Shown here: one piece after another, positions 1 to 64,000 of the stretch
Layout: every line of letters starts with the position of its first letter
How positions within the stretch are numbered: position 1 is the stretch's first letter
NCBI GenBank assembly: GCA_963823665.1
Contig: CAWGMQ010000005.1
Location: 992,001-1,056,000, forward strand
DNA: 64,000 nt
Direction of reading: 5' to 3'
Origin: an uncultured Planctomycetota bacterium
GTDB taxonomy: Bacteria > Planctomycetota > Planctomycetia > Isosphaerales > Isosphaeraceae
Program-made: the position numbers and the translations under genes
Notes under the pieces: model-generated
The model's database searches: none
Told to the model about the DNA's origin: nothing
The model's input: the letters and a program-made list of their open reading frames with translations, nothing else

Positions 1-19
1 GTAGCCGAAGGAGCCGGAA

Positions 20-361
20 GTGTCTGCCGTGTTTCACTGCGAGACGACATTCACGATACCCAGCCGGTGTCTCTTCGTCCTCTCCGGTCGAATCCAAGAA
101 GGGCGCGTCGGGCCCGGCATGAAGATCGGTATCCCGACGCCGTCGGGCGTTCTTCGTTTTTGCCTGATCAACTCGATCGAGCACGTGTCGAAGAGCCAGG
201 AGCACGATTTCCTCGGCCTGACCGTTTTGTGCGCCGACAAGGATGAGATGACGACGCTAGAGGCCATGGCGATCCGTGACATCGATTGCGTCGTCTGCGC
301 TTTAGAGTCACTGATCACGGGCTCACAGAGCAAGAACAATCCAGAAAGTCTTTCAAGCTAA
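20..361 (+). CDS. small hypothetical protein, possibly an EF-Tu domain II-like beta-barrel
   Basis: 113-aa ORF; VLSGRIQEGRVGPGMKI resembles the G-R-I-x-x-G-x-V-x-x-G pattern of translation-factor domain II. Confidence 0.45.
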   Translation: MSAVFHCETTFTIPSRCLFVLSGRIQEGRVGPGMKIGIPTPSGVLRFCLINSIEHVSKSQEHDFLGLTVLCADKDEMTTLEAMAIRDIDCVVCALESLITGSQSKNNPESLSS

Positions 362-644
362 GTCCTTACGGCCACAATGCATCGATGCTTAGTCGCACGC
401 GATCCAGTTGCGGTGGCGTGAGTCGGCCTGAATCTACCATGTGGCCGCCGGCGGTAAGCGGGTTCACCTCATCCGATTATGGCCAAGAAAATGCGCAGGA
501 ACTCTTGCCGCTTACGCGTCCCGTTGATGTTGCGTAGGGGTGGGGCGTGTTCACGGTTCCGGTCCTCTGCTGGTCGCCCCGAGAAGGCCACTTCTGCCCG
601 GGGCGAGGCGACAGGGACCCAGGCGACAATCCACTGGTACCACC

Positions 645-2762
645 ATGACGGAAGAAGTGATCGATCCAGGTTTGCTCGAGCAAACGAAGAATCAAATCCG
701 AAAGCTGGTCGCCGAGATCGCCGACCTGGCGGAATCGGACATTCAACCCAACGAATTCTACGTTGAGTTCCTGAACCGGGCCGTGGCGGCGGTGGCCGCC
801 AGCGGCGGTGCGTTCTGGATGCTGGACGGCCGGGGCGGCTTGAGACTGCAGTATCAGGTCGAGTTCGCCATTACCGGAATGATGGACGGCCGCGTCAAGA
901 CCGCGCCACACGATGCACTGCTCGGGGCCATGCTCCAGGCGACACAGGCCCAGAACATCCCGCCCAACGCGGTGATCGAGGGTATGCCACAGGCGTTCAA
1001 CCCGACCGACCTGGCTCTCATCATCGCCCCGCTCATGGTGGACAAGCAGGTTGTCGGCCTGCTCGAGATCTTGATGGACCCCACCCGGCGTGCTGCGCAG
1101 CAGAAGAGCACGCTTCGGTTTGTCAGCGACCTGTGCGACCTGGCGGCAACCTATTTGAAGAACCGCCAGATGCGGCAGATGATGTCGCAGCAGCGGCTCT
1201 GGAATCAGCTTGAAGGGTTCACCCACCAGATCCACGGCTCGCTCGATCTCAAGGAGACGTCGTACTCGGTGGTCAACGACGGCAAGCGGCTGGTCGGGTG
1301 CGACCGGCTTTCGGTCGCGCTGAAGATCTCCGGCAGGACGATGGTCGAGGCCATCAGCGGCCAGGAAATCGTCGAGCAGCGATCCAATCTGATCCGCGAG
1401 CTGACCAGGCTTTGCAAGGTCGTGATTCGATCGGGAGAAGACCTGGTCTACACCGGCAACACCGAAGGTTGTGCGCCTGATATCCGCGACGCACTGGAGA
1501 TGTACGTCGACGAGTCGGGCTCCAAGGTCGTGGTGATCACGCTTTTGCACAAGCCCGATGAGGATAAGGAAAAGGGGACCGACAACAAGAGTCGTGAAAA
1601 GATTCCCTTCGGCTGCCTGGTCTCCGAGCAGATCGGCGACGAGCTGGCGCCGACGGACATGCACGCTCGCACCGAGGTGGTTTCAAGGCACGCGTCGACC
1701 GCGCTCTGGAACGCACAGGAACATCACAAGATCTTCATGAAGCCCGTGTTGAAAGCCATGGGCTCGCCCTGGCGGATGTTTCGCGGCCGCACGCTGGCCA
1801 AGATCGGCGCCGTGCTCGGGGCCATTCTGGTGTTCGTGATGTGCATGGCATTCATTCCGTGCACGCTCACGATCGAGGGCCATGGCTCGCTGCTGCCGGA
1901 AGACCGGCACAAGATCTACGCGCCGGTGGCCGGGATCGTTGCCGCGGTGCCCCTGGACCACGACGAGCGAGTGCACAAGGGAGACATCGTCGTCAAACTC
2001 GACAGCAAGGACCTGCAGAAAGAGCTGAACGGCTTGATCGGCGAGCGGCAGAAGGCCGAGAGCCAGATCGGGTCTCTGAGCCAGCAGGTCCAGAAGCTGC
2101 GGTCGGGCCAGGACTCCGCGGATTTGATTCAAGTGCAGGCGCAACTGGCCGAGGCCAAGATCACGGCCAAGAGCACCAAGGCGCGCATCGAGATCGTGGA
2201 GGAGCAGCTCGAGTCGATGAACGTTCGCTCGCCGCAGGACGGAATCATCACGACGTGGGAAGCGCGTAAGAACTTGATGGGCCGCCCGGTCGAGATCGGC
2301 ACCGAGGTGCTCCAGATTGCCGCGACCGACGGCGAGTGGATCCTCGAAGTCGAAGTTCCGGACGACGACATGGGCCCGGTCCTGGCCGCCCAGAGCGATC
2401 TCGAGGCCGATATCCGAGAGAACCGAAAGAAGCCGGGAACGACATTGCCGGCCTTTTTCGTGACGATGACCGACCCCGAGCATCGCTACCAGGGTTACGT
2501 GATCCGGGTCGCGCCCAGCGCCGAGACGATGGCGGAATCAGAGCAATACAAGAACCGGCACATCGTCAAGGTGACCGTCGGCTTCAGCGAGGCCGTGCGG
2601 CAAGACTATCTGGCGCGCAACAACATCAAAGAGATGCGTCCGGGTGCGGAAGTCCGGGCGCGGGTCAATTGCGGACGGACCAACCTGGCTTACTACCTCC
2701 TCCGCAAGCCGATCCAGGTCTTCTACGAGTCTGTCCTGTTCCGCTGGCCGTTCCTGAGCTGA
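645..2762 (+). CDS. GAF-domain HlyD-family membrane fusion protein (periplasmic adaptor)
   Basis: GAF-like N-terminus, one TM segment, lipoyl half-motifs (IYAPVAGIV...KGD; VRSPQDGII), coiled coil, MRPG beta-barrel; start placed at ATG 645 (MTEEVIDP). Confidence 0.85.
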   Translation: MTEEVIDPGLLEQTKNQIRKLVAEIADLAESDIQPNEFYVEFLNRAVAAVAASGGAFWMLDGRGGLRLQYQVEFAITGMMDGRVKTAPHDALLGAMLQATQAQNIPPNAVIEGMPQAFNPTDLALIIAPLMVDKQVVGLLEILMDPTRRAAQQKSTLRFVSDLCDLAATYLKNRQMRQMMSQQRLWNQLEGFTHQIHGSLDLKETSYSVVNDGKRLVGCDRLSVALKISGRTMVEAISGQEIVEQRSNLIRELTRLCKVVIRSGEDLVYTGNTEGCAPDIRDALEMYVDESGSKVVVITLLHKPDEDKEKGTDNKSREKIPFGCLVSEQIGDELAPTDMHARTEVVSRHASTALWNAQEHHKIFMKPVLKAMGSPWRMFRGRTLAKIGAVLGAILVFVMCMAFIPCTLTIEGHGSLLPEDRHKIYAPVAGIVAAVPLDHDERVHKGDIVVKLDSKDLQKELNGLIGERQKAESQIGSLSQQVQKLRSGQDSADLIQVQAQLAEAKITAKSTKARIEIVEEQLESMNVRSPQDGIITTWEARKNLMGRPVEIGTEVLQIAATDGEWILEVEVPDDDMGPVLAAQSDLEADIRENRKKPGTTLPAFFVTMTDPEHRYQGYVIRVAPSAETMAESEQYKNRHIVKVTVGFSEAVRQDYLARNNIKEMRPGAEVRARVNCGRTNLAYYLLRKPIQVFYESVLFRWPFLS

Positions 2763-2883
2763 GCCGCGCGGGTCTGTTCTGTCTGCTCAACCCAGCCGGG
2801 CGGCCGGATTCGAATATCGTGTTGACCAAAGAAGCCGGGCGCGGCCCGGCAACCAATCGAAGGCGAGGAGGCTCGTTACCACA

Positions 2884-3844
2884 ATGATTATCCCCAAAAC
2901 GATCGCCGCCATGGGCGCCGGCTGCCTGATTTTATTGGGCGCCGTCGCACTGGCCCAGACCGGCGGAGACGACCCGCGCCGAAACGGGAACGTGCAGCCG
3001 CTGGTCCTCGAGGAGCTGGCGCGAATTGACTGGATCGAGAAATCGAGCGTCGCCGCTCTGCGCGAGGGCGTGATCGAGAGCATGGAGCTTCAGATCGGCA
3101 TGCCGGTCAAAAAGAACGGTGTCATCGGCGTCTTGCATCATGAAATCGCCGAGCTCACTGTGAAGAAGAATGCCCTTCAGGCCAAGGCCATCGCGCCGGA
3201 AGAAAAGGCGCGGGCTCAAAAGGAAGTGGCCATCTCAGTCGTCGCTCGCAACACCCGGCTCAACGATCGACAGCCCGGCATGGTCTCGGCTGAAGATGTG
3301 GCCAAAGCCGAGGGCGACTTGAAAGTTGCCGAAGCCCAGATCAAGGAAGCCCAGGAGAACCGCGCGATCGCCGGGGCCGAGCTCGAGCCTCGCCAAGCGG
3401 ACGCTGGACGAGCACACGATGGTGGCGCCCTTCGACGGAATCGTCTTGAGCCGCAAGAAGAATCCCGGCGAAAGCGTGCGGGCCAACGACACGGTGATCG
3501 AGCTGGGCGACCTGCGCCGACTGGTAGCCGAAGCTTATGTGCCGCTTGACTACGCCTTCCGCGTGAAGGAAGGCCAGGTCGTCGAGATCCAGCCGCGGCT
3601 TCGCTCCTCCGGACGCGGAGAGCCGCTGCCGATCGAGAAGAAGCGATTCCGAGGCAAGATCACGTACGTTGACCCCCAGATCCAGCCCGTGGCCGAGAAC
3701 GCCGTGCGGATTCGCGCGGAATTCGAGAACCCTGGCGACCTGCGTCCGGGACTGATGGTTCAGATGACCATCTACCTGGCGCCGGCGGTTGCCGGCAATG
3801 CTCCCGCGGAGAACCCGCCGACCCGGACGGCGCGCGCCCAGTAA
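2884..3844 (+). CDS. HlyD/RND-type periplasmic adaptor subunit, frameshifted near 3388
   Basis: Signal peptide and VAALREGVI in ORF 2884-3549; continues as LAKRTLDEHTMVAPFDGIV...LRPGLMV in ORF 3326-3844; one extra base in GAGCTCGAGCCTCGCC. Confidence 0.8.
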
Positions 3845-3932
3845 TTAATCACGGCGAAGAGGGGGGAGAGGCCCTCGGGTTTTTCGGCCCCCCGCCATTC
3901 GATTGGAACAGAATCAATAGGGTTGTCGATCC

Positions 3933-6116
3933 ATGAGTGCTGCTCCCACCCTGGCCCCCACGCTCCCCTTCGGGCAGGCCGCCGAACATCTGGTGGTCAA
4001 GCTCCGACCCGATCTGGTCGTGCAGCCCCAGTTCTATGAGGGCATGACCCACTACGTGGTCAAGGACCCACTGGCGCTCAAGTACTTTCGATTCAAGATC
4101 GAGGAGTACTACCTGCTCGAGCAGTTCGACGGCAAGCTCACGCTTCAGGAGGTGAAGAAGGCCTTCGAGCGGAAGTATCGCCCCCAGACGATCTCGATCG
4201 AAGACTTGACACGGTTCGTCGCGCAGCTTCACGAAGCGGGCATCGTGCAGATCGACAGCGGCGAGCAGGCCAAGGTGCTGATTCGCCGCCGCAAGAAGAA
4301 CCGCTGGCGGAAGGTCTGGGCGTTCCTGGCGAACATCCTCTTCATCAAGATCCCGATCATCGATCCCGAGCGTCTGCTGACGAAGATGTACCCGTACTTC
4401 CGCTGGATCTTCACGCGGACGTTCGTCACGCTCAGCACGTGTTCGATGCTGCTGGCGCTTGGCCTGGTCGTCAGCCAGTGGAAGACGTTCTACGACAAGC
4501 TGCCGGATTTCCAGAGCTTCTTCAACTGGTGGACCATCATGAGCTTCTGGGTCTGCCTGGCCTGCGTGAAGATCATTCACGAATTCGGCCATGGGCTGAC
4601 CGCCAAGCATTTCGGGGGCGAGGTCCACGAGATGGGGATCCTGTTCCTGGTGCTCACCCCCGCGCTTTATTGCGACGTCACCGATAGCTGGCTCTTGCCC
4701 AACAAGTGGAAGCGAATCTGGATCTCGGCGGCGGGCATCTACGTTGAGTGCTTTCTGGCGAGCATCGCGACCTTTGTCTGGTGGTACAGCACACCCGGGC
4801 TCTTGAACAGTCTCGCGATGGCGACGATGTTCATCTGCTCGGTGAATACCATCATGTTCAACGCTAATCCCCTGCTCCGGTATGACGGCTACTACGTGAT
4901 GGCCGATTGGCTCGAGATTCCCAACCTGCGGATCAAGAGCACGCAGTTCTTCGCCTACTTGATTCAGGAGAAGGTGCTGGGACTGGAAATTCCCGTGCAG
5001 AGCTACATGCCCAAGTCGCGGCGGCTCTTGTTCGTCACGTACTCGGTGGCCAGCTACATCTATCGCTGGTTCGTCACCTTCGCCATTCTGTGGTTCCTGT
5101 CGCAGGTCTTGAAGCCATACAAGCTCGAATCGGTCAGCTACTTACTTGCAACCGGCGCACTCGTACCCTTGTTGGGCATGCCGGTTTATCAGATCGGCAA
5201 GTTCCTTCGAACGCCCGGGAGGTTGCGCAAAGTGAAAAAGGCACGTGCGGCCGCCTATGCGGCGGCGGCGATCGCACTCGTCGTCGGGATCCTCTTGATC
5301 CCGACACCACTACGAATCGACGGCACGCTGGTGCTCAAGCTCGAGAAACCTGAAGAGATCTACGCCGAAGTCGAGGGCCAGCTCATGGAGCTGAAGATCC
5401 GCGACGGCGAGTGGATCGAGAAAGACGGGCTGATCGCGAAGCTCAAGAATCCGGCCAAGGAGAAGGAGCTGCACGAGCGTCAGCAGGACCACGACATTGC
5501 ATGGAGCAAGGCGCAGTGGTACCGCACGAGCCCCGAGCGCGAGAATCGCGCTCAGGCCGTAACGCAGGAAGAATTCGCCGCCAAGATGGAGACCACGATC
5601 GAAAAAATCAACCAGCAGCTCGGCAAGCTGACCTTGATAAGCAATCGAGGCGGCCGGGTGGTGGGCTTACCGCACAGGGAAACGGTCGGGCAGTGGGTCA
5701 AGCCGGGCAAGCCGTTCTGCGAGGTCGGCGACCTTCAGAAGCTGGAAGCTCACCTGATCGTGGACCAGTCGGACATCCACCTGATCAAGCCCGGCGACAC
5801 CGCCTGGATCAAGATCTACGGCCGTGCCGAGCGGACGATCAAGAGCAAGGTTTCCGCAATCGCCAAGCGCAGCAGCGACGAGGTGCCGACCGAGCTCTCG
5901 AATCTCGCCAACGGCGAAGTGGCCTCCAAGCCGGACCCGAAGACCGGCACCGCCCATCCGCTGACGGCGGTTTACGAAGTGATCATTCCGGTCGACAACG
6001 CCGACATGAAGTTCGAGCCCGGCCTCCGCGGCCATGCCAAGATCCACGGCGGCCACTACACGCTGGCCTGGTGGCTGGTGCGCTGGTGGAACAAGATGTT
6101 TAACTTCCAGCTCTAG
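3933..6116 (+). CDS. site-2 protease (M50)-like membrane protein fused to a HlyD adaptor domain
   Basis: HEFGH zinc motif, NANPLLRYDGYY (NPDG-type) motif, multiple TM helices, PqqD-like N-terminus, C-terminal HlyD region ending FEPGLRG. Confidence 0.88.
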   Translation: MSAAPTLAPTLPFGQAAEHLVVKLRPDLVVQPQFYEGMTHYVVKDPLALKYFRFKIEEYYLLEQFDGKLTLQEVKKAFERKYRPQTISIEDLTRFVAQLHEAGIVQIDSGEQAKVLIRRRKKNRWRKVWAFLANILFIKIPIIDPERLLTKMYPYFRWIFTRTFVTLSTCSMLLALGLVVSQWKTFYDKLPDFQSFFNWWTIMSFWVCLACVKIIHEFGHGLTAKHFGGEVHEMGILFLVLTPALYCDVTDSWLLPNKWKRIWISAAGIYVECFLASIATFVWWYSTPGLLNSLAMATMFICSVNTIMFNANPLLRYDGYYVMADWLEIPNLRIKSTQFFAYLIQEKVLGLEIPVQSYMPKSRRLLFVTYSVASYIYRWFVTFAILWFLSQVLKPYKLESVSYLLATGALVPLLGMPVYQIGKFLRTPGRLRKVKKARAAAYAAAAIALVVGILLIPTPLRIDGTLVLKLEKPEEIYAEVEGQLMELKIRDGEWIEKDGLIAKLKNPAKEKELHERQQDHDIAWSKAQWYRTSPERENRAQAVTQEEFAAKMETTIEKINQQLGKLTLISNRGGRVVGLPHRETVGQWVKPGKPFCEVGDLQKLEAHLIVDQSDIHLIKPGDTAWIKIYGRAERTIKSKVSAIAKRSSDEVPTELSNLANGEVASKPDPKTGTAHPLTAVYEVIIPVDNADMKFEPGLRGHAKIHGGHYTLAWWLVRWWNKMFNFQL

Positions 6117-7729
6117 GCCGACAGCGCGGTCAAAAGCTTGTTGCCGTCAACGGCGCCGAGCCCGGTGCAGGCATCCCAGCCGGGGCCGGCGGAGTAGGCG
6201 CCGTTGTTTCCGCTCGTGATGTCGCGAAAGACTCCGCCGGCGGGCGGCAGGGCGTAGAGCGTGGGATTCAAGAAGCCGGCGGGCTTGGACAGGGCCTGGT
6301 TCAAGCAGGCGACCAGACCCGCCCACAACGGAGCGACTGCGCTCGTGCCGCCGATCACCGTGTCTTCGCCGTCGACACGCACTGAGTAGCCTGTCGCCGG
6401 ATCGGCGTCGGCAGCCACATCGGGAACGCCTCGGCCGACGTTTTTGCTCGGGTTGGCCGAGGGCGGCACGCCGGCGCTCTCCTGGTAGGTTGGCAGCGGG
6501 AATGAATCGCTGATGCCGCCGCCGGTTGCGCCGTCACCGGGCTCGTTCCAGACGACCTCGCTCGAGATTTCCGTCAGGCTGGCGTTCAATCGGGTGCCGC
6601 CGCAGGCGAGCACGTTGGGGCTTGAGGCGGGGAAGTCGACGTGCGCCTGGCCGTCGTCAACGCCATCGCTTGAGCCGTTGTCACCGGCCGCGACGGTAAC
6701 GGTGATGCCGAGCGCCGCGGCGGCCTGAAACGCTTGATCGAACTGCTCGATTGCCTGGGCGGTCCAGGTTGATTCCGGCCCGCCCCAACTGATCGAGATG
6801 ACCGACGGCTTGTTCACCGTATCGTGCACGGCCTGGGTGACCGCATCCAGGAAACCTTGCGACGTGTTGGGCGTAAAATAGACGACGATCTTCGCCCCGG
6901 GCGCAACGGCGCCGGCGACTTCGATGTCGAGCATCACCTCGCCATCGGGCCCGTCCGCGCTTCGCGTCGGCGTGTTTCTCGCGTGGTCAACGGAAACGCT
7001 CGTAACCGTGGGAGCAGAAGCCAGTCCCAGAGAAGAGAAGTAGTCGGCGAGATCGGATGTGGTGAAGCCGCCCCCGAGCTCGATGATCGCGATGCATTGG
7101 CCGGTTCCGTTCAGATTGGCTGGGAAATCGTAGAGCTTGGCGAGCTGGATTGGGGTGAACTGGGAGTTGGCGGACGGGGCAGCGGCGGCGGCGCCCGGGG
7201 CGGGGCTCGCTGCGAGGGGGCGGCGCACGCGGAAATGCGGCTTGGCCTGGGGACGGTTGTCGAGACCAAACACGCCGACGACGATGCCTTCGAGCTCGGA
7301 CGGGATCATGATCGGTCCGGTGCGGCCGCGGTAGGTGCCGCCGCTTGGATGGTCATATTCCGCGAGCTCCACACCGAAGGCCTCGCTCAGCGTCTGAACC
7401 GTTCCCGAAAGCCAAACGCTACGGCGGGCCGGGCTCGATTGCAGCATCACGAGGTCGTGGGCCTGCGCGAATTCGGCGACCTTGGCGATATCTTCGGCCG
7501 AAGCGCCGTGGTTTGTCACGTATTCGTCGTGCGTCAAGTAGCGGCGATTCTTGTGGGAAAGGGGGATCGTCGCTTCCGCGTGAGTTTCGGGGGAGATTCC
7601 CGTACGGGGACGCAGCCGAAGCGTCACCTCGATTTGCTGGTCGGGATGCACCGCTCCGAGCCTCCGCGAGCCGCGGATGGCGAGACGATGACTTCCTTGA
7701 AGGGGAACTCGTTGCGTTTGCGTTGGCAT
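6113..7729 (-). CDS. S53 family peptidase (kumamolisin/sedolisin-like)
   Basis: Prodomain, EVMLDIE (ExxxD), AAGDNG, GGTSAVAP catalytic Ser, GWDACTGLG. Confidence 0.95.
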   Translation of the reverse strand: MPTQTQRVPLQGSHRLAIRGSRRLGAVHPDQQIEVTLRLRPRTGISPETHAEATIPLSHKNRRYLTHDEYVTNHGASAEDIAKVAEFAQAHDLVMLQSSPARRSVWLSGTVQTLSEAFGVELAEYDHPSGGTYRGRTGPIMIPSELEGIVVGVFGLDNRPQAKPHFRVRRPLAASPAPGAAAAAPSANSQFTPIQLAKLYDFPANLNGTGQCIAIIELGGGFTTSDLADYFSSLGLASAPTVTSVSVDHARNTPTRSADGPDGEVMLDIEVAGAVAPGAKIVVYFTPNTSQGFLDAVTQAVHDTVNKPSVISISWGGPESTWTAQAIEQFDQAFQAAAALGITVTVAAGDNGSSDGVDDGQAHVDFPASSPNVLACGGTRLNASLTEISSEVVWNEPGDGATGGGISDSFPLPTYQESAGVPPSANPSKNVGRGVPDVAADADPATGYSVRVDGEDTVIGGTSAVAPLWAGLVACLNQALSKPAGFLNPTLYALPPAGGVFRDITSGNNGAYSAGPGWDACTGLGAVDGNKLLTALSA

Positions 7730-7897
7730 GAATTGGCTCCTCTCTGGGATTGGGGCGTCAGTTTACATCGGACGAACGTCCCGGCCAAGGAGGTGGCCGG
7801 AGCAAGATCTCGGCGGGGGAAAAAGGCTTGACGATCCGAGGCAGGGCTCACACGATGAGACCGCTTCTCCACCGTCGACTAAAGGAAAGGCCGCAGA

Positions 7898-8941
7898 TTG
7901 GATCAGCCAGCTCACGAGACGCCCGCCGCGACGGCGCACGGCAGCCGCGTTCTGGTTACCGGGGCGACTGGTTTGCTCGGCAGCCATCTGGCGGAACGGC
8001 TGATCGCCTCGGGCGATCACGTCCGGGCACTTGTTCGCACGGGGAGCCGGACGGATTTTCTTGATGCGCTGGGGGTTGAAATCGTGCGCGGTGATCTGAC
8101 CGATCCCGCGGCGTGCGCGAGTGCTCTGGCCGGAGCGGAGCTCGTTTTCCATTGCGCAGCGAAGGTTGGCGATTGGGGTGCGTGGCGCGAGTTTCAGACG
8201 GGCTGCCTGGATGCGACCGAAACGCTCGCCCGGGCTGCCATGGGCGCGGGGGCCGGCCGCTTTCTTCATATCAGCTCAACCAGCGCGTATGGCCACCCTG
8301 CGCCGGGCCCTGCACCGATTGATGAAACGGCGCCACTCGGCGAGAACATCTGGATTCTCGACCATTACACGCGCAGCAAGGTCGAATGCGAGCGTTTGCT
8401 CTGGCGAATGGCCGAGCGAGAAGGGCTGCCACTGACCGTGATTCGTCCGAGCTGGCTCTTTGGTGAGCGGGATCGCACGACCGTGCCGCGATTTCTCCGC
8501 GAATTTCGACGAGGGCGCATGTTGATCGTGGGCAAAGGCGACAATCCTCTCAGTGCCGTCTACGCTGGAGTCGTCGCGGAGGCGGCGATCCTGGCGGCGC
8601 GCGACGCGGGGTCGCGCGGCGAAGCTTACAACATCACGAGCCAGGGGCGCATCACCCAGCAGGAATTCATCGACATGTTTGCCGATGCGCTCGGGTTTCC
8701 GCGAGTGACCCGGCACGTCCCTTACGCATTCGCTTATGCAGGGGGATTCGTGCTCGAAGCGCAGGGACGGTTGCTGCGTCGCGCGCGACCGCCGCGAGTG
8801 ACGCGCTATGGGGCGTGGCTCCTGGGACGTTATCTCGAGTACAGCACGGAGAAAGCGCGCACGCGGCTGGGGTGGAGCGCCTCGATCGGGTATGCGGAGG
8901 GTATCGAGCGGACCATTCGCTGGTTCTTGGCGGAGCCCTAG
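7898..8941 (+). CDS. NAD-dependent epimerase/dehydratase (extended SDR)
   Basis: VLVTGATGLLG Rossmann motif and YTRSK (YxxxK). Confidence 0.92.
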   Translation: MDQPAHETPAATAHGSRVLVTGATGLLGSHLAERLIASGDHVRALVRTGSRTDFLDALGVEIVRGDLTDPAACASALAGAELVFHCAAKVGDWGAWREFQTGCLDATETLARAAMGAGAGRFLHISSTSAYGHPAPGPAPIDETAPLGENIWILDHYTRSKVECERLLWRMAEREGLPLTVIRPSWLFGERDRTTVPRFLREFRRGRMLIVGKGDNPLSAVYAGVVAEAAILAARDAGSRGEAYNITSQGRITQQEFIDMFADALGFPRVTRHVPYAFAYAGGFVLEAQGRLLRRARPPRVTRYGAWLLGRYLEYSTEKARTRLGWSASIGYAEGIERTIRWFLAEP

Positions 8942-10668
8942 AACGGCACCGGCGATTGACCGGGGCGATTGGGGGCGGGGGCGCCTTGCGGCTGTCCGGG
9001 CGTGGCACCGGTTGGCGGGGCGCCCTTGGGGCCTTCGACGGAGAGCACGCAGCGGAAGCCGACGTGCGCCAGGCGTTTCTCGTAGGGAATACCTTCGCGG
9101 TAGGACAGGGTCCAGGATTTTGATCCGCCTTTGACGACGACGGGTAGCTCTTTCGAGCGGGGGCGGGTGCTGGGCCCGACCGGGTTCTCGACCGCGGACT
9201 TGGCGATCTGCTGAAAGTACTTCGAGTCATACCAATCCTTCGTCCATTCCTGAGCATTGCCGGCCATGTCGAAAACGCCGTAGGCGGAGACGTCTTCGGG
9301 AAAGGACATCACTTCATCGATCTGACGGACCGTTCGCGGGCGCGACCATTTGGCCGGCCCGTCGCCCCAGGGGGTGCGCCGGCTTTCGATGGATCGACCG
9401 GCCATCTCCCACTGCGCCTCGGTGGGGAGCTGCTTGCCGGCCCAGCGTGCGTAGGCGTCGGCGTCGTGAAAGTTGACGTGCGTGACGGGGAGTGTCTCGG
9501 CCTCGGCCCTTGCCTTGTCGTCGGTCAGCCATTTTCCTGCAGGTTGGCCACGGTACTGCGCTTCCTTCAGGAAAATACGGAACTGGCGGTTGGTTACTTC
9601 GTGCTGGTCGATGTAATAGGTCGAAAGCCGCACCTCGTGAGCGGGCCGTTCGGGGGGCAGGCCCTCGTTGTTGCCCATGGTGAATGGGCCGCCGGGAACG
9701 AGGACCATCGCGGCGCCGTCGCGATCGCAGGTGATCACCAGCGGCCAGCCCGACTCGTGGACACCGGCCTGAAGATTGGGCTGAAATCCGGCCGGAACAG
9801 GCCGGGCGGCGATGGCGGCTCCGGCGGGTGCAGCTCGATCGCGGACCGACGGTGGAACCACGACCATCTCCGGGGCGTTGGCCGGCAGCACGAGGGCGGC
9901 CTGCCCCTTGGCGGCCTGGCCGTCGTTCGGTTTCGCCTCGACGACCGCCTCAGGCGGAGGCGCGCTCGGGGTGGGAGCGGGAGCTTTCTTTTCGGGCACG
10001 GCGACCACGATCGGACCGGTTGCGAACAGTGGCAAGTCCTTTTCCGAGCGGTCGAGGGCGGCCAAGGCTTCGTCGGCTGTTGCCGTGCCTTTGTAGGCCG
10101 TGACGACCTTGTTCAGCATGGCGATGGCCTGATCGCTGCGCCCGTTCTTGTAAAGCTCCTCGGCCCGGTTGAACATGAAGCGGGCCTCTCCGTCCTTTGA
10201 AGGTTTGGGCTCAGGGGCACCCTGGTAGGCCGTGGAGGGGTCATCGAATGGAATGTCGATCGAGCTCGGGTCGTACAAGAACGTGCGATAGCCGATCCAG
10301 AGGACCAGGATCACACAGGTCGCCGACAATCCGCCCATGAGGAGCCGGGCCCGACGGCGCGATTCGTAAGTATCGAGGGAGGGGGTCTCTTCGCGGAGCA
10401 CCTTCTTCGAATCGGATTTCTCGCCGCTCGCCGCCGGCTCCTTCGCTGTCTTCCTTTTCTTCTTGCCGCCGGATGCTCCGGTCGTGCTCGATGCCTGCGC
10501 CGGGGCGGCGTCACTTCCTTTCTTCGAGCTTTTGGAGGAGTGACTGTCGGCCGGCTGGCCAGGAATGTCGTCTTCAGACTCGTCTGATTCGGACTTCCAG
10601 AGACGAGGCAGCGGTTTGACGGGGTTGCGCGCGGGTTTCGATGAGTCGGGTTCCTCGATCTGGGACAT
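8938..10668 (-). CDS. membrane-anchored FGE-sulfatase (SUMF1)-domain protein with a TPR-like region
   Basis: MVLVPGGPFTMG, EVTNRQF, LPTEAQWE, DMAGNAQEW, GFRC; one TM helix; lacks the FGE catalytic Cys pair; start inferred at MSQIEE. Confidence 0.85.
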   Translation of the reverse strand: MSQIEEPDSSKPARNPVKPLPRLWKSESDESEDDIPGQPADSHSSKSSKKGSDAAPAQASSTTGASGGKKKRKTAKEPAASGEKSDSKKVLREETPSLDTYESRRRARLLMGGLSATCVILVLWIGYRTFLYDPSSIDIPFDDPSTAYQGAPEPKPSKDGEARFMFNRAEELYKNGRSDQAIAMLNKVVTAYKGTATADEALAALDRSEKDLPLFATGPIVVAVPEKKAPAPTPSAPPPEAVVEAKPNDGQAAKGQAALVLPANAPEMVVVPPSVRDRAAPAGAAIAARPVPAGFQPNLQAGVHESGWPLVITCDRDGAAMVLVPGGPFTMGNNEGLPPERPAHEVRLSTYYIDQHEVTNRQFRIFLKEAQYRGQPAGKWLTDDKARAEAETLPVTHVNFHDADAYARWAGKQLPTEAQWEMAGRSIESRRTPWGDGPAKWSRPRTVRQIDEVMSFPEDVSAYGVFDMAGNAQEWTKDWYDSKYFQQIAKSAVENPVGPSTRPRSKELPVVVKGGSKSWTLSYREGIPYEKRLAHVGFRCVLSVEGPKGAPPTGATPGQPQGAPAPNRPGQSPVPF

Positions 10669-10833
10669 GGGGCGCACTCCCCTTTGACGAGTCAACTCGG
10701 GAACTGGAGAGATCCTCTGCCTGATCTTTCGTTTGTTCGGGCCGGGTGAGTTTAGCCTAACCCGATTACCTGATGATCGGCAAGTCGAACCCGCCGGCAC
10801 GATGAGAGTCAGAAGCAGGCAAAAATCGGGCCG

Positions 10834-11637
10834 TCAGACCTTGCGGAACGGGGTGGTCACAGCCTGTCCGCCTTCGGGCAGGTCGATCAGGCTGTAATCG
10901 CCAAAGAGGTTCGGGGCTTCCTGCTGCATCAGCTTGCAAACGGCGACGGCCAGGCGCCGAATTTCGACATCGGCGGCCTGGTCGCCTCGCATCTCGATGA
11001 AATGGCGGAGCGCGCGGGCGTTGGCTGTGACGAAAATCTTCGTTTCGGTTGCATTCGGCAGCACGCTCCGCGCGGCCTCTCTTGCCTTCTTGCGCCTGAG
11101 GGTGCGGTCGTCCAGGTCCTTGAATTTCTCGGTGAGCCGATCCGCGAGCGCTCGATAGGCAATCTGGCTGGCCCGCACCGATTCAACCCAGAGCTGATGC
11201 AGCTCCGGATCCTGCGCGATCACTTCAGGCTCGACGAACGAACATTTGGACTCGTCGACGAACCGCTGGCTCAACTGCGAGAAACCGAAGCCCGCCCGAT
11301 GGCGCACCAGCTCGTGGGTCAAGCTCCGGCTCACGCCGGTGAAGAGCAAGTTAAAGACGGCATGCTCGAGCACCGAGCCATGGCCAACCTCGAGCAGGTG
11401 GTGGATATACGCGTGATTGCCCCCCGGCCGTGGGCGCTGAAACGACATGTAACACACGCGCCCGGCAGTCTCGATGAGCTTCTCGCCGGCGACCTGGGTG
11501 TCGGTCGTCCAGTGCTTCACCTCATGGCCGGAGAGGAACTCGGCGAGGGCCTCTTCATCGATCTCCTGGCGGCCAAGAAGAAAGACGCTGGGCTCTGCGA
11601 TGATTTCCAGTTCAGGTTGCGTTTCGACGTTGGTCAT
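10834..11637 (-). CDS. thyX: FAD-dependent thymidylate synthase
   Basis: GHGSVLEH, ELVRHRAGFGFSQLSQR ThyX motif, ARSVLPNATET. Confidence 0.96.
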   Translation of the reverse strand: MTNVETQPELEIIAEPSVFLLGRQEIDEEALAEFLSGHEVKHWTTDTQVAGEKLIETAGRVCYMSFQRPRPGGNHAYIHHLLEVGHGSVLEHAVFNLLFTGVSRSLTHELVRHRAGFGFSQLSQRFVDESKCSFVEPEVIAQDPELHQLWVESVRASQIAYRALADRLTEKFKDLDDRTLRRKKAREAARSVLPNATETKIFVTANARALRHFIEMRGDQAADVEIRRLAVAVCKLMQQEAPNLFGDYSLIDLPEGGQAVTTPFRKV

Positions 11638-11796
11638 GCCACTCCCTTTTCGTCGCGAACCGCGGATCGTTTTCCATTTGGTGGATTATCGTAGCGTTTT
11701 GCCGCGCAGGGGAATACCGAGCAGCCGTGTTTGGTGGAGCTGACGCGGTAAGCGCTTGCGAGCCTTTGGGTTCGGCACGGCCACTGCCGTAGCGCC

Positions 11797-12561
11797 TTAC
11801 GGTTGGCTTCCTCGGGGGCGGTTCAGCAGTTCGGCACGGATCCAGGCACAGAGCCGACGCTTCCAGGTCGAGCGATCGCTTCTGCTCTCCTTGAGCACCC
11901 AGCGCGCGACCTCATCGAATCTTACCGGCAGAAACACGCTGGACTGCGCGACCGTGTACGTGCCGTCATCATTGAGTCGCTCGATGACAACACTGGAAGT
12001 GTCGAAGCGCCAAACTTCGGTCACACGCATCGCGGCGTAGATCCCGGGACGATCGACTTTGGACGGCGACAAATCGATCTCGATCGCCAAGTCGGGTGCG
12101 GGATAGTCATTGACGTCGCTGGAATTCCGCGCCAGAGATGCGGTGGCGAGAGCGAGCTTGTCGGGTCGGAAGTAAAAGCACTGATCGGCCGCGATCCCGC
12201 GCTCGATTTCCGGCCGATTCCAGGTCGTCGACGCCAGGTTGATGGAATCAATAGCGAGCTCTTCGGCGACCAGGTCAACGAATTTTCCCGCATAGACCTT
12301 GGCATTCTCATGCACCGGGCTCGGTGACATAATCTCCAAATCCTTCCCGTCATAGGCAAGCCGAAGTCCGCCGTGCTCTCCCACGGTCTCGAGGAGCTTC
12401 ATGTAAAAGGCCCAGCCAACGCTCCGGATGACCGCCGGGTTGTCTTGAGCCGCCATGCGGTGCAACGCGTCGAGCGAGGGGACGAGAGGCGTTGTGACGT
12501 CAGCGGGCAACCCGTTTGGCGGCACCGACGGCGAGCTCGCAGGAATCTTTCGCATCGTCAT
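11797..12561 (-). CDS. Uma2 family (PD-(D/E)xK) endonuclease-like protein
   Basis: LEIMSPSPVHE, PDLAIEIDLS, YAAMRVTEVWRFD. Confidence 0.9.
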   Translation of the reverse strand: MTMRKIPASSPSVPPNGLPADVTTPLVPSLDALHRMAAQDNPAVIRSVGWAFYMKLLETVGEHGGLRLAYDGKDLEIMSPSPVHENAKVYAGKFVDLVAEELAIDSINLASTTWNRPEIERGIAADQCFYFRPDKLALATASLARNSSDVNDYPAPDLAIEIDLSPSKVDRPGIYAAMRVTEVWRFDTSSVVIERLNDDGTYTVAQSSVFLPVRFDEVARWVLKESRSDRSTWKRRLCAWIRAELLNRPRGSQP

Positions 12562-12673
12562 CTGAAACGTCCTGAGACGCCCTCCAGAGGTCTGCGAGTA
12601 TCACTACTAACTACAATCCAGTTTACCGGAACGCAGCGAATTCGTCAGGCAGCGTCGGCTCGGATTGGTTGAC

Positions 12674-13467
12674 TCAAAGCTTGATCGGCCCGCCGAGGTG
12701 TTCGAGCAGCTCGAACCGGCGTCGCGTGACGAATGCTCGGCTGCGTGGACCCAGGGTATCGAGCTTGTCCCAGAGATCGGTTAGCAAGGTCGGGCTCTTC
12801 GAGGCCTGGATTGCGGCTGTGAATTCCTGATTGGTGCGACGCACCGCCTGGGTGTCGGCTTCGTTCTCGCTCTCGAGGTAGGCGAGGAATGTCAACCAAA
12901 CGGCGCTTGACCACTCAAACGCGTCGGTGTCAGGTGGAGGACAATGCTGCAAGGACTTGATCGTTTCTCTGCCGGCCTCCAGCACTTCTCTGCGCTCCCG
13001 GGCCTTTTTCCCCTCGAACCAGTGATATTTGTTCGCCAGAAGAGCGACAGGCAAGATGGGCAGGCCGACGGTGAAAATGATGAGGCCCTGCAGGAGATTC
13101 CAAGCGGTGCGTAGATTGCGGCTGATACGGCCTTTCGCGGTGTCGACGGCAGGCGATTGGTCCTCATCGTTGCCACACGTGACATAGGGTGGCGGCAAGT
13201 CCAGCGTCCGTTTTAGCACGCGGCTTGCCGCCTCGCGGACCGCTGAAGAGGCGACCCAGCTCAGAGTCGCCATGGTATCCGTTGCGGCTCCCGTGATTGC
13301 GACATCAACCACGACGGTGTGCTGTTCGATGATGAGCCCAAACCGACCATGAAGCGGGTTTCGATCCCTGGCATCGGCGAGCGTGGTCGCTAACCTGGTG
13401 ATTCCGCGCATGAGCGATCCCGGCAGCGGGATTGGAGAAAAGTCCGTGCCCTGCTCGCCGGCGATCA
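12674..13467 (-). CDS. hypothetical membrane protein (start uncertain)
   Basis: Long ORF with a hydrophobic segment (LLQGLIIFTVGLPILPVALLA); no recognised family. Confidence 0.45.
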
Positions 13468-13676
13468 TTCGTCGATGACGCGAGCCCCACGTCAGAGAGC
13501 TGTGGCCTTCGAAGGAGGCGAGAAGCAGTAGATTGGATAGAAAACGGTCGTATAAAGAATTCGTTTTCAGAGGATCAAGGCAATTCATCGGCATCGTGGG
13601 CCTGAGTACCGTGTTACACCGATGTTCCGGTTCTGGATTGTTACAATATAACGTCATTCGTCGAGCGGAGCGTGCG

Positions 13677-15680
13677 ATGCAACATCGGAGACGTCTCGTC
13701 ATGGCAGGTCAAACGGCTTTCAAGATCATCTGTGCCTTGCTCGTCATTGTTGTTGCACCGTCAGCATATCCGGCACGCGCGGCAGATCAGGGTCCGGCTG
13801 CGAGACCGCGGCCGTTTCGGATCCAGGTGGTTGAAGCGGGGACCGGCCGGGGCGTGCCGTTGGTCGAGCTCAAGACGGTCAACCAGATCCGCTATTACAC
13901 CGACAGCAACGGGATCGTGGCGTTCGACGAGCCCGGGTTATTCAATCAGAAGATCTATTTCTCGATCCGCAGTCACGGCTATGAAGCTGAGAAAGACGGC
14001 CTCGGATATCGAGGTGCGTCTTTTGTGATCACCGAGGGGGGCACAGCGCAGGTGGTGATCCACCGGCTGAACGTTGCGCGCCGGCTGTATCGAGTGACCG
14101 GCGAGGGAATCTATCGTGACAGCGTGCTCACGGGCGACAAGGTGCCGATCCGGGAGCCTTGGCTGAACGGTCAGGTCTTCGGCCAGGACAGTGTGGTGAA
14201 CGCGGTGTTTCAAGGGAAGATCCACTGGTTCTGGGGCGATACGAATCGCCCGGATTATCCCCTGGGTAATTTTCACGTCCCGGGCGCGACGTCGGAACTG
14301 CCGGGACGGGGTGGTCTCGAGCCCGAGGAGGGGGTGAATCTCTCGTACTTCGTCGACGAGAAGGGCTTCGCACGGCCGACGGCCCCGATGCCAGGCGAGG
14401 GGCCGACCTGGATCTCGGGCCTGACCGTGCTCACGGACGATCAGGGCCGTGAGCGAATGTTTGCGTTCTACGCCAAGATCCGGAAGGTGCTCGAGGTCTA
14501 CGAGCGCGGGCTCGTCGAGTTCAATTCCCGGACACAGCGGTTCGACAAGGTCACTCAGTTCCCCGAAGCGTCGCAGTACTCCGGCGAGCACCCGGACGGG
14601 CACGCCTTCTTGCACCAGGCCTATGGAATCAACTACATCTATTATGCAAACCCCTATCCTCTTTTGCGCGTGCGGGCCCACCCGGACCTGCTCAAGGAGC
14701 CCGCGGCGTGTGAGGCTTACACGTGCCTGGTGCCGGGCACGCGGGTGGGCCAGCAGCAGCTCGACCGCGGCCCGGATAAGCGGCTGCGCTACGCCTGGAA
14801 GATCAAGACGCAGCTCCTGCGGCACGATCAGCAGGCCAAGCTGATCGCTTCGCGACGGATCACCGCGGAGGAGTCGCTGCTCAACCTGCGCGACATTGAC
14901 TCAGGCAAGACCGTGGTGGCCCACGGCGGGTCGGTCTACTGGAACAACTATCGCAACCGGTGGGTGATGATCACCGTCGAGTCGTACGGCAGCCCGTCTC
15001 TGCTGGGCGAGGTCTGGTACGCCGAAGGCGACTCGCCGCTGGGGCCATGGGTCTATGCGCGCAAGGTGGTCACGCACGAGAAGTACAGCTTCTACAATCC
15101 CAAACAGCACCCGATGTTCGACAAGGACCGCGGCCGGATCATCTTCTTCGAGGGAACGTACACCACGACCTTCTCGGGCAACCAGGATCCGACACCCCGC
15201 TACGACTACAACCAGGTGATGTACCAGCTTGATCTTTCTGATCCCCGGCTGGCGCTTCCCGTGGCGATCTACCTGTCGCCGGCGAGTGCACGAGCGGCGG
15301 CTCGGCTGGCGCCGTCGGCGGCGCCCAAGGAACGGGAGCCGTCCGGGGGTCGCCGAGTGGCTTTCTTCGCGCCGGATCGTCCTGGAATCGCGACGTTGCC
15401 GGTCTACGAGGAGTACGACATCAAAACCGGCCAAACGCTGCGGGTGGGCACGAGTGGCCAGCCGGGTGAGCCCGGCGGGCCGCAGCCACTATTCTTCTTG
15501 CTTCCGGCGGATTTGAAGGACTATACATCAGCAACCGCGCCGCTTCATGAATGGAGCGCCGAGGGAAGCACGGCTCGCGTTTATTCGACGGACACTCGCA
15601 GCCCGCAAGCGGGCGGCCGATGGACGTCGAAGGTGCTGGGACGGGTTTGGAAGAATCCGTCGAGTTTGCTGGTTTGGTGA
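13677..15680 (+). CDS. hypothetical secreted protein, possibly beta-propeller/glycosidase-like
   Basis: Signal peptide (AxA-like site ARAA), genome-typical GC3 codon usage, WFWGDT and YNPKQHP motifs; start uncertain. Confidence 0.7.
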   Translation: MQHRRRLVMAGQTAFKIICALLVIVVAPSAYPARAADQGPAARPRPFRIQVVEAGTGRGVPLVELKTVNQIRYYTDSNGIVAFDEPGLFNQKIYFSIRSHGYEAEKDGLGYRGASFVITEGGTAQVVIHRLNVARRLYRVTGEGIYRDSVLTGDKVPIREPWLNGQVFGQDSVVNAVFQGKIHWFWGDTNRPDYPLGNFHVPGATSELPGRGGLEPEEGVNLSYFVDEKGFARPTAPMPGEGPTWISGLTVLTDDQGRERMFAFYAKIRKVLEVYERGLVEFNSRTQRFDKVTQFPEASQYSGEHPDGHAFLHQAYGINYIYYANPYPLLRVRAHPDLLKEPAACEAYTCLVPGTRVGQQQLDRGPDKRLRYAWKIKTQLLRHDQQAKLIASRRITAEESLLNLRDIDSGKTVVAHGGSVYWNNYRNRWVMITVESYGSPSLLGEVWYAEGDSPLGPWVYARKVVTHEKYSFYNPKQHPMFDKDRGRIIFFEGTYTTTFSGNQDPTPRYDYNQVMYQLDLSDPRLALPVAIYLSPASARAAARLAPSAAPKEREPSGGRRVAFFAPDRPGIATLPVYEEYDIKTGQTLRVGTSGQPGEPGGPQPLFFLLPADLKDYTSATAPLHEWSAEGSTARVYSTDTRSPQAGGRWTSKVLGRVWKNPSSLLVW

Positions 15681-15849
15681 GGCTGCCCCCCGAGGAGTAC
15701 TGCTCAAAAGTCACGTGAAAGCAGGCCTGCTTGGCGTTTGATCAGGCCGTTCCACGTGGGTTTGACGCTTATTGAACAAGAGGGTTCGGTTGCGCGCCTC
15801 TATTTGTTGCGGGCGGCGTGTGGGCCGAGGGGTTTGATCCGGTCAATAG

Positions 15850-17373
15850 GTGAATCCGAATGCGAGTTCACGGCGGGGCGAGGAGGCTCTCTCGATGAGT
15901 TGGCTCGGGCGCAGATTATTCAATCGCTGGATGGGTGCAATCGTCGCGATGCTCGCTCTATCTTCTTTTCTAATTGTGAGTTATGCCAAAGGGAACATAC
16001 CGTGGCTCGATCGCCGGCCGATGCGCGAGCGTTACCGAGTGTACGAAGCATTCCGGACCGATCTCGCCCCGGTCTTGAATGCTCCCGGGAACCTTGAGAG
16101 TGCGAAACGGACGATGATCCGATGCGAGCTGGAAAACATTGCCGGCCTGACAACCGGCGGCGCGTCGACGATGCTGTCGGTGATACCGGAAGGGTCGGTC
16201 GTCAAGAAAGGGGACGTGCTGGCGACGTTCGATAAGTCCAACTACGAAGAAATGCTGCGTCAGCAAGAGATCACGGTTGAACAGGCGAAAGCCAGCCGGT
16301 TGCAAGCCAAGCTCGATCTTGAAATTGCGCAGTTGGCGGTGAAAGAGTATCGCGAAGGGATTGTCGAAGAGACGGTGAAGGGAATGGAAGGGTCACTGGC
16401 TTTAGCACGCTCGAACCTGTCGTTGGCGGCCGATCATCTGAGCTGGACGGCGAAGATGAAGGAAAAGGGTTACTCGTCGATCGCCGCCATTGTGTCTGAA
16501 AAGATCAGCATGTCGCAGATGCAATTCACGGTCAACAAGCAGCTCTGGGCGATGGACCTCTACCAGCGGTTCACGCAACCAAAGACCGAGAGAACGCTGG
16601 AAAGACAGGTGACTGCCGCCGAGACCACGCTCGCGAATGAAGATCTTCGTTTGCAGCGACAACTTGATCGGCTGAAGGCGCTTACGAAGCAAGTTGCGTT
16701 TTGCACGGTTCGCGCGCCTCACGATGGTGTCTTGTTTTATTACAAGGATCCCAGGTTGCGCGGGCGGAATCAGGTCGTCGTTGAAGAAGGGATGAGCGTG
16801 CGACAGCGGCAGGAGCTGTTTTACCTACCCGACCTGACCGAGCTTGAAGTGCTGATGGCACTCAACGAGTCTGTCGTGAACCGTGTGAGGCTCGGGATGA
16901 AGACGAAGATTCGATTCGAAGCCCTGCCCGAACTGGAGCTGGATGGTGAAGTTGTGTCCATCAGTCAATTTCCTGCCGCCCCAGGTCGAGACGGCGAAGA
17001 CTTTCGCTATTTCATCAGTCGCGTGAAGATCGACAAAAGCGCTCCCGGCCTCACGCCCGGGATGAGCACCAGAATCGACATTTTACTCACCGGACGGCGA
17101 AACGTCGTTGCCGTACCTCTGCAAGCAATCCGGTCGCTCGCAGGTAAGAAGATCTGCTATGTTGTGCACGAGCGCAGCCTGGAGCCGCGGTTGGTCGAAC
17201 TTGGCCAGGACACGACGAGCTTGGTCGAGATCAAGTCCGGGCTGAAGGAGGGCGAGCTCGTTGTGCTCAACCCACCGGCGGCTGATTCGAATGTGGATTC
17301 ATTCTGGAAATCTGTCGATCAAACTAAAGAACGAACCGCCAAGCCTGACACGGTTGCCTCGTCCCGGCACTGA
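15850..17373 (+). CDS. MacA/HlyD-like efflux periplasmic adaptor subunit
   Basis: EGSVVKKGD, VRAPHDGV, LTPGMS, VEIKSGLKEGELV. Confidence 0.88.
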   Translation: MNPNASSRRGEEALSMSWLGRRLFNRWMGAIVAMLALSSFLIVSYAKGNIPWLDRRPMRERYRVYEAFRTDLAPVLNAPGNLESAKRTMIRCELENIAGLTTGGASTMLSVIPEGSVVKKGDVLATFDKSNYEEMLRQQEITVEQAKASRLQAKLDLEIAQLAVKEYREGIVEETVKGMEGSLALARSNLSLAADHLSWTAKMKEKGYSSIAAIVSEKISMSQMQFTVNKQLWAMDLYQRFTQPKTERTLERQVTAAETTLANEDLRLQRQLDRLKALTKQVAFCTVRAPHDGVLFYYKDPRLRGRNQVVVEEGMSVRQRQELFYLPDLTELEVLMALNESVVNRVRLGMKTKIRFEALPELELDGEVVSISQFPAAPGRDGEDFRYFISRVKIDKSAPGLTPGMSTRIDILLTGRRNVVAVPLQAIRSLAGKKICYVVHERSLEPRLVELGQDTTSLVEIKSGLKEGELVVLNPPAADSNVDSFWKSVDQTKERTAKPDTVASSRH

Positions 17374-17722
17374 CCCCGACCGAGCAGATCCCAGGGAGAC
17401 GTCCGTTCAACATTGCCGTTGTCTTACCTCTGTTTTACAATTTTGACGATTGGATTGGGGCTTGTCTCGCAAGCCTCTGGTCGAATCTAAAGAATGGTGT
17501 CTCGATCGCTCACCCTACGAATTGCGGAGGGTCGCCGCAACGGCAGATGGACGACCGAGGACATCGTTTCCCACCCCCTCAATGCCTACCCGCTCAACGA
17601 TGTGAATGAGAATCTCACCGATCCCCTTGCCGGGAGCAGGACAGCACCGGACGCGCAGCTTCTCGTGCCGGAATGAAGTAAGAGGATGCGCCGGTCGCAT
17701 GTGAGCAGCCGGAGGCGTCAAC

Positions 17723-17766
17723 TTTGACTTGAGACGTGTCCTAATTTGACTTGAGACGTGTCCTAA
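17723..17766 (+). repeat. perfect 22-bp tandem duplication TTTGACTTGAGACGTGTCCTAA x2
   Basis: Directly visible, just upstream of the second adaptor gene. Confidence 0.9.
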
Positions 17767-17808
17767 GCTGACGTGAACAGGATCCCTTGCAAAGGCCTCC
17801 ATCGGAGC

Positions 17809-19311
17809 ATGGCGACGCGAGGAATTATTCGTATGCTGAAGAGAGCGAAATCCACAGGGATTCGAGGTCTATTCCTTTTCGCTATTGTCAGTTGTGCGGT
17901 GATCGCCGCCGGCGCTCTCGTTTTGGTGCGGGTGCGCACTCATGGACGAACGTCTCCGGTGGAACGGTATTTGACGACCAGCGTACGTCGGGCAGATCTG
18001 TTTCCGACGCTGACGGCGAGTGGGCGAGTGGAAAGCTCGAAGCGAACGGTCATCGAGTGCGATCTCGAGAATGTGGCCGTCGGCGTGCGGGGCCAAAGAC
18101 TTGCTGCTGGAGGAGCTGCGATCCTGCTGAGCGTTGTGCCCGAAGGGACGACCGTCAAGCGCGGCGACGTGCTGGCCGTCATCGACTCTTCCGATTACGA
18201 GGAGTTGCTGCGGATTCAAGAAATGGCGGTCGAGCGTTCCGCGGCGGATCATGTCCAGTGCACCCTCGACCTGGAAGTCGCGAAGCTGGCGGTGCGCGAG
18301 TTCGAGAACGGGACCTTGCAGGAGACGATCGAAGACTTCGAGGGGAGGATCATGCTGGCCAGGTCCGACCTGGAACGCGCCAAGGACCGCGTCGCCTGGG
18401 TGCGCCGCATGAAAGAGAAAGGATACATACCGGCCGCGTCGGCGACCGCTGAGGACTTCAAGAGGGAGCAATCGGCGCTGGCGCTTTTCCAGCAGGAATC
18501 GGCTTACGAGCTGTTCACCAAATTCACGGCACCAAAGACAATGAAGGTGCTCCGAGGATCGGTGGCGGCGGCCGACTTGAACCTGAGCTACCAGACGCTC
18601 CGGCTCTCGCGCCATCGAGATCGGTATGCGCTCTTGAAGAAGCAGGTCGACCATTGCACCATCCGTGCGCCACACGATGGGTTCGTGATTTACGCCAACA
18701 ACGCCGATCGTCAGGTGTTTATCGAGCCAGGGATGTCGGTGCGGCAGCGACAGCAGCTTTTCTTTCTGCCCGACCTGACACAGATGGAAGTCGTGGCCCA
18801 GATTCATGAGTCGATTGTCGAGCGGGTCAGGCCTTCGATGCGGGCTCACGTGCAATTTGAGGGCATCGCCAACCAATCGGTCGAAGGCCACGTCACCTCG
18901 ATTGCGCCGATGACCGTGTTCAACTGGCGATCGGACGTGGGGTATTTCCAGGGGATCGTCAAGCTCGACAACGTGCCGCCGGGGCTCAAGCCCGGGATGA
19001 GTGCGGAGGTTGAGATAGCGATGCCACGCCGGGAAAATGTGCTGGCAATTCCGACCGAGGCGATCCTGATCGATCACGGCTACGACGTTTGTTTCGTCGT
19101 GCACGAAGATTCACTCGAGCGCCGGCAGGTGAAGCTGGGAAACACCACGAGCGATCTGGTTGAAGTGACCCAGGGGCTGGAGGCCGGCGAAGAAGTGGTG
19201 CTGAACCCGCAGCCTGATGATCCGGAGCTCGAGCTGCTTTCCCACCACGGAGATTCCGAGTCGGCAACGAACCCCTCGTCGTTCACGGGCTCAGTCGCCG
19301 CATCGCATTGA
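17809..19311 (+). CDS. MacA/HlyD-like adaptor subunit, paralog of 15850-17373
   Basis: EGTTVKRGD, IRAPHDGF, LKPGMSAEV, VEVTQGLEAGEEV; start uncertain. Confidence 0.88.
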   Translation: MATRGIIRMLKRAKSTGIRGLFLFAIVSCAVIAAGALVLVRVRTHGRTSPVERYLTTSVRRADLFPTLTASGRVESSKRTVIECDLENVAVGVRGQRLAAGGAAILLSVVPEGTTVKRGDVLAVIDSSDYEELLRIQEMAVERSAADHVQCTLDLEVAKLAVREFENGTLQETIEDFEGRIMLARSDLERAKDRVAWVRRMKEKGYIPAASATAEDFKREQSALALFQQESAYELFTKFTAPKTMKVLRGSVAAADLNLSYQTLRLSRHRDRYALLKKQVDHCTIRAPHDGFVIYANNADRQVFIEPGMSVRQRQQLFFLPDLTQMEVVAQIHESIVERVRPSMRAHVQFEGIANQSVEGHVTSIAPMTVFNWRSDVGYFQGIVKLDNVPPGLKPGMSAEVEIAMPRRENVLAIPTEAILIDHGYDVCFVVHEDSLERRQVKLGNTTSDLVEVTQGLEAGEEVVLNPQPDDPELELLSHHGDSESATNPSSFTGSVAASH

Positions 19312-19334
19312 TCGGTGTGATGTGATCGGATCGG

Positions 19335-21636
19335 TCACGGCTGGACGCGCAAACTCGCGAGGTATTTCCTGGCCTCCTCGTCGCCCTGGGCGGACGCTTT
19401 GCGGAACCATGCGACTGCCTGGTCGTGATTCGCCGGAACACCCCAGCCATGCTCATACATCACGCCCAGTGCATGCTGACCGAGGGCTGAGTTCTGGTCG
19501 GCTGCGAGACGGAACCACCCCAGGGCCGTTGCGTAGTCTCGCTGGACGCCGTTGCCTTCGACACACATGTAGCCCAGGTTGACCTGGCCGAGGGCCGAGT
19601 GCTTCTTGGCGGCTTCGTGATAGCACTTGACCGCTTCGCTATAGTCTTGGGCCGCGCCTTGACCGGTTTCGAACATTTCACCCAAGGTCGCGAGCGCGTC
19701 AATTTCGCCTTCCGCGGCGGCTTCGCGGAGCAATTTCACTGCCTCCCCGGGTTTCGGCTCGGCAACAACGCCGTCTGCATACATGATCGCTAGATTGTGC
19801 TTTGCGGCTGGCTCGCCACGTTCGGCCGCCAAGCGGTAGCAACTGACCGCTTTTGCGAGATCGCGATTGATTCCGCTGCCGTTCTGGTAGGCCCAGCCGA
19901 GATTATGGAGTCCCTGGGCGTTCCCACGGTCGGCCGCCTTGAGATACCACTTGACAGCCTGGGCGTCGTTTTCCTTGACTCCGGTGCCGGCGGCATACAA
20001 GTTTCCGAGCGCCACCTGGGCTGGAGCGTAGCCCTTGGCGGCCGCCAATTTGTACCAGCGGAAGGCCAGCGACGCGTTGCGCAACGCCTTGCCCGTCGAG
20101 ATAGGAGTCGCCGAGGTTGGTCTGGCCCTCGGTGTCACCTTGTACGGCAGCTTTGTAATACCAGGCGACCGCTTGCGCCTCGTCTCTGGCAACACCGCGG
20201 CCTTCGTGATAGACGTCGCCGAGCTCGACCTGGGCCCACGCTTCGCCCTTTTGAGCGAGGGCGGGCAGCTTGGGATCAGTTTCGGAGTCGGGTGGTGTCG
20301 CGACGACTCTCACACGCGCCTGCCTGCGCTCGTTTCCACGGAGGAAGACAACGCGCATCTGCTCGCCCGGCGCCTTCCCGGCCAGGCAGCGGTCATAATC
20401 CCTCAGGTTCGCGACCGGTTTGCCGCCGATCTTGGTGATGATGTCCGCTTGTTTCAGTCCGGCCCGGTCGGCGGGCTCGCCCGGCCAGAGGCCGACGATC
20501 CGGACGCCCAGAGGGCGGATCAGCCCTTGCGAATCCGGCTTGCTGGCGAATTCGTCTTCGAGGCTGATTCCCATCCAAACTGGGCCTGGCGCTGCGGTTC
20601 CAGCCGCGACTGCCGCAGGCGGTGATTTGGCGGCGCCGGGGCGCGTATCCTTGACAACGAGGTTGTCAAAGTACGCGGCCCCCGGCGCGGTCGACATCGA
20701 CACGATACAGAGACCCAGGGCACCCGGCCCTGAAACTGTGTCATCATCGAATTCGCATGCGAGGCTTTTATTGAGGAACACGCGGATATGCGCACCCAAG
20801 ACTGCGATGCGCAGTTGATTGGCACGTTCGGGGATGAAAGACCCGGCCTTGAGCGGTGTCTCCTTGGCCGCGGCCCATTGCCCGGCGTGCCAGCAGTTGA
20901 GTGCGATGGTCTGCCGGCTGGGCTGGACGAGCAGCATGTCGTAGTCGGCCTTGCCGTCGAGCGCGGGGGTGCCGCGGAAGACGAGTCCGTAACCGCTATC
21001 ATCCGTAACGGTCGGGATGCGGAGAGAGAACTCGGCGATGAAGTCCTTGACTGGCTCGGGATAAACGGCAGACAGGACCCCCGTCGTGGCCCCGGTCAAG
21101 ACCCCTTCACCATTCAAGTTGGTAAAGGACATCGAGGCCGGGCCGACTTGTGGCACGGCGCGCGCCGTGGGCCCCTCGAAGTCGTCTCTCAAGATCGGCG
21201 GCGCGGCAGCGCCGGGTTTAGGCGTGGAAGCGCCGGAGGGAGTGCGCGCGGCGGAGGGGCTGGCAGTCGCGCGCGGAGGGCTCGCAGAGATGATTCGCGC
21301 GCGCTGTCCGGGGGTCACGGTCGCGGTGGCTCGATCGACGGCGGCCCACACGGTTGTTCCCGTGAATCGGGAGACTCGCCCCGTGGCGACGGAGGCTTCC
21401 TCCTGGACTTCGGGCAAGACCTGGTAAAACACGACGCGATCGCCAGGCGCCGGGGTGCCCGGCGCCTCGATCAGGATCTTCGCCGCATTGCCGCTCACTG
21501 ACTGGACCGTTCCCCTGATTTCGCCCGCGGCGACCCGCCGCCACGGAGCCCACGCGGCACACACGGCGAAGGCCAGGACCAAGAGCCTACGACGACGGCG
21601 AGGGGGGCGAGCGGCATTCGCGTTATATCCGAACAT
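19335..21636 (-). CDS. secreted PDZ and Sel1-repeat protein, frameshifted near 20082
   Basis: Signal peptide, beta-sandwich region, PDZ (PADRAGLKQADII), Sel1 repeats (AQVELG.Y..GRGV...A..WY.KAA) continuing across two frames. Confidence 0.82.
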
Positions 21637-21708
21637 AGTTGCACCTCATCAAGTAATTGGATTGCTTTCAGGGCCACGCTGGAACGAGACGAAGACACGT
21701 GTGATCGG

Positions 21709-24700
21709 TTAGCTGCGGAGTGTGTTTGACACGCGCGCCGCGCCATCGGGACAGTCGCCGGCATCTCCGCCGCCGCCGGAGTCGTATCCACCATCGTCCT
21801 GCCCGCCGCCGGGACAATTCCCGGTGTCGCCGGTCATGCCGGCCGGGCAGTCGTCGTCGTTACCAAACATGCCAGGCGGGCAGTCGTCGTCGTTACCAGA
21901 CATGCCAGGCGGGCAGTCGTCGTCGTCGTTACCAGACATGCCAGGCGGGCAGTCGTCGTCGTCGTTACCAGACATGCCAGGCGGGCAGTCGTCGTCGTCG
22001 TTACCAGACATGCCAGGTGGGCAGTCGTCGTCGTCGTTACCAGACATGCCAGGTGGGCAGTCGTCGTCGTCGTTACCAGACATGCCAGGCGGGCAGTCGT
22101 CGTCGTCGTTACCAGACATGCCAGGTGGGCAGTCGTCGTCGTCGTTACCAGACATGCCAGGCGGGCAGTCGTCGTCGTTACCAGACATGCCAGGCGGGCA
22201 GTCGTCGTCGTCGCTACCAGACATGCCAGGCGGGCAGTCGTCGTCGTCGCTACCAGACATGCCAGGCGGGCAGTCGTCGTCGCTACCAGACATGCCAGGC
22301 GGGCAGTCGTCGTCGTCTCTACCAGACATGCCAGGCGGGCAGTCGTCGTCGTCGCTACCAGACATGCCAGGCGGGCAGTCGTCGTCGTTACCAGACATGC
22401 CAGGCGGGCAGTCGTCGTCGTTACCAGGCATGCCAGGCGGGCACTCGTCCTTACCGGGCATGGTAACGGACGACGGATTGCGGTTGAAGTACCGCTCACG
22501 TATGCCGGACGGGGAGGCATCATTCGGGCAGTCCGGGCAGTCGCCGTTACCGGGCATGGTAGCTGGGGCGTAGCTCGGCGGAGGAGCGGGCGTGTCAGTT
22601 GGGGCCATTCCTGGAACACTTGCCACGGTACCCAGGGGAATCTCTGACCCACTCGTCTCGATACCCGGAAGAGTTCCTGCATGAGTGGGCGTGGTCCGAC
22701 CCGGGCCGACGGGCGGACGTGGACTATTTTCAGAAGAACCGCCCGAACGGACGGTCCCCCCTACATGGCGTGTAACCCCGCCGGAACCCGGAAGACGGCG
22801 CCGCTGCGCTTGTTGGCCATCCGAACGGCCGGGCTGCGCTGACCGGGTGTAGACCGGTCGTTTGATGTCGACGGCCACGTCGCGCCTCAGGTTCCGCCAT
22901 GCTGACTCGGCGCTGGAGGGAGGGTGGGTTAACTTGGGCGGCGGGGATGACGGACGGGTCCGAGGATCCGGCGTCAATACTGGAGTTCCGTCGGTGGTGG
23001 TGCTGGCCGGTTGACTGGCTGTAGGTCCCGTAACGCGTTCAGGCGGCAAGTAAATCGGCCCTCCCGCGGTTGGTAGATGTTGCAGGAATTCGAGTATCCA
23101 GCCGCCCGCGTAAGAACCGAGCAGCGATCCAAGTAGGCCGCCCACCGGACCCAAGAGGGCAGTGCCGATAATGCTCCCTCCTATCCCGCCCCCCCATCCG
23201 GCGAGCTCCTCTTTTAAGGTTTGCCCAGGATTTGGGGACATGATGATGCGCCTGAGTGACATCACGATTGCGGCTGTCAAGGCGGCCTTGCCAAGAGTCC
23301 GGAGAGCAGGTCCGAATCGTGGTCCGGGAAGCGGCGGCGGGACGCTCGCCGGCGACAGGCCCATTGCATTGCGCAGAGCCGCGCCGACGCCTCCGCGTTG
23401 GGTCCCCTTCATCTGCTCGAGGCGAGCAATCATTTCTTCAAGGCGCTTGATTATGGCCTCGGTGTACTGCGGGCGGTGGGTAGGTACCTGCGGTAAAGTT
23501 ATGCGTACGTTCTGAAATTCCAGCAAGGTCTTGTAAGTATCGAGCTGTTGCTTGATGCCGCTCAGCACTTTTTCGATGGACCTGCCACCGGTCTCTATCT
23601 CTTGTACGACGGCTTCCGCGTAGGTCGTGCCCAGTTCCTCCGGTGTGGGTACGGGCAAATTGGAGTACCGGCCGATACCCGGAGTCGGCTCGGAAGCTCC
23701 AGGCACCGGCGTGCCGGGCTTGGTCGGTATGTTTTCCTGCGGAGGGATTACGCGCGCTCCGGGAGCCGCAGCGGGCGGCCCAGCGCCCCCTAGAAAACCG
23801 CTCGATGGCGGGCTAGACGGATACTGGGGGGAAGACGACGGCGGCGGCCCAGAGCCTGCGGGCACGTTCACGCCCGGAACAGAGGGCGTGATACCGGAGT
23901 TGGAAGGCTCGACGGACTCGAGCCCCATCCCGTCCACGTATCGAATCGGGTTATTGCGAGCGTACGCATAGGCATTCAATGCGAGTGCGTCGGCCCCGCG
24001 GGCGGGCGCAGGGTCCTTCGTCAGAAAGCGGCCCAAGGCCGGGTCGTAGTACCGGGCGCGGTAGTAATAGAGTCCGGTCGCCTGGTCGAGCTCGCGGGCC
24101 GTGAACTGGAACGGGCTCCGCTGCGTGCCCTGTTGCGCCACCATCTGACCGAACGAATCATATTCGTACGACGCGGCCAACGCGCCGCTCGCGTCAGTCA
24201 GCCGACGGATCGTGCCGACCCAATCGGAATGGAAGTAGTAGCTGCCGCCGTCGCGATCCATCATCAAGGGCCGGTCGATACCCGCGCCGTGCAAGTAGGA
24301 CGCCTGCGGTTTGAGGTCCTTGTCAAGCTCGGCCAGCAGATTCAAGCCATCGCTCACGAAGTATGTCAGTCCCTTCGCGTCGCGACGCCAGATTCTCTGG
24401 CCGGTGGCCGCATAGCCGTAGGTGACCTCTTCACCGGAGGACAGCACGACCTTCGTGAGCCGGTTCTCGACGTCGTGCACGAAGCGCGTCACGCCACGCG
24501 GGCCCCGGCGCTCGAGTAAGTTGCCATTGGAGTCGTAGGCAAACGTCTCGTCGCCCGACTCAACGAGACGACCGGCTTCGTCATAACGGGAACGGATCGT
24601 CTGGCCCGCGTGTTCCTTTGACCCGCGATTGCCGCCCGGAAGATAGCCGTACTTGACTGTATCGTTCCCGCCGGCATTCTCCTCGATCAACTGGCGCGCT

Positions 24701-27700
24701 GGGTCGTAGAGGAAGCGAAGAGTCCGGTTTTCCGCATCGACGATCTGGACCCGGTTGCCCGCGGCGTCGTTGGTGAACGACCAGCTCCCAATGGTCTTGC
24801 CCCCTTCTCCGGTGTACTTCATCCCGAGCGGCCGGTCGTCCGCGTCGTACTGCCAGGTCCCAAGAACACCGTTGGGGTACTGAATCGAGCTCAACCGGCT
24901 CTTGGGGTCGTACGTGAAGCGGAACGCCTGGCTGTCGTTCAATTTGATGACGACGAGCCGATCGGCGGAGTCGTATTCGTAGTCGACGGCACGGCCCAGC
25001 GAATCGGTGAACCGGGACCGCAAGCCCGCCGCGTTGTAGGCATAGCTCAGGCTTTGCTTGATCGCCGGGTATTCGATGCGCACGACGCGGTCGTGGTCGT
25101 CGGACGTGTAGCGAATCGGGAAGGCGCCGTCGTCCACGCTGCTCAAGTTGCCCCGGTCGTCGTATTCATAGGCGACCACCTTGCCGTCGGCAAGCTGCTT
25201 CTTCCGCAGCCGGCCGGCCTGGTCGTACGTGAACGTCGTGGTCTGGCCCTTGGCGTCGGTCTCGCTCATGAGCCGGCCGGCGGAATCGTACGACGAGCGG
25301 GTCTTTTGCCCGAGCGGGTTTGTCGAGCCCACCGGTGCGCCAAGGGCGTTGTAGTCGTACGTGGTGCGGCCGGCACCCGGACGGCTGACCGAGGCCAGCA
25401 TACCCGCCCGGTCATAGTCAAACCTGGCCGTGTCGCCGTTCGGCTCGACCACTTCGGTCACCTCGCCCGCCGCATTCCAGGCACGCCGTTTCACGTCACC
25501 GAGCGGACCGGTTGTCTCCAGCAGGTTCCCCACCGGGTCGTACTTGTACCTGGTTGTCGCTCCCGCTGAATTGTGCGTGGCGATCATCCGGCCGACCGCG
25601 TCGTACTCGAACTGACCACGGCCGCCAAGATTATCCTGCCAGGCGACCAGGTGTCCCTCCGCGTCGTAGCGGTACGTGAGCTCCAAGCCCGTGCTTCGCT
25701 TCTCCTTCGCGCAGCGCCTGAGCACGTCGTATTCGTACGTGACGACCGTATCATTCCCGCGGCGGATGCGCGTGAGGCTTCCCGCGCTGTCGTAATTATA
25801 TTCGAGGGCAGCTCCTTCCGGCGGAATGACCCTGGCGAGCAGCCCTGAAGCGGTGTACTCGTAACGCGTGATCTTCTTGCCGTCGTCGGTTGTGGAGGTC
25901 ACTCGACCCTGGCTGTCGTAGGTGCACTGTCGCTTGCGACCGTCGGTGTCCGTCAAACTCACCGGCAATCCGACCGCCGAGTATGCGACGCGGGCGGCTG
26001 TGCCGGTGGGACCGGCCACCCTCGTCATGTGGCCCAAGGCGTCGTAATCGATCGTGGAAGCGCCGCCTTCGGGATTGACCGTCCGCACCATCTGGCCGGC
26101 CAGGTCATAATCAAACTGGTAGGCTTGGGCCAACGCATTCTCGAGGCGCGTCAGTTGGCCAGCCGCGTCGTAGCTGAGATACGTCGCCCGGCCTGCCGGA
26201 CCTTGTTCGGACACCAGTCGACCCTGCACGTCGAAGGTGTAGCGGGACACATTCTTCCTGGCGTCGGTGATCGTGATGACCTGGCCGGAACCGCTGTTGG
26301 CGTACTCGTAGTTCGTCGTGGCGCCGGACGCATCGGTCAAGCTGGTCAATCGGTTGTGCTCGTCGTAGACCCGCGTAGCGATTCCGCCGCGAGCATCGAT
26401 CTGCCTGATCACATTGCCGAACGCGTCATACTCGGACCGCGAAACGTTGCCCGCGCCATCGGTGACGCTATTGCGACGGCCCGCGGCATCGTAGGTAAAC
26501 GTATGCCGCTCGCCATCGCCTCGTTGCACGGCCTCGACGAACCCTCGCGAATCGTAAGTGAGCGTGAGATCGAGCGCGTGGTTCTGGGAGACGGTCAGGT
26601 GCAGCAGATTGAGGTGCTCGTCGTACTCGAACGAGCACCAGTCACCGCTGGCCTCGACGATGGCCCGGGGCATCCCGCTGTTGCCGAGGTATTGAAGGCG
26701 AGTCAATCCGGTGATCGGATTCTCAACGCTGCTGGTCCGGCCCAGGGCGTCGTAGGTGTAGCGGGCCTTCAGTCCGGTCGGACCGGCGATGACGAGCGGA
26801 CGCCCCGCCTCGTTGTTCTGGATGATGATCTTGCCACCTGAGGCATCGTGCAGCTCGACGCGGCGATAGTCCGGGCTCCAGGTCGTGGTCGTGACCCTTC
26901 CCAGCGGGTCGATATGGCGCCGGCTGTTATTGGCGTCGTCGTGCTCGAATCGCTCGACGGAGCCGTCGGAAAACCGGCGGCTTGTGACTCGGGACCTGGC
27001 GTCGTAGGTGATCCACAGCTCACCCTGCTGGGGGCGCCGCATTCGCACGAGCGCGCCGGAGGCATCATAGCCGTAGTCGACGCACCACTCGTCCGCGGAG
27101 CGATCCGGGGACGGCGGCTGCGGTCCGTATAAATACTCGACTCGGTCTCCCGAGGAGCTTTCGGCTCTGGTCAAGCTGCCGGTGGAGTCGACCGTGAACC
27201 GCACGAAACTCTGGTCTGGTCCATCAATTCGCGACAGTACGCCGCGCGAATCGTAGTTGAGCGCGATCCGGTTGTTGTTGGGCTCGAGCCGCTCGATCAA
27301 CCTTCCCCGGCGATCAAAGATCTCCCGGCGGCCATCGGGCATGACCCGAACCGATCGATTGGCTTCGAACACGACGTACTCGCCCGACGCGGCGACGTAC
27401 TGCTCGGTCGACTCATCCAGGGTGAAGTAGACGGTCTGATCTGCCTCGCGAATGAAAGCTCGCCGGCCCGATTGCGACAGGGTCGATTCCCAGTTGAGCT
27501 TCCAGCGGGTGCCGAGCATGCCTGGCTTTCCCGCTTCGAGCTGAAGCGTACGCCGGAGTTCCAACTTCACACGCCCGGCCGGCACGACCAGGTCCGTCGC
27601 CGTGACGAGGAGTCGCGCCGAGCGGGGATCGATGGTCTCGTCGTGCCGGACCAGGGCGCGGGCAGGCCGGACGCGTGAAAGCTGGCCAAGCATGCTCGGC

Positions 27701-28308
27701 TTGGCCTGGCCCGCGGCCGCGCCGGGACGGGTGGAAATCGTGACCTTCACCGCGGCGCCGCGACGAACCGGTGCGCCAGACTTCGGCTCCTGGGCGTAAA
27801 CCGTGAGCGCATCGGTGCCGGGCCCGGCTTCGGTACCGAGCTGGAATTTCGGCACCAACCCGGCGGCAACCAACGCCGCTTTCGCTTGCTCCGAGCTTTT
27901 CCCCATGAGCGACGGCACCCGAACGGGTGAGCCGCCCTTGGGCCCCGCCGCTGTGCGAACGACGGGAGTGTTGCGCCCGGATTCAGCCGGCCGGGGCACC
28001 CGGGCATGGACAGTGGCCGTTACCGCGGTGCCTCGGGCAGCGCCCGAGCCCGCCGGGGGGTCTTGCTCATAAACCTTCAGCGCGTTTTCAGGTGACGGCG
28101 CCTGCTGTCCTATCTGGAACCGGACCACCAGCCCTGCTGACTGGAGCGCCGACTTCGCATCCTTCGGCGACAGACCGACGACCGACGGGACAACGCCGGA
28201 GCCGGCCGGCACGTCTTGCCCGCTCGCGGCAACGGCCGCACTCAACCCCGCGACGACCGCCGAAAGCAACAGGCCCCGGACCCACGCGATGCGACCGATG
28301 CAAACCAT
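21709..28308 (-). CDS. Rhs/YD-repeat protein with signal peptide, two PASTA domains and a ~735-aa C-terminal extension
   Basis: AGGAG RBS before MVCIG; VPSVVGLSPKDAKSAL and VPSLMGKSSEQAKAAL PASTA repeats; YD repeats; core YYYRARYYDPALGRFLTKDP...NNPIRYVDGMGL. Confidence 0.92.
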   Translation of the reverse strand: MVCIGRIAWVRGLLLSAVVAGLSAAVAASGQDVPAGSGVVPSVVGLSPKDAKSALQSAGLVVRFQIGQQAPSPENALKVYEQDPPAGSGAARGTAVTATVHARVPRPAESGRNTPVVRTAAGPKGGSPVRVPSLMGKSSEQAKAALVAAGLVPKFQLGTEAGPGTDALTVYAQEPKSGAPVRRGAAVKVTISTRPGAAAGQAKPSMLGQLSRVRPARALVRHDETIDPRSARLLVTATDLVVPAGRVKLELRRTLQLEAGKPGMLGTRWKLNWESTLSQSGRRAFIREADQTVYFTLDESTEQYVAASGEYVVFEANRSVRVMPDGRREIFDRRGRLIERLEPNNNRIALNYDSRGVLSRIDGPDQSFVRFTVDSTGSLTRAESSSGDRVEYLYGPQPPSPDRSADEWCVDYGYDASGALVRMRRPQQGELWITYDARSRVTSRRFSDGSVERFEHDDANNSRRHIDPLGRVTTTTWSPDYRRVELHDASGGKIIIQNNEAGRPLVIAGPTGLKARYTYDALGRTSSVENPITGLTRLQYLGNSGMPRAIVEASGDWCSFEYDEHLNLLHLTVSQNHALDLTLTYDSRGFVEAVQRGDGERHTFTYDAAGRRNSVTDGAGNVSRSEYDAFGNVIRQIDARGGIATRVYDEHNRLTSLTDASGATTNYEYANSGSGQVITITDARKNVSRYTFDVQGRLVSEQGPAGRATYLSYDAAGQLTRLENALAQAYQFDYDLAGQMVRTVNPEGGASTIDYDALGHMTRVAGPTGTAARVAYSAVGLPVSLTDTDGRKRQCTYDSQGRVTSTTDDGKKITRYEYTASGLLARVIPPEGAALEYNYDSAGSLTRIRRGNDTVVTYEYDVLRRCAKEKRSTGLELTYRYDAEGHLVAWQDNLGGRGQFEYDAVGRMIATHNSAGATTRYKYDPVGNLLETTGPLGDVKRRAWNAAGEVTEVVEPNGDTARFDYDRAGMLASVSRPGAGRTTYDYNALGAPVGSTNPLGQKTRSSYDSAGRLMSETDAKGQTTTFTYDQAGRLRKKQLADGKVVAYEYDDRGNLSSVDDGAFPIRYTSDDHDRVVRIEYPAIKQSLSYAYNAAGLRSRFTDSLGRAVDYEYDSADRLVVIKLNDSQAFRFTYDPKSRLSSIQYPNGVLGTWQYDADDRPLGMKYTGEGGKTIGSWSFTNDAAGNRVQIVDAENRTLRFLYDPARQLIEENAGGNDTVKYGYLPGGNRGSKEHAGQTIRSRYDEAGRLVESGDETFAYDSNGNLLERRGPRGVTRFVHDVENRLTKVVLSSGEEVTYGYAATGQRIWRRDAKGLTYFVSDGLNLLAELDKDLKPQASYLHGAGIDRPLMMDRDGGSYYFHSDWVGTIRRLTDASGALAASYEYDSFGQMVAQQGTQRSPFQFTARELDQATGLYYYRARYYDPALGRFLTKDPAPARGADALALNAYAYARNNPIRYVDGMGLESVEPSNSGITPSVPGVNVPAGSGPPPSSSPQYPSSPPSSGFLGGAGPPAAAPGARVIPPQENIPTKPGTPVPGASEPTPGIGRYSNLPVPTPEELGTTYAEAVVQEIETGGRSIEKVLSGIKQQLDTYKTLLEFQNVRITLPQVPTHRPQYTEAIIKRLEEMIARLEQMKGTQRGGVGAALRNAMGLSPASVPPPLPGPRFGPALRTLGKAALTAAIVMSLRRIIMSPNPGQTLKEELAGWGGGIGGSIIGTALLGPVGGLLGSLLGSYAGGWILEFLQHLPTAGGPIYLPPERVTGPTASQPASTTTDGTPVLTPDPRTRPSSPPPKLTHPPSSAESAWRNLRRDVAVDIKRPVYTRSAQPGRSDGQQAQRRRLPGSGGVTRHVGGTVRSGGSSENSPRPPVGPGRTTPTHAGTLPGIETSGSEIPLGTVASVPGMAPTDTPAPPPSYAPATMPGNGDCPDCPNDASPSGIRERYFNRNPSSVTMPGKDECPPGMPGNDDDCPPGMSGNDDDCPPGMSGSDDDDCPPGMSGRDDDDCPPGMSGSDDDCPPGMSGSDDDDCPPGMSGSDDDDCPPGMSGNDDDCPPGMSGNDDDDCPPGMSGNDDDDCPPGMSGNDDDDCPPGMSGNDDDDCPPGMSGNDDDDCPPGMSGNDDDDCPPGMSGNDDDDCPPGMSGNDDDCPPGMFGNDDDCPAGMTGDTGNCPGGGQDDGGYDSGGGGDAGDCPDGAARVSNTLRS
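21846..22445 (-). repeat. in-frame tandem repeat, about 17 units of 33-36 bp encoding CPPGMSG(N/S/R)DDD(D)
   Basis: Directly visible ACCAGACATGCCAGGCGGGCAGTCGTCGTCG units. Confidence 0.97.
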
Positions 28309-28708
28309 GTTCTTGCTCCTTAATCGACACGGCGGTTTAGCCTTATGGCGGAAACGGTGGTCCGTCGAGCCTGACAAACCGAGCGCCCGACACCCCGAAC
28401 GCCTGAGACTGAACCGGCTGTTCTACCGGTCTATCGCGGAATGCCGGCACACCGGACGGACAACCGGCAGAACTCTCGGATGATTGCCGCATTCAGACCG
28501 GTGGTCGGATCAGGGTGCTCATGGCAGATGCACTATCTAAAGCGGTAAGCCCTCGAGATTTCCGGTGATTCGGCTCAACCCGGCAGCTCGGCCTGCCGAA
28601 AGAACGAATGGAACCGTTATGTCCGGGAGCGGTGCCGGACCGACGCGGTGGTGGAAAAACGCAGCACGCAACCGGCGACCGACCGCTGAGCACAAAGAAC
28701 TGACAACC

Positions 28709-29212
28709 ATGGCAAAGACACACACATCCGCCGCAAATCCCGCAGTGGCCAATGCGATCCTGGTCGGAGCCGCTTTGATCTGGGGCGGTGTTCTGCTCTT
28801 TCATCGAGGCCGGCTGACGTGGCCGCCGTACGAGCTGCTGGCCAGTCTTTCCACACTGGCGGGGTGCCTGGCGCTCGTCGGGCCGGTGATTCTGGCACGC
28901 TCGGGCGAGGTTGAGGGGAGCCTGGGAGAGCTGATGTGGCTGGTCGCGGGCTTGCTGGTCTGGATCTTCGACGTCGAAGGGGTGTTGCAAGGGCGGTGGC
29001 GGACGATGCACTGGGCAACGCCGCTCACGGATCGGGCGATGGGGCTGACGATGCTCGCGGTGCTGGTGGCGGGCTGGAAGTGCGGCCTGGCAGACAGAAA
29101 CTGGTCGTGGACGAACGTGACCGGCTGGCTTCTGAGCGCGTTCTGGGTCGGCATGGCGTTCGGCTCGTGGTTTCTCAGTCCGGTGTCGCGGGCCAGTCTC
29201 GCCGTGCGGTGA
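28709..29212 (+). CDS. hypothetical multi-pass membrane protein
   Basis: About 5 hydrophobic segments; start inferred at MAKTHT. Confidence 0.7.
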   Translation: MAKTHTSAANPAVANAILVGAALIWGGVLLFHRGRLTWPPYELLASLSTLAGCLALVGPVILARSGEVEGSLGELMWLVAGLLVWIFDVEGVLQGRWRTMHWATPLTDRAMGLTMLAVLVAGWKCGLADRNWSWTNVTGWLLSAFWVGMAFGSWFLSPVSRASLAVR

Positions 29213-29351
29213 TCCTTGACGGCTCGGGCGGTGATCTGTAGCTTCGAAGGATACGTACCGGGCCCTGCCCGGTTCGCCGATCGAAACGCAATCGTCAATC
29301 CGTTATTCGCAATCATCCCGGCCGACACCGCGCGGCGGGAGGAGTACATCA

Positions 29352-30188
29352 GTGGCCGTTCAACAGAAAACCAGCACGATCGATGCGGAGCAGGTCGCAT
29401 CCGCTCCAGTGATCGAGAATGAGATACCGACTTACCGAGCGATCAGCGCCCGCGCCATCTTCAGCGTGGCGTTCGGCGTCTTGTCGGGGTGCAGCTTCGC
29501 TCATTGGATCTTCTACGTCTTTGCGGTCCTGGCAATCGTGTTCGGCATCTGGGCGCACCTGAAGATCCAGCAGCTTCCTGACATCCTCACCGGCAAGGGC
29601 CTGGCCAACTTCGGTATCGGTCTGGGCCTGGTTTTCGGTCTGGCGTCGGGGACGGTCAGCACCGTCGAATACATGGTGCGAATGAGACAGGCGACCTTGT
29701 TTGCCAACACGTTTGCCGCTGTGCTCGAACGGGCCGACCGAGCTGAAATGCTCTGGTACAACGCTCATCCCGACATGAGAAAGGGGAAGACGGCCGCGCA
29801 GGTGGCGGAAGATCTGGACTCCAAGCCAAACGAGAGGAAGATGATGGAAATGAGCATGGGCCCGCTTGCCCAGATGGTCAAGCTGCAAAAACGGCTCGCT
29901 TCAACAAAGGGACAGGAGGTCAAATTCGTCAAGATCGTGGCGATCGGAGACGAGGCGGGGCTGGGCACGGACTTGAAGATATACGCTCTGGCGCTTTACC
30001 GGATTGAAGGGGCACCGAGCAAGGATTCTCCGCTAGACCATGAGTACACGCTCGCCGTGATGAAAGCCAGGCCCGTGGGTCGCGTGTACGAGTGGTGGGT
30101 TCACGAGGTCATGTATCCGTACACGAATCAGACGTACGTTCCTGCCGAGGAGCCCGTTGGTCACGGCGAAGACGGGCATGGGCATTAA
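29352..30188 (+). CDS. DUF4190-like membrane protein
   Basis: YRAISARAIFS...LAIVFG...LTGKGLANFGI pattern; GGAGGAG RBS. Confidence 0.72.
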   Translation: MAVQQKTSTIDAEQVASAPVIENEIPTYRAISARAIFSVAFGVLSGCSFAHWIFYVFAVLAIVFGIWAHLKIQQLPDILTGKGLANFGIGLGLVFGLASGTVSTVEYMVRMRQATLFANTFAAVLERADRAEMLWYNAHPDMRKGKTAAQVAEDLDSKPNERKMMEMSMGPLAQMVKLQKRLASTKGQEVKFVKIVAIGDEAGLGTDLKIYALALYRIEGAPSKDSPLDHEYTLAVMKARPVGRVYEWWVHEVMYPYTNQTYVPAEEPVGHGEDGHGH

Positions 30189-30245
30189 GTTTGCTGGAAC
30201 GTCGGGCAAGAGTGCCGGACCCACACGACCGTCGTGCGGTTCGCT

Positions 30246-30653
30246 TCATGTTCTTGATGTGTACGTTGAGAAGCAATGCTCGGTTTCCCAGAGCACGACC
30301 TCGACGACCGGGAGCCCTGCCCGGGCGGTTTGCTCGTGAATCAGCCGGGCGATGTTCTCGGCGGTCGGGTTGCAATCCATCACGAAGACGCGCTCGCCGC
30401 GCTCCTTGAGCACCGGCAAGATCGGATCGTCGCGGCAGAGCAGCATGTTGTGATCCAGGTTGTCGTCGATCCATTGCTGCACAGACTTCTTGATATCGCC
30501 GAAGTCGATGAGCATGCCGCGTGAATCGAGCTCGTGGCCCTCGAGTGTGATCACGGCACGGCCGTTGTGCCCGTGCAGGTGCCGGCACTTGCCTTCGTAG
30601 TTCAGCAGGCGATGGCCGTAACAGAATTCGATCTCGCGTGTGACTCGAAACAT
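30246..30653 (-). CDS. queD: 6-carboxytetrahydropterin synthase
   Basis: CRHLHGHN, IDFGDIK, NPTAENIA, VLWET. Confidence 0.93.
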   Translation of the reverse strand: MFRVTREIEFCYGHRLLNYEGKCRHLHGHNGRAVITLEGHELDSRGMLIDFGDIKKSVQQWIDDNLDHNMLLCRDDPILPVLKERGERVFVMDCNPTAENIARLIHEQTARAGLPVVEVVLWETEHCFSTYTSRT

Positions 30654-30720
30654 GGTGTCTGGGAATCTCGCTGGAAGACGGGAGGTCATGGTCCATGGGG
30701 TGCGGTGATCGAGAAGAAAG

Positions 30721-30783
30721 GTCCGCGACGGCGGACCCTACGGGAGATAGAAAAGACTGGCCCGCAATGGCGGACCCTACGGG
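30721..30783 (-). repeat. two GTAG-type REP palindromes between queC and queD
   Basis: Minus-strand GTAG-GGTCCGC-N4-GCGG(A/G)CC twice; one copy supplies the queC TAG stop. Confidence 0.7.
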
Positions 30784-31457
30784 GCAGCGCGGTCATTTTG
30801 GTACGGTGTCAGGTCGGGGATTCCGGCGGCGGCGAAGCCGTTTTTCCGCTCGGCACATTTGTTGCAAACTCCGCAGTGGCGGTCCTGGATCGGGTTGATG
30901 CAGGAGAAGGTCAAGTGCAGGGGCAAATCTCTTCCGCGGCGCACAACGTCAATCTTGTGCAAGTGGTCAAAGGGCCGAATCAGCTTCAAGCTGCCGTCCA
31001 TCGCACTGTTCAAGAGGCTTTCGAGATCGTGAAAGAAGGAAGGCGTGCTGTCGGGAAACGGGTTTGATCCCAGACTGCCCAGGGCCAAGGCATTGATTTT
31101 GCGCAGCCGGCACCAGACGGCCGCCTTGGTCGTCAGCAGGAGGTTGCGGCCGGGAAGGTAGACGGCGGAGTCCGGCGTTTCCGAGCCGGGAACGCTCGAG
31201 CCGTTTGTGCTCCAGTGGTCGCCGTAGACATCGGCGATCGGCTCTTCGAGGACGACCAGCTTGTCGAGGCCGGGCCGCTCAACAGCCGCGAGGAATCGGC
31301 GTAGCGACGCGAGCTCGGCGCTTTCCCAGCGCAGACCGCTGCGGATATAAAGCGGGACGACCCGGCGAAAGTCATGCAGCATTTCCACGCAGAGAACGGC
31401 GCTGTCGAGGCCGCCGCTGATCAGAACGCCCGAGCCATCGCGCGGTGATTCCGGCAA
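30777..31457 (-). CDS. queC: 7-cyano-7-deazaguanine synthase
   Basis: SGGLDS PP-loop, YLPGRN, FPD, HCGVCNKCAER zinc motif; adjacent to queD. Confidence 0.92.
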   Translation of the reverse strand: MPESPRDGSGVLISGGLDSAVLCVEMLHDFRRVVPLYIRSGLRWESAELASLRRFLAAVERPGLDKLVVLEEPIADVYGDHWSTNGSSVPGSETPDSAVYLPGRNLLLTTKAAVWCRLRKINALALGSLGSNPFPDSTPSFFHDLESLLNSAMDGSLKLIRPFDHLHKIDVVRRGRDLPLHLTFSCINPIQDRHCGVCNKCAERKNGFAAAGIPDLTPYQNDRAAP

Positions 31458-31460
31458 GAG

Positions 31461-32849
31461 TCAGCCTTTCTGCGCCCGATCGGGCCCGGTTGCTGTTTCG
31501 GCGGATGCGTCGTCAGCGAGCCGGCGCTCGACCCACTCGAGCGCCTCGCGTTTGTTGTGGATCACTCCCTCGAGCTGAGCATCGCGAAGCTGCTCGAGCA
31601 AGGCCGCAAAACGAGGGCCGGGCTCGAGGCCGTGGCGCACCAGGTCGTGGCCGTTCAAGAGCGGGGGCGGGTTGATCGGACCGGTTGGCTGCGATTCGAC
31701 ATAGCGCCGGCAGTAATCAACTTCTTCGCTGTTGCCGAACGACGCGAGCGCGTCGGCCTCGTGGAGGGCGAGAAGCTCTTCGATTCCGGGCGCGGCGAGG
31801 ATTCGCTTGAGCTTGGACTCGCGAAGGCTGCGGGCCTCTCCCAGATACTGGTGATGGGAAACAAGCCAATGAATCCGCTCGCGTTCGGCGTTGGCGAGCT
31901 TGAGCGAACGACAAAGCCGCTCGGCGATCCGGGCGCCGGCCTGCTCGTGGTGATGGAACGAGTAGCGGCCGCGATGGAGCGCTTTCGTTGTCGGTTTGCC
32001 CGAGTCGTGCAGAAGAGCCGCGAAGGCCAGTGTGAAGCTGGGCTCGCTCGGGAGCAGGTCGAGTACGAGCATGGTGTGGTCCCAGAGGTCACCCTCCGGC
32101 TGGGCCGGTTTGCCCTGGAACAACCCTTTCATGGGCAGGAGCGGCGGGAGCACCGCAGCGACCAAACCGGTCTGGAGCGCCAGGTTCATGGCACGCACCC
32201 GGCTGGAATGGACGAGCATCCTGCGCAGCTCCTGGGCAATTCGCTCGGCGGAGACGGTCTTGACCTGGCGGGAAATGGCCCGGAGCGCCGCGCGGGTTGC
32301 CGGCTCGATCTCGAGCCCGAACCGCGCCGCCAGGCGGATAGCGCGCAGGCAGCGCAGCTTGTCTTCGCGCAACCGCGCCGCCGGGTCGCCGATGGCGCGG
32401 AGGATGTGCCTTTCCAGGTCAGCCCGGCCGCCGACGTAGTCGATCACCTCGCCGGAGACTGGATCCATGAACATGCCGTTGATTGTGAAGTCGCGGCGGG
32501 CGGCATCGAGCTCAGGCGAGCCGAAGACGACCGATTGCGGACGGCGGCCGTCAACGTAGGCACCATCACTGCGGAAGGTCGCGACCTCGACTTCGACGCT
32601 GCCGCCCGGGCGATGGTGGTCGTGAACGCGAACGACGCCGAATGAGAGCCCGACGGTGATTGCGCGAAACGGCAGCGTGGCCATGACCTGTTCGGGGGTT
32701 GCCGAAGTAGCGACGTCATAGTCGGCGGGGGTTTCACCCAGGATCAAGTCGCGAACGCAGCCGCCGGCCCAGAGCGCGGTGTAACCGGCCTGCCGCAAGC
32801 GGCAGACGATCTCCAGCGCAAACTCAGGGGATGGCGGCGTCTCACTCAT
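31461..32849 (-). CDS. CCA tRNA nucleotidyltransferase with HD domain
   Basis: AGGCVRD, DYDVAT, RRDFTING, EDKLRCLRAIR, LLHD; start MSETPP overlaps the rsmD stop. Confidence 0.92.
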   Translation of the reverse strand: MSETPPSPEFALEIVCRLRQAGYTALWAGGCVRDLILGETPADYDVATSATPEQVMATLPFRAITVGLSFGVVRVHDHHRPGGSVEVEVATFRSDGAYVDGRRPQSVVFGSPELDAARRDFTINGMFMDPVSGEVIDYVGGRADLERHILRAIGDPAARLREDKLRCLRAIRLAARFGLEIEPATRAALRAISRQVKTVSAERIAQELRRMLVHSSRVRAMNLALQTGLVAAVLPPLLPMKGLFQGKPAQPEGDLWDHTMLVLDLLPSEPSFTLAFAALLHDSGKPTTKALHRGRYSFHHHEQAGARIAERLCRSLKLANAERERIHWLVSHHQYLGEARSLRESKLKRILAAPGIEELLALHEADALASFGNSEEVDYCRRYVESQPTGPINPPPLLNGHDLVRHGLEPGPRFAALLEQLRDAQLEGVIHNKREALEWVERRLADDASAETATGPDRAQKG

Positions 32850-33570
32850 TCGGGGTTTCCTCAGGGGGACCCTCACCCGGGCCCTCTCCCGGGGGGAGAG
32901 GGAGCAGATCAGGGGAGCCCTCTCGCAGGGGGATAGCGTGGGGATCAGAGGGACCCTCACCCGGGCCCTCTCCCGGAGGGAGAGGGAGCGGAGCAGGTTC
33001 TGCGGGGCGGTCGGGGATCACCTTGATCGCGATGCGGGTATCGCCGTAGCGCCTGATATCCCAGCTCGGCAAATCGGGCAAAATGGTTTCGTCGAGAATG
33101 CGGCCGGCTTCGAGCGCGATCACCGAGGCGGACGGCAAATGATCGACAAGGTGGGCGATCATCTGGTTCAGGCGCGGGGCATGCATCTCATATTCACGAT
33201 AGGGAGGATCGATGAAAACGGCGACGGGCCGCTCGACGGGGGGCTGGAACGAGCGGACCCAGCGATAGACGTCCGACAGTTTGACCTGCGCGCGGTCCTC
33301 GTAGCGGAGAGTGGCGATGTTGCGAATGATGAGCGAGACATTTTCGCGATCGCGCTCGACGAAGATGGCGCGTTCCGCCCCGCGGCTGAGGGCTTCCAGA
33401 CCGATGGCTCCTGTGCCGGCGAAGAGGTCGATGACCAGGCGGTCGACGACGAGCTCGCGGACGATGTTGAACAGGGACTCACGGACCAGGTCGCTCGTCG
33501 GCCGCGTGGCGGCCGAGGCGCGAGGACCGTCGATCTTGTGACCGCGCCGCTGTCCGGCGATGATCCGCAT
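32842..33570 (-). CDS. rsmD: 16S rRNA m2G966 methyltransferase
   Basis: MRIIAG, TRPTSDLVRESLFN, DLFAGTGAIGLEALSRGA, DPPY. Confidence 0.93.
   Translation of the reverse strand: MRIIAGQRRGHKIDGPRASAATRPTSDLVRESLFNIVRELVVDRLVIDLFAGTGAIGLEALSRGAERAIFVERDRENVSLIIRNIATLRYEDRAQVKLSDVYRWVRSFQPPVERPVAVFIDPPYREYEMHAPRLNQMIAHLVDHLPSASVIALEAGRILDETILPDLPSWDIRRYGDTRIAIKVIPDRPAEPAPLPLPPGEGPGEGPSDPHAIPLREGSPDLLPLPPGEGPGEGPPEETPNE
32870..32986. repeat. cluster of three alternating REP-like palindromes inside the rsmD 3' end
   Basis: CCCTCACCCGGGCCCTCTCCC-N-GGGAGAGGG at 32870-32902 and 32954-32986, with a degenerate inverted copy between. Confidence 0.8.
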
Positions 33571-33886
33571 GGATGGGAGGCTCCGTGATGGTCATAAGCT
33601 GGTCGCCTTACCGGCCGGCCAGGTTCCACTCGCGTCGCTCGTGACCGCCCTTCGATCTTACCAGGCCGGAACCCTCGGCGAAGCACCAGTTACCCGCGAG
33701 CGGTTTACACAGCGAGCCGGTTGTTCAACTCCTTTGGTAGAGCGATGATAGGGGCGTTCAGGGCGCAATCACGCCCCGCTCCTGATTCAATCAAGTCATA
33801 CGCCGCAAATTTGAGGTCGAGAAAATCGCTGTGGCGGCGCGCCCCGTAACAGGGCCGATGGTGGCTAGGCTGTGAGGAGGACTGTC

Positions 33887-34305
33887 GTGGCCCAAGCGAT
33901 CGATTCCGCAGCCCTTATGCCGGAACGATTTCGCAGCTATCTGCGGATGCTGGCCGAGCTTGAGCTTGGCCACAGCGGTCGGGCCAAGATCGACCCATCG
34001 GACATCGTGCAACAGACCTTGCTCGACGCCCACCGCGACCGAGGCCAGTTTCGGGGAAAAGCGAAGCCGAGATGGCAGCCTGGCTCCGTCGTCTTCTGGC
34101 CTGCAACCTGGCTGATGCCGTGCGGTTAATCGGTCGCGCCAAGCGCGATGCGGCACGGGAACGATCTCTTGAGGCGGCAATCGAAGCCTCATCGGCTCGG
34201 CTGGAGGCGTGGCTCGCGGCGGAGCAGTCTTCGCCATCGGAGCTAGCCGAGCGGAACGAGGCGATCCTAAGTCTGGTGGATGCCCTGGCCCGTCTACCCG
34301 AAGCC
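33887..34305 (+). pseudogene. ECF sigma factor, frameshifted near 34060 and truncated before region 4
   Basis: RSYLRMLA...[15 protein letters not shown]...AWLRRLL..NL.D...AEQSSPS...ALARLPE, after which similarity is lost; GAGGAGG RBS. Confidence 0.8.
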
Positions 34306-34850
34306 AACTTGCTCTCGTCGATGCACGGGTCACACTCGGAACGATCGAGCGGCACGCCGGCAACGCTGCTGCCGCCCGCCGGACGTTCGCGGGCGGGTTC
34401 GACGACCTGCGCAAGCTCACGACTGATCCCGACGCAGATGCGCTGGTCTCACGCGCAAAGCTCCTACTCTCGCCCTATAATCCCGCTGTTGGGCCACCAC
34501 CTTCGTCAAACAATCGCCGCCTCGATCACTGATCGGGAGGCGACGGCTCGCGCGAGCGAAAAGCGACACCTGTGGGTGTGGATCGGAGATCCGACGTAGC
34601 CTTCCGTCGCCACGGAAAAACGCTCTTTCGCGGGGTGCAAGACGAAACTCGTGGCCGCGTCGAACCCGTGCTCGCCGGCGAGCGCTTCGACCAGGCCGAC
34701 CATAGCTAACTCGAAAGTTTATGTTTATCATGGCCGCGAGCCGACCGGTGACCGCTGTGAGAGCAGTCACTGGCTTCTTGCTGATCCCGGACAGAGATGA
34801 AGCACTGGCCACTGCCAAGCCAAGGCCAATCGTGCAAAACTGTGAGCGGT

Positions 34851-34874
34851 CGGCACACGGAGTGTGCCTGCTAC
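34851..34874 (-). repeat. GTAG-type REP palindrome
   Basis: GTAGCAGGCACAC-TCC-GTGTGCCG on the minus strand. Confidence 0.6.
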
Positions 34875-34941
34875 ACCGGAGCACATGCCACCCACGCAGA
34901 ATGTTTTGATCCACCACCAGACCTGATCGGGAAACAACGCG

Positions 34942-37202
34942 ATGAGATTGTGCAGCTTCCGATTCGTGCATCGATCCCTCGGCGCTTTTGGTGTGGCAGC
35001 CCTGGTGCTGGCGATCGGGGCGTTTTGCGGCACCGCGCCGGGACAGGACGGCGCCAGGCCGCCGGAGGGGAAAGCTCAGCCCGACGCGGCGCCGGCCAAG
35101 AGCAAGGACGGTGCGCCGAAGAAGGAAGACGCGAAATCCGCGCCAGTCAAGCTTGGATTGGTGATCAACGAACCGAAGGCATTGCAGGGGTACACGTTGA
35201 TTTCCCCGTTTGATTCATCGCAAGCTTTTCTTTTCGACATGGAAGGGAGAGTCGTGCGCTCGTGGGAGACCGGCTGCGGCCCGGCGCTCTCGGCGTTCCT
35301 CCTCGATAACGGCCACTTGATGCGTCCGGGCTCGATCGGCGGCGACGCCCGAGTCTTTGGACCCGGGCCTGGTGTCGGCGGGCGGATTCAAGAGTTCACG
35401 TGGGAAGGAGAGCTGGCCTGGGATTTCAAGTTTTACAACGCCAAGCAACTTCCTCACCACAACATAACGCTATTACCGAATGGGAACGTGCTCTTGATCG
35501 TGTGGGACCGCAAGACCGCCGAGGAGGCGATTGCCGCCGGCCGCCGGCCGGAGATGACCGGCGACCGTCACTTGCTGGTGGACTCGCTCGTCGAGATCAA
35601 GCCGACCGGAAAGACGAGCGGGGAAGTCGTATGGGAATGGCACCTCTGGGATCACCTGGTCCAGGACTTAGACCAGGGCAAGCCGAACTTTGGCAATGTC
35701 GCCGCGCATCCGGAGCTTGTGAACCTCAACTACGGGGAAGACGATCTTCCCTCCGTGATCGCCGCCCGGGAGGCGAAAGAAAAAGGTAAGATCAAAGCAG
35801 ATGGCAAGGCTGCTGCCAAGGCAGGCGCCAGCCCCACGGCAAACCGGCCGCCCCGAATCAATCCGGATTACACGCACTTCAACGGCGTGGCCTATAATCC
35901 GGATCTCGATCAAATCGCGGTGAGCGTCTGGACCTTCAGCGAGTTCTGGATCATCGATCACAGCACGACGACCGCCCTAGCCGCGGGGCATGCCGGCGGC
36001 CGCAGTGGAAAGGGGGGCGATGTTCTCTACCGATGGGGCAACCCGCGGACCTATCGCGCCGGCACGAAGGAGGACCGAAAGCTCTTTTCGCAGCATAACG
36101 CACACTGGATTCCCAACGGTTGTCCCGGCGCGGGCCACCTGCTCTTGTTCAACAACGGGCCCGAGCGGCCGGGTGGGGTTTATTCATCGGTCGACGAGCT
36201 GGTGCTCCCGGCGGATTCGCGGGGGCGATACACCCTCGAGCCCGGCAAGGGATACGGGCCGCCCGGGCCAGTGTGGAGCTACACCGCGCCGAACAAGCGA
36301 GACTTCTACTCGTCGTTCATTTCCGGGCGCAGCGGCTCTCGAACGGCAACACGCTCATCTGTTCGGGCGCGAACGGCACCATCTTCGAAGTGACACCGGA
36401 AAAGACGATCGTCTGGAAATATGTCAATCCCGTCAAGTTCGATAAGCCGATCGAGCCGCCGCCCAATCCGGGTGAGATCATGGCGCCCATCGCCGGCGAA
36501 ATGCTGGGGATCTCCGCCGTCCAGCGCAAGCAGCTCGACGAGATCCAGAAAGACATCGACGCCCACCTGGACAAGCTGCTGACAGCCGATCAAAAGAAGC
36601 AATCTGCTCAATGGCCGCAGGACCCAGGCGCCAATGGGTTTTATCCGTGGTCGCAGCCCGGCCAGGTGATGGCCAGCCCCGACCAGAGCCGCCTGAAGAT
36701 GACGGATCAGCAGAAGAAAGACGTGCTCGCGCTTCAGAAGGCGATTGACGTCCGTTTCGACAGAGTGCTGACCGCGGCACAAAAGAACCAGATCAAGAGC
36801 GTCTTCGCTCCACAGGGCGCCCCGCCGGGGGGCCCGGGGCCAGGCCAGGGCCCCGCTGATCCTCAGCAGCCGGGCAAGATCTTCTCCGCGGCGCAACAGA
36901 CCACGCTCAAGCTCACCGACGCGCAGAAGAAACGTCTGGAAGAGATTCAGAAAGAGGTCGACGCGCGGCTGGAGACGCTGCTCACGGAGGACCAGAAACA
37001 GCAGCTCGTTTCGATGCAGCGCGGGGCCGGGGGCGGCGGTCCGTTCCAGAACGGCCCGCAAGGGGGACGGCCGATTTTCCGCGCGGTGCGTTATGCAAAA
37101 GACTTCCCCGGATTCGCGGGCAAGGACCTGAAACCCGGGAAGTCGCTCGAGGAGATGTTCCGCGACGATCCGGCAAAGAAGCAGGCCTCAAAGAAACAGT
37201 AA
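34942..37202 (+). CDS. secreted arylsulfotransferase-like protein, frameshifted near 36327
   Basis: GYTLISP, HHNI.LLPNGN, THFNGVAY, QHNAHWI, FYSSFISG|AQRLSNGNTLIC across two frames; helical LTxxQK repeats at the C-terminus. Confidence 0.85.
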
Positions 37203-37478
37203 ACCGCCAAGGAACGGGTCGGAAACAAGCTCGGCCGATTTACGTCAAGCGCGCCGCGGAGCGGGACACCGTTCCGACGCGGAGCGCCCTGACGAGGGCT
37301 TTCCTTCGTGGTAGGGTTGATACCCAAATCGGGAAGTTAATGCCGACCTGTTCCATAATGTACCTCATGACTCCGAATTACCTCCTGAGCGCCTGGTTCC
37401 GCTCGAATCAGGCCCAATAACGGATCAATCTCTGGCCACGGTTACGCCCGGCCCGTTCGACTGCCGAGGAGCCACGCC

Positions 37479-39404
37479 ATGGCAGGTGCCGACCATGATC
37501 TTCTGTTCGGGTTGATCGCGCTGCAAGTCGGGCTGATCGATCAGGCTCAGCTCGTCGCAGCGTTCCAGGCCTGGGCGTGCGACAAGACCCGGCCGCTGGC
37601 CGACCACCTGCGCGACCGGGGTAGCCTGGACGCCGACGGCCGAGCGGCGGTCGAGGCGATGGCGGCCGTGCACGTCAAGAAGCACGGCGGTGACGCCGAG
37701 CGAGGCTTGGCCGCGATCCCCGCCAGTCGCGGCGCAGGCGAGCAACTCGCTTCCCTGGGCGACCCCGAGCTGACGGTCACCATCGCAAAATTCGCGTCCG
37801 GATCGTCCGAACGACGTGCCGACGAGAGCACGAGCGACCGAGTCGGCATCGCGAAATCCGACGGACATCGTTTCCGAATCGTGCGACCCCACGCCACGGG
37901 GGGCCTGGGGGCCGTCTTCGTGGCGCTCGACGCCGAGCTGCACCGCGAGGTTGCCTTGAAGCAGATTCACGACTCTCACGCCGATGACCCCGACAGCCGC
38001 CATCGGTTCGTCATGGAGGCGGAGATCACGGGCGGGCTCGAGCATCCCGGGATCGTGCCGGTCTATGGTATGGGGACTTACGCCGACGGACGCCCCTATT
38101 ACGCCATGCGGTTCATTCGAGGCGAATCTCTGAAGGAGGCCATTGACCGCTTCCACAGTGACCCGGGGCTGAAGAAGGATTCTGGCCGCCGAGCGCTGGA
38201 ACTGCGCAAGCTCTTGCGGCGGTTCGTCGACGTCTGCAATGCCGTCGACTACGCGCATTCGCGGGGCGTCTTGCACCGCGACCTGAAGCCGAGCAACGTC
38301 GTCCTGGGCACGCACGGTGAGACGCTGGTGGTCGACTGGGGGCTGGCCAAGCCGCTCAGCCGGGTGGACCCGGGCACCCGCCTCGACGAGCGAACACTGG
38401 TGCCGAGCTCAGCGAGCGGCAGTTCCGAGACGCTGCCGGGCAGCGCGCTGGGCACTCCCGGCTACATGTGCCCCGAGGCGGCGCGCGGCGACCTCGAGCG
38501 CCTGGCGCCGCGCAGTGACGTCTACTCGATGGGCTGCACTCTGTATTGCTTGCTAACCGGCCAGCCGCCGTTCGACGGGAGCGACGTCAACGAGGTTCTC
38601 CGCAAGGTGAAATGGGGCGAATACACTGGACCGCGGCAGCTCAATCGCTGGATCGACCCGGCACTGGAGGCCGTCTGCATGAAAGCGATGGCGTTCATGC
38701 CGGAGGACCGTTATCAGTCGAGCCGGGCCCTGGCCGATGACATCGAGCGCTGGACAGCCGGCCAACCCGTCACCGCGTGGGTGGAGCCGTTACCTCGGCG
38801 GGTGCGGCGCTGGGCGCGCCGAGCGGCCACGGCCACGACAGTGGTCATGCTCGCGGGCTTGATCGCCCTGGCTGTCATGGCGCGTGCGCAGGCGCGGCAG
38901 ATCAACCAGCTCAGAAAGGCGAGCGCCGAAATCGAGGTCGCGCTCGACGAGTCGCGCGCGGCCACGCATCAGACCAGACTCGCTCTGGGAGAGGCCGAAG
39001 AATCTCGCGCGCGGGCCGAATCCGTCGGCAGGTTTTTGACCGATCTCTTCCGGCGCTCAGACCCGAAGCAAGATGGCCGCGAGCTGAGTGCGGCGAATTT
39101 ACTTGATCACGCGGCGCGTGAGCTTGCGAAGGAGGGCGGGGGCTCGAGCGCCACTCGGGGAGCTCTTGTCCTTGCCCTCGGTGAGACCTACCTGGGCCTC
39201 GGCATGTATGAGAAGGCCGAACCGTTGTTGCTCAAGGCCTATGAGGACATGAAGGCCGGCGAGACGGAGATCGCGTCTTCTTCCCAGAAACCTTCGGCCG
39301 GTGCCGGCGCGCGGATCGTCGCCCTTTACGACGCCTGGGGCGAGAAAGACAAAGCGGACGAATGGCGAAAGCGGCTGGTGGAATCCGCCGAGCCGAAGCG
39401 ATGA
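37479..39404 (+). CDS. Hanks-type Ser/Thr protein kinase with TM segment and short TPR tail
   Basis: GGLGAV, VALK, HRDLKPSN, DWGLAK, GTPGYM, DVYSMG. Confidence 0.95.
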   Translation: MAGADHDLLFGLIALQVGLIDQAQLVAAFQAWACDKTRPLADHLRDRGSLDADGRAAVEAMAAVHVKKHGGDAERGLAAIPASRGAGEQLASLGDPELTVTIAKFASGSSERRADESTSDRVGIAKSDGHRFRIVRPHATGGLGAVFVALDAELHREVALKQIHDSHADDPDSRHRFVMEAEITGGLEHPGIVPVYGMGTYADGRPYYAMRFIRGESLKEAIDRFHSDPGLKKDSGRRALELRKLLRRFVDVCNAVDYAHSRGVLHRDLKPSNVVLGTHGETLVVDWGLAKPLSRVDPGTRLDERTLVPSSASGSSETLPGSALGTPGYMCPEAARGDLERLAPRSDVYSMGCTLYCLLTGQPPFDGSDVNEVLRKVKWGEYTGPRQLNRWIDPALEAVCMKAMAFMPEDRYQSSRALADDIERWTAGQPVTAWVEPLPRRVRRWARRAATATTVVMLAGLIALAVMARAQARQINQLRKASAEIEVALDESRAATHQTRLALGEAEESRARAESVGRFLTDLFRRSDPKQDGRELSAANLLDHAARELAKEGGGSSATRGALVLALGETYLGLGMYEKAEPLLLKAYEDMKAGETEIASSSQKPSAGAGARIVALYDAWGEKDKADEWRKRLVESAEPKR

Positions 39405-39484
39405 TGGGAACGGTCGGACTTGAGGTGTTCGAGCCGGGCTTCGTGAGCGTCGTTGGAGTTTCGAGGTCGGCTCAGGAACCGAAC

Positions 39485-40042
39485 CTATTCGGAGATCGCT
39501 CGGATGACTCGGCAGGGATTGCCGGCCGCCAAGACGCTCTCGGGGATGTCGCGCGTGACCACGCTGCCGGCACCGATGACCGAACGCGAGCCGACCCGAA
39601 CGCCCGGACAGAGAATCGCCCCCCCGCCGACCCACACGTCGGAGCCAATCTCAATCGGCTTGGCGAACTCCTGGTGCCGCCGCAGCTCGGCGTTCATCGG
39701 ATGCGTTGCCGTGTAGATCTGGACCGCCGGGCCGAACTGGGTGTAATCGCCGATTCGCACCTGGCACACGTCGAGCACAACACAGTTGAAGTTGAAGAAC
39801 ACCCGCTCCCCGAGCAGGATGTTCGAGCCGTAGTCGCAGAAGAACGGCGGCTGCATCCAGACGCTCTCCCCCCCGGCTCCGAACAGCTCTCGCAAGATCC
39901 GTCGCCGCTCAGCTTGCTGCGCCTCGCGGGTCGCGTTCAGGTCCTGGCAGAGGTTCCGAGCCCGTTCACGGGCTGCGACGAGCTCCGGATCCATGGGGTC
40001 GTACAGCTCCCCGGCCAGCATCTTGTCTCGTTCGCTTCGCAT
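39485..40042 (-). CDS. sugar (maltose-type) O-acetyltransferase
   Basis: KMLAGELYDP, PPFFCDYGSNI, hexapeptide repeats, GNPCRVIR. Confidence 0.93.
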   Translation of the reverse strand: MRSERDKMLAGELYDPMDPELVAARERARNLCQDLNATREAQQAERRRILRELFGAGGESVWMQPPFFCDYGSNILLGERVFFNFNCVVLDVCQVRIGDYTQFGPAVQIYTATHPMNAELRRHQEFAKPIEIGSDVWVGGGAILCPGVRVGSRSVIGAGSVVTRDIPESVLAAGNPCRVIRAISE

Positions 40043-40079
40043 TGGATGTTCTCCCGAGTGGGCTGCGCTTGCCGCCTCG

Positions 40080-40880
40080 TCATTTTGAAGTCCCGATCGC
40101 CGCAGTCCAGTGCGCCACTTCTTCGGCAGACATCGGCCCCGTCGGTTTGAGCCGGGCGTCGTGGTAGCCCCAGATGCCAATGTCCGGCAGATATTGCTCA
40201 CGCGAGAGCAAAGTCCCGAAACATGTTTGCCCATCCGGCCACGGACTCTCGATCTCATCAACCAGGCGTCTCGAAAACTTCGCGACAACCCATCCCGGAA
40301 TCTTCGAACGCTCTGCGGGGTAGATAAACCCAAATGTCACAATGTGACAGAAGAGCACGCGCCAGTGATCTCCAAAACGGCGCAGCAGCCGCGGCCAGTC
40401 CATCGCCTCACCGCGGCAGCGGATCAAGTGCGCGATGTCCGCTCCGTCAAATCGCTCCCGCTCCTGCACGTAAGCCTTGGACCAGATCATCTCCTCGGCC
40501 GGGGATAGTTTGACCGGCACGCCCAGGATTTCGCCCTCCGAGGCATGCGCAAACCAGTCTTCATCAACTTCAACGACCCCATTCCCCGAACTGTAGATCA
40601 CGTCAACGAAAGCGTCGTCGCCGAACGCCTTCGCCAGCCAGTGCGGAAAAGTCACCTCTGTGCGATACCCCGCCTCCTGGAGAGTCGTCAAGATCGCATC
40701 GCGATCCCGGCGATGCACGAAGATGTCCAGATCCTTGGTGTGCCTCTCGATCGCCGCATGCTTCCCCAGCGCATAGGCGCCCCCGACAAGATACGGTACG
40801 CCCGCCTCGTTGAGCACCGCGAGCGTCCTCACGTAAAACACGCGCGTCTTCGGATCCGGCCTCACCGGTGCCAGTTCCAT
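40080..40880 (-). CDS. nucleotidyltransferase family protein
   Basis: VGGAYAL...TKDLDIF (G-x-A...DxD) motif; start inferred at MELAPV. Confidence 0.82.
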   Translation of the reverse strand: MELAPVRPDPKTRVFYVRTLAVLNEAGVPYLVGGAYALGKHAAIERHTKDLDIFVHRRDRDAILTTLQEAGYRTEVTFPHWLAKAFGDDAFVDVIYSSGNGVVEVDEDWFAHASEGEILGVPVKLSPAEEMIWSKAYVQERERFDGADIAHLIRCRGEAMDWPRLLRRFGDHWRVLFCHIVTFGFIYPAERSKIPGWVVAKFSRRLVDEIESPWPDGQTCFGTLLSREQYLPDIGIWGYHDARLKPTGPMSAEEVAHWTAAIGTSK

Positions 40881-41024
40881 AATTACCCTCTCTTGATTTA
40901 CATTCACGTGCATGGCGTTAACAGTCGCAAAGCCGATGCCATTTCGGGCACGGAAATTGCGAACGAAATCAGAATCGGTGCTGGGGTGCGCGGGGCAGGG
41001 TCGACTGGCAAGCGGGGGAAGTTC

Positions 41025-41783
41025 ATGCCGGATCGCGAATCATTACTGAGAGTCGCCGCCTTGGGCGATCTCCATTGCAACAAGAACTCCCGAGGGACGA
41101 TCCGTCCGCTGTTCGAGAATTCCGACAGGTTTGCCGACGTTCTTGTTCTTTGCGGCGATCTTACCGACTATGGCCTGCCGGAGGAGGCGAGGCTGCTCGT
41201 CGACGAGCTTGCGATTGTGGCCAAGTTGCCAATCGTCGCGGTACTCGGAAACCATGACTTTGAATCCGGCCGCGAAGACGAGGTCAGCCGCATTCTGGTG
41301 GACTCCGGGATCACGTTGCTTGATGGTGACGCCGTCGAGATCCGGGGTGTCGGGTTCGCCGGCGCCCGGGGATTTGCGGGCGGCTTCGGCCGCGGCACGT
41401 TGGGCGCGTGGGGTGAGAAAACAGTCAAGGCGTTCGTCCAGGAGGCGATGGACGAATCACTCAAGCTCGAGTCTGCACTCGCGAGGTTGCGCACGCCGAG
41501 CCGAATCGCCGTGCTCCACTACGCCCCGATCCGCGCCACGGTCGAAAACGAGCCGCCAGAGATCTTTCCCTTTCTGGGCTGCGGCCGTCTCGAAGAACCT
41601 CTCAATCGTTATCCGGTCACGGCCGCTGTGCACGGTCATGCCCACAACGGCAGCCCGGAAGGCCGCACCTCCGCGGGCGTCCCCGTCTACAATGTCGCAC
41701 TCCCCCTCCTGCGCCGACTTCACCCTGATAAGCCGCCGTTCCTGGTGCTCGAGCTGCCCGTCGCGCCGGCGCACGATTCGTAG
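41025..41783 (+). CDS. calcineurin-like metallophosphoesterase
   Basis: GDLH, CGDLTD, GNHD, LH, HGHAH. Confidence 0.92.
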   Translation: MPDRESLLRVAALGDLHCNKNSRGTIRPLFENSDRFADVLVLCGDLTDYGLPEEARLLVDELAIVAKLPIVAVLGNHDFESGREDEVSRILVDSGITLLDGDAVEIRGVGFAGARGFAGGFGRGTLGAWGEKTVKAFVQEAMDESLKLESALARLRTPSRIAVLHYAPIRATVENEPPEIFPFLGCGRLEEPLNRYPVTAAVHGHAHNGSPEGRTSAGVPVYNVALPLLRRLHPDKPPFLVLELPVAPAHDS

Positions 41784-41873
41784 CCGTGACCCCGCTGACA
41801 CTTGAAGTATGAACGGTGGGGTGTCGTCTGGTAGAATACGACTGACGACCACGAATCTTCTGGAGCTTTGGGA

Positions 41874-42134
41874 ATGTCTTCGATCACTCTTCAGGAAGCG
41901 CAGAGTACGCTGGCGGAGCTGGTCCATCGACTGGCTCCGGGCGAAGGCGTAACGATCACCGAGAATGATCGGCCCGTCGCCCGTCTGATCGCGCCGCTGG
42001 TCGCGACCGCTCGTCCGCCCCGGCCGCGGCCGCCCGTGACCGGGGTACCGAAAGCGGGAAGTTGTGAGGGCCTGTTCGTCGTCCCGGATGACTTCAAGGA
42101 GCCGCTGGAGGAAATGCGGGAATACATGGAATGA
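41874..42134 (+). CDS. Phd/YefM-family antitoxin
   Basis: ITLQEAQSTLAELV...VTITENDRPVARL...DDFKEPLEE; overlaps the toxin start (ATGA). Confidence 0.85.
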   Translation: MSSITLQEAQSTLAELVHRLAPGEGVTITENDRPVARLIAPLVATARPPRPRPPVTGVPKAGSCEGLFVVPDDFKEPLEEMREYME

Positions 42135-42517
42135 GCCTGTTGCTCGACACTTGCGCGCTGCTGTGGTTCCTCTCCAACGACCGCAAATTGAGTGCGACGG
42201 CGCGTGCTGCAATCGAGCAGCCTTCCAACACCCGCTGGCTTTCGCCCGCCAGCCTTTTTGAAATCGCCATCAAGGTGCGGATCGGCAGACTATCGCTCGC
42301 GGCGCCGTTCGGCTCGCTGTTCCCTGCCAAGTTATCGGCGGCCGACATCCACTTGCTCCCGGTCGAACCGTCACACATCGAGCCATTGACGGTCCTGCCC
42401 CTTCACCACAAGGACCCATTCGACCGTCTGATTGCGGCAACGGCGCTGGTCGAAGGATTCACACTGGTCTCCGCGGACTCGGCATTTGACGCATACGGGG
42501 TGTCGCGGCTCTGGTGA
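42131..42517 (+). CDS. vapC: PIN-domain VapC toxin
   Basis: LLLDTCALLW, SLFEIAIK, HHKDPFDRLI, SAD. Confidence 0.92.
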   Translation: MSLLLDTCALLWFLSNDRKLSATARAAIEQPSNTRWLSPASLFEIAIKVRIGRLSLAAPFGSLFPAKLSAADIHLLPVEPSHIEPLTVLPLHHKDPFDRLIAATALVEGFTLVSADSAFDAYGVSRLW

Positions 42518-42558
42518 TCGCCGCGGGCCGATGCAAAAGCTCCGATCGTGGACATGTG

Positions 42559-42605
42559 ACGCGGAGCGTCAGGGAGGACATTCCCACGCAGAGCGTGGGA
42601 ACGAG
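42559..42605 (-). repeat. CGTTC-type REP-like element
   Basis: TTCCCACGC-AGA-GCGTGGGAACGAG hairpin preceded by the GACGC-GGA-GCGTC hairpin. Confidence 0.65.
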
Positions 42606-42617
42606 GAAGAGCGGCTT

Positions 42618-42960
42618 TCAATAGCCCATGCCCAGCTCCTGGGCGTCTGCCGTCAGTTCGTCGGCGACCCGAAGGCGTTCTTCGTCATCCATGCGGTCAC
42701 GACGCGCTTCCAGGCCACGCTCGACCGCCTGTTTCAGCTCGGCCTCGGTGATTTGAAAGGCATCGACCTTTGCTTGCCGAGCGCGAGTAGAAAGCGCGTC
42801 CGTAAAGGCCGGCGATTTCCGCGGCTCGCCCTTGTGAGACAATTCCTTGGGAATACCACTGGACTGCCGCCGCCAGGCGCAGATCACGGGCGAGTTCTTC
42901 ATCCGAGCTGCCGCTGGGCCCGACCAGGTCGTCGGGAACTTTGAGGGCGATTGCCTTCAT
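42618..42960 (-). pseudogene. UPF0175-family (antitoxin-like HTH) gene, frameshifted near 42800
   Basis: ELARDLRLAAAVQWYSQGIVSQGRAAEIAGL followed in another frame by KVDAFQITEAELKQ. Confidence 0.65.
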
Positions 42961-43117
42961 GGAGAATCCTCCGGTCATTGACAAATCATCTCCACTGTAC
43001 GCGTATGCGCGACAGGAGGACGAGGGTAAATCGGTTTCTGTCGATCTGCCTCGGTGGATCGACTCAGATCGCGTAGAATGGACCCTCGGAGGCTACATCG
43101 GGACGAAACGATTCACC

Positions 43118-43360
43118 ATGATTGACGAGATGACGCAAAACCAGCTCCGGGTTTCGACTGACGGGGTTGCCGGCCCCTACCTGATGTTACCCTTGGGCCA
43201 GCTCCGGCGCATCCGTGAGTTGCTCGACCGTCACGCGATCCGCTACTGGGTCGATTCCCAGGCAATCTCGCTAGACGGCAAGCCGGCAATTGTTGTGATC
43301 AATTTCGGCCGTGCCGGCGATGCAAGCCAGATACAGACCCTCCTCGACGAGACCGGCTGA
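43118..43360 (+). CDS. small hypothetical protein
   Basis: 80-aa globular-looking ORF (MIDEMTQNQLRVSTDG...). Confidence 0.55.
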   Translation: MIDEMTQNQLRVSTDGVAGPYLMLPLGQLRRIRELLDRHAIRYWVDSQAISLDGKPAIVVINFGRAGDASQIQTLLDETG

Positions 43361-43696
43361 AAGCCGGGCGCTTCATGCCCTTGCCCGGCGAGATCCGCGA
43401 CTTGGCTAACCGAATCCTGGTTCGCCTCGATGAAGCCCGTGATATTTGTTGAATTGCTTCGCGTTGGTGCGGGAAGTCGTCGAGGCGATGGCGGCGGCGG
43501 CGATTCGAAGAGCAAGTGGTCCATCATCCTCTGGAAATTGATCTGCCCGGGATCCGACCAGGCAGCCCGCCAGCCGCAGCAAAACTGTATGCCGGCAACT
43601 TTTCCAAAGGTGCTGCGCCAGGGTGCCTGGCCGCGGCGACTGTAACTTGGTTGTAGGTCAACGGCCGATGCAATAACGCTGTAACCAGTTTGTTGG

Positions 43697-44044
43697 TCAC
43701 GTGCTCCCGGCATGTATACGAAGGCCGGGATGGGGATGGGCCGCTCGGAGGGGGTGGAAACCTATGCTCCAGGCGTGGCCCAACTCGAAGAAGTAGCCGA
43801 GGCATCGCACGAATTGGTCGAGATCATCCTGTAGTTTGATGCTCTCTGCATGATGGCTGTTCATGACGCGGTACAGCGCGCCCTCGAAGACCAGGACCAG
43901 GGCGGCGTCTGCCAGGTATTCCTCCTTCCGTGCGCTCCATTCGTCGCGTGTGTAAAACCGCGTGTCTCTGTCCAGTTCATGGTCGACCAGCCAGTCGTGG
44001 AGGCAGCGTTTGAGCGTCTCGATGGTTTGCTTTACGCGACTCAT
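43697..44044 (-). CDS. hypothetical protein; a truncated paralog lies at 63686-63870
   Basis: MSRVKQT...WLVDHELDRDTRFYTRDEW...; ATG overlaps the TGA of an upstream acidic ORF remnant. Confidence 0.6.
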   Translation of the reverse strand: MSRVKQTIETLKRCLHDWLVDHELDRDTRFYTRDEWSARKEEYLADAALVLVFEGALYRVMNSHHAESIKLQDDLDQFVRCLGYFFELGHAWSIGFHPLRAAHPHPGLRIHAGST

Positions 44045-44174
44045 ATCGTGGTGGCGCCGGTGGACTGGAGTTCCTGGAGCCATGCTTCGAGGTCTTCGTC
44101 GGTTCCCAGGTCATCGAGGATATCGAATGGGCCGTCCCACTCTTCGACTTCGACGTAGAAGTTTGGCTCGTCGC
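43861..44174. repeat. left copy of a diverged direct repeat of at least ~315 bp
   Basis: Colinear similarity to 63686-64000, e.g. identical TCCCACTCTTCGACTTCGACGTAGAAGTTTGGCTCGTCGC. Confidence 0.92.
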
Positions 44175-44780
44175 CTGGGACTTCGTGGTAGAAGTGGCAA
44201 TGCTCGGCGTTGTGGGCGGGGTGGATTCAGACGAGTCAAAGGCCTGTCACGTTTCCGCGGCGGTCGACGATCGCTTTTGAGGGGATGCCGAACTCGATTG
44301 TCTTGCTGCTGGGTGTTTTCGGCGGGGCTCGAGGCGGCTTCTGGCAATCGACGGTTCGTATTCACGAGCAAAGCCGGTTGTCACTGGGATCGCGTGCGGA
44401 TGAGCCGAGTTTACCATTGGATTGGCATACCAACATGACATCATTATCGGACGTGGCGGAAGGGTGAACTAAGTCCTTTCCGACCTTAATGTACGTGAGA
44501 GGCCGGCATGCAGACACCGCGAAGCGCTAGAAACCAAGCTTGACGCCGCGAAGCGCCGCGGTCCGGAATAACTCGAAGTAGAGTCGAGGTGTGACGCGGT
44601 GGTTTTAGGCTCGGCCTATCTGTGTCCGGCCCTTTCGTTTGCCGGTGCCTCACTAGCCTCGCCATGCTCCGTTTTCACACCCCGCTCATCAAACCGGGCG
44701 TGCAGTTTTCCCGCACCCGGCTTTCGGACAAGGCTGTACCCCATATACTGCTTCACACGTTCGCACACGAACGATTGCCG

Positions 44781-45755
44781 CTACGTTCTTTGGAGCTGAT
44801 AGAGTCTCAGCTTCTGGTGCAGATGTTGGTCATGGAAGCGTTTCTTGCCATCACCCTGTACCTTGAACTTCACGCACAACCACTGACGCACCCGATAGCG
44901 GACGTGGCTGTTGACGTTCCGGTAGGCTTTGCTGACCGTCCCGATGCGAAAGTAGTTGGACCAACCCTTTAACTTGCTGTTGATCCTCCCCACTTGCGCT
45001 TCGACGTCCCGCCCAGCCATCTTTCGCGTCGTCAGCTCACCAATCTCGCGGCAAATCCGCTCGATCTTCTTCCGCGACGGGCGAGGTCCCAGGTAGGAGT
45101 CGCCCGTCCGGCAGTCGTAGTTCCGGCTAAGGGTGTAACCCAGAAAATCGAACGACTCATCCGGCAGGCGGCACAATCGCGTTTTCGTCTCGTTCACCGT
45201 CAGCTTCAGCCTGGACATCATTCCCCGCATCGCGGTCATGGCCTCTTCGGCCGTGCCTCGGCAGCAGATGACGAAGTCGTCGGCGTAGTTAACGATTTTC
45301 GCGGCAAGACGCTGTTCATGCCCTCCCGTCTTCCACCCCTTCACAAATCGTCGCATGTAGATGTTGGACAACAACGGGGAAATTGGAGAGCCCTGCGGCG
45401 TTCCCATCTCCTGATCCCTATTCCGGGTCGTCCGATGGCGATTCCCATAGTCGTCTGTCTCTTCCACCGGTGTTTCCAGCCACATCTTGATCAGCCGCAG
45501 CATGCGGCTGTCGCTGATCCGACGGGACACCGATTTCATTAACTCCGCATGGGGAATGCTATCAAAGTACCCCGATAGGTCCGCGTCTACCACCTCGGTA
45601 TGCCCCGCTCTGAGCAGCCGTTCCACTTGGCGAACGGCGTCCAAGGCACTTCGTTCCGGGCGGTAGGCGTGTTGCTCCGGCTCCAAGTCGGCCTCGAAAA
45701 TCGGCTCCAAGACCAACACCGCAGCCATCTGTGCCACGCGATCTTTTATGCATGG
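44781..45755 (-). pseudogene. ltrA: group II intron reverse transcriptase/maturase, C-terminal part
   Basis: IKDRVAQ, DADLSGYFDSIPH, GTPQGSPISPLLSNIY, NYADDF, maturase GWSNYF; no endonuclease domain. Confidence 0.93.
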
Positions 45756-46105
45756 GATGCCCACAGCGCACTACCCCTTCATCCAGACCGCCTTCCGGAT
45801 TTGTTACCATCACCCATCCGCATCATCCGCTTCGGGGCCAGCGTGTTGAGATCATCCGAATTCGCCGAGGGAACGATCCTGACCTCATTGTCGTGACCCC
45901 TGACGGGCGTCACACCGCCATCGCCCTGAGCAGCACAGACTACTCTTCACCCGCCGAGCGTCCTCCCGCCGTGACGGCTGAGCACCTGCTCGACCTCGAT
46001 GGTTTGCGTCGCGTCGTCCAACTGCTCGATCGTCTAGCCCAACCGGAACTCGCGCCGTCAACCACTGGCGATCGCATCCAGACGAAATCGTCCGGACCGC
46101 GGTAG
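45752..46105 (+). CDS. small accessory ORF (DUF5372/Y4bD-like); its 5' end appears to lie at the opposite end of the element
   Basis: FVTITHPHHPLRGQ...PDG...STD...LLDLDGL pattern typical of recombinase-associated ORFs. Confidence 0.7.
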   Translation: MGCPQRTTPSSRPPSGFVTITHPHHPLRGQRVEIIRIRRGNDPDLIVVTPDGRHTAIALSSTDYSSPAERPPAVTAEHLLDLDGLRRVVQLLDRLAQPELAPSTTGDRIQTKSSGPR

Positions 46106-46157
46106 CATCACCCCACCAGCCCCGCACGTCGGGTTTCTGGATTAAGGAGATGCTTCT

Positions 46158-46442
46158 ATGAGCGTACGGATTGCGCACAAAGGGACCTCCGTCCCGCCCA
46201 CTCAGGTCTGGTCCGGTCTCACCGCAGAACGCCAGGCCCTTGTCATTCAGTTCCTGGCGCGTCTCGCGTCCAACCTCGTTACTGAAGATTCAATTCCAAC
46301 CCCCCGGAGCTCTGCCGATGATTCAGTCTCTTGCCCCAAAGATTCGGTCGGATCATCTCGACCGTCTAGCGCAGATCTACGTCCGCCAATCCACCATGAT
46401 TCAGGTGCGCGAAAACACCGCCAGCGGCGCCCGGCAATATGA
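46158..46442 (+). CDS. second small accessory ORF overlapping the recombinase start
   Basis: TAAGGAG RBS; VWSGLTAERQALVIQFLARLA amphipathic helix. Confidence 0.55.
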   Translation: MSVRIAHKGTSVPPTQVWSGLTAERQALVIQFLARLASNLVTEDSIPTPRSSADDSVSCPKDSVGSSRPSSADLRPPIHHDSGARKHRQRRPAI

Positions 46443-48416
46443 CCTGGCCAATCGCGCGGCGAACTGGGATGGCCCCTGGAGCGAATCCAGGTTATCGATC
46501 AAGATCAGGGGCACTCGGGAACGTCGTCGGCCGATCGCGACGGTTTTCAGCACCTGGTCGCGCAAGTTGGCCTGGGCCGGACCGGGGCTGTCTTGAGCCT
46601 CGAAGCCTCCCGCCTGGCACGATCTTGCAGTGATTGGTATCGTCTCATCGAGATTTGTGCCCTAACTAACACATTGGTCATCGACGAGGACGGGGTTTAC
46701 GACCCCACTCAATACTCCGACCGGCTTCTCCTGGGATTCCTGGGAACCATGAGCGAGGCCGAACTCCACTTGCTCCGTTGCCGCCTTCTGGGCGGCAAAT
46801 TGAAGAAGGCATCCGATGGCCAACTTCGGTTCCGGCCGCCTACGGGGCTGGTCTACGATCTTGAGCGCCGGATCGTTTTCGATTCCGACGAACAGGTCCA
46901 GCTGGCAGTCCGGCTGGTCTTCGATCTGTTCGACCAGTCGCCTTCGGCTTTGGCCGTCGTCAAACACTTCGCTGATCATCACCTCCAGTGCCCCACGCGG
47001 CTCTGGGGTGGCAGCCGACACGGTGAAGTCATTTGGAGACCGCTGAGCAATGGCCGTGTCCTGGACATCCTGCATAACCCCGAGTACGCGGGCGCCTATG
47101 TCAATGGCCGCACAAAGACTCGCCTTGTGTGCCTGCCTGGTGAAGAGCCGAGGGTTAAGGGCCGAACACGTCGAGTCCGGCCCGAGGACTGGCCATTCCT
47201 CATCCCCGGGCACCATCCCGGGTACATCACCTGGGATCAGTTCCAGCGGAACCAACAGCGGCTTGACGACAACCGGACGTTACCCGATCAAGATCGCCGT
47301 GGAGCGCTGCGAGAAGGCCTCGCCTTGCTCCAGGGAATCGTTCGGTGTGGACGATGCGGACGGCGGATGTCCGTCCGTTACCTCAATAATGCTTCAGTAC
47401 CATCATACGAGTGTAACTCATACCACACTCATTTCGCGGGCAAAACCTGCCAGTCGATCCGCGGTGATGGGGTCGACGCAGCGGTTGCGCGTGCCCTCCT
47501 GGAAGCCATGCGGCCAGCGCAGCTCGAGGTTTCGATGGCGGCCTTCGATCAGGTTGCGGCACAGGCACGCCAGCTCGATCGTCAATGGCAATTGACCCTG
47601 GAACGCGCTCGCTACGAGGCCGAGCTGGCCCGGCGCCGGTTCGTCTCCGTGGAACCGGAGAACCGATTGGTGGCTCGGACGCTGGAACGGGAGTGGAACG
47701 AAAGGTTAGCCGAGATCGAACGTATGGAACGAGATCAAACGCTCCGCCCTCAATTAGCCAGTCGGCTGGTCGATCCAGAGGAGCGATGCCGGGTGCTGGC
47801 ATTAGCTCAAGATCTCTCGAAAGTCTGGCATGCCCCGACAACGCCTCAGACGGCCCGCAAACAATTACTGGGATATTTGATCAAGGATGTGACTCTCTCT
47901 CGAGGAGAGACGCTAGTCCAAGTAGCCATCCGGTGGCAGACTGAGGCTTGCACCGAGCTCGAGGTTCCTCGCCCCAAGCGATCTTACGAGATGCGTCGGA
48001 CTGACCCGGTGGTCGTTGATCGGATCAAGGCCCTAGCGATGGAACACACCGACCGCCAGATCGCCGCGCTGCTGGATCAGGAGGGTTTCCGATCAGGCAC
48101 TGGAAGTCGATTTACTCGACACATCGTTGCACAACTTCGATATAGTTATTCAATTATGAGCTTATGTCCCGAGGCACCGGCGGCGTGCGCCGAGGTTTAC
48201 CGGGCGGATGGACGACGTTCCGCGAAGACCGCCGCGGAATTGCTCAACGTGAATGTGTCCACAATTGCGGAATGGTGCCAGTCGGGCACTCTGGATGGGA
48301 TCCAGTCCGCCCCTTACGCTCCATGGTGGATCAAGCTCACGCCGGGGATCATCGCTGGCTTGCGTAAGCCAACCCGGCGCACTTGGTCTCGGCGATCGGT
48401 TTCGTCAGAGAAATAG
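46318..48416 (+). CDS. large serine recombinase (resolvase, recombinase, zinc ribbon, HTH), 1-bp frameshift near 46460
   Basis: IYVRQS catalytic Ser, EASRLARS, LLQGIVRCGRCGRRM zinc ribbon, VEPENRLVARTLEREWN coiled coil. Confidence 0.92.
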
Positions 48417-48494
48417 GGCCCAGTATTGGGCGAGACCTTCTTCGATCAATCCCCAATGCCGTTGGAAAGAGGTGCAGTATGAACGACAGATCGG

Positions 48495-48818
48495 GATTCC
48501 GAGCGGCCTTTGCTTGCCATCCCCTTTCGGGATGAACACTCGCCGGACCGGCCGGGGACGATACGTTCCGTTCCTGAGTTCTTCCGTCAGTTCGTCCAAC
48601 CACTGGTCTCGTCCGTACTCCTCGATGTCCGCAAAGCTCTGGCGGTCGACCCCCGGAGCACCGCGATTATTGCGGCACCGGAAGAAGGCCCACTCCAAGA
48701 TGTCTCTGCGATGCACCTTGTCGTACAACGCGTAGAACCGATAGTCAGGCGAGTTCTTCGCTTTGGTGTGCAACGCCGTCTGTAACTTCCCAACCGTAAT
48801 TGGAGGTAATAGGCTCAC
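48495..48818 (-). pseudogene. ltrA: group II intron RT, N-terminal part
   Basis: AGGAG RBS with GTG start; RFYALYDKV, GAPGVD, YRPRPVRRVFIPKGDGKQRPLGIP. Confidence 0.93.
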
Positions 48819-49360
48819 GCCAATCTCCTGGATGTCAGTCGCGTATGACGTTGACCTTGAACCAAGGCCCCTTCCCTCCACCGACGTTACTCGGCTTCGC
48901 AGGTACTACGGACCTCTCCGCCACCCGATGCGGCCCGGCCTGTCCCTCACGGGCGTCCGGTTGAGGGTCACGCCCCTCACCGCATGGGTTTCCCGTGTTG
49001 CGTTAAAATCTCCGTTTACCGACATGCCGTCGTCATTACCCCGGTGGCCCGCTGGGCCTTGATCGCTCGTGGGACGGCCTATTCCAACCGTTTCCCTGTA
49101 CCCAGCGGCTGCGGCCTTCCCCATCCTATTGCAAGGTCGGCGTCCACATTGGTCGTTTCGAGGCCTGCTCAACGTTCACTGGCTATTACGGCCTGTCGGC
49201 TCGCCGAGTCGCCTAGAGCGACCCGTCTGTCTCGAAGGCTCCGACGGTTTCGTTTCCTCCCCTCGTCGCTTCGATAGCTACCGGCTGGAGCGACCCAGAT
49301 GCCGGGTGGGATTTGCACCCACTGAAGACCAACACCTTCAACACGGCGCACAATAGGTCT

Positions 49361-49434
49361 GACCCCGGACATTATGTCGCGCAAATCCGGATCTGTGGGG
49401 GACCTGGGTGGGCGACCACCCAGGTCTACCCGGC
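49361..49434 (+). other. degenerate 3' end (domains V-VI) of a second, opposite-strand group II intron
   Basis: CCGGAC...TCCGGATCTGTGGGG, then hairpin GACCTGGGTGG-GCGA-CCACCCAGGTC and the end TACCCGGC. Confidence 0.6.
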
Positions 49435-49502
49435 CCGTGGACGAAGCCGCGGAGCGCGAAGCTTGACACCGCGAAGCGCCACGAATCCCACGGGATTTCC
49501 CT

Positions 49503-52500
49503 TTACGAATTGTTGGAAATGTATAGCGCAATGAAATCCTTGAGAATATCAGCCAGGTGACCAATATCTACTCCAAATTTCATGAGGGGGATTGTGACAG
49601 CGGTGAACGTTCCCTTCAGCTTCTGCGCGTCTCTGAACACAACTGCCACTTGCGCTTTCAGCGTGTCGATCTCCACAACTGCCACGCTGTTACTAAAGGT
49701 CATGCTTATGGTCCGATGGCCGGCAACCTCGGTTGCGCTCAGGAGAAGGTCTTGGGTAAGTCTTGCGAGATTCAGCCCGACGTCGGCGATAGTGACCAAG
49801 TCACTTGAGGTAGAGATCAGATTTAAACCCAGCTGAATCAAACGATTCCCCTTGTTGTAGAACTGAAATCCCTCGTCGTCACCCCGTGCGATCAAGTCGA
49901 GCCCGGTATAGCGCCATTTGAAGCCAGGAATGACCACATACTGGATCAACGTCTGAGCGATGGCGAGCGTGAGCAATTCTGGCCCAGCAGTTTGAGCGAC
50001 GCTGATGGTCGATTGGATCGTCAGCTCCACGGCGAGTTCGGCTAGGCTCGCCTGCCTCCCCGAGGGATCGACGAGATTGACGGGGTCGCCGTCCGCGTAG
50101 GCGTAGCTATTGGAGAAAATCCGGACTAGGCTGGCACCGTGGAGTGGGTCCACGCTCAAAAACCGCCCTGTTGCCGGGTCAAGGTAGCGAGCCCGTAAAT
50201 CGTCGAGGCCGGTCGTTTGGTCCTGGTACTCACCTTCGAACAAGTAACGTGTCACCGCGTTCCCCGAGTGCGCCAGGGTGTTACCGAACGCGTCATATAC
50301 ATAGCCGCCGATCACCTTCCCAGACGAATCGGTCAGCGCTCGTGTGCTGCCAAGTCCGTCGACTAAGAGGATCGTTCGCGCACCGCCCACTACCTGCGAA
50401 ATCGGTCCCGTGCCGATTCCGAAGACGGCCGAGGACGAGATCTGACCGCCGGGCGTGTACTCCTCGACGACCTGGGCGTAGGGAAGATTCGTATCGACGA
50501 GCTTGTTGGTCGTCTGGCCGTCGACTGTGGATTGAACGAGGTTACCATCGGCGTCGTAGCGATTGACCTCCTCTTGCGTCCCCGTGGAATTGGTGACCTT
50601 GGCGTCAATCAATTGGTTCTGAGAGTCCCATTCGTAGAGAACCTGATCGGTGGCGCTCGTGATCTGCGAGAGCGTGTTGCCGTTGTTGTCGTAGGTGTAC
50701 TTCGTGGTCTGGCTGCCGGTGGTCGAAGTTAGGAGGCGGTCGTTGGCGTCGTACGTGTAGTCCGTCGTGCCCTGGGTTGAGTCGACCATGGTCAGGCGGT
50801 TGCCGACGGGATCATAGGTATAGGATATGTCCTGGTTGCCGTTAACCGGGTCGGTGATGATCTCCTCGATTAAGCGGTCAAGGGCGTCGTAGTTGTACTG
50901 GTCGGTGCGGCCGTTGGCCTCGACGACGGAGTCGGTGCGGCCGTTGGCGGCTAGCGTGTACTTGTAACTGGCGATCACGCCGCTCGGGCCGTCGTCTTCG
51001 AGGTAGACCAAGCGGTTGAGCGAGTCGTACTGGCGGATCTCGGACGTATTGTTGGGGAACTGCGTCTTGACCAGGTTGCCGGCGGCATCATAGGTGTAGG
51101 TCGTCACTCCGCCCTGGGGGTCGGTCACGGTGGCCATCCGACCGAGGGCGTCGAAGGTGTAGGTCGTCGTGCCGGCCGGGATGGTGATGGAAGTGCGGTC
51201 GCCAGCGGCGTCGTAGGTGTACGTGATCGAGGTGCCGTCGGGGTCGGTCTTGGACAGGAGGCGGTCTAGGGCATCGTAGGTATAGGTTGTGGTTCCCCAG
51301 CCCGGCACCGTGTCGCTGGCTCGCTGGCCGGTCGCGGTGTAGGTGAAGGTCTCGGTGGTCCCGTCGGGCAGGTTCTCGGCGGTGAGCCGGCCGATCACGT
51401 CGTACTGGTAGGTGATCGTCGCCCCGTTGAAATCGGTCGTGCTCGCGACGTTGCCGTTGGCGTCGTACGTTGTCGTCGACTTCTGGCCCATTGGCAGGAT
51501 CGTGGCGATCTTCTGGCCCAGGCCGTCGTACTCATAGGTGGTCGTATGGCCGTTGGCGTCGGTCTGGGAGATCAGGTCGCCGGCCTCATCGTAGGCGTAC
51601 GAGGTCGTCTGGCCCAGGGCATCGACGACAGCCGTCAGATGGCCCAGTGCGTCGTACTGATCGTGCGTGGTCCGGCCAAGCTGGTCGGTCTCGGCAATCC
51701 CGCGGCCGACGGCGTCGTACGTGGTCGACGTGGTCGTGCCGTCGGCGTAGATCGTCTCGATGAGCTGCCCCGCGGCGTCGTAGACCGATTTTGTGGTGTG
51801 GCCCAACGGATCGGTGGTGGCGACGGCGTTCCCGGCGGCGTCGTACGCCGTGCTGGTCACATCGCCCAGGGCGTCGGTGACGGAGACCTGGCGTCCGTCG
51901 GCGTCATAGGCGAAGGTCGTCTTGTTGCCCAGCTCGTCGATCTGCGCGGTGACCTCGCCGTCGGCGTCGTAGACCGTGCTCGTGGACGTGCCGTCGGGGT
52001 TGATGGTCTTGACCAGTCGGCCCAGTGCATCGTACTGCATCGTTGTGACCCGACCCTCTTGATCGATCTGCGCGATCACGTTCCCGGCGGCGTCATATTC
52101 CGTCTTGGTCGAGGTTCCGTCAGGGTAGTCGGTCTCGATCAGCTCACCGCGCGCGTCATAGAGGTACTTCGTCACGTTTCCGAGCGCGTCAGTGTCGGAG
52201 ATCTTCAGGCCGTCGGCGTTAAACTGCGAGCTGGTGGTGTGCCCGTCGGCGTCGGTGACGGAAATCACGTTGCCATTGGCATCGTAGACCGTCTTTGTCA
52301 CCAGCGTCTGCACGCCGGAAGGAGTCGTGAGCAAGGAGGTCGAGGTGATCGGGTTGCCGCTGGAATCGTAGGTGGTCGTGGTGGTGTGGCCCAGGGCGTC
52401 GGTCGTGCTGATTACCTGGCCCTGGGAATCGTACTGAAACGCCGTGGTGTCGCCGATGGCGTCGGTGAGCGTGATCGGATTGCCCGAGATGTCGTAGGTC

Positions 52501-55500
52501 AGTTTGGTGACATCGCCGAGCGGGTCGGTGGTCGACAGCAGGTTGCCCTTGGCGTCGTAGGCGTTGGTCGTGGTGTTGCCCAGCGGATCGCTGGTGGTGA
52601 GGACATCGCCGTAGGCGCCATAGGTGCTTCGAGTGACGTTGCCCATCGGATCGGTGGTGGTCAAGGCGTTGCCCGAGGCGTCGTAGGTGTAGGTCGTCGT
52701 GCGGCCGAGCGGGTCGGTCTGGGAGAGCAGGTTGTTGTTGGCGTCATAGGTGCTCGTGGTCACGCCGCCGAGGGCATCGATCTCGGTGAGGATGTTGCCC
52801 TGCGCGTCATACTCGTACGTCGTCGGATTGCCCAGGGCGTCCGTGACCGTCTCGCTCGAGTCAGTCGGATCGTAAGCCATGTCGACGGTCTTGCCGGCGG
52901 CGTCGACGAGGCCGATCAGACGGCCTTGATCGTCGTAGAGAGTCTTGACTCCGGTGCGGCCCAGCGGGTCGATCACATCCTGAAGATAATGGGCGAAGTC
53001 CGTGCTGTAGTCGAACGTCGTCACGTTTCCAGCGAGATCCGTCACCGCAACGAGGTCGCCGGCGGCGTCGTAGGTGTAGTGGATCGTGTTGCCCGAGGGA
53101 TCGATGACGGATGTGATCCGGCCCTCGGGATCGCGCTCGAATGTGACCTTCTCGCCGGAGGTGCTGGTGATGCCGCTGGGAGAAAACGTCAGCGCGTCGC
53201 CGTTGCGATCGGCGACGGTATCCAGCATGCCCGTCTGCCCGTTAATCGTGTAGACGATGCCGTCTTTGGTGGTCAACGTGTAGGTCCCGCCGAAGGAGGG
53301 GCTGGCCGGGTTGTAGGGCAGGTCGCCGTTAAAGTCGGAATACGTGCCGTCGTCGTTCTGGCGCAGGTCGAACTGGGTGACGCTGAGGGTGTCGGTCACG
53401 CCTGGATCGGCGGTGAAGCTCGGATTCATGATGCCGAGGAAGCCCGACGCGAAGCCCGGCGAGAGTTGAGGAGTGAACGTGAACCCCTCGCGCTGGCCGC
53501 CCGGCAACGTCACGTAAACGCGCGTGCCGTTCTGGAACGCGCTAAAGATGCCCTCGGATTCCTGGCCGGTTGTGGGCACGCTCGTCTGGAGGTTGGTGTC
53601 GCCGAACTCGAGCTGCCAGCCGTAGCCGAAGTCCTCGCTCGTGCCGGCGTTCAGCGTGTCGTAGGTCCTTGTAACGGTGATCGGGATGCCCGAGACGGGG
53701 ACGGTCAGGTCGGTGAACGACAGGGTGAAGTTACCTAGCTTGAGATTGCCGGCAACGCTGATCTCTTGATCAACGGTCGACGTGTGGTTGCCCGTGTTCG
53801 TCGCGGTCAGGCGCAGGTCGTAAGTGTCGTTGGCCAGCAGGGTCGGGTCGAAGGTGCCGAGCAGGGCGTTGTTGACGGGCGTGGTGCCGCCGGCAATGTG
53901 CTTGACCTGGACGCCGTCGAGGGTGTAGACGTCGAGCGACCACGAGGCCAGGTGCTGGTCGGCGACTGTTCCGGTCACGTCGGTGAACGTCGTGACCGTC
54001 GCACCGTCGGTGGGCGAGGCGATCGCGACGTTGGGCGCACCGGTGACGCTAGGGTCGAACACCACGAGCGAGGCCGTCGCCTTGGCGGTGTTGCCGGCGA
54101 GGTCGGACGCGGTCGCCAGCACGTTGAGGCTTCCGGCCTGGGTGACCTTCAGTGTCGCCGTTCCGTTCGCATCCAGTACTCGGATCGTCCCGCCCACGGT
54201 CAGGACCTCGGACGTGACGCCGACATTGTCGGACGCCAGAACCTGGAAGGTGACCATGTCGCCCAGCTTGGCAGGGTTTTCGCTCATCTCAAGCTGGACG
54301 CGCGGCGCCTGGGTGTCGGCCGAGACCATGATGGCGTAGGTTTGGGTGACCGAGAGGCCAAGGCCGTCGTCCACCTCGACCTGGACGTGCGCCGAGCCGA
54401 CGTTGGACGGGGCCGTGGCCCAGGTGATTCGCCCCAGCGAGTCGACGGCCATGCCGCTCGGCCCGGCCACGATCTGGTAACTGAGCGGGGTGTTGTCCGG
54501 GTCGCTCGCCTGCACGTCGTAGTGATAGGTCAGCCCCGCGGTCACGGCGGTGACCGGGCTCGAGGTGATCAACGGCGGCGCGGGAACCGGCTCAACATCA
54601 ATGACGAACCGCTGCGAGGCGGTCGCGCCCGAGGGATCAGCGGCCGCGACCGTAACCGTCTGATCGCCAAGTTGCGCGGTGGTCGGTGTCCACGAGACCA
54701 GGCCGCTGGCGGCGACAATTGCCATTCCAGCGGGTGGAGCGAGCAGGGAATACGTCAGGGTCGCACCGGAGGGATCGGTGGCCGTGACGGCATAGCTGTA
54801 GCCCGTGCCCACGATCGCGCGGTCGGACGGGGTCGACGTGATCACCGGCGGCAGGCTGGACGTGGACGTGGAGGCGACGACGGTGAAGCTCTGGGACGTC
54901 GAACCACCCAGGCTGTCGGCCACCAGGACCGAGACGTTCTGCGGGCCGGCCTGGCCCGAAGTCGGGGTCCAGAGGATCAGGCCCGTTACCGGGTCGATGG
55001 TCATGCCGGAGGGCTTCGTGGGCAGGGTGAATGTGAGCGGATTGTTCAGGGTGTCGACGGTTTGCACCGCGTAGGCGTAGGACGAACCGACTGTCGCATC
55101 GGTGGGCGGCGTCGAGATGATCTGTGGTGGAATGTCCGCGGCGAAGATGGCGACGGAGAAGCTCTGGCTGTCGCTCCCTCCTTCCGCGTCGACCACGCGG
55201 ACGGTGACCGCCTGGGGACCGACCTGGGAGGCGACGGGAGTCCAGCGGATCGTCCCTAGCGCCTGGTCGATCGACATTCCGGCAGGTGCGGTATCCAGGA
55301 ACCAATAGAGCGGATCGCTCTGGGGATCAACGGCGGTCGCGTTGTAGCTAAACGGGCGGCCCACGACGTCGAAGAGCGGGGGCGAAGAGGTGATCGACGG
55401 CGGCTGGCTGGTGACGCTGGCCGAGACGGTGATCGCCACGTCCTGGGTTGCGACGCCGCCCCGGCCATCGTTCACCGAAATCGCGACGGCGTTTTGCCCG

Positions 55501-58500
55501 AGCTGGGCCTGCGTGGGGTTCCAGGTAACCAGGCCGCTGGCGCTTATGGTCATGCCCGCGGGCGCGGTGGTGAGCGAATAGGTGATGGGGTCGCCGTCGG
55601 GATCGGTGGCCTGGACGGCGTAGAGATAGGTGCGCCCCAGGCCGATCGTATCGCGGGGCGTGGAGCTGATGACGGGTGGTCGATTGGCGGAGGCGGCCAC
55701 GACGGGCAGGTTGAACGACTGGTCAGCGCCGCCGCCCTGACCGTCGGTGACCACGACATCAACCGGCGCGGTCCCGACCTGCGCCACCGTTGGGGTCCAG
55801 GTCACGAGGCCACTCGACGGGTCGATCGTCATGCCGACCGGGTTCGTGGCGAGTGAGTAGGTGAGCGGGTCGTCGTCGGCATCCTGGGCGAGCACCTGGT
55901 ACTGGTATGGGTACCCCGCCGTGGCGGGACCGAGCGGCGTGGAGGTGATCACGGGAGGGCGGTCTGCCGCGGCGACCGTCAGCGTGAAGGACTGGAGCGC
56001 CACGCCCCCGTTGCTGTCCCGGACGCGGAGAATGGCATCGGCCTGGCCTGTCTGCGAGTCGTCCGGGGTCCAGACGACCTCGCCGGTTGTGGGGTCGACG
56101 GCCATCCCCGCCGGCGCGACGGGCAGGTCGAAGGTAAGTGGGCTGCCCGTGGGGTCGACGGCTGTGGCGTTATACTCATATGTCGATTCGGCGACGGCCT
56201 GTGTGGAGGGCGTGCTCGTGAACCAGGGAGATGGGGGGCCCTGCGGCGTCGAAGTTGGCGTGACCGAGAAGTCGTTGTCCGTGGAGGACTGGCCGGCAGC
56301 GAGGGTGTCGGTAAAATACGGGGTTGTCGTCGTGCCTGGCAAGAGCGCCAGGTCGGCGTTGCCGCCAAATCCGCTCGGGAAGGCGATCGACCCGATCCAG
56401 GTGGCCGCGGCCGTTGTCTTGTTGACACGGTACAGGTCGGAGACACCGGAGCCGTCGATTCCCGAGGCAGCGTACAGGACGCCCTGTGAGTCGATCGCGA
56501 GATTTGCTCCGCTCGGGAACGTCGGGTACGACCCGCCATTGCCGGCGAGATGACCGATCACGGTCGTCGTAAGGTCAGTCAGATCGATCTTGAGTAGTGT
56601 TCCATCAAGGGAAGCGCCGTAGAGTGTGCCGTCGGTGTCGAACGCCAGGTCGGCCCCCAAGTGGCCGGTGTTGAGAACTAAGGTGGCTGCAGCGGTCTCG
56701 GGGTTCACACGCCACAAGTCCCCATTGACAAAGCCCCAGGAGTAAAGAAAGCCGTCCGGGCCAAAAGTCAGCGAGTTTTGGTCCGACGCACCGAAGAATC
56801 CGATGAACTGGGTCGAGCCCGTCGCCAGATCAATCGAGTAGAGCGATGTGGTGGAACCGATGGTGGTTCCGTAGCCCAGGCCGTTTTTGGGGTCGATGGC
56901 GATGCTCTCGATGGATCCGACGGTCCCGACTTCCTCCGCAACCGGGGATGTCTGAAAGTTGTTTATAGCGTAGAGCACGGTCGAGCCCGTCTGCTGGACG
57001 AGGGACACCCCGTAAAGAGCGTCCGGTGTCACCGCTGCCACCGGAGAAGCCTGCTGCCATCCCTGGGGCGGAACTTCGGCCACGGTATAGTTGCCCGGCG
57101 CCAGTCCGGTGAAGGCATAGTCTCCCTGGGGGTTGGTCGTTGCGGTCGGGTCGCCCGGGTCGAGCTTACCGTCGTGATTCTGGTCGAGGAACACGGTCCA
57201 GCCGGCCAGCGGCTCGTTGTCGGTCGAGCGCGTGACCGTGCCGGTGATCGAGCCGGGAAGCGGCTGGTCGGTGAAATTGTTTCCGGTGGAGGTCTGGCCG
57301 GCGGCGAGGGTGACGGTGTAGAAGGAGGTTGTTGTGCTTCCCGGCAAGAGCGCCAGGTCGCCAGTGCCGCCGAATCCGTTCGGGAAGGCGATCGAGCCGA
57401 TCCAGGTCGCCGCGGCGGTCGTCTTGTCAACCCGGTACAGATCCGCGAGTGGGGAGCCCTCAATGCTCGCGACGGCGTACATCACGCCCTGGGAGTCGAT
57501 GATGAGGCCCGGAGCGTAATACCCTTGGGCGAGCAGCCCTTGGTCACTGGTAAGCGTGCCAACCACCGTGCTCGTGAGGTTAGTCAGATCGAACCTCAGT
57601 AGCGACCCGTCGTACGAGATCCCATAGAGTGTCCCATCCGTGTCGAAGGCAAGGTCGGCCCCCCAGTGACCGGTGTCGAGAACGAAGGTGGCCGCACCGG
57701 TCACGGGGTTCACACGATACAAGTTGTCAAAAATGCCGTAGCCCCAGGAGTAAAGATAGCCGTCGGGGCCAAACGCGAGTGAGTTCTGGTCGGCGATGCC
57801 CGGCGTACCGATGAGCGTCGTCGCACCTGTCGCCGGGTCAATCGAGTAGACCGAGGTGGTTGGGGAATCGATGGTGGTCCCATAAAGCCCGCCGGTCGCG
57901 GGGTCGCCGGCGAGACTCCAGATCGATCCGACCGGGCCGATTTCCTCGGCGACGGGCGCCGTCTGGAAGTTGTCGATGGTGTAGAGCACGTGCGACGAGC
58001 CTTGTTGAAACTGCGACACCCCGTAGAGTGTATCCGGAGTCCGCCCCGCCACCGGAGAAGCCTGCTGCCAACCCTGGGGCGGGACCTCGGCCACGGGGTA
58101 GGTGCCCGGGGCCAGGCCCGTGAACGTGTAATCTCCCTGGGCGTTGGTGACGGTCGAGACTTCGCCAGGGTCGAGAATTCCGTTCTGGTTCGTGTCGAGG
58201 AAGACGGTCACGCCGGCCAGGCCGGTCGATGTGCCCGCCAGCGTGATCACTCCCTGGATCTCGCCGGGGGTGCCTTGCGCGGCGTTGATCGTGTAGCTCT
58301 GGGTGTCGAAACCGCCGCGGCCGTCGTCAACGCGGACGGTGATCGGGATCGCCAGGTGGCCAATCTCCAGGGTGGGAGGGTTCAAACCCTCCTTGCTCGA
58401 AAACCGGACCTGCTGATCGGTTGACTGGTACTGCGGCACGCTCTCATATGCCAGCGCAAGCGTGAGGTAACCGCTCGCGATGTCGGGCTGCAGGTCGTAG

Positions 58501-61500
58501 CCGCTGAAGTCGAAGACGACGTCCTGGCCTGCTTGCGTTGGGGTCGCCTGGGCCAGCAGGTCCTGGCTCTTGTTCAGATCCGCGAGGAACGCGTCGCCGA
58601 AATTGGCACCGGTGATTCCGGTCATGGGGTCGGGGCTCGGGTTGATCGTTCCGAACGGGCTGAAGACGCCGGTTCCCTGCGCCCAGTTGTTGTCGGCCAC
58701 GTGATAGAGGCCGATCGTGCTGGAGCCGCTCACGATCGTGGTGTGAATAACAAGCTGAAGTGACGTGACCGGCCAGGTCACACCGGAGAGATTGAAGCGG
58801 AGGAACGAAAAGTCGATCGCCGAATTGAGCGGGTCGTTTCCACCCGGCTCGTCGCCGGCGAACACCTCGAGAAAAGGCGAATCGCCGCCGTTTTCTTCGA
58901 GGCGACTGGCCGGCTCGGTCAGAACGATCGAATCGTCGGTTGGCTCCAGGTTCACTACGCTCTGTTCGCTCGCGGTCACCGTCCCCTGTACCAGGCCCGA
59001 GGATGGGTCGATGCTGAAGTTCGAGGGAGCGGTCACAAGAGAATAGGTCAGTGGGTCGTTGTCGGGGTCGAGTGCCTTGACTGCGTAATCGTACGGAGTC
59101 GATTGCGGCTGGAGGAGGAGCTGAGTCACCGGCGTGCTGATGATCGTCGGGGGATGATCTCCCAGCGCCGCTGTTGCGATTACCGCAAAAGATTGGGTTG
59201 CCGTACCTCCCTTCCCGTCCGTCACCGAGAGTTCGACGCCGGAAGAGCCGGTCTGGCTCGAGGATGGCGTCCAGGTCACCAGGCCTGTCGTGGGATCGAC
59301 GGCCATTCCCGAAGGGCCTGAAATCACCGCGAAGGTGAGCGGGTCGTCGTCGGGATCGGAAGCCGTGGCCTGATAGATGTACGGTGCGCTCACACTTGCC
59401 GAAACAATCGGCGTGGACGTGAAGACCGGGGGCCGGTCCGGCGGCGGGTTGATCACCGAGAGGGTGAAATCTTGCTCCGCTGAGCCTCCGTGCCCATCGT
59501 CGACGAGGAGGGCGATGGCGGCGTTGCCCACGTCGGCGCTAGCGGGCGACCATGTGACCGTTCCGCTGGCCGCGCCCACAGTCATGCCGGAGGGGCCGGA
59601 AAGCAGCGAGAACGTCAGGGGATCGTTGTCCGGGTCGGCGGCCGTTGCGTCGTAGACGTAAGCGCTGCCGGCGACCGCCTGCACCTTCGGGGTCGATGTG
59701 AACTGGGGCGGGCGGTTGAGCTCCGCGAGGAAGACCAGGTCGTAGGTGAACGGGATGCCGTTCGGGTCGTCGAACGCGACGGTCCGGGAATCGGTCGTTT
59801 CCCCCGCTCCGAGTTTTCCGCCCGGCACCAGGGCACTCAGGTCGAAGTAGGGCAAGCCGTCCGGCGTGGTTCCGTCGGCGCCAGCGACGCGCACCGAGGG
59901 ATCGCTGATATGGTCGATCGCCACGATCAGGGGGGCGTCCATAAAGTACTGGCCGGCATTCCGGGCCGCAACATCGGCATACAGCACGCTGTCTTGCTGG
60001 TCGAACGATGACCGTCCGTAGACGGGCTGGACACTGGCCGAGACGTCGCTCAGGGCGGCGAAGTCGATGGGCGCGCCAGGCTGCGCCGGGGACGCGGCGG
60101 GTTGGCCGCCCGGGTCGACCGGCTGACCCAAGAGTGGCGCCACTTGCACATCGCCGACATCAACCGATGTATTCACGTCGCCGTCGTTGTTCACCAGCCG
60201 GAAGACGAGCGAGGCGACCGTTCCTGGTGTGACGTTCGAGACATCGAGCGTAACCTTCTGCCCGTTCTGCGTGGCCCAGGCGCCAAGCTCCGCAGGCTGG
60301 CCTTCCGAGACGTTCAGGAAGGCGTCGCGGCTGGCGGCGAAGGTCGGTACGAGGGAGTTTCCCGAGGCGTCTACCAGGGCCACCTCGAAGGCGTCCTTTA
60401 CCCGACCCTGGCTGGTCGTGTCGAAATCCAGGTCACTGTAGTCGAAGCTCAGGGTCGACGCCTGCGGCGGGATGGTGATCGGCTGCGACAGGGTGACGTC
60501 GAACGAGTCTCCCTCGCGCAGCGTGGCGTCACAACCGCTGATCGTCACGCTCCCCATGCCGGTATTTGATCCGCCGCTTTGAGCGACAACGGCGTTGCCG
60601 AACCCCATGCAGGTGTCGAGGGTGAACGCGAAATCAGAGGGCGCCGAGACGTTGCCCGCGCGATCGGTGGCAAGGAAGTGGACGGTGTGCGGGCCGTCGT
60701 CCGTGCCGTCCAGCGCCAGGCTGCTCGTCAGGCTGAAGTTGCCGGCAGCGTCGAGTGACAGAGGAGCGAAAGCGCCGCCGTCGAGCGCCCATTCCGCACT
60801 AGCCACGCCCGAGAGCGCATCGGCCACGTGGCCCGTGATCGTGATGTTCTGGGTCGTGGTCAGTCCGGGCGGCGGGCTGGTCACGGTCACCGCCGGCGGG
60901 GTGGAATCCAGGGTGAAGGCGAAGTTGGTGACGGGCGAGACATTGCCCACGAAGTCGGTCGAGACCAGGTGGACGGTGTGGCTGCCGTCGGCGGAATGGT
61001 CGAGGGGCAGACTGGTCGTAAGGCTGAAATTGCCGGCGGTGTCGAACGATACCGGGGTGTAGGCACCGCCGTCGACCGCCTCCTGGAGCGATGCCACCCC
61101 GGTGAGATTGTCCAAAACGCGGCCGACGAGGGTGGGGTTGCTGTTCGTGATTAGCCCCTGGGCAGGGGACGTGATCGTCACGGACGGTGCCTGCGTGTCC
61201 AGAACGATTCCGATCGCGGCCGTCTGCTGCTGGCCGAACGAGTCGGTGGCCCTCACCTGGAGGTTGTTGGCGCCGGGCGTGAGCGCGACGCTGAACGAAA
61301 ACAACCCCGAGGAATTCGCGGTGGTCGAGCCCTCGTCGAACTGTCCATCGCTGCCGGTTCCGAGCGCCACGGCGGCGCCGGGGTTGGTCGTGCCGTTCAA
61401 GGTGATTGCGGCGGTCGCGGTGGCCAGGCTACCGGAGGGCAACGTCACCAGGCCCGGCGGCGTCTGCAAGGAGAGCGCCAGAGGAGTGACGCTCGTCGCA

Positions 61501-62102
61501 TCGTTCAGGTTGTAACGCCACTGGGTGTAGTCGAACGAGGAAATCATGCCATCGAGGTTGCTATCTGCCGCCACTATGTAGCGGCCGTCCCCGGCGACCG
61601 ACCCGATCAGCGAGCGGATCAAGGATCCATCCGCCAGGTTGATCTGGTGGTTGCCATCGGCGTCGCCCGCGAGGAATACATTGAGCTGGAAGGCCCCCGA
61701 AGTGCCCCGGTCTCCGCCCACGGCAAGGTTGTAGCTGCCGTAAGTCAGCGAGGCCAGGATCAAGCTCTGCGTGGTGCCGCCCAGGTTGGCGTTCACGTAG
61801 GTCGGCGTGACAGTCGCGCCCGAGGAGGTAGTGATCGTGACGGCGGCTGGATCGAGGGAACTCCCGGTCGGTGCCTGAACCTCGAAGCCGATCACGGCCT
61901 GGCTGCCAGGGAGGGTGAAGTTGGATTTAGAGATGGTTATGGGTATGCGCTGCACGCTGCCTGCGGCCGGGACCGCGCCTTCGAACTGCGCGAAGATGTT
62001 GGACGCATCCAGCAGCGTGCGGTCCTCGAGACGCTCGAAGGAAATGCGGGCCCTGCGGGCGGGATGGCGCAGGGGTCTGGCAGGGCGCTTGGGGTCTCGC
62101 AT
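49503..62102 (-). CDS. giant 4199-aa Rhs/YD-repeat surface protein: LEPRxLL-type N-terminus, dockerin-like domain, Ig/cadherin-like repeats, SdrD-B and propeller modules, Rhs core, ~185-aa C-terminal domain
   Basis: FERLEDRTLL; GDADGNHQINLAD...ADSNLDGMISSFD; repeated PP.ITSTP...Y.Y...A.DPD.DPLTYSL; VFLD.N.NG.LDPGE; RARYLDPATGRFLSVDP...PVNLVDPSG. Confidence 0.95.
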   Translation of the reverse strand: MRDPKRPARPLRHPARRARISFERLEDRTLLDASNIFAQFEGAVPAAGSVQRIPITISKSNFTLPGSQAVIGFEVQAPTGSSLDPAAVTITTSSGATVTPTYVNANLGGTTQSLILASLTYGSYNLAVGGDRGTSGAFQLNVFLAGDADGNHQINLADGSLIRSLIGSVAGDGRYIVAADSNLDGMISSFDYTQWRYNLNDATSVTPLALSLQTPPGLVTLPSGSLATATAAITLNGTTNPGAAVALGTGSDGQFDEGSTTANSSGLFSFSVALTPGANNLQVRATDSFGQQQTAAIGIVLDTQAPSVTITSPAQGLITNSNPTLVGRVLDNLTGVASLQEAVDGGAYTPVSFDTAGNFSLTTSLPLDHSADGSHTVHLVSTDFVGNVSPVTNFAFTLDSTPPAVTVTSPPPGLTTTQNITITGHVADALSGVASAEWALDGGAFAPLSLDAAGNFSLTSSLALDGTDDGPHTVHFLATDRAGNVSAPSDFAFTLDTCMGFGNAVVAQSGGSNTGMGSVTISGCDATLREGDSFDVTLSQPITIPPQASTLSFDYSDLDFDTTSQGRVKDAFEVALVDASGNSLVPTFAASRDAFLNVSEGQPAELGAWATQNGQKVTLDVSNVTPGTVASLVFRLVNNDGDVNTSVDVGDVQVAPLLGQPVDPGGQPAASPAQPGAPIDFAALSDVSASVQPVYGRSSFDQQDSVLYADVAARNAGQYFMDAPLIVAIDHISDPSVRVAGADGTTPDGLPYFDLSALVPGGKLGAGETTDSRTVAFDDPNGIPFTYDLVFLAELNRPPQFTSTPKVQAVAGSAYVYDATAADPDNDPLTFSLLSGPSGMTVGAASGTVTWSPASADVGNAAIALLVDDGHGGSAEQDFTLSVINPPPDRPPVFTSTPIVSASVSAPYIYQATASDPDDDPLTFAVISGPSGMAVDPTTGLVTWTPSSSQTGSSGVELSVTDGKGGTATQSFAVIATAALGDHPPTIISTPVTQLLLQPQSTPYDYAVKALDPDNDPLTYSLVTAPSNFSIDPSSGLVQGTVTASEQSVVNLEPTDDSIVLTEPASRLEENGGDSPFLEVFAGDEPGGNDPLNSAIDFSFLRFNLSGVTWPVTSLQLVIHTTIVSGSSTIGLYHVADNNWAQGTGVFSPFGTINPSPDPMTGITGANFGDAFLADLNKSQDLLAQATPTQAGQDVVFDFSGYDLQPDIASGYLTLALAYESVPQYQSTDQQVRFSSKEGLNPPTLEIGHLAIPITVRVDDGRGGFDTQSYTINAAQGTPGEIQGVITLAGTSTGLAGVTVFLDTNQNGILDPGEVSTVTNAQGDYTFTGLAPGTYPVAEVPPQGWQQASPVAGRTPDTLYGVSQFQQGSSHVLYTIDNFQTAPVAEEIGPVGSIWSLAGDPATGGLYGTTIDSPTTSVYSIDPATGATTLIGTPGIADQNSLAFGPDGYLYSWGYGIFDNLYRVNPVTGAATFVLDTGHWGADLAFDTDGTLYGISYDGSLLRFDLTNLTSTVVGTLTSDQGLLAQGYYAPGLIIDSQGVMYAVASIEGSPLADLYRVDKTTAAATWIGSIAFPNGFGGTGDLALLPGSTTTSFYTVTLAAGQTSTGNNFTDQPLPGSITGTVTRSTDNEPLAGWTVFLDQNHDGKLDPGDPTATTNPQGDYAFTGLAPGNYTVAEVPPQGWQQASPVAAVTPDALYGVSLVQQTGSTVLYAINNFQTSPVAEEVGTVGSIESIAIDPKNGLGYGTTIGSTTSLYSIDLATGSTQFIGFFGASDQNSLTFGPDGFLYSWGFVNGDLWRVNPETAAATLVLNTGHLGADLAFDTDGTLYGASLDGTLLKIDLTDLTTTVIGHLAGNGGSYPTFPSGANLAIDSQGVLYAASGIDGSGVSDLYRVNKTTAAATWIGSIAFPSGFGGNADLALLPGTTTTPYFTDTLAAGQSSTDNDFSVTPTSTPQGPPSPWFTSTPSTQAVAESTYEYNATAVDPTGSPLTFDLPVAPAGMAVDPTTGEVVWTPDDSQTGQADAILRVRDSNGGVALQSFTLTVAAADRPPVITSTPLGPATAGYPYQYQVLAQDADDDPLTYSLATNPVGMTIDPSSGLVTWTPTVAQVGTAPVDVVVTDGQGGGADQSFNLPVVAASANRPPVISSTPRDTIGLGRTYLYAVQATDPDGDPITYSLTTAPAGMTISASGLVTWNPTQAQLGQNAVAISVNDGRGGVATQDVAITVSASVTSQPPSITSSPPLFDVVGRPFSYNATAVDPQSDPLYWFLDTAPAGMSIDQALGTIRWTPVASQVGPQAVTVRVVDAEGGSDSQSFSVAIFAADIPPQIISTPPTDATVGSSYAYAVQTVDTLNNPLTFTLPTKPSGMTIDPVTGLILWTPTSGQAGPQNVSVLVADSLGGSTSQSFTVVASTSTSSLPPVITSTPSDRAIVGTGYSYAVTATDPSGATLTYSLLAPPAGMAIVAASGLVSWTPTTAQLGDQTVTVAAADPSGATASQRFVIDVEPVPAPPLITSSPVTAVTAGLTYHYDVQASDPDNTPLSYQIVAGPSGMAVDSLGRITWATAPSNVGSAHVQVEVDDGLGLSVTQTYAIMVSADTQAPRVQLEMSENPAKLGDMVTFQVLASDNVGVTSEVLTVGGTIRVLDANGTATLKVTQAGSLNVLATASDLAGNTAKATASLVVFDPSVTGAPNVAIASPTDGATVTTFTDVTGTVADQHLASWSLDVYTLDGVQVKHIAGGTTPVNNALLGTFDPTLLANDTYDLRLTATNTGNHTSTVDQEISVAGNLKLGNFTLSFTDLTVPVSGIPITVTRTYDTLNAGTSEDFGYGWQLEFGDTNLQTSVPTTGQESEGIFSAFQNGTRVYVTLPGGQREGFTFTPQLSPGFASGFLGIMNPSFTADPGVTDTLSVTQFDLRQNDDGTYSDFNGDLPYNPASPSFGGTYTLTTKDGIVYTINGQTGMLDTVADRNGDALTFSPSGITSTSGEKVTFERDPEGRITSVIDPSGNTIHYTYDAAGDLVAVTDLAGNVTTFDYSTDFAHYLQDVIDPLGRTGVKTLYDDQGRLIGLVDAAGKTVDMAYDPTDSSETVTDALGNPTTYEYDAQGNILTEIDALGGVTTSTYDANNNLLSQTDPLGRTTTYTYDASGNALTTTDPMGNVTRSTYGAYGDVLTTSDPLGNTTTNAYDAKGNLLSTTDPLGDVTKLTYDISGNPITLTDAIGDTTAFQYDSQGQVISTTDALGHTTTTTYDSSGNPITSTSLLTTPSGVQTLVTKTVYDANGNVISVTDADGHTTSSQFNADGLKISDTDALGNVTKYLYDARGELIETDYPDGTSTKTEYDAAGNVIAQIDQEGRVTTMQYDALGRLVKTINPDGTSTSTVYDADGEVTAQIDELGNKTTFAYDADGRQVSVTDALGDVTSTAYDAAGNAVATTDPLGHTTKSVYDAAGQLIETIYADGTTTSTTYDAVGRGIAETDQLGRTTHDQYDALGHLTAVVDALGQTTSYAYDEAGDLISQTDANGHTTTYEYDGLGQKIATILPMGQKSTTTYDANGNVASTTDFNGATITYQYDVIGRLTAENLPDGTTETFTYTATGQRASDTVPGWGTTTYTYDALDRLLSKTDPDGTSITYTYDAAGDRTSITIPAGTTTYTFDALGRMATVTDPQGGVTTYTYDAAGNLVKTQFPNNTSEIRQYDSLNRLVYLEDDGPSGVIASYKYTLAANGRTDSVVEANGRTDQYNYDALDRLIEEIITDPVNGNQDISYTYDPVGNRLTMVDSTQGTTDYTYDANDRLLTSTTGSQTTKYTYDNNGNTLSQITSATDQVLYEWDSQNQLIDAKVTNSTGTQEEVNRYDADGNLVQSTVDGQTTNKLVDTNLPYAQVVEEYTPGGQISSSAVFGIGTGPISQVVGGARTILLVDGLGSTRALTDSSGKVIGGYVYDAFGNTLAHSGNAVTRYLFEGEYQDQTTGLDDLRARYLDPATGRFLSVDPLHGASLVRIFSNSYAYADGDPVNLVDPSGRQASLAELAVELTIQSTISVAQTAGPELLTLAIAQTLIQYVVIPGFKWRYTGLDLIARGDDEGFQFYNKGNRLIQLGLNLISTSSDLVTIADVGLNLARLTQDLLLSATEVAGHRTISMTFSNSVAVVEIDTLKAQVAVVFRDAQKLKGTFTAVTIPLMKFGVDIGHLADILKDFIALYISNNS

Positions 62103-62232
62103 GGTGATGGCTCCTTCCTTGGAGATGCGGTCAGGGTGCGGTCATCTTCGAGACGCGAGCTGATCCGGCGCCGCTTTTCAAGGGTCGTGGTCGAGACGCG
62201 AGCGCAGCGGCGACCTGATCCGGCGCCGCCGG

Positions 62233-62892
62233 TCAAAACATGTGCGATCTCTCCGGAGATCGGCGCGGCTGCCGCCAGCGTCGCGTCAGCCGGCGCGAGA
62301 CCGCGGCGCCGCCGCAACAGCCGAGAGCGGCCACGGCCAGAACGAGCGAATTCGGCTCGGGCGCGGCGGACGCCCCGATGGTGAAGGGCAAGGGCGGGCC
62401 GGAGCCGAGCAAAACCGGTGTGTTGGTGCCGTCGCTTGCCGCCAGGCTCGTGGGGTCGAATGTGAGGCTGCCCGAGCCGGGTTGCTGCGCGACGACGTCG
62501 AAGGTGTAGAACGTGCCGTCGGTGCTGATCGGCGTGTTCGTTACCGAGAAGAAGACGGCGTCGTAGAATGCGTCGGCTTCACCCGCGAACCCTGCGGGGA
62601 CGAAACCGGTCGGGTCGGGAACGATTGCGCCGGCAGTGACATCAGTCGCGGACCCGAGCAGCGAGCTATCAAAGGTCACGGTGCCCGCGAGATAATCCAA
62701 CTGGTCGCCGGAGTTCAATCCGGAAAGCACAACGTCAAAGCGGACGGTCTGCCCCACGCTCAGATTGTTCAGATCGGCCGATTCCGCGACCACCGAGAGC
62801 GTCAGGCCGGCCTTCGCCGGCGGGGCGTCAAATAGAAGTAAGGTCGTAACGACCGCGCACATAAACAGATTGAGTCTGGGTTGCTGTTGCAT
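62233..62892 (-). CDS. secreted cohesin-like protein with PEP-CTERM sorting signal
   Basis: Signal peptide (AKA|G); VGQTVRFDVVL...GTVTFDSSLL...GTFYTFDVVAQQPGSGSLTFD; C-terminal APEPNSLVLAVAALG...RRLTRRWR. Confidence 0.8.
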   Translation of the reverse strand: MQQQPRLNLFMCAVVTTLLLFDAPPAKAGLTLSVVAESADLNNLSVGQTVRFDVVLSGLNSGDQLDYLAGTVTFDSSLLGSATDVTAGAIVPDPTGFVPAGFAGEADAFYDAVFFSVTNTPISTDGTFYTFDVVAQQPGSGSLTFDPTSLAASDGTNTPVLLGSGPPLPFTIGASAAPEPNSLVLAVAALGCCGGAAVSRRLTRRWRQPRRSPERSHMF

Positions 62893-62914
62893 CGAGGTGA
62901 ACCTTATCTGGATG

Positions 62915-63330
62915 ACCGAAATGCTCCTGGACAATGAGCGGCACGTCGTTGATGTCAACTTGCTGAATCACCCTGGGCACGATCGTCGGCATGGGTTGCA
63001 AGTCATGTCCGCACGCGGGGCGGAGACCGAGGCGATGGTCGAGCGAGTTGTCGTTGATCAATTCAGGTGCGCAGGCGGCGGGTTCGGGCTTGGGGTGACG
63101 TGGCTGCCTGAAAGTGCGGCGTTTCTTCCGGCCCTTCGGCGATGCCGGTTCGAGAGGCTTGACGAAGCCGGAGGACGGCGGCTTGGACGAGGTCGAGGAA
63201 TGTTTCCTCGCAACGGCGAATTGTTCCTGGAGACGGGTGACGGTGGCCTCGAGCGCCAGCGCCCGCGACCGCGCGTCTTGGGAATCCAGCTTCCCCTGCG
63301 AGTGTCGCATATTCGGCCAAGGCTTCCGTG
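62915..63330 (-). pseudogene. IS66-family transposase N-terminal remnant
   Basis: Coiled coil then HSSTSSKPPSS, RQPRH, degenerate CxxCG (RPACGHDL), QQVDI...VQEH; no DDE domain follows. Confidence 0.7.
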
Positions 63331-63685
63331 CGTTGGGTTGCATGGGGCGGTATCGTACACGCGTCATCGAGAAAGCACAATACCGCAGATCCCTGGAAGC
63401 CATGAATGCGGCCGGCTCAGCTCGAGGTCTCGATGGCCAGAGATAACCGAGCTGCACGTAACAGTCACTGATCTTGACCAAGGACTGTGCCTTGTGGGGC
63501 CATGCGGCTTCCTGGTCTTGGAATCGAAGCAATTGGTAGTAGAGTGACTCGAAAATGAGAATCGCGTCGTGGAAGCGGAGTTGGCTCGCGTAGTCGTATG
63601 CGATGATGTTCCGTGCTCTCCGGGCACATTTTTGTTACTTGTTATATCGATGCATTTGCATTTACATGCAAACGTCGGGCAGATC

Positions 63686-64000
63686 TTCATGACGCGGAAT
63701 GGCTCGCCGTCGAAGACCAGGACCAAGGCGGCATCTGCCAGGTATTCCTCCTCCCGTGCACTCCATTCCTCGCGCGTGTAAAACCGCGTGTCTCTGGCCA
63801 GTTCATGATCGACCAGCCAGTTGTGGACGTTGCTTCTGAGCTTCTCAGTGGTTTGGTTTGCCTGACTCAGAGTTTGGTGGCGCCGGTGGACTGGAGTTCC
63901 TGGAGCCATGCCTCGAGCTCGTCGTCGGTATTGAGGTCGTCGAGGATTTCGCTGGGGCCGTCCCACTCTTCGACTTCGACGTAGAAGTTTGGCTCGTCGC
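63686..64000. repeat. right copy of the diverged direct repeat (runs off the window)
   Basis: Colinear with 43861-44174. Confidence 0.92.

Follow-up and report, generated by a model that had tools for sequence, protein, structure and literature searches.

A compact large serine recombinase element inserted at a conserved codon of group II intron reverse transcriptase genes

The interrupted intron and the genes of the element

The window analysed here is a 64,000-nt stretch of contig CAWGMQ010000005.1, from an uncultured Planctomycetota bacterium of the family Isosphaeraceae (GCA_963823665.1). It holds a group II intron whose reverse transcriptase (RT) gene is interrupted by an element encoding a large serine recombinase (LSR) (Table 1). 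The intron opens with GUGCG, an instance of the GUGYG 5' end, and carries domains I–VI and an internal RT open reading frame. Rfam models D1-D4-4 (RF02003) and Intron_gpII (RF00029) match at 49181–49324 and 44578–44725, both on the minus strand. Without the element the intron is about 2.03 kb long. The source genome has 20 RT matches.

Both RT parts match TIGR04416, and the C-terminal part includes the PQG and YADD motifs and the GIIM domain. The sequence GGGAT is present at both junctions (45754–45758 and 48493–48497). Removing 2,739 bp in silico leaves one open frame through RPLGIPCIKDR; the rejoined RT, which starts with the GTG at 48818 and retains YADD and PQG, is 432 aa long (108 + 324). 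A script thus reproduced three statements of an earlier note on this DNA: the split RT, the GGGAT at both joints and an RT of about 432 aa on removal of the insert.

Table 1. Features of the interrupted intron and the inserted element (window positions)
Feature	Coordinates	Strand	Evidence or detail
Group II intron, insertion host	44578..49351	-	Rfam RF02003 and RF00029; GUGCG at 49351
RT/maturase, C-terminal part, 324 codons, first codon Pro	44781..45755	-	PF00078, PF08388, TIGR04416
Left hybrid att site, outer limits approximate	45731..45778	.	GG core 45754-45755
LSR element, 2,739 bp including one GG core copy, antisense to RT	45756..48494	+	
DUF5372 gene, 3' piece; candidate recombination directionality factor (RDF)	45756..46105	+	PF17342, E 9.5e-10
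Small ORF B, 94 aa, overlaps LSR start	46158..46442	+	first ~50 aa conserved
Large serine recombinase (LSR)	46318..48416	+	PF00239, PF07508, PF13408, weak PF12728
DUF5372 gene, 5' piece: five codons, then core	48469..48494	+	RBS 48469-48474, ATG 48479-48481
Right hybrid att site, outer limits approximate	48470..48518	.	GG core 48493-48494
RT/maturase, N-terminal part, 108 codons, last residues RPLGI	48495..48818	-	TIGR04416 positions 2-70

The ends of the element agree with near-identical copies from one genome, whose identity breaks off there. Between the att sites lie three ORFs in 2.74 kb and no virion, packaging or lysis genes, so the element does not qualify as a prophage. The earlier note had counted three genes; three ORFs are present, but the first gene is itself split by integration. 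Domain and profile searches detected no relaxase family among the ORFs, ORF B had no family match in the domain search, and no sigma-70-like promoter was found in 45500–48700.

The LSR has the layout of its class, with an N-terminal YVRQS followed in order by resolvase, recombinase and zinc-ribbon domains and a C-terminal HTH domain. YVRQS, which lies upstream of the frameshift described below, is an instance of the catalytic YxRxS motif. Intact relatives are about 700 aa long and up to 93% identical. Compared with 14 aligned relatives, the window copy lacks one base near 46458, within a 22-bp stretch of GC repeats where 4 of 23 aligned rows are shifted and near-identical siblings are in frame. 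The frameshift may stem from slippage or from a consensus error. No sequencing run contained half of the words searched, and the contig pieces listed at 100% identity leave out 46458. The genome contains no second copy of the element, and its only other LSR relative is 40% identical.

Insertion sites, crossover core and orientation

The earlier note had proposed that an LSR element with a GG core uses a conserved RT motif as its attB, and had suggested testing whether the flanks of homologues map to the same codon. We collected 191 LSR loci from 121 genomes of the family, GTDB contigs and metagenomes, taking the best 30 or 80 loci per search. At or above a threshold of 59% LSR identity to the intact relative P0002 there are 44 loci, counting the window and four duplicate pairs. 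Among these 44 listed loci, 37 adjoin RT sequence, on one side or on both, at the codon after PLG(I/V/L/M), that of the Pro residue. The same arrangement is seen in none of the 147 listed loci below 59%; four of these contain an RT at some other place, and the flanks of many are short. The seven loci outside the count comprise three at contig ends or cut (L059, L062 and L073), a decayed copy with another flank (L035), and L136, L141 and L149. The RT-inserted loci have record titles that name, among others, Planctomycetota, Chloroflexia, Thermoflexales and Methylococcaceae. A plasmid collection yielded 203 records, all under 60% identity.

A second search ignored RTs and looked for the right-end motif in the 121 genomes. 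It returned 23 ends in 9 genomes: 21 at the codon in the standard orientation, one inverted in an RT and one in another gene with look-alike DNA. With 22 of 23 ends at one codon, the low specificity of a Tn4451-type integrative and mobilizable element (IME) is not seen. The 37 junction pairs contain 29 distinct attB sites, and in each of the 27 distinct standard RT sites the reading frame continues over the junction. The target RTs are themselves diverse. Over 60 aa, their median identity is 33% and they form 10 groups at 60%, for the 23 attB sites compared (four short sites, one inverted and one non-RT site were left out). In one genome, elements 99.6–99.8% identical occupy three different RTs, with identity stopping at the element ends, which points to recent movement.

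The homologues strongly support the proposed use of the RT motif as attB; insertion at unrelated sites, which would speak against it, concerns a minority only. It is well supported that the element is an LSR-based parasite with a specific site in the RT genes of group II introns, and RT targeting is a strong tendency of an LSR clade rather than an invariant rule. In a FastTree tree of 81 LSRs (L036 and L086 were dropped as short), whose deep nodes are weakly supported, L136, L221, L229 and L230 are placed among the RT-targeting LSRs, and L141, L149, L153, L066 and L067 form a sister group. L221 lies in a non-RT gene. L136 lies in an IS91-family transposase (PF04986), at codons for YGL-F-SP and with an AA core as judged by eye. 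Two proteins 89–91% identical to DUF5372 occur as fusions with the ends of IS66 transposases. The flanks of L141 and L149 resemble intron domain VI by eye, a likeness that Rfam did not confirm. The exceptions have either attB-like sequence or an altered core, and sister lineages insert into other mobile elements.

The crossover core can be read from loci with both ends. GG is present at both ends in 28 of 29, the following base being variable, and the 29th, L136, has AA (for L140, L150 and L152 the left end was placed by RT alignment, and for L142 a shift of 24 bp took the right end past a tandem repeat). The core is therefore 2 bp long, and a 5-bp target duplication can be set aside, since the two ends of the homologues have GG alone in common. 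Of the GGGAT that the earlier note saw at both junctions, GG stands as the core and the rest is a 3-bp likeness between attP and attB. An identical 2-bp core without target duplication is what phage-type serine integrases leave.

Joining the ends of the window copy gives a sequence in which 11 of 23 positions are symmetric around GG. This is modest for a single site: values of 12 or higher occur at 637 of 63,940 positions in the window. The symmetry that the earlier note described at this junction gains weight from recurrence. Across 23 distinct reconstructed attP sites it falls at fixed distances of 2, 3, 15–17, 19 and 21 bp, with values of 0.9–1.0 at 15–17, 19 and 21 bp, forming pseudo-palindromic outer arms within the 15–24 bp range expected of phage-type serine integrases. 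These outer positions match the zinc-domain contacts on attP, 16–24 bp from the core (PMC3783163).

One locus, L029, is inverted relative to its intron and is the sole inverted locus known from DNA. Its target reads PLGIG, which places GG on the RT strand. PLGIG occurs naturally, with 7 uninterrupted matches in 6 of 301 genomes, and two of these uninterrupted RTs are 88–90% identical to that of L029. Given such natural Gly alleles, a mismatched crossover is an unnecessary source for the inverted copy. At the protein level, 24 of 120 listed DUF5372 proteins start with a peptide fitting an inverted junction (D-G-K-Q-R-P-L-G-I-G, from the other reading frame), which suggests that inverted insertions may be common. 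The orientation of serine-integrase insertions is set by the central dinucleotide (Ghosh 2003, cited in PMC3783163), and pairing is required at the crossover (PMC5499854). We infer that the GG core sets insertion polarity in this family too, a rule with which the one DNA locus and the protein starts agree.

A gene split by integration and a putative circular form

When the ends of the element are joined, the frame that begins with the RBS and ATG of the right end stays open across the core and continues as the DUF5372 ORF of the left end. Joined in this way, the ORF spans 121 aa in the window and is an in-frame ORF of 97–139 aa in all 28 GG loci; in each of 23 distinct elements, its start codon keeps the same spacing to the core. 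Integration parts the gene from its RBS and its first five codons, start codon included. In 12 of 23 elements, though not in the window copy, the left piece has an internal GTG, TTG or ATG that could start a shorter protein.

The left piece is predicted to fold as a small beta barrel with one helix (mean pLDDT 68.8). Foldseek returned no match to this fold at E <= 0.001; the best VIA Z score of the fold was 4.8, to SH3/KOW-like folds, too weak to indicate function. An Atlas search returned only DUF5372 and unnamed clusters. A predicted complex of LSR residues 135–651 with the left piece scored 0.71, against 0.00 for the best of three controls. The mark used for this score is reached by 116 of 157 solved pairs and 2 of 215 mismatched pairs, and is roughly valid with the alignments used here. 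Contact agreement between runs was at least 74% and partner pLDDT at least 68. The predicted contacts fall at LSR positions 295–302, 349–365 and 434–498, which would correspond to the zinc ribbon and to the base and flanks of the coiled coil (the coiled-coil part assigned from the domain layout), and the predicted interface lies wholly within the left piece. Verified RDFs are predicted to bind the same LSR region, with false positives reported too (PMC12286644), and RDFs that promote excision also inhibit integration (PMC5499854, PMC12286644). The model supports binding of the DUF5372 product to the LSR, and the predicted cofactor is most likely a directionality factor.

A full DUF5372 gene would exist in a circular form of the element. 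The circle junction had no match in viral contigs, in 239 loci or, with 2 mismatches allowed, in 121 genomes. None of the 120 listed DUF5372 proteins has the circle-form N-terminus, and no circle junction was among the 15 of 36 joints listed for sequencing-run contigs. Absence from assemblies is no proof against circles, which are rarely assembled. The earlier note had suggested looking for both the circle junction and the empty attB; contigs gave no circle but did give an empty site in a related intron, on a contig of run X2 that joins 45752 to 48496.

Interpretation and comparison with known systems

We consider it probable that this is an IS-sized integrative element, operating in the manner of a phage serine integrase system, with an RT codon as target and a circle-dependent DUF5372 cofactor. 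A circular attP, with a GG core and imperfect inverted arms, would be recombined by the LSR with an attB formed by the codons of R-P-L-G-I-P-T-x-x-D-R, the cut falling on bases one and two of the Pro codon. Since this motif is common to very different introns, one recombinase could, in many hosts, reach a target that is non-essential and present in multiple copies. The arms would be read nearly symmetrically and GG alone would decide orientation, antisense in Pro alleles and sense in natural Gly alleles. Integration would inactivate the RT/maturase, and presumably intron mobility, while the ribozyme domains stay intact. It would also silence the element's own cofactor, full DUF5372 being made mainly from the excised circle. 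Spread to new introns would imply excision or copying via the circle. An excision factor that is made only after excision is, taken by itself, a counter-intuitive arrangement.

The earlier note had gone further, suggesting that integration and excision could switch intron mobility off and on. Such a regulated switch would resemble skin or SPbeta: signal-driven excision would restore the RT, splicing and mobility, and re-integration would follow. Excision would be scarless, given in-frame reading at all 27 distinct standard RT sites, and SPbeta acts in this way with spsM (PMC5499854). We think a regulated switch unlikely. Neither a circle nor a same-strain empty site was found; the window LSR is frameshifted and has no close second copy, only the 40% identical relative; the likely directionality gene is startless when integrated; many copies are decayed or carry further insertions; and copies have spread over unrelated introns in the manner of a transposon. 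The missing circle, frameshifted LSR and startless cofactor gene are consistent with a knock-out that runs mostly in one direction and is seldom reversed.

The role of DUF5372 is where a different reading has most room. The protein could instead promote integration or time re-integration; integration would then disable the gene and fix the element in place, with ORF B or basal LSR activity responsible for excision. A gene that is whole only in the circle and a predicted LSR contact are in line with this role, a circle-only protein driving integration requires no extra assumption, and LSRs of the TnpX/TndX type act in both directions without an RDF (PMC5704250). The predicted binding site, however, is that of RDFs that promote excision and inhibit integration, and we give this alternative a substantial but lesser chance. 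It is very improbable that the element is a relaxed multi-target LSR transposon that has piled up in RT genes because insertions are harmless there. The off-target or retargeted copies (L221, L136, L141 and L149) and the IS66 fusions would suit such an element, but tolerance would scatter insertions across the RT and other dispensable DNA, whereas 22 of the 23 ends found without reference to RTs share one codon of one motif, and the exceptions are attB-like or core-changed. An assembly artefact or chance juxtaposition can practically be dismissed: long repeats are prone to mis-joining and the frameshift sits in a GC-repeat stretch, yet the same junctions recur in many independent assemblies and phyla, which confines doubt to the frameshift and to chimeric flanks.

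Taking the preferred reading of a site-specific intron parasite further, one may tentatively view these elements as an undescribed class of minimal serine-integrase hyperparasites, in which a circle-only cofactor acts as a state sensor, RT halves are swapped and core changes retarget sister lineages. If so, one circle could tip other copies to excise, restoring several intron RTs together. Recombination between copies at the same codon would swap RT halves among intron lineages, a matter to which three chimeric cases are relevant. A changed core would let sister lineages reach IS91 transposases or the junction of intron domains V and VI.

The locus matters because the element is made of DNA and has specialised in the group II introns of bacteria. 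Such elements may account for the many intron RT genes that are found broken in genomes and may naturally hold back the spread of retroelements. One compact LSR family supplies dozens of natural attB variants, a readable attP and a candidate RDF, together with a natural test of the dinucleotide-polarity rule. It could serve integrase engineering and help in learning how LSR specificity shifts. For DUF5372, a candidate function is offered and the erratic N-termini assigned by gene callers are explained.

The closest known systems are phage-type serine integrases (Bxb1, phiC31, A118/LI and SprA-SprB of SPbeta), which share the LSR domain set, a 2-bp crossover, a symmetric attP and an attB inside a gene. 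As with SPbeta, the target gene is exactly restored on excision, here in silico (PMC5499854); orientation in phage systems comes from the central dinucleotide (Ghosh 2003, cited in PMC3783163), as we propose for this family, and the predicted cofactor site at the junction of zinc domain and coiled coil is similar (PMC12286644). Unlike them, the element has no phage genes, measures 2.7 kb with three ORFs, targets a motif of another mobile element that is common to RTs about 33% alike, has a candidate RDF gene split by attP, and encodes an LSR with a longer, HTH-bearing C-terminal tail.

Tn4451/Tn4453 (TnpX) and other serine-recombinase IMEs are also small and moved by an LSR, with identical 2-bp cores and several copies per genome (PMC5704250). 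Tn4451 is loose in its choice of target, works without an RDF and brings along genes for mobilisation and resistance, whereas the element described here is specific for one codon, shows no recognised relaxase or cargo and encodes a candidate cofactor. LSR clades that recombine at a single site of a conserved gene cluster are likewise described by Durrant et al. 2022 (PMC10083194); the terms reverse transcriptase, group II intron and maturase do not occur in its main text or 8 supplementary files, in the form available, whose long tables may be incomplete. In targeted searches of the openly accessible literature, we found no description of the element or of DUF5372.

Group II twintrons are also cases of a mobile element with a group II intron as target. 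Twintrons are RNA-based and are spliced out, whereas the present element works at the DNA level, disrupts the RT and does not splice out. Archaeal integrases of the SSV1 type are tyrosine integrases whose gene is split by its own attP. The likeness is that integration breaks a gene of the integrating element itself; the difference is that here the recombinase is a serine enzyme and the gene that is split is a small accessory one, of which only the RBS and first five codons are lost. Within the serine-integrase kind, the element would stand out by a polarity flip that occurs in nature and by a candidate RDF whose gene is split.

Element relatives outside the RT insertion codon

Several relatives of the window's large serine recombinase (LSR) belong to elements with other apparent targets (see table for coordinates). 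At loci L141 and L149, the left ends of elements with LSRs of 63-67% identity and a GG core adjoin sequence that by eye resembles domain VI of a group II intron. The target of these relatives may be the domain V/VI junction of group II introns. Both contigs carry the left element end without the other end, and an Rfam scan of the two flanks did not confirm a group II intron domain VI. A 66% relative (L136) sits within an IS91-family (Y2_Tnp) transposase gene. It has an AA core, and its att arms and split gene are the same as in the RT-inserted elements. For the 56% relative at L153, the core is apparently AC, and by eye the start of the host sequence resembles an integron attC site. Pieces of DUF5372, the small gene split by integration, occur joined to the C-terminus of IS66 transposases in two proteins (P0121, P0202) and are 89-91% identical to the window's. 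These fusions suggest insertion into a look-alike site within IS66.

Features at the element relatives and around the intron
Feature	Sequence	Position	Strand
Left end, GG core	L141	670-716	
Left end, GG core	L149	560-608	
Relative, AA core	L136	805-3658	
Relative, apparently AC core	L153	2950-2990; 5678-5720	
Like domain V 3' half and domain VI	window	49370-49435	+
Short palindromic repeats	window	44513-44560; 49459-49482	
4,199-aa ORF	window	49503-62102	-

Surroundings of the intron in the window

Immediately beyond the intron's 5' end lies sequence resembling part of another group II intron, and loose contig ends from sequencing run X1 at 49387-49388 resemble domain V. Short GCTTGACnCCGCGAAGCGCC-like palindromic repeats flank the intron on both sides. 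The intron is adjoined by a 4,199-aa ORF whose product carries Ig-like repeats, with RHS/YD repeats in its C-terminal region.

Mixed RT flanks and second insertions

In three comparisons (L058/L216 with L224, L030 with L226, L142 with L143), the elements are almost identical and have one RT flank in common; the other flank belongs to a different intron type. These are chimeric RTs, the outcome either of copy-to-copy recombination or of an assembly error in the 2.7-kb repeat.

At L058, L216, L030, L226 and L060, the same RT is broken again by a second insertion at (Y/F)FD codons, 63-69 codons into the part downstream of the element's insertion codon. The insertion is ~2.46 kb in L060 (compared with L061); in L216, a second LSR (31% identity) is located there.

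Multi-copy introns and recombinases

Four contigs of genome G000 (C3, C6, C8, C11) hold seven matches to one 634-aa RT with identical scores (L013-L019), several adjoining a second intron RT. This is an intron of recent expansion, with empty target motifs. Genomes G111 and G107 carry LSRs of ~39-40% identity in 4-8 copies per genome, also with identical scores; these behave like insertion sequences.

Follow-up and report, generated by a model that had tools for sequence, protein, structure and literature searches.

In mycobacteriophage BPs the integrase is a tyrosine recombinase, and in the transposons Tn4451 and Tn4453 a promoter is formed at the joint of the circle. Integration of BPs trims a C-terminal degradation tag from the repressor, and the integrated form is the active one (PMC4557955). 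The splitting of the archaeal "suicidal" integrases has been likened in a review to directionality control (PMC8371274). For the Tn4451-type transposons, which are moved by a large serine recombinase (LSR), the accessible text of PMC5704250 and PMC3158075 describes no gene built across the circle joint. Known directionality factors (RDFs) bind the junction between DBD2 and the coiled coil of the LSR (PMC12286644; bioRxiv 2024.08.21.608926), and the Discussion of PMC12286644 treats as an open question what decides between excision and integration in LSR transposons that lack a classical RDF.

Here, we describe an LSR element located in a window of 64,000 nucleotides (the whole stretch of DNA analysed), in which a small gene appears to be completed only when the two ends of the element are joined. 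Judged from the sequences, this arrangement is real and conserved. A literature search outside subscription papers and supplements found no description of such an end-joined gene arrangement.

Element and its host intron

The element is 2,739 bp long, lies on the plus strand, and carries ORF1 (DUF5372), ORF2, and an LSR gene. It is inserted in the RT gene of a group II intron, which occupies 44578..49353 on the minus strand, with its 5′ end near 49353 and domain V-VI near 44578-44725. The intron has Rfam matches to RF02003 (49181-49324) and RF00029 (44578-44725), its ends were read from the sequence, and locus L045 aligns to 44578-49351, corresponding to the intron extent. The 3′ part of the RT/maturase gene, beyond the insertion, is at 44781..45755 on the minus strand (TIGR04416, E = 2e-81; RVT_1 and GIIM), and the 5′ part, which extends to the Pro codon of the LGIP motif, is at 48493..48830 on the same strand, where the upstream limit is approximate. 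Removal of the element in silico restored a single open RT frame through the LGIP motif, and empty-site joints are present in contigs of two of four public runs (X2 and X3). The source genome contains no second copy of the element or of its intron.

The body of ORF1 (45758..46105, plus strand) comprises 115 codons with no start of its own and ends with the stop codon at 46103-46105. It belongs to DUF5372, the Y4bD/Y4pK family, according to PF17342 (E = 8e-10) and RefSeq names. ORF2 (46158..46442, plus strand) encodes a small protein with no family among the Pfam and NCBIfam profile matches; it has a strong Shine-Dalgarno (SD) sequence of its own (anti-SD pairing, -9.2 kcal/mol), and its ATG is located approximately 52 nt past the ORF1 stop in 11 of 12 clade members. 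The LSR gene (46318..48416, plus strand) has matches to Resolvase (partial), Recombinase, Zn-ribbon, and HTH_17 domains, including PF00239 (partial, owing to a frameshift), PF07508, and PF13408. The frame jumps near 46458 in this copy, where contigs of runs X3 and X4 have one extra base, suggesting that the LSR of this copy is damaged or mis-sequenced. No replication gene was seen on the element in the ORF list and profile matches, and no mobilisation gene was matched by Pfam or NCBIfam among the only three genes in 2,739 bp. No sigma-70-like promoter was found within 45600-48600 in the integrated form, a search to be read with the caveat that planctomycete promoters may differ.

Other features of the window were also noted. 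A minus-strand ORF of 4,199 aa at 49503-62102 has repeated Ig-like and YD/Rhs-like units and a variable C-terminus by eye. Two similar minus-strand ORFs (43697-44083 and 63364-63966) flank the region containing the intron and the giant ORF, which suggests a local duplication, and a transposase-like fragment was recognised by eye at 62828-63532.

Joined frame and crossover

The earlier note had proposed that an RBS and ATG at the element's right end read in frame into ORF1 once the ends are joined, and that attP lies inside this gene. Joining 48494 to 45756 confirmed the first point, because ATG 48479 is then in frame with the DUF5372 ORF and opens a frame of 121 aa. The second was supported, with the cut falling in codons 5-6, at the N-terminus. 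An SD-like 9-mer at 48466..48474 on the plus strand (-7.1 kcal/mol) is separated by 4 nt from the ATG at 48479-48481. The start codon and the 11-nt spacer of the right att arm (48479..48492, plus strand) provide the first codons of joined ORF1, followed by the right crossover dinucleotide GG (attR core) at 48493..48494 on the plus strand, which was placed by multi-copy boundaries. At the other end, the left crossover dinucleotide GG (attL core) is at 45754..45755 on the plus strand, where homologue alignments begin and after which the bases are element-specific. The left att arm (45756..45772, plus strand), an 11-nt spacer and 6-nt outer motif mirroring the right arm, corresponds to codons 6-11 of joined ORF1, and ATG 48479 itself belongs to an inverted repeat common to the left end. 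Neither this repeat nor the LSR frameshift near 46458 appears in the earlier note.

The crossover is the 2-nt GG, since in L021, L024, L025, L026, and L041 the two junctions, left and right, do not carry the same bases past GG. A 5-nt repeat was considered as the crossover core and rejected because the junction bases diverge right after GG in close homologues.

Conservation of the att geometry

LSR relatives were collected from 78 loci of genome contigs, genome samples of four phyla and of the host family, multi-copy records, and 10 plasmid regions. The collection contains 253 full-length LSR records, and an upstream ORF1 match was found in 194. A DNA identity threshold of 96% divides these into 158 clusters, and an LSR identity threshold of 70% into 97 groups; the groups still share descent, and P values are therefore optimistic. 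Named carriers include Planctomycetota, alpha- and betaproteobacteria, Actinomycetota, Chloroflexota, Acidobacteriota, and Nostoc; Singulisphaera sp. GP187 and Microvirga lotononidis are among the cultured ones. No confident call was obtained for the right arm in 40 of the 97 groups and for the left arm in 66, and the inspected cases often had a short flank or a divergent arm.

Both ends of the family elements share a mirrored motif of six outer bases, 11 nt, and a 2-nt core. The last three outer bases of the right arm are the start codon, and the outer bases of the left arm encode a His-Thr-like pair near the start of the ORF1 body. The layout of start codon, 11 nt, and 2-nt core recurs in several phyla. 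Frame conservation across homologous elements, which the earlier note had named as a check, was clear: of the 31 groups with a left-arm call, 30 have ORF1 reading in frame with the left end, as do 23 of the 25 groups having matching cores. The two core-matched groups that are out of frame, L207 and L236, have ORF1 at the locus edge, with left ends outside the fetched DNA. Among the 22 groups with calls at both ends, 15 have identical left and right cores. Boundaries between copies, determined blind to the ATG and read by eye, fall at start + 11 + core in 9 of 17 multi-copy clusters; four further clusters overshoot in conserved targets, which is consistent, two are uninformative, and two are not simply accommodated by the layout (L241/L249 and L277/L293). 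Boundaries in the L065 cluster belong to a larger carrier element and were set aside. The distance to the conserved core is not fixed and changes in whole codons.

The core dinucleotides differ between ends or between copies of one element in L135/L139/L143 and L096/L174, indicating that codons 5-6 at the junction change with the most recent target. In one L096 copy, the joined frame would carry a TGA stop across the junction. The L031 element (3167 and 5906), which has an uninterrupted LSR, is inserted at the same RT LGIP site in the opposite orientation and reads GG at each junction in place of the CC expected from the host gene, while L125 is oriented as L031 and has a CC core. These observations suggest integration across a mismatched core. 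Flanks of the L016-L305 loci, inspected by eye, show insertions in conserved motifs of other mobile-element genes, often antisense; we take these targets to be group II RTs, IstB Walker A motifs, other LSRs, tyrosine recombinases, and integrase cores. A close relative, L026, has an additional insertion of approximately 2 kb (5037-7068) within its LSR gene. L005, L007, L126, and L127 are members with four genes, the additional one being a helix-turn-helix gene, and in these the stop codon of the LSR overlaps the start codon at the junction.

Start codon and recombinase motif

Binding by DBD2 is expected in the part of the att site beyond its inner 12 bp (PMC12286644, Fig. 5 legend). The start triplet is located in this expected DBD2 zone, and the roles of start codon and binding motif can both hold. 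The triplet, which was masked in arm scoring, is ATG, GTG, or TTG in 50 of 57 groups. Among the seven non-start right arms, two, L054 and L055, are out of register by 3 nt and carry an ATG together with matching cores, and clusters L050 and L052 show the same 3-nt shift by eye; in L304/L305 the triplet is not a start and an ATG is found in frame one codon further in. In core-matched, in-frame groups, a start is present in 22 of 23 right arms versus 13 of 23 mirrored left arms (Fisher P = 0.004), and host arms used as a control carry a start triplet in 0 of 21 and 0 of 22 cases. Median anti-SD pairing energies in 29 groups are -7.7 (right), -3.2 (mirror), and -2.5 (host) kcal/mol, and values of -5 kcal/mol or lower are reached in 23, 6, and 4 of these 29 groups, respectively; the arm-scoring matrix covered the SD region and favours right arms having an SD.

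No stop codon occurs in 232 junction codons, versus 8-9 in shuffles, and the right spacer alone has 1 stop in 228 codons (the exception being L096), versus 9.8 in shuffles. The mirror control is also stop-poor (2 of 124 versus 4.6), and the difference between right and mirror is not significant (Fisher P = 0.28). The left arm mirrors the start triplet, meaning that part of its conservation needs no translation. These last results would fit an alternative, quite unlikely in our judgement, in which conservation of the ATG and of the purine-rich stretch reflects only their role as the binding motif of the recombinase, and ORF1 is translated from host or internal starts with an inherited frame. 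The symmetry of the att arms, the start-like mirror triplet, and the stop test favour it. Against it, the start codon and SD are asymmetric, stronger on the right than on the left, and the frame is held while the distance to the conserved core shifts by whole codons, even after loss of the barrel domain described below. Translation of ORF1 gated by end joining is very probable on the sequence evidence, and its start codon may well serve as a binding motif at the same time.

Other starts in the integrated state

In the integrated form of this copy, a host-derived, in-frame ATG at attL (45752..45754, plus strand, antisense of the RT gene), a host GTG at 45731, and three internal starts are available to ORF1, all without an SD. 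Anti-SD pairing is +0.3 kcal/mol for ATG 45752 and +0.7 kcal/mol for GTG 45731. The earlier description of the integrated copy as having only the host ATG 45752, with no evident RBS, thus holds to the extent that no usable start is present. Across the family, 72 distinct attL junctions were compared: in 41 a stop is met before any host start, and the other 31 have some in-frame host start, with an SD of -5 kcal/mol or lower at 10 of the 72. The claim that ORF1 is made only from the circle is compatible with this copy and is too strict for the family in view of these host starts; a tandem dimer would also build a complete ORF1.

An internal ORF1 start with a fair SD before the helix was found in 11 of 29 groups, versus 19 and 9 for the other two frames. 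In 18 of 150 public proteins, the called start is one codon outside that of the junction. In the collected loci, this outer start is host-derived, from the antisense strand of IstB-type targets, and its SD is mostly weak. RefSeq calls ORF1 from starts other than the junction start, and leaky expression of ORF1 from some insertions is possible. Host starts at 31 of the 72 attL junctions and the RefSeq calls would suit an ORF1 read from elsewhere in the integrated state, whereas no internal or host start is conserved, and none in this copy has an SD.

Joined ends in public data

Contig L117, in which an integrated element continues past its right end into 99 bp belonging to its own left end, has a GG core and a GTG in frame. 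It is one of 25 metagenome matches to a pattern that demanded the start and spacing and not the ORF1 frame; the other 24 had no ORF1 or LSR match and were dropped. Junction-length ORF1 was found in 4 of 150 public proteins. One of them, P0036, matches the product predicted for the joined ends of L220/L221 at all 30 residues compared, where four integrated copies differ. Each junction-length protein occurs on one contig, and two such contigs, of 2,719 and 2,729 bp, are within the range of element lengths. The joined ends in L117 and P0036 may represent a circle, a tandem dimer, or an assembly path. No circle joint of this copy was among the 15 joints listed of 31 in contigs of public runs; the runs contain less than half of the sequence words and are uninformative on habitat. 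Viral contigs gave no match to the junction pattern and no LSR relative.

ORF1 protein and its predicted complex with the LSR

The AlphaFold2 model of ORF1, built from 131 sequences, consists of a four-stranded barrel and one C-terminal helix (mean pLDDT 80.6, pTM 0.51). It resembles SH3/KOW domains, with a best VIA-align Z score of 5.8 (NusG KOW, rmsd 2.0, 49 residues). A NusG-like function was considered and not inferred, since the barrel is a common small fold. ORF1 had 0 of 32 matches in PHROGs and a best E value of 0.17 against PDB sequences, and Foldseek searches of the model against PDB and viral structures gave nothing at E ≤ 0.001. An Atlas search with ORF1 retrieved DUF5372 clusters and unnamed clusters. 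DUF5372 has 6,268 cluster representatives at E ≤ 0.001, and the literature search found no publication naming it.

Complex prediction of ORF1 with residues 75-470 of the LSR from the 46593 ORF gave a score of 0.72, and the best of three controls gave 0.00. In a calibration, the 0.72 mark was reached by 116 of 157 solved pairs and 2 of 215 mismatched pairs. The runs have at least 72% of their contacts in common, with a partner pLDDT of at least 66. The best predicted contacts are between the ORF1 helix (77-90) and LSR residues 421-429 and 448-450, and the contacted ranges of the LSR are 251-258, 305-321, and 391-454 (including 391-411). We read this region as the coiled-coil base plus the latter half of DBD2, and its borders beyond the Pfam Zn-ribbon (245-302) are inferred. 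Published AlphaFold pulldown on LSRs gave 4 false positives among 11 test cases (PMC12286644). From these models, the C-terminal helix of ORF1 probably docks on the LSR at the coiled-coil base. The earlier suggestion of a candidate directionality factor or regulator gains support, as to a role at the recombinase, from this predicted complex.

Of the 30 elements without a full ORF1 match, nine score at least 8 bits against the part of the profile that covers the helix, a mark reached by 0 of 1,800 shuffles. Among 17 junction translations, 10 are frames of 109-118 aa in which the helix is kept and the barrel is absent. These represent a short-ORF1 sub-lineage (L008, L009, L242, L272, L274, L275, L288, L294, L295, and L298), in which the barrel is deleted in frame, and the junction start and helix are retained. 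A distant element of the short-ORF1 type, L018, is also present in the source genome (G000:C3 near 127000-129000). In L294, L295, and L298, the short ORF1 frame seems by eye to enter ORF2-like sequence. The N-terminal codons of ORF1 vary non-synonymously within the clade, and ORF1 has conserved residues.

These features bear on an improbable alternative in which the act of translation outweighs the protein: ribosomes starting at the junction would cross ORF1 and raise expression of ORF2 and the LSR on the circle. The ORF1 start on the circle is at most 21 nt past the LSR stop or overlaps it in 36 of 50 groups, the short ORF1 appears to run into ORF2-like sequence in the three members named above, and the N-terminal codons vary, all of which would suit such coupling. 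The LSR stop overlaps the junction start as ATGA or GTGA in 10 of the 50 groups, which is weak evidence for the junction start because the TGA may be no more than the end of an extended LSR frame. Coupling is disfavoured by the strong SD of ORF2 itself, approximately 52 nt past the ORF1 stop, and by the conserved residues, confident fold, and predicted LSR interface of ORF1.

Discussion

We propose a mechanism in which an IS-sized element is moved by its LSR through a circle with a 2-bp crossover. attP would lie inside ORF1, with the right arm's outer motif serving also as SD and start codon and the left arm supplying the codons that follow. In the integrated state, ORF2 and the LSR would have their own starts and ORF1 none, integration having cut the latter off from its initiation signal. 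Once a circle or a tandem dimer joins the ends, ORF1 would lie directly downstream of the LSR and regain the SD and start codon, and its product is predicted to bind the LSR. ORF1 would then act as a state-dependent cofactor, through which the LSR would sense that it is on the free circle. Overall, a circle-gated cofactor of the LSR, more likely for re-integration than for excision, is a rather likely description of ORF1.

Which way ORF1 turns the LSR is a more tentative matter, receiving about half of the confidence that we place in the binding. Toward integration is the most likely direction, opposite in sign to phage RDFs, because a circle without a replication gene must integrate to persist. 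With the same gating and binding, ORF1 could instead have the ordinary sign of an RDF or be an inhibitor, blocking re-integration, damping the LSR, or excising other copies as copy-number feedback. The RDFs described in PMC12286644 and bioRxiv 2024.08.21.608926 all bind the same LSR region and favour excision, and the predicted interface is compatible with either sign. We nevertheless consider this unlikely, as excision could not be started by a factor that is unavailable to the integrated element, and a circle that has no replication gene would be lost if integration were blocked. If a pro-integration cofactor is accepted, the family would possibly, though not probably in every part, be a widespread group of IS-sized serine-recombinase elements with an inverse directionality factor: a small protein made only on the circle, reduced in some members to a single helix, with its SD and start in the right-arm recombinase motif, which binds the base of the coiled coil and licenses integration.

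Such a mechanism would give DUF5372 a testable function and explain its erratic annotated starts. It would be a recombination-state switch on translation initiation, with one motif for recombinase binding and for the SD and start codon. The three-gene element makes the choice between excision and integration without a classical RDF accessible to testing. If the cofactor favours integration, it would be relevant to LSR genome-editing tools, and members tried without ORF1 might look inactive.

Comparison with known systems

The multi-targeting LSRs of Durrant et al. resemble this family in that one LSR family uses several target gene families with a core dinucleotide (PMC10083194). They differ in DUF4368, which is found in 63% of that clade (PMC10083194) and absent here among six Pfam matches at E ≤ 0.1. 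The supplementary att tables of PMC10083194 may include members of the ORF1-LSR element family.

Tn4451/Tn4453 and related elements, with the recombinase TnpX, have an LSR, a 2-bp crossover, and relaxed targets in common with the present element, and they move through a circular intermediate, which is probable here. In contrast, they carry genes for mobilisation and resistance, and TnpX is active in the absence of an RDF (PMC5704250, PMC3158075). The archaeal SSV1, pTN3, and pT26-2 integrases are similar in that a recombination gene is split by integration and whole on the free element; there, however, the integrase itself is split, and it is an archaeal tyrosine recombinase (PMC8371274). In contrast to the SSV type, the LSR gene here (46318-48416) lies wholly between the cores, and the accessory gene loses only its initiation region.

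The earlier note had drawn an analogy with phages in which attP is within the repressor gene. The geometry of this analogy stands, and in BPs, too, attP within an element gene makes the protein depend on the integration state. The analogy does not extend to the product: here the SD and first codons are lost on integration, the free form is the complete one, and the protein is a non-HTH SH3/KOW-like barrel with a helix. As in LSR RDFs, a small partner is predicted at the coiled-coil base and DBD2 (PMC12286644; bioRxiv 2024.08.21.608926; bioRxiv 2025.01.03.631226), although ORF1 has no sequence match to phage families or solved structures. An intact gene in the integrated state belongs to the RDF type, as do activation of attL x attR and inhibition of attP x attB; here, this copy lacks a start with an SD, and 41 of 72 attL junctions are without a host start. 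RDFs, as described in these sources, act on the integrated state and trigger excision, whereas ORF1 is complete only once the ends of the element are joined.
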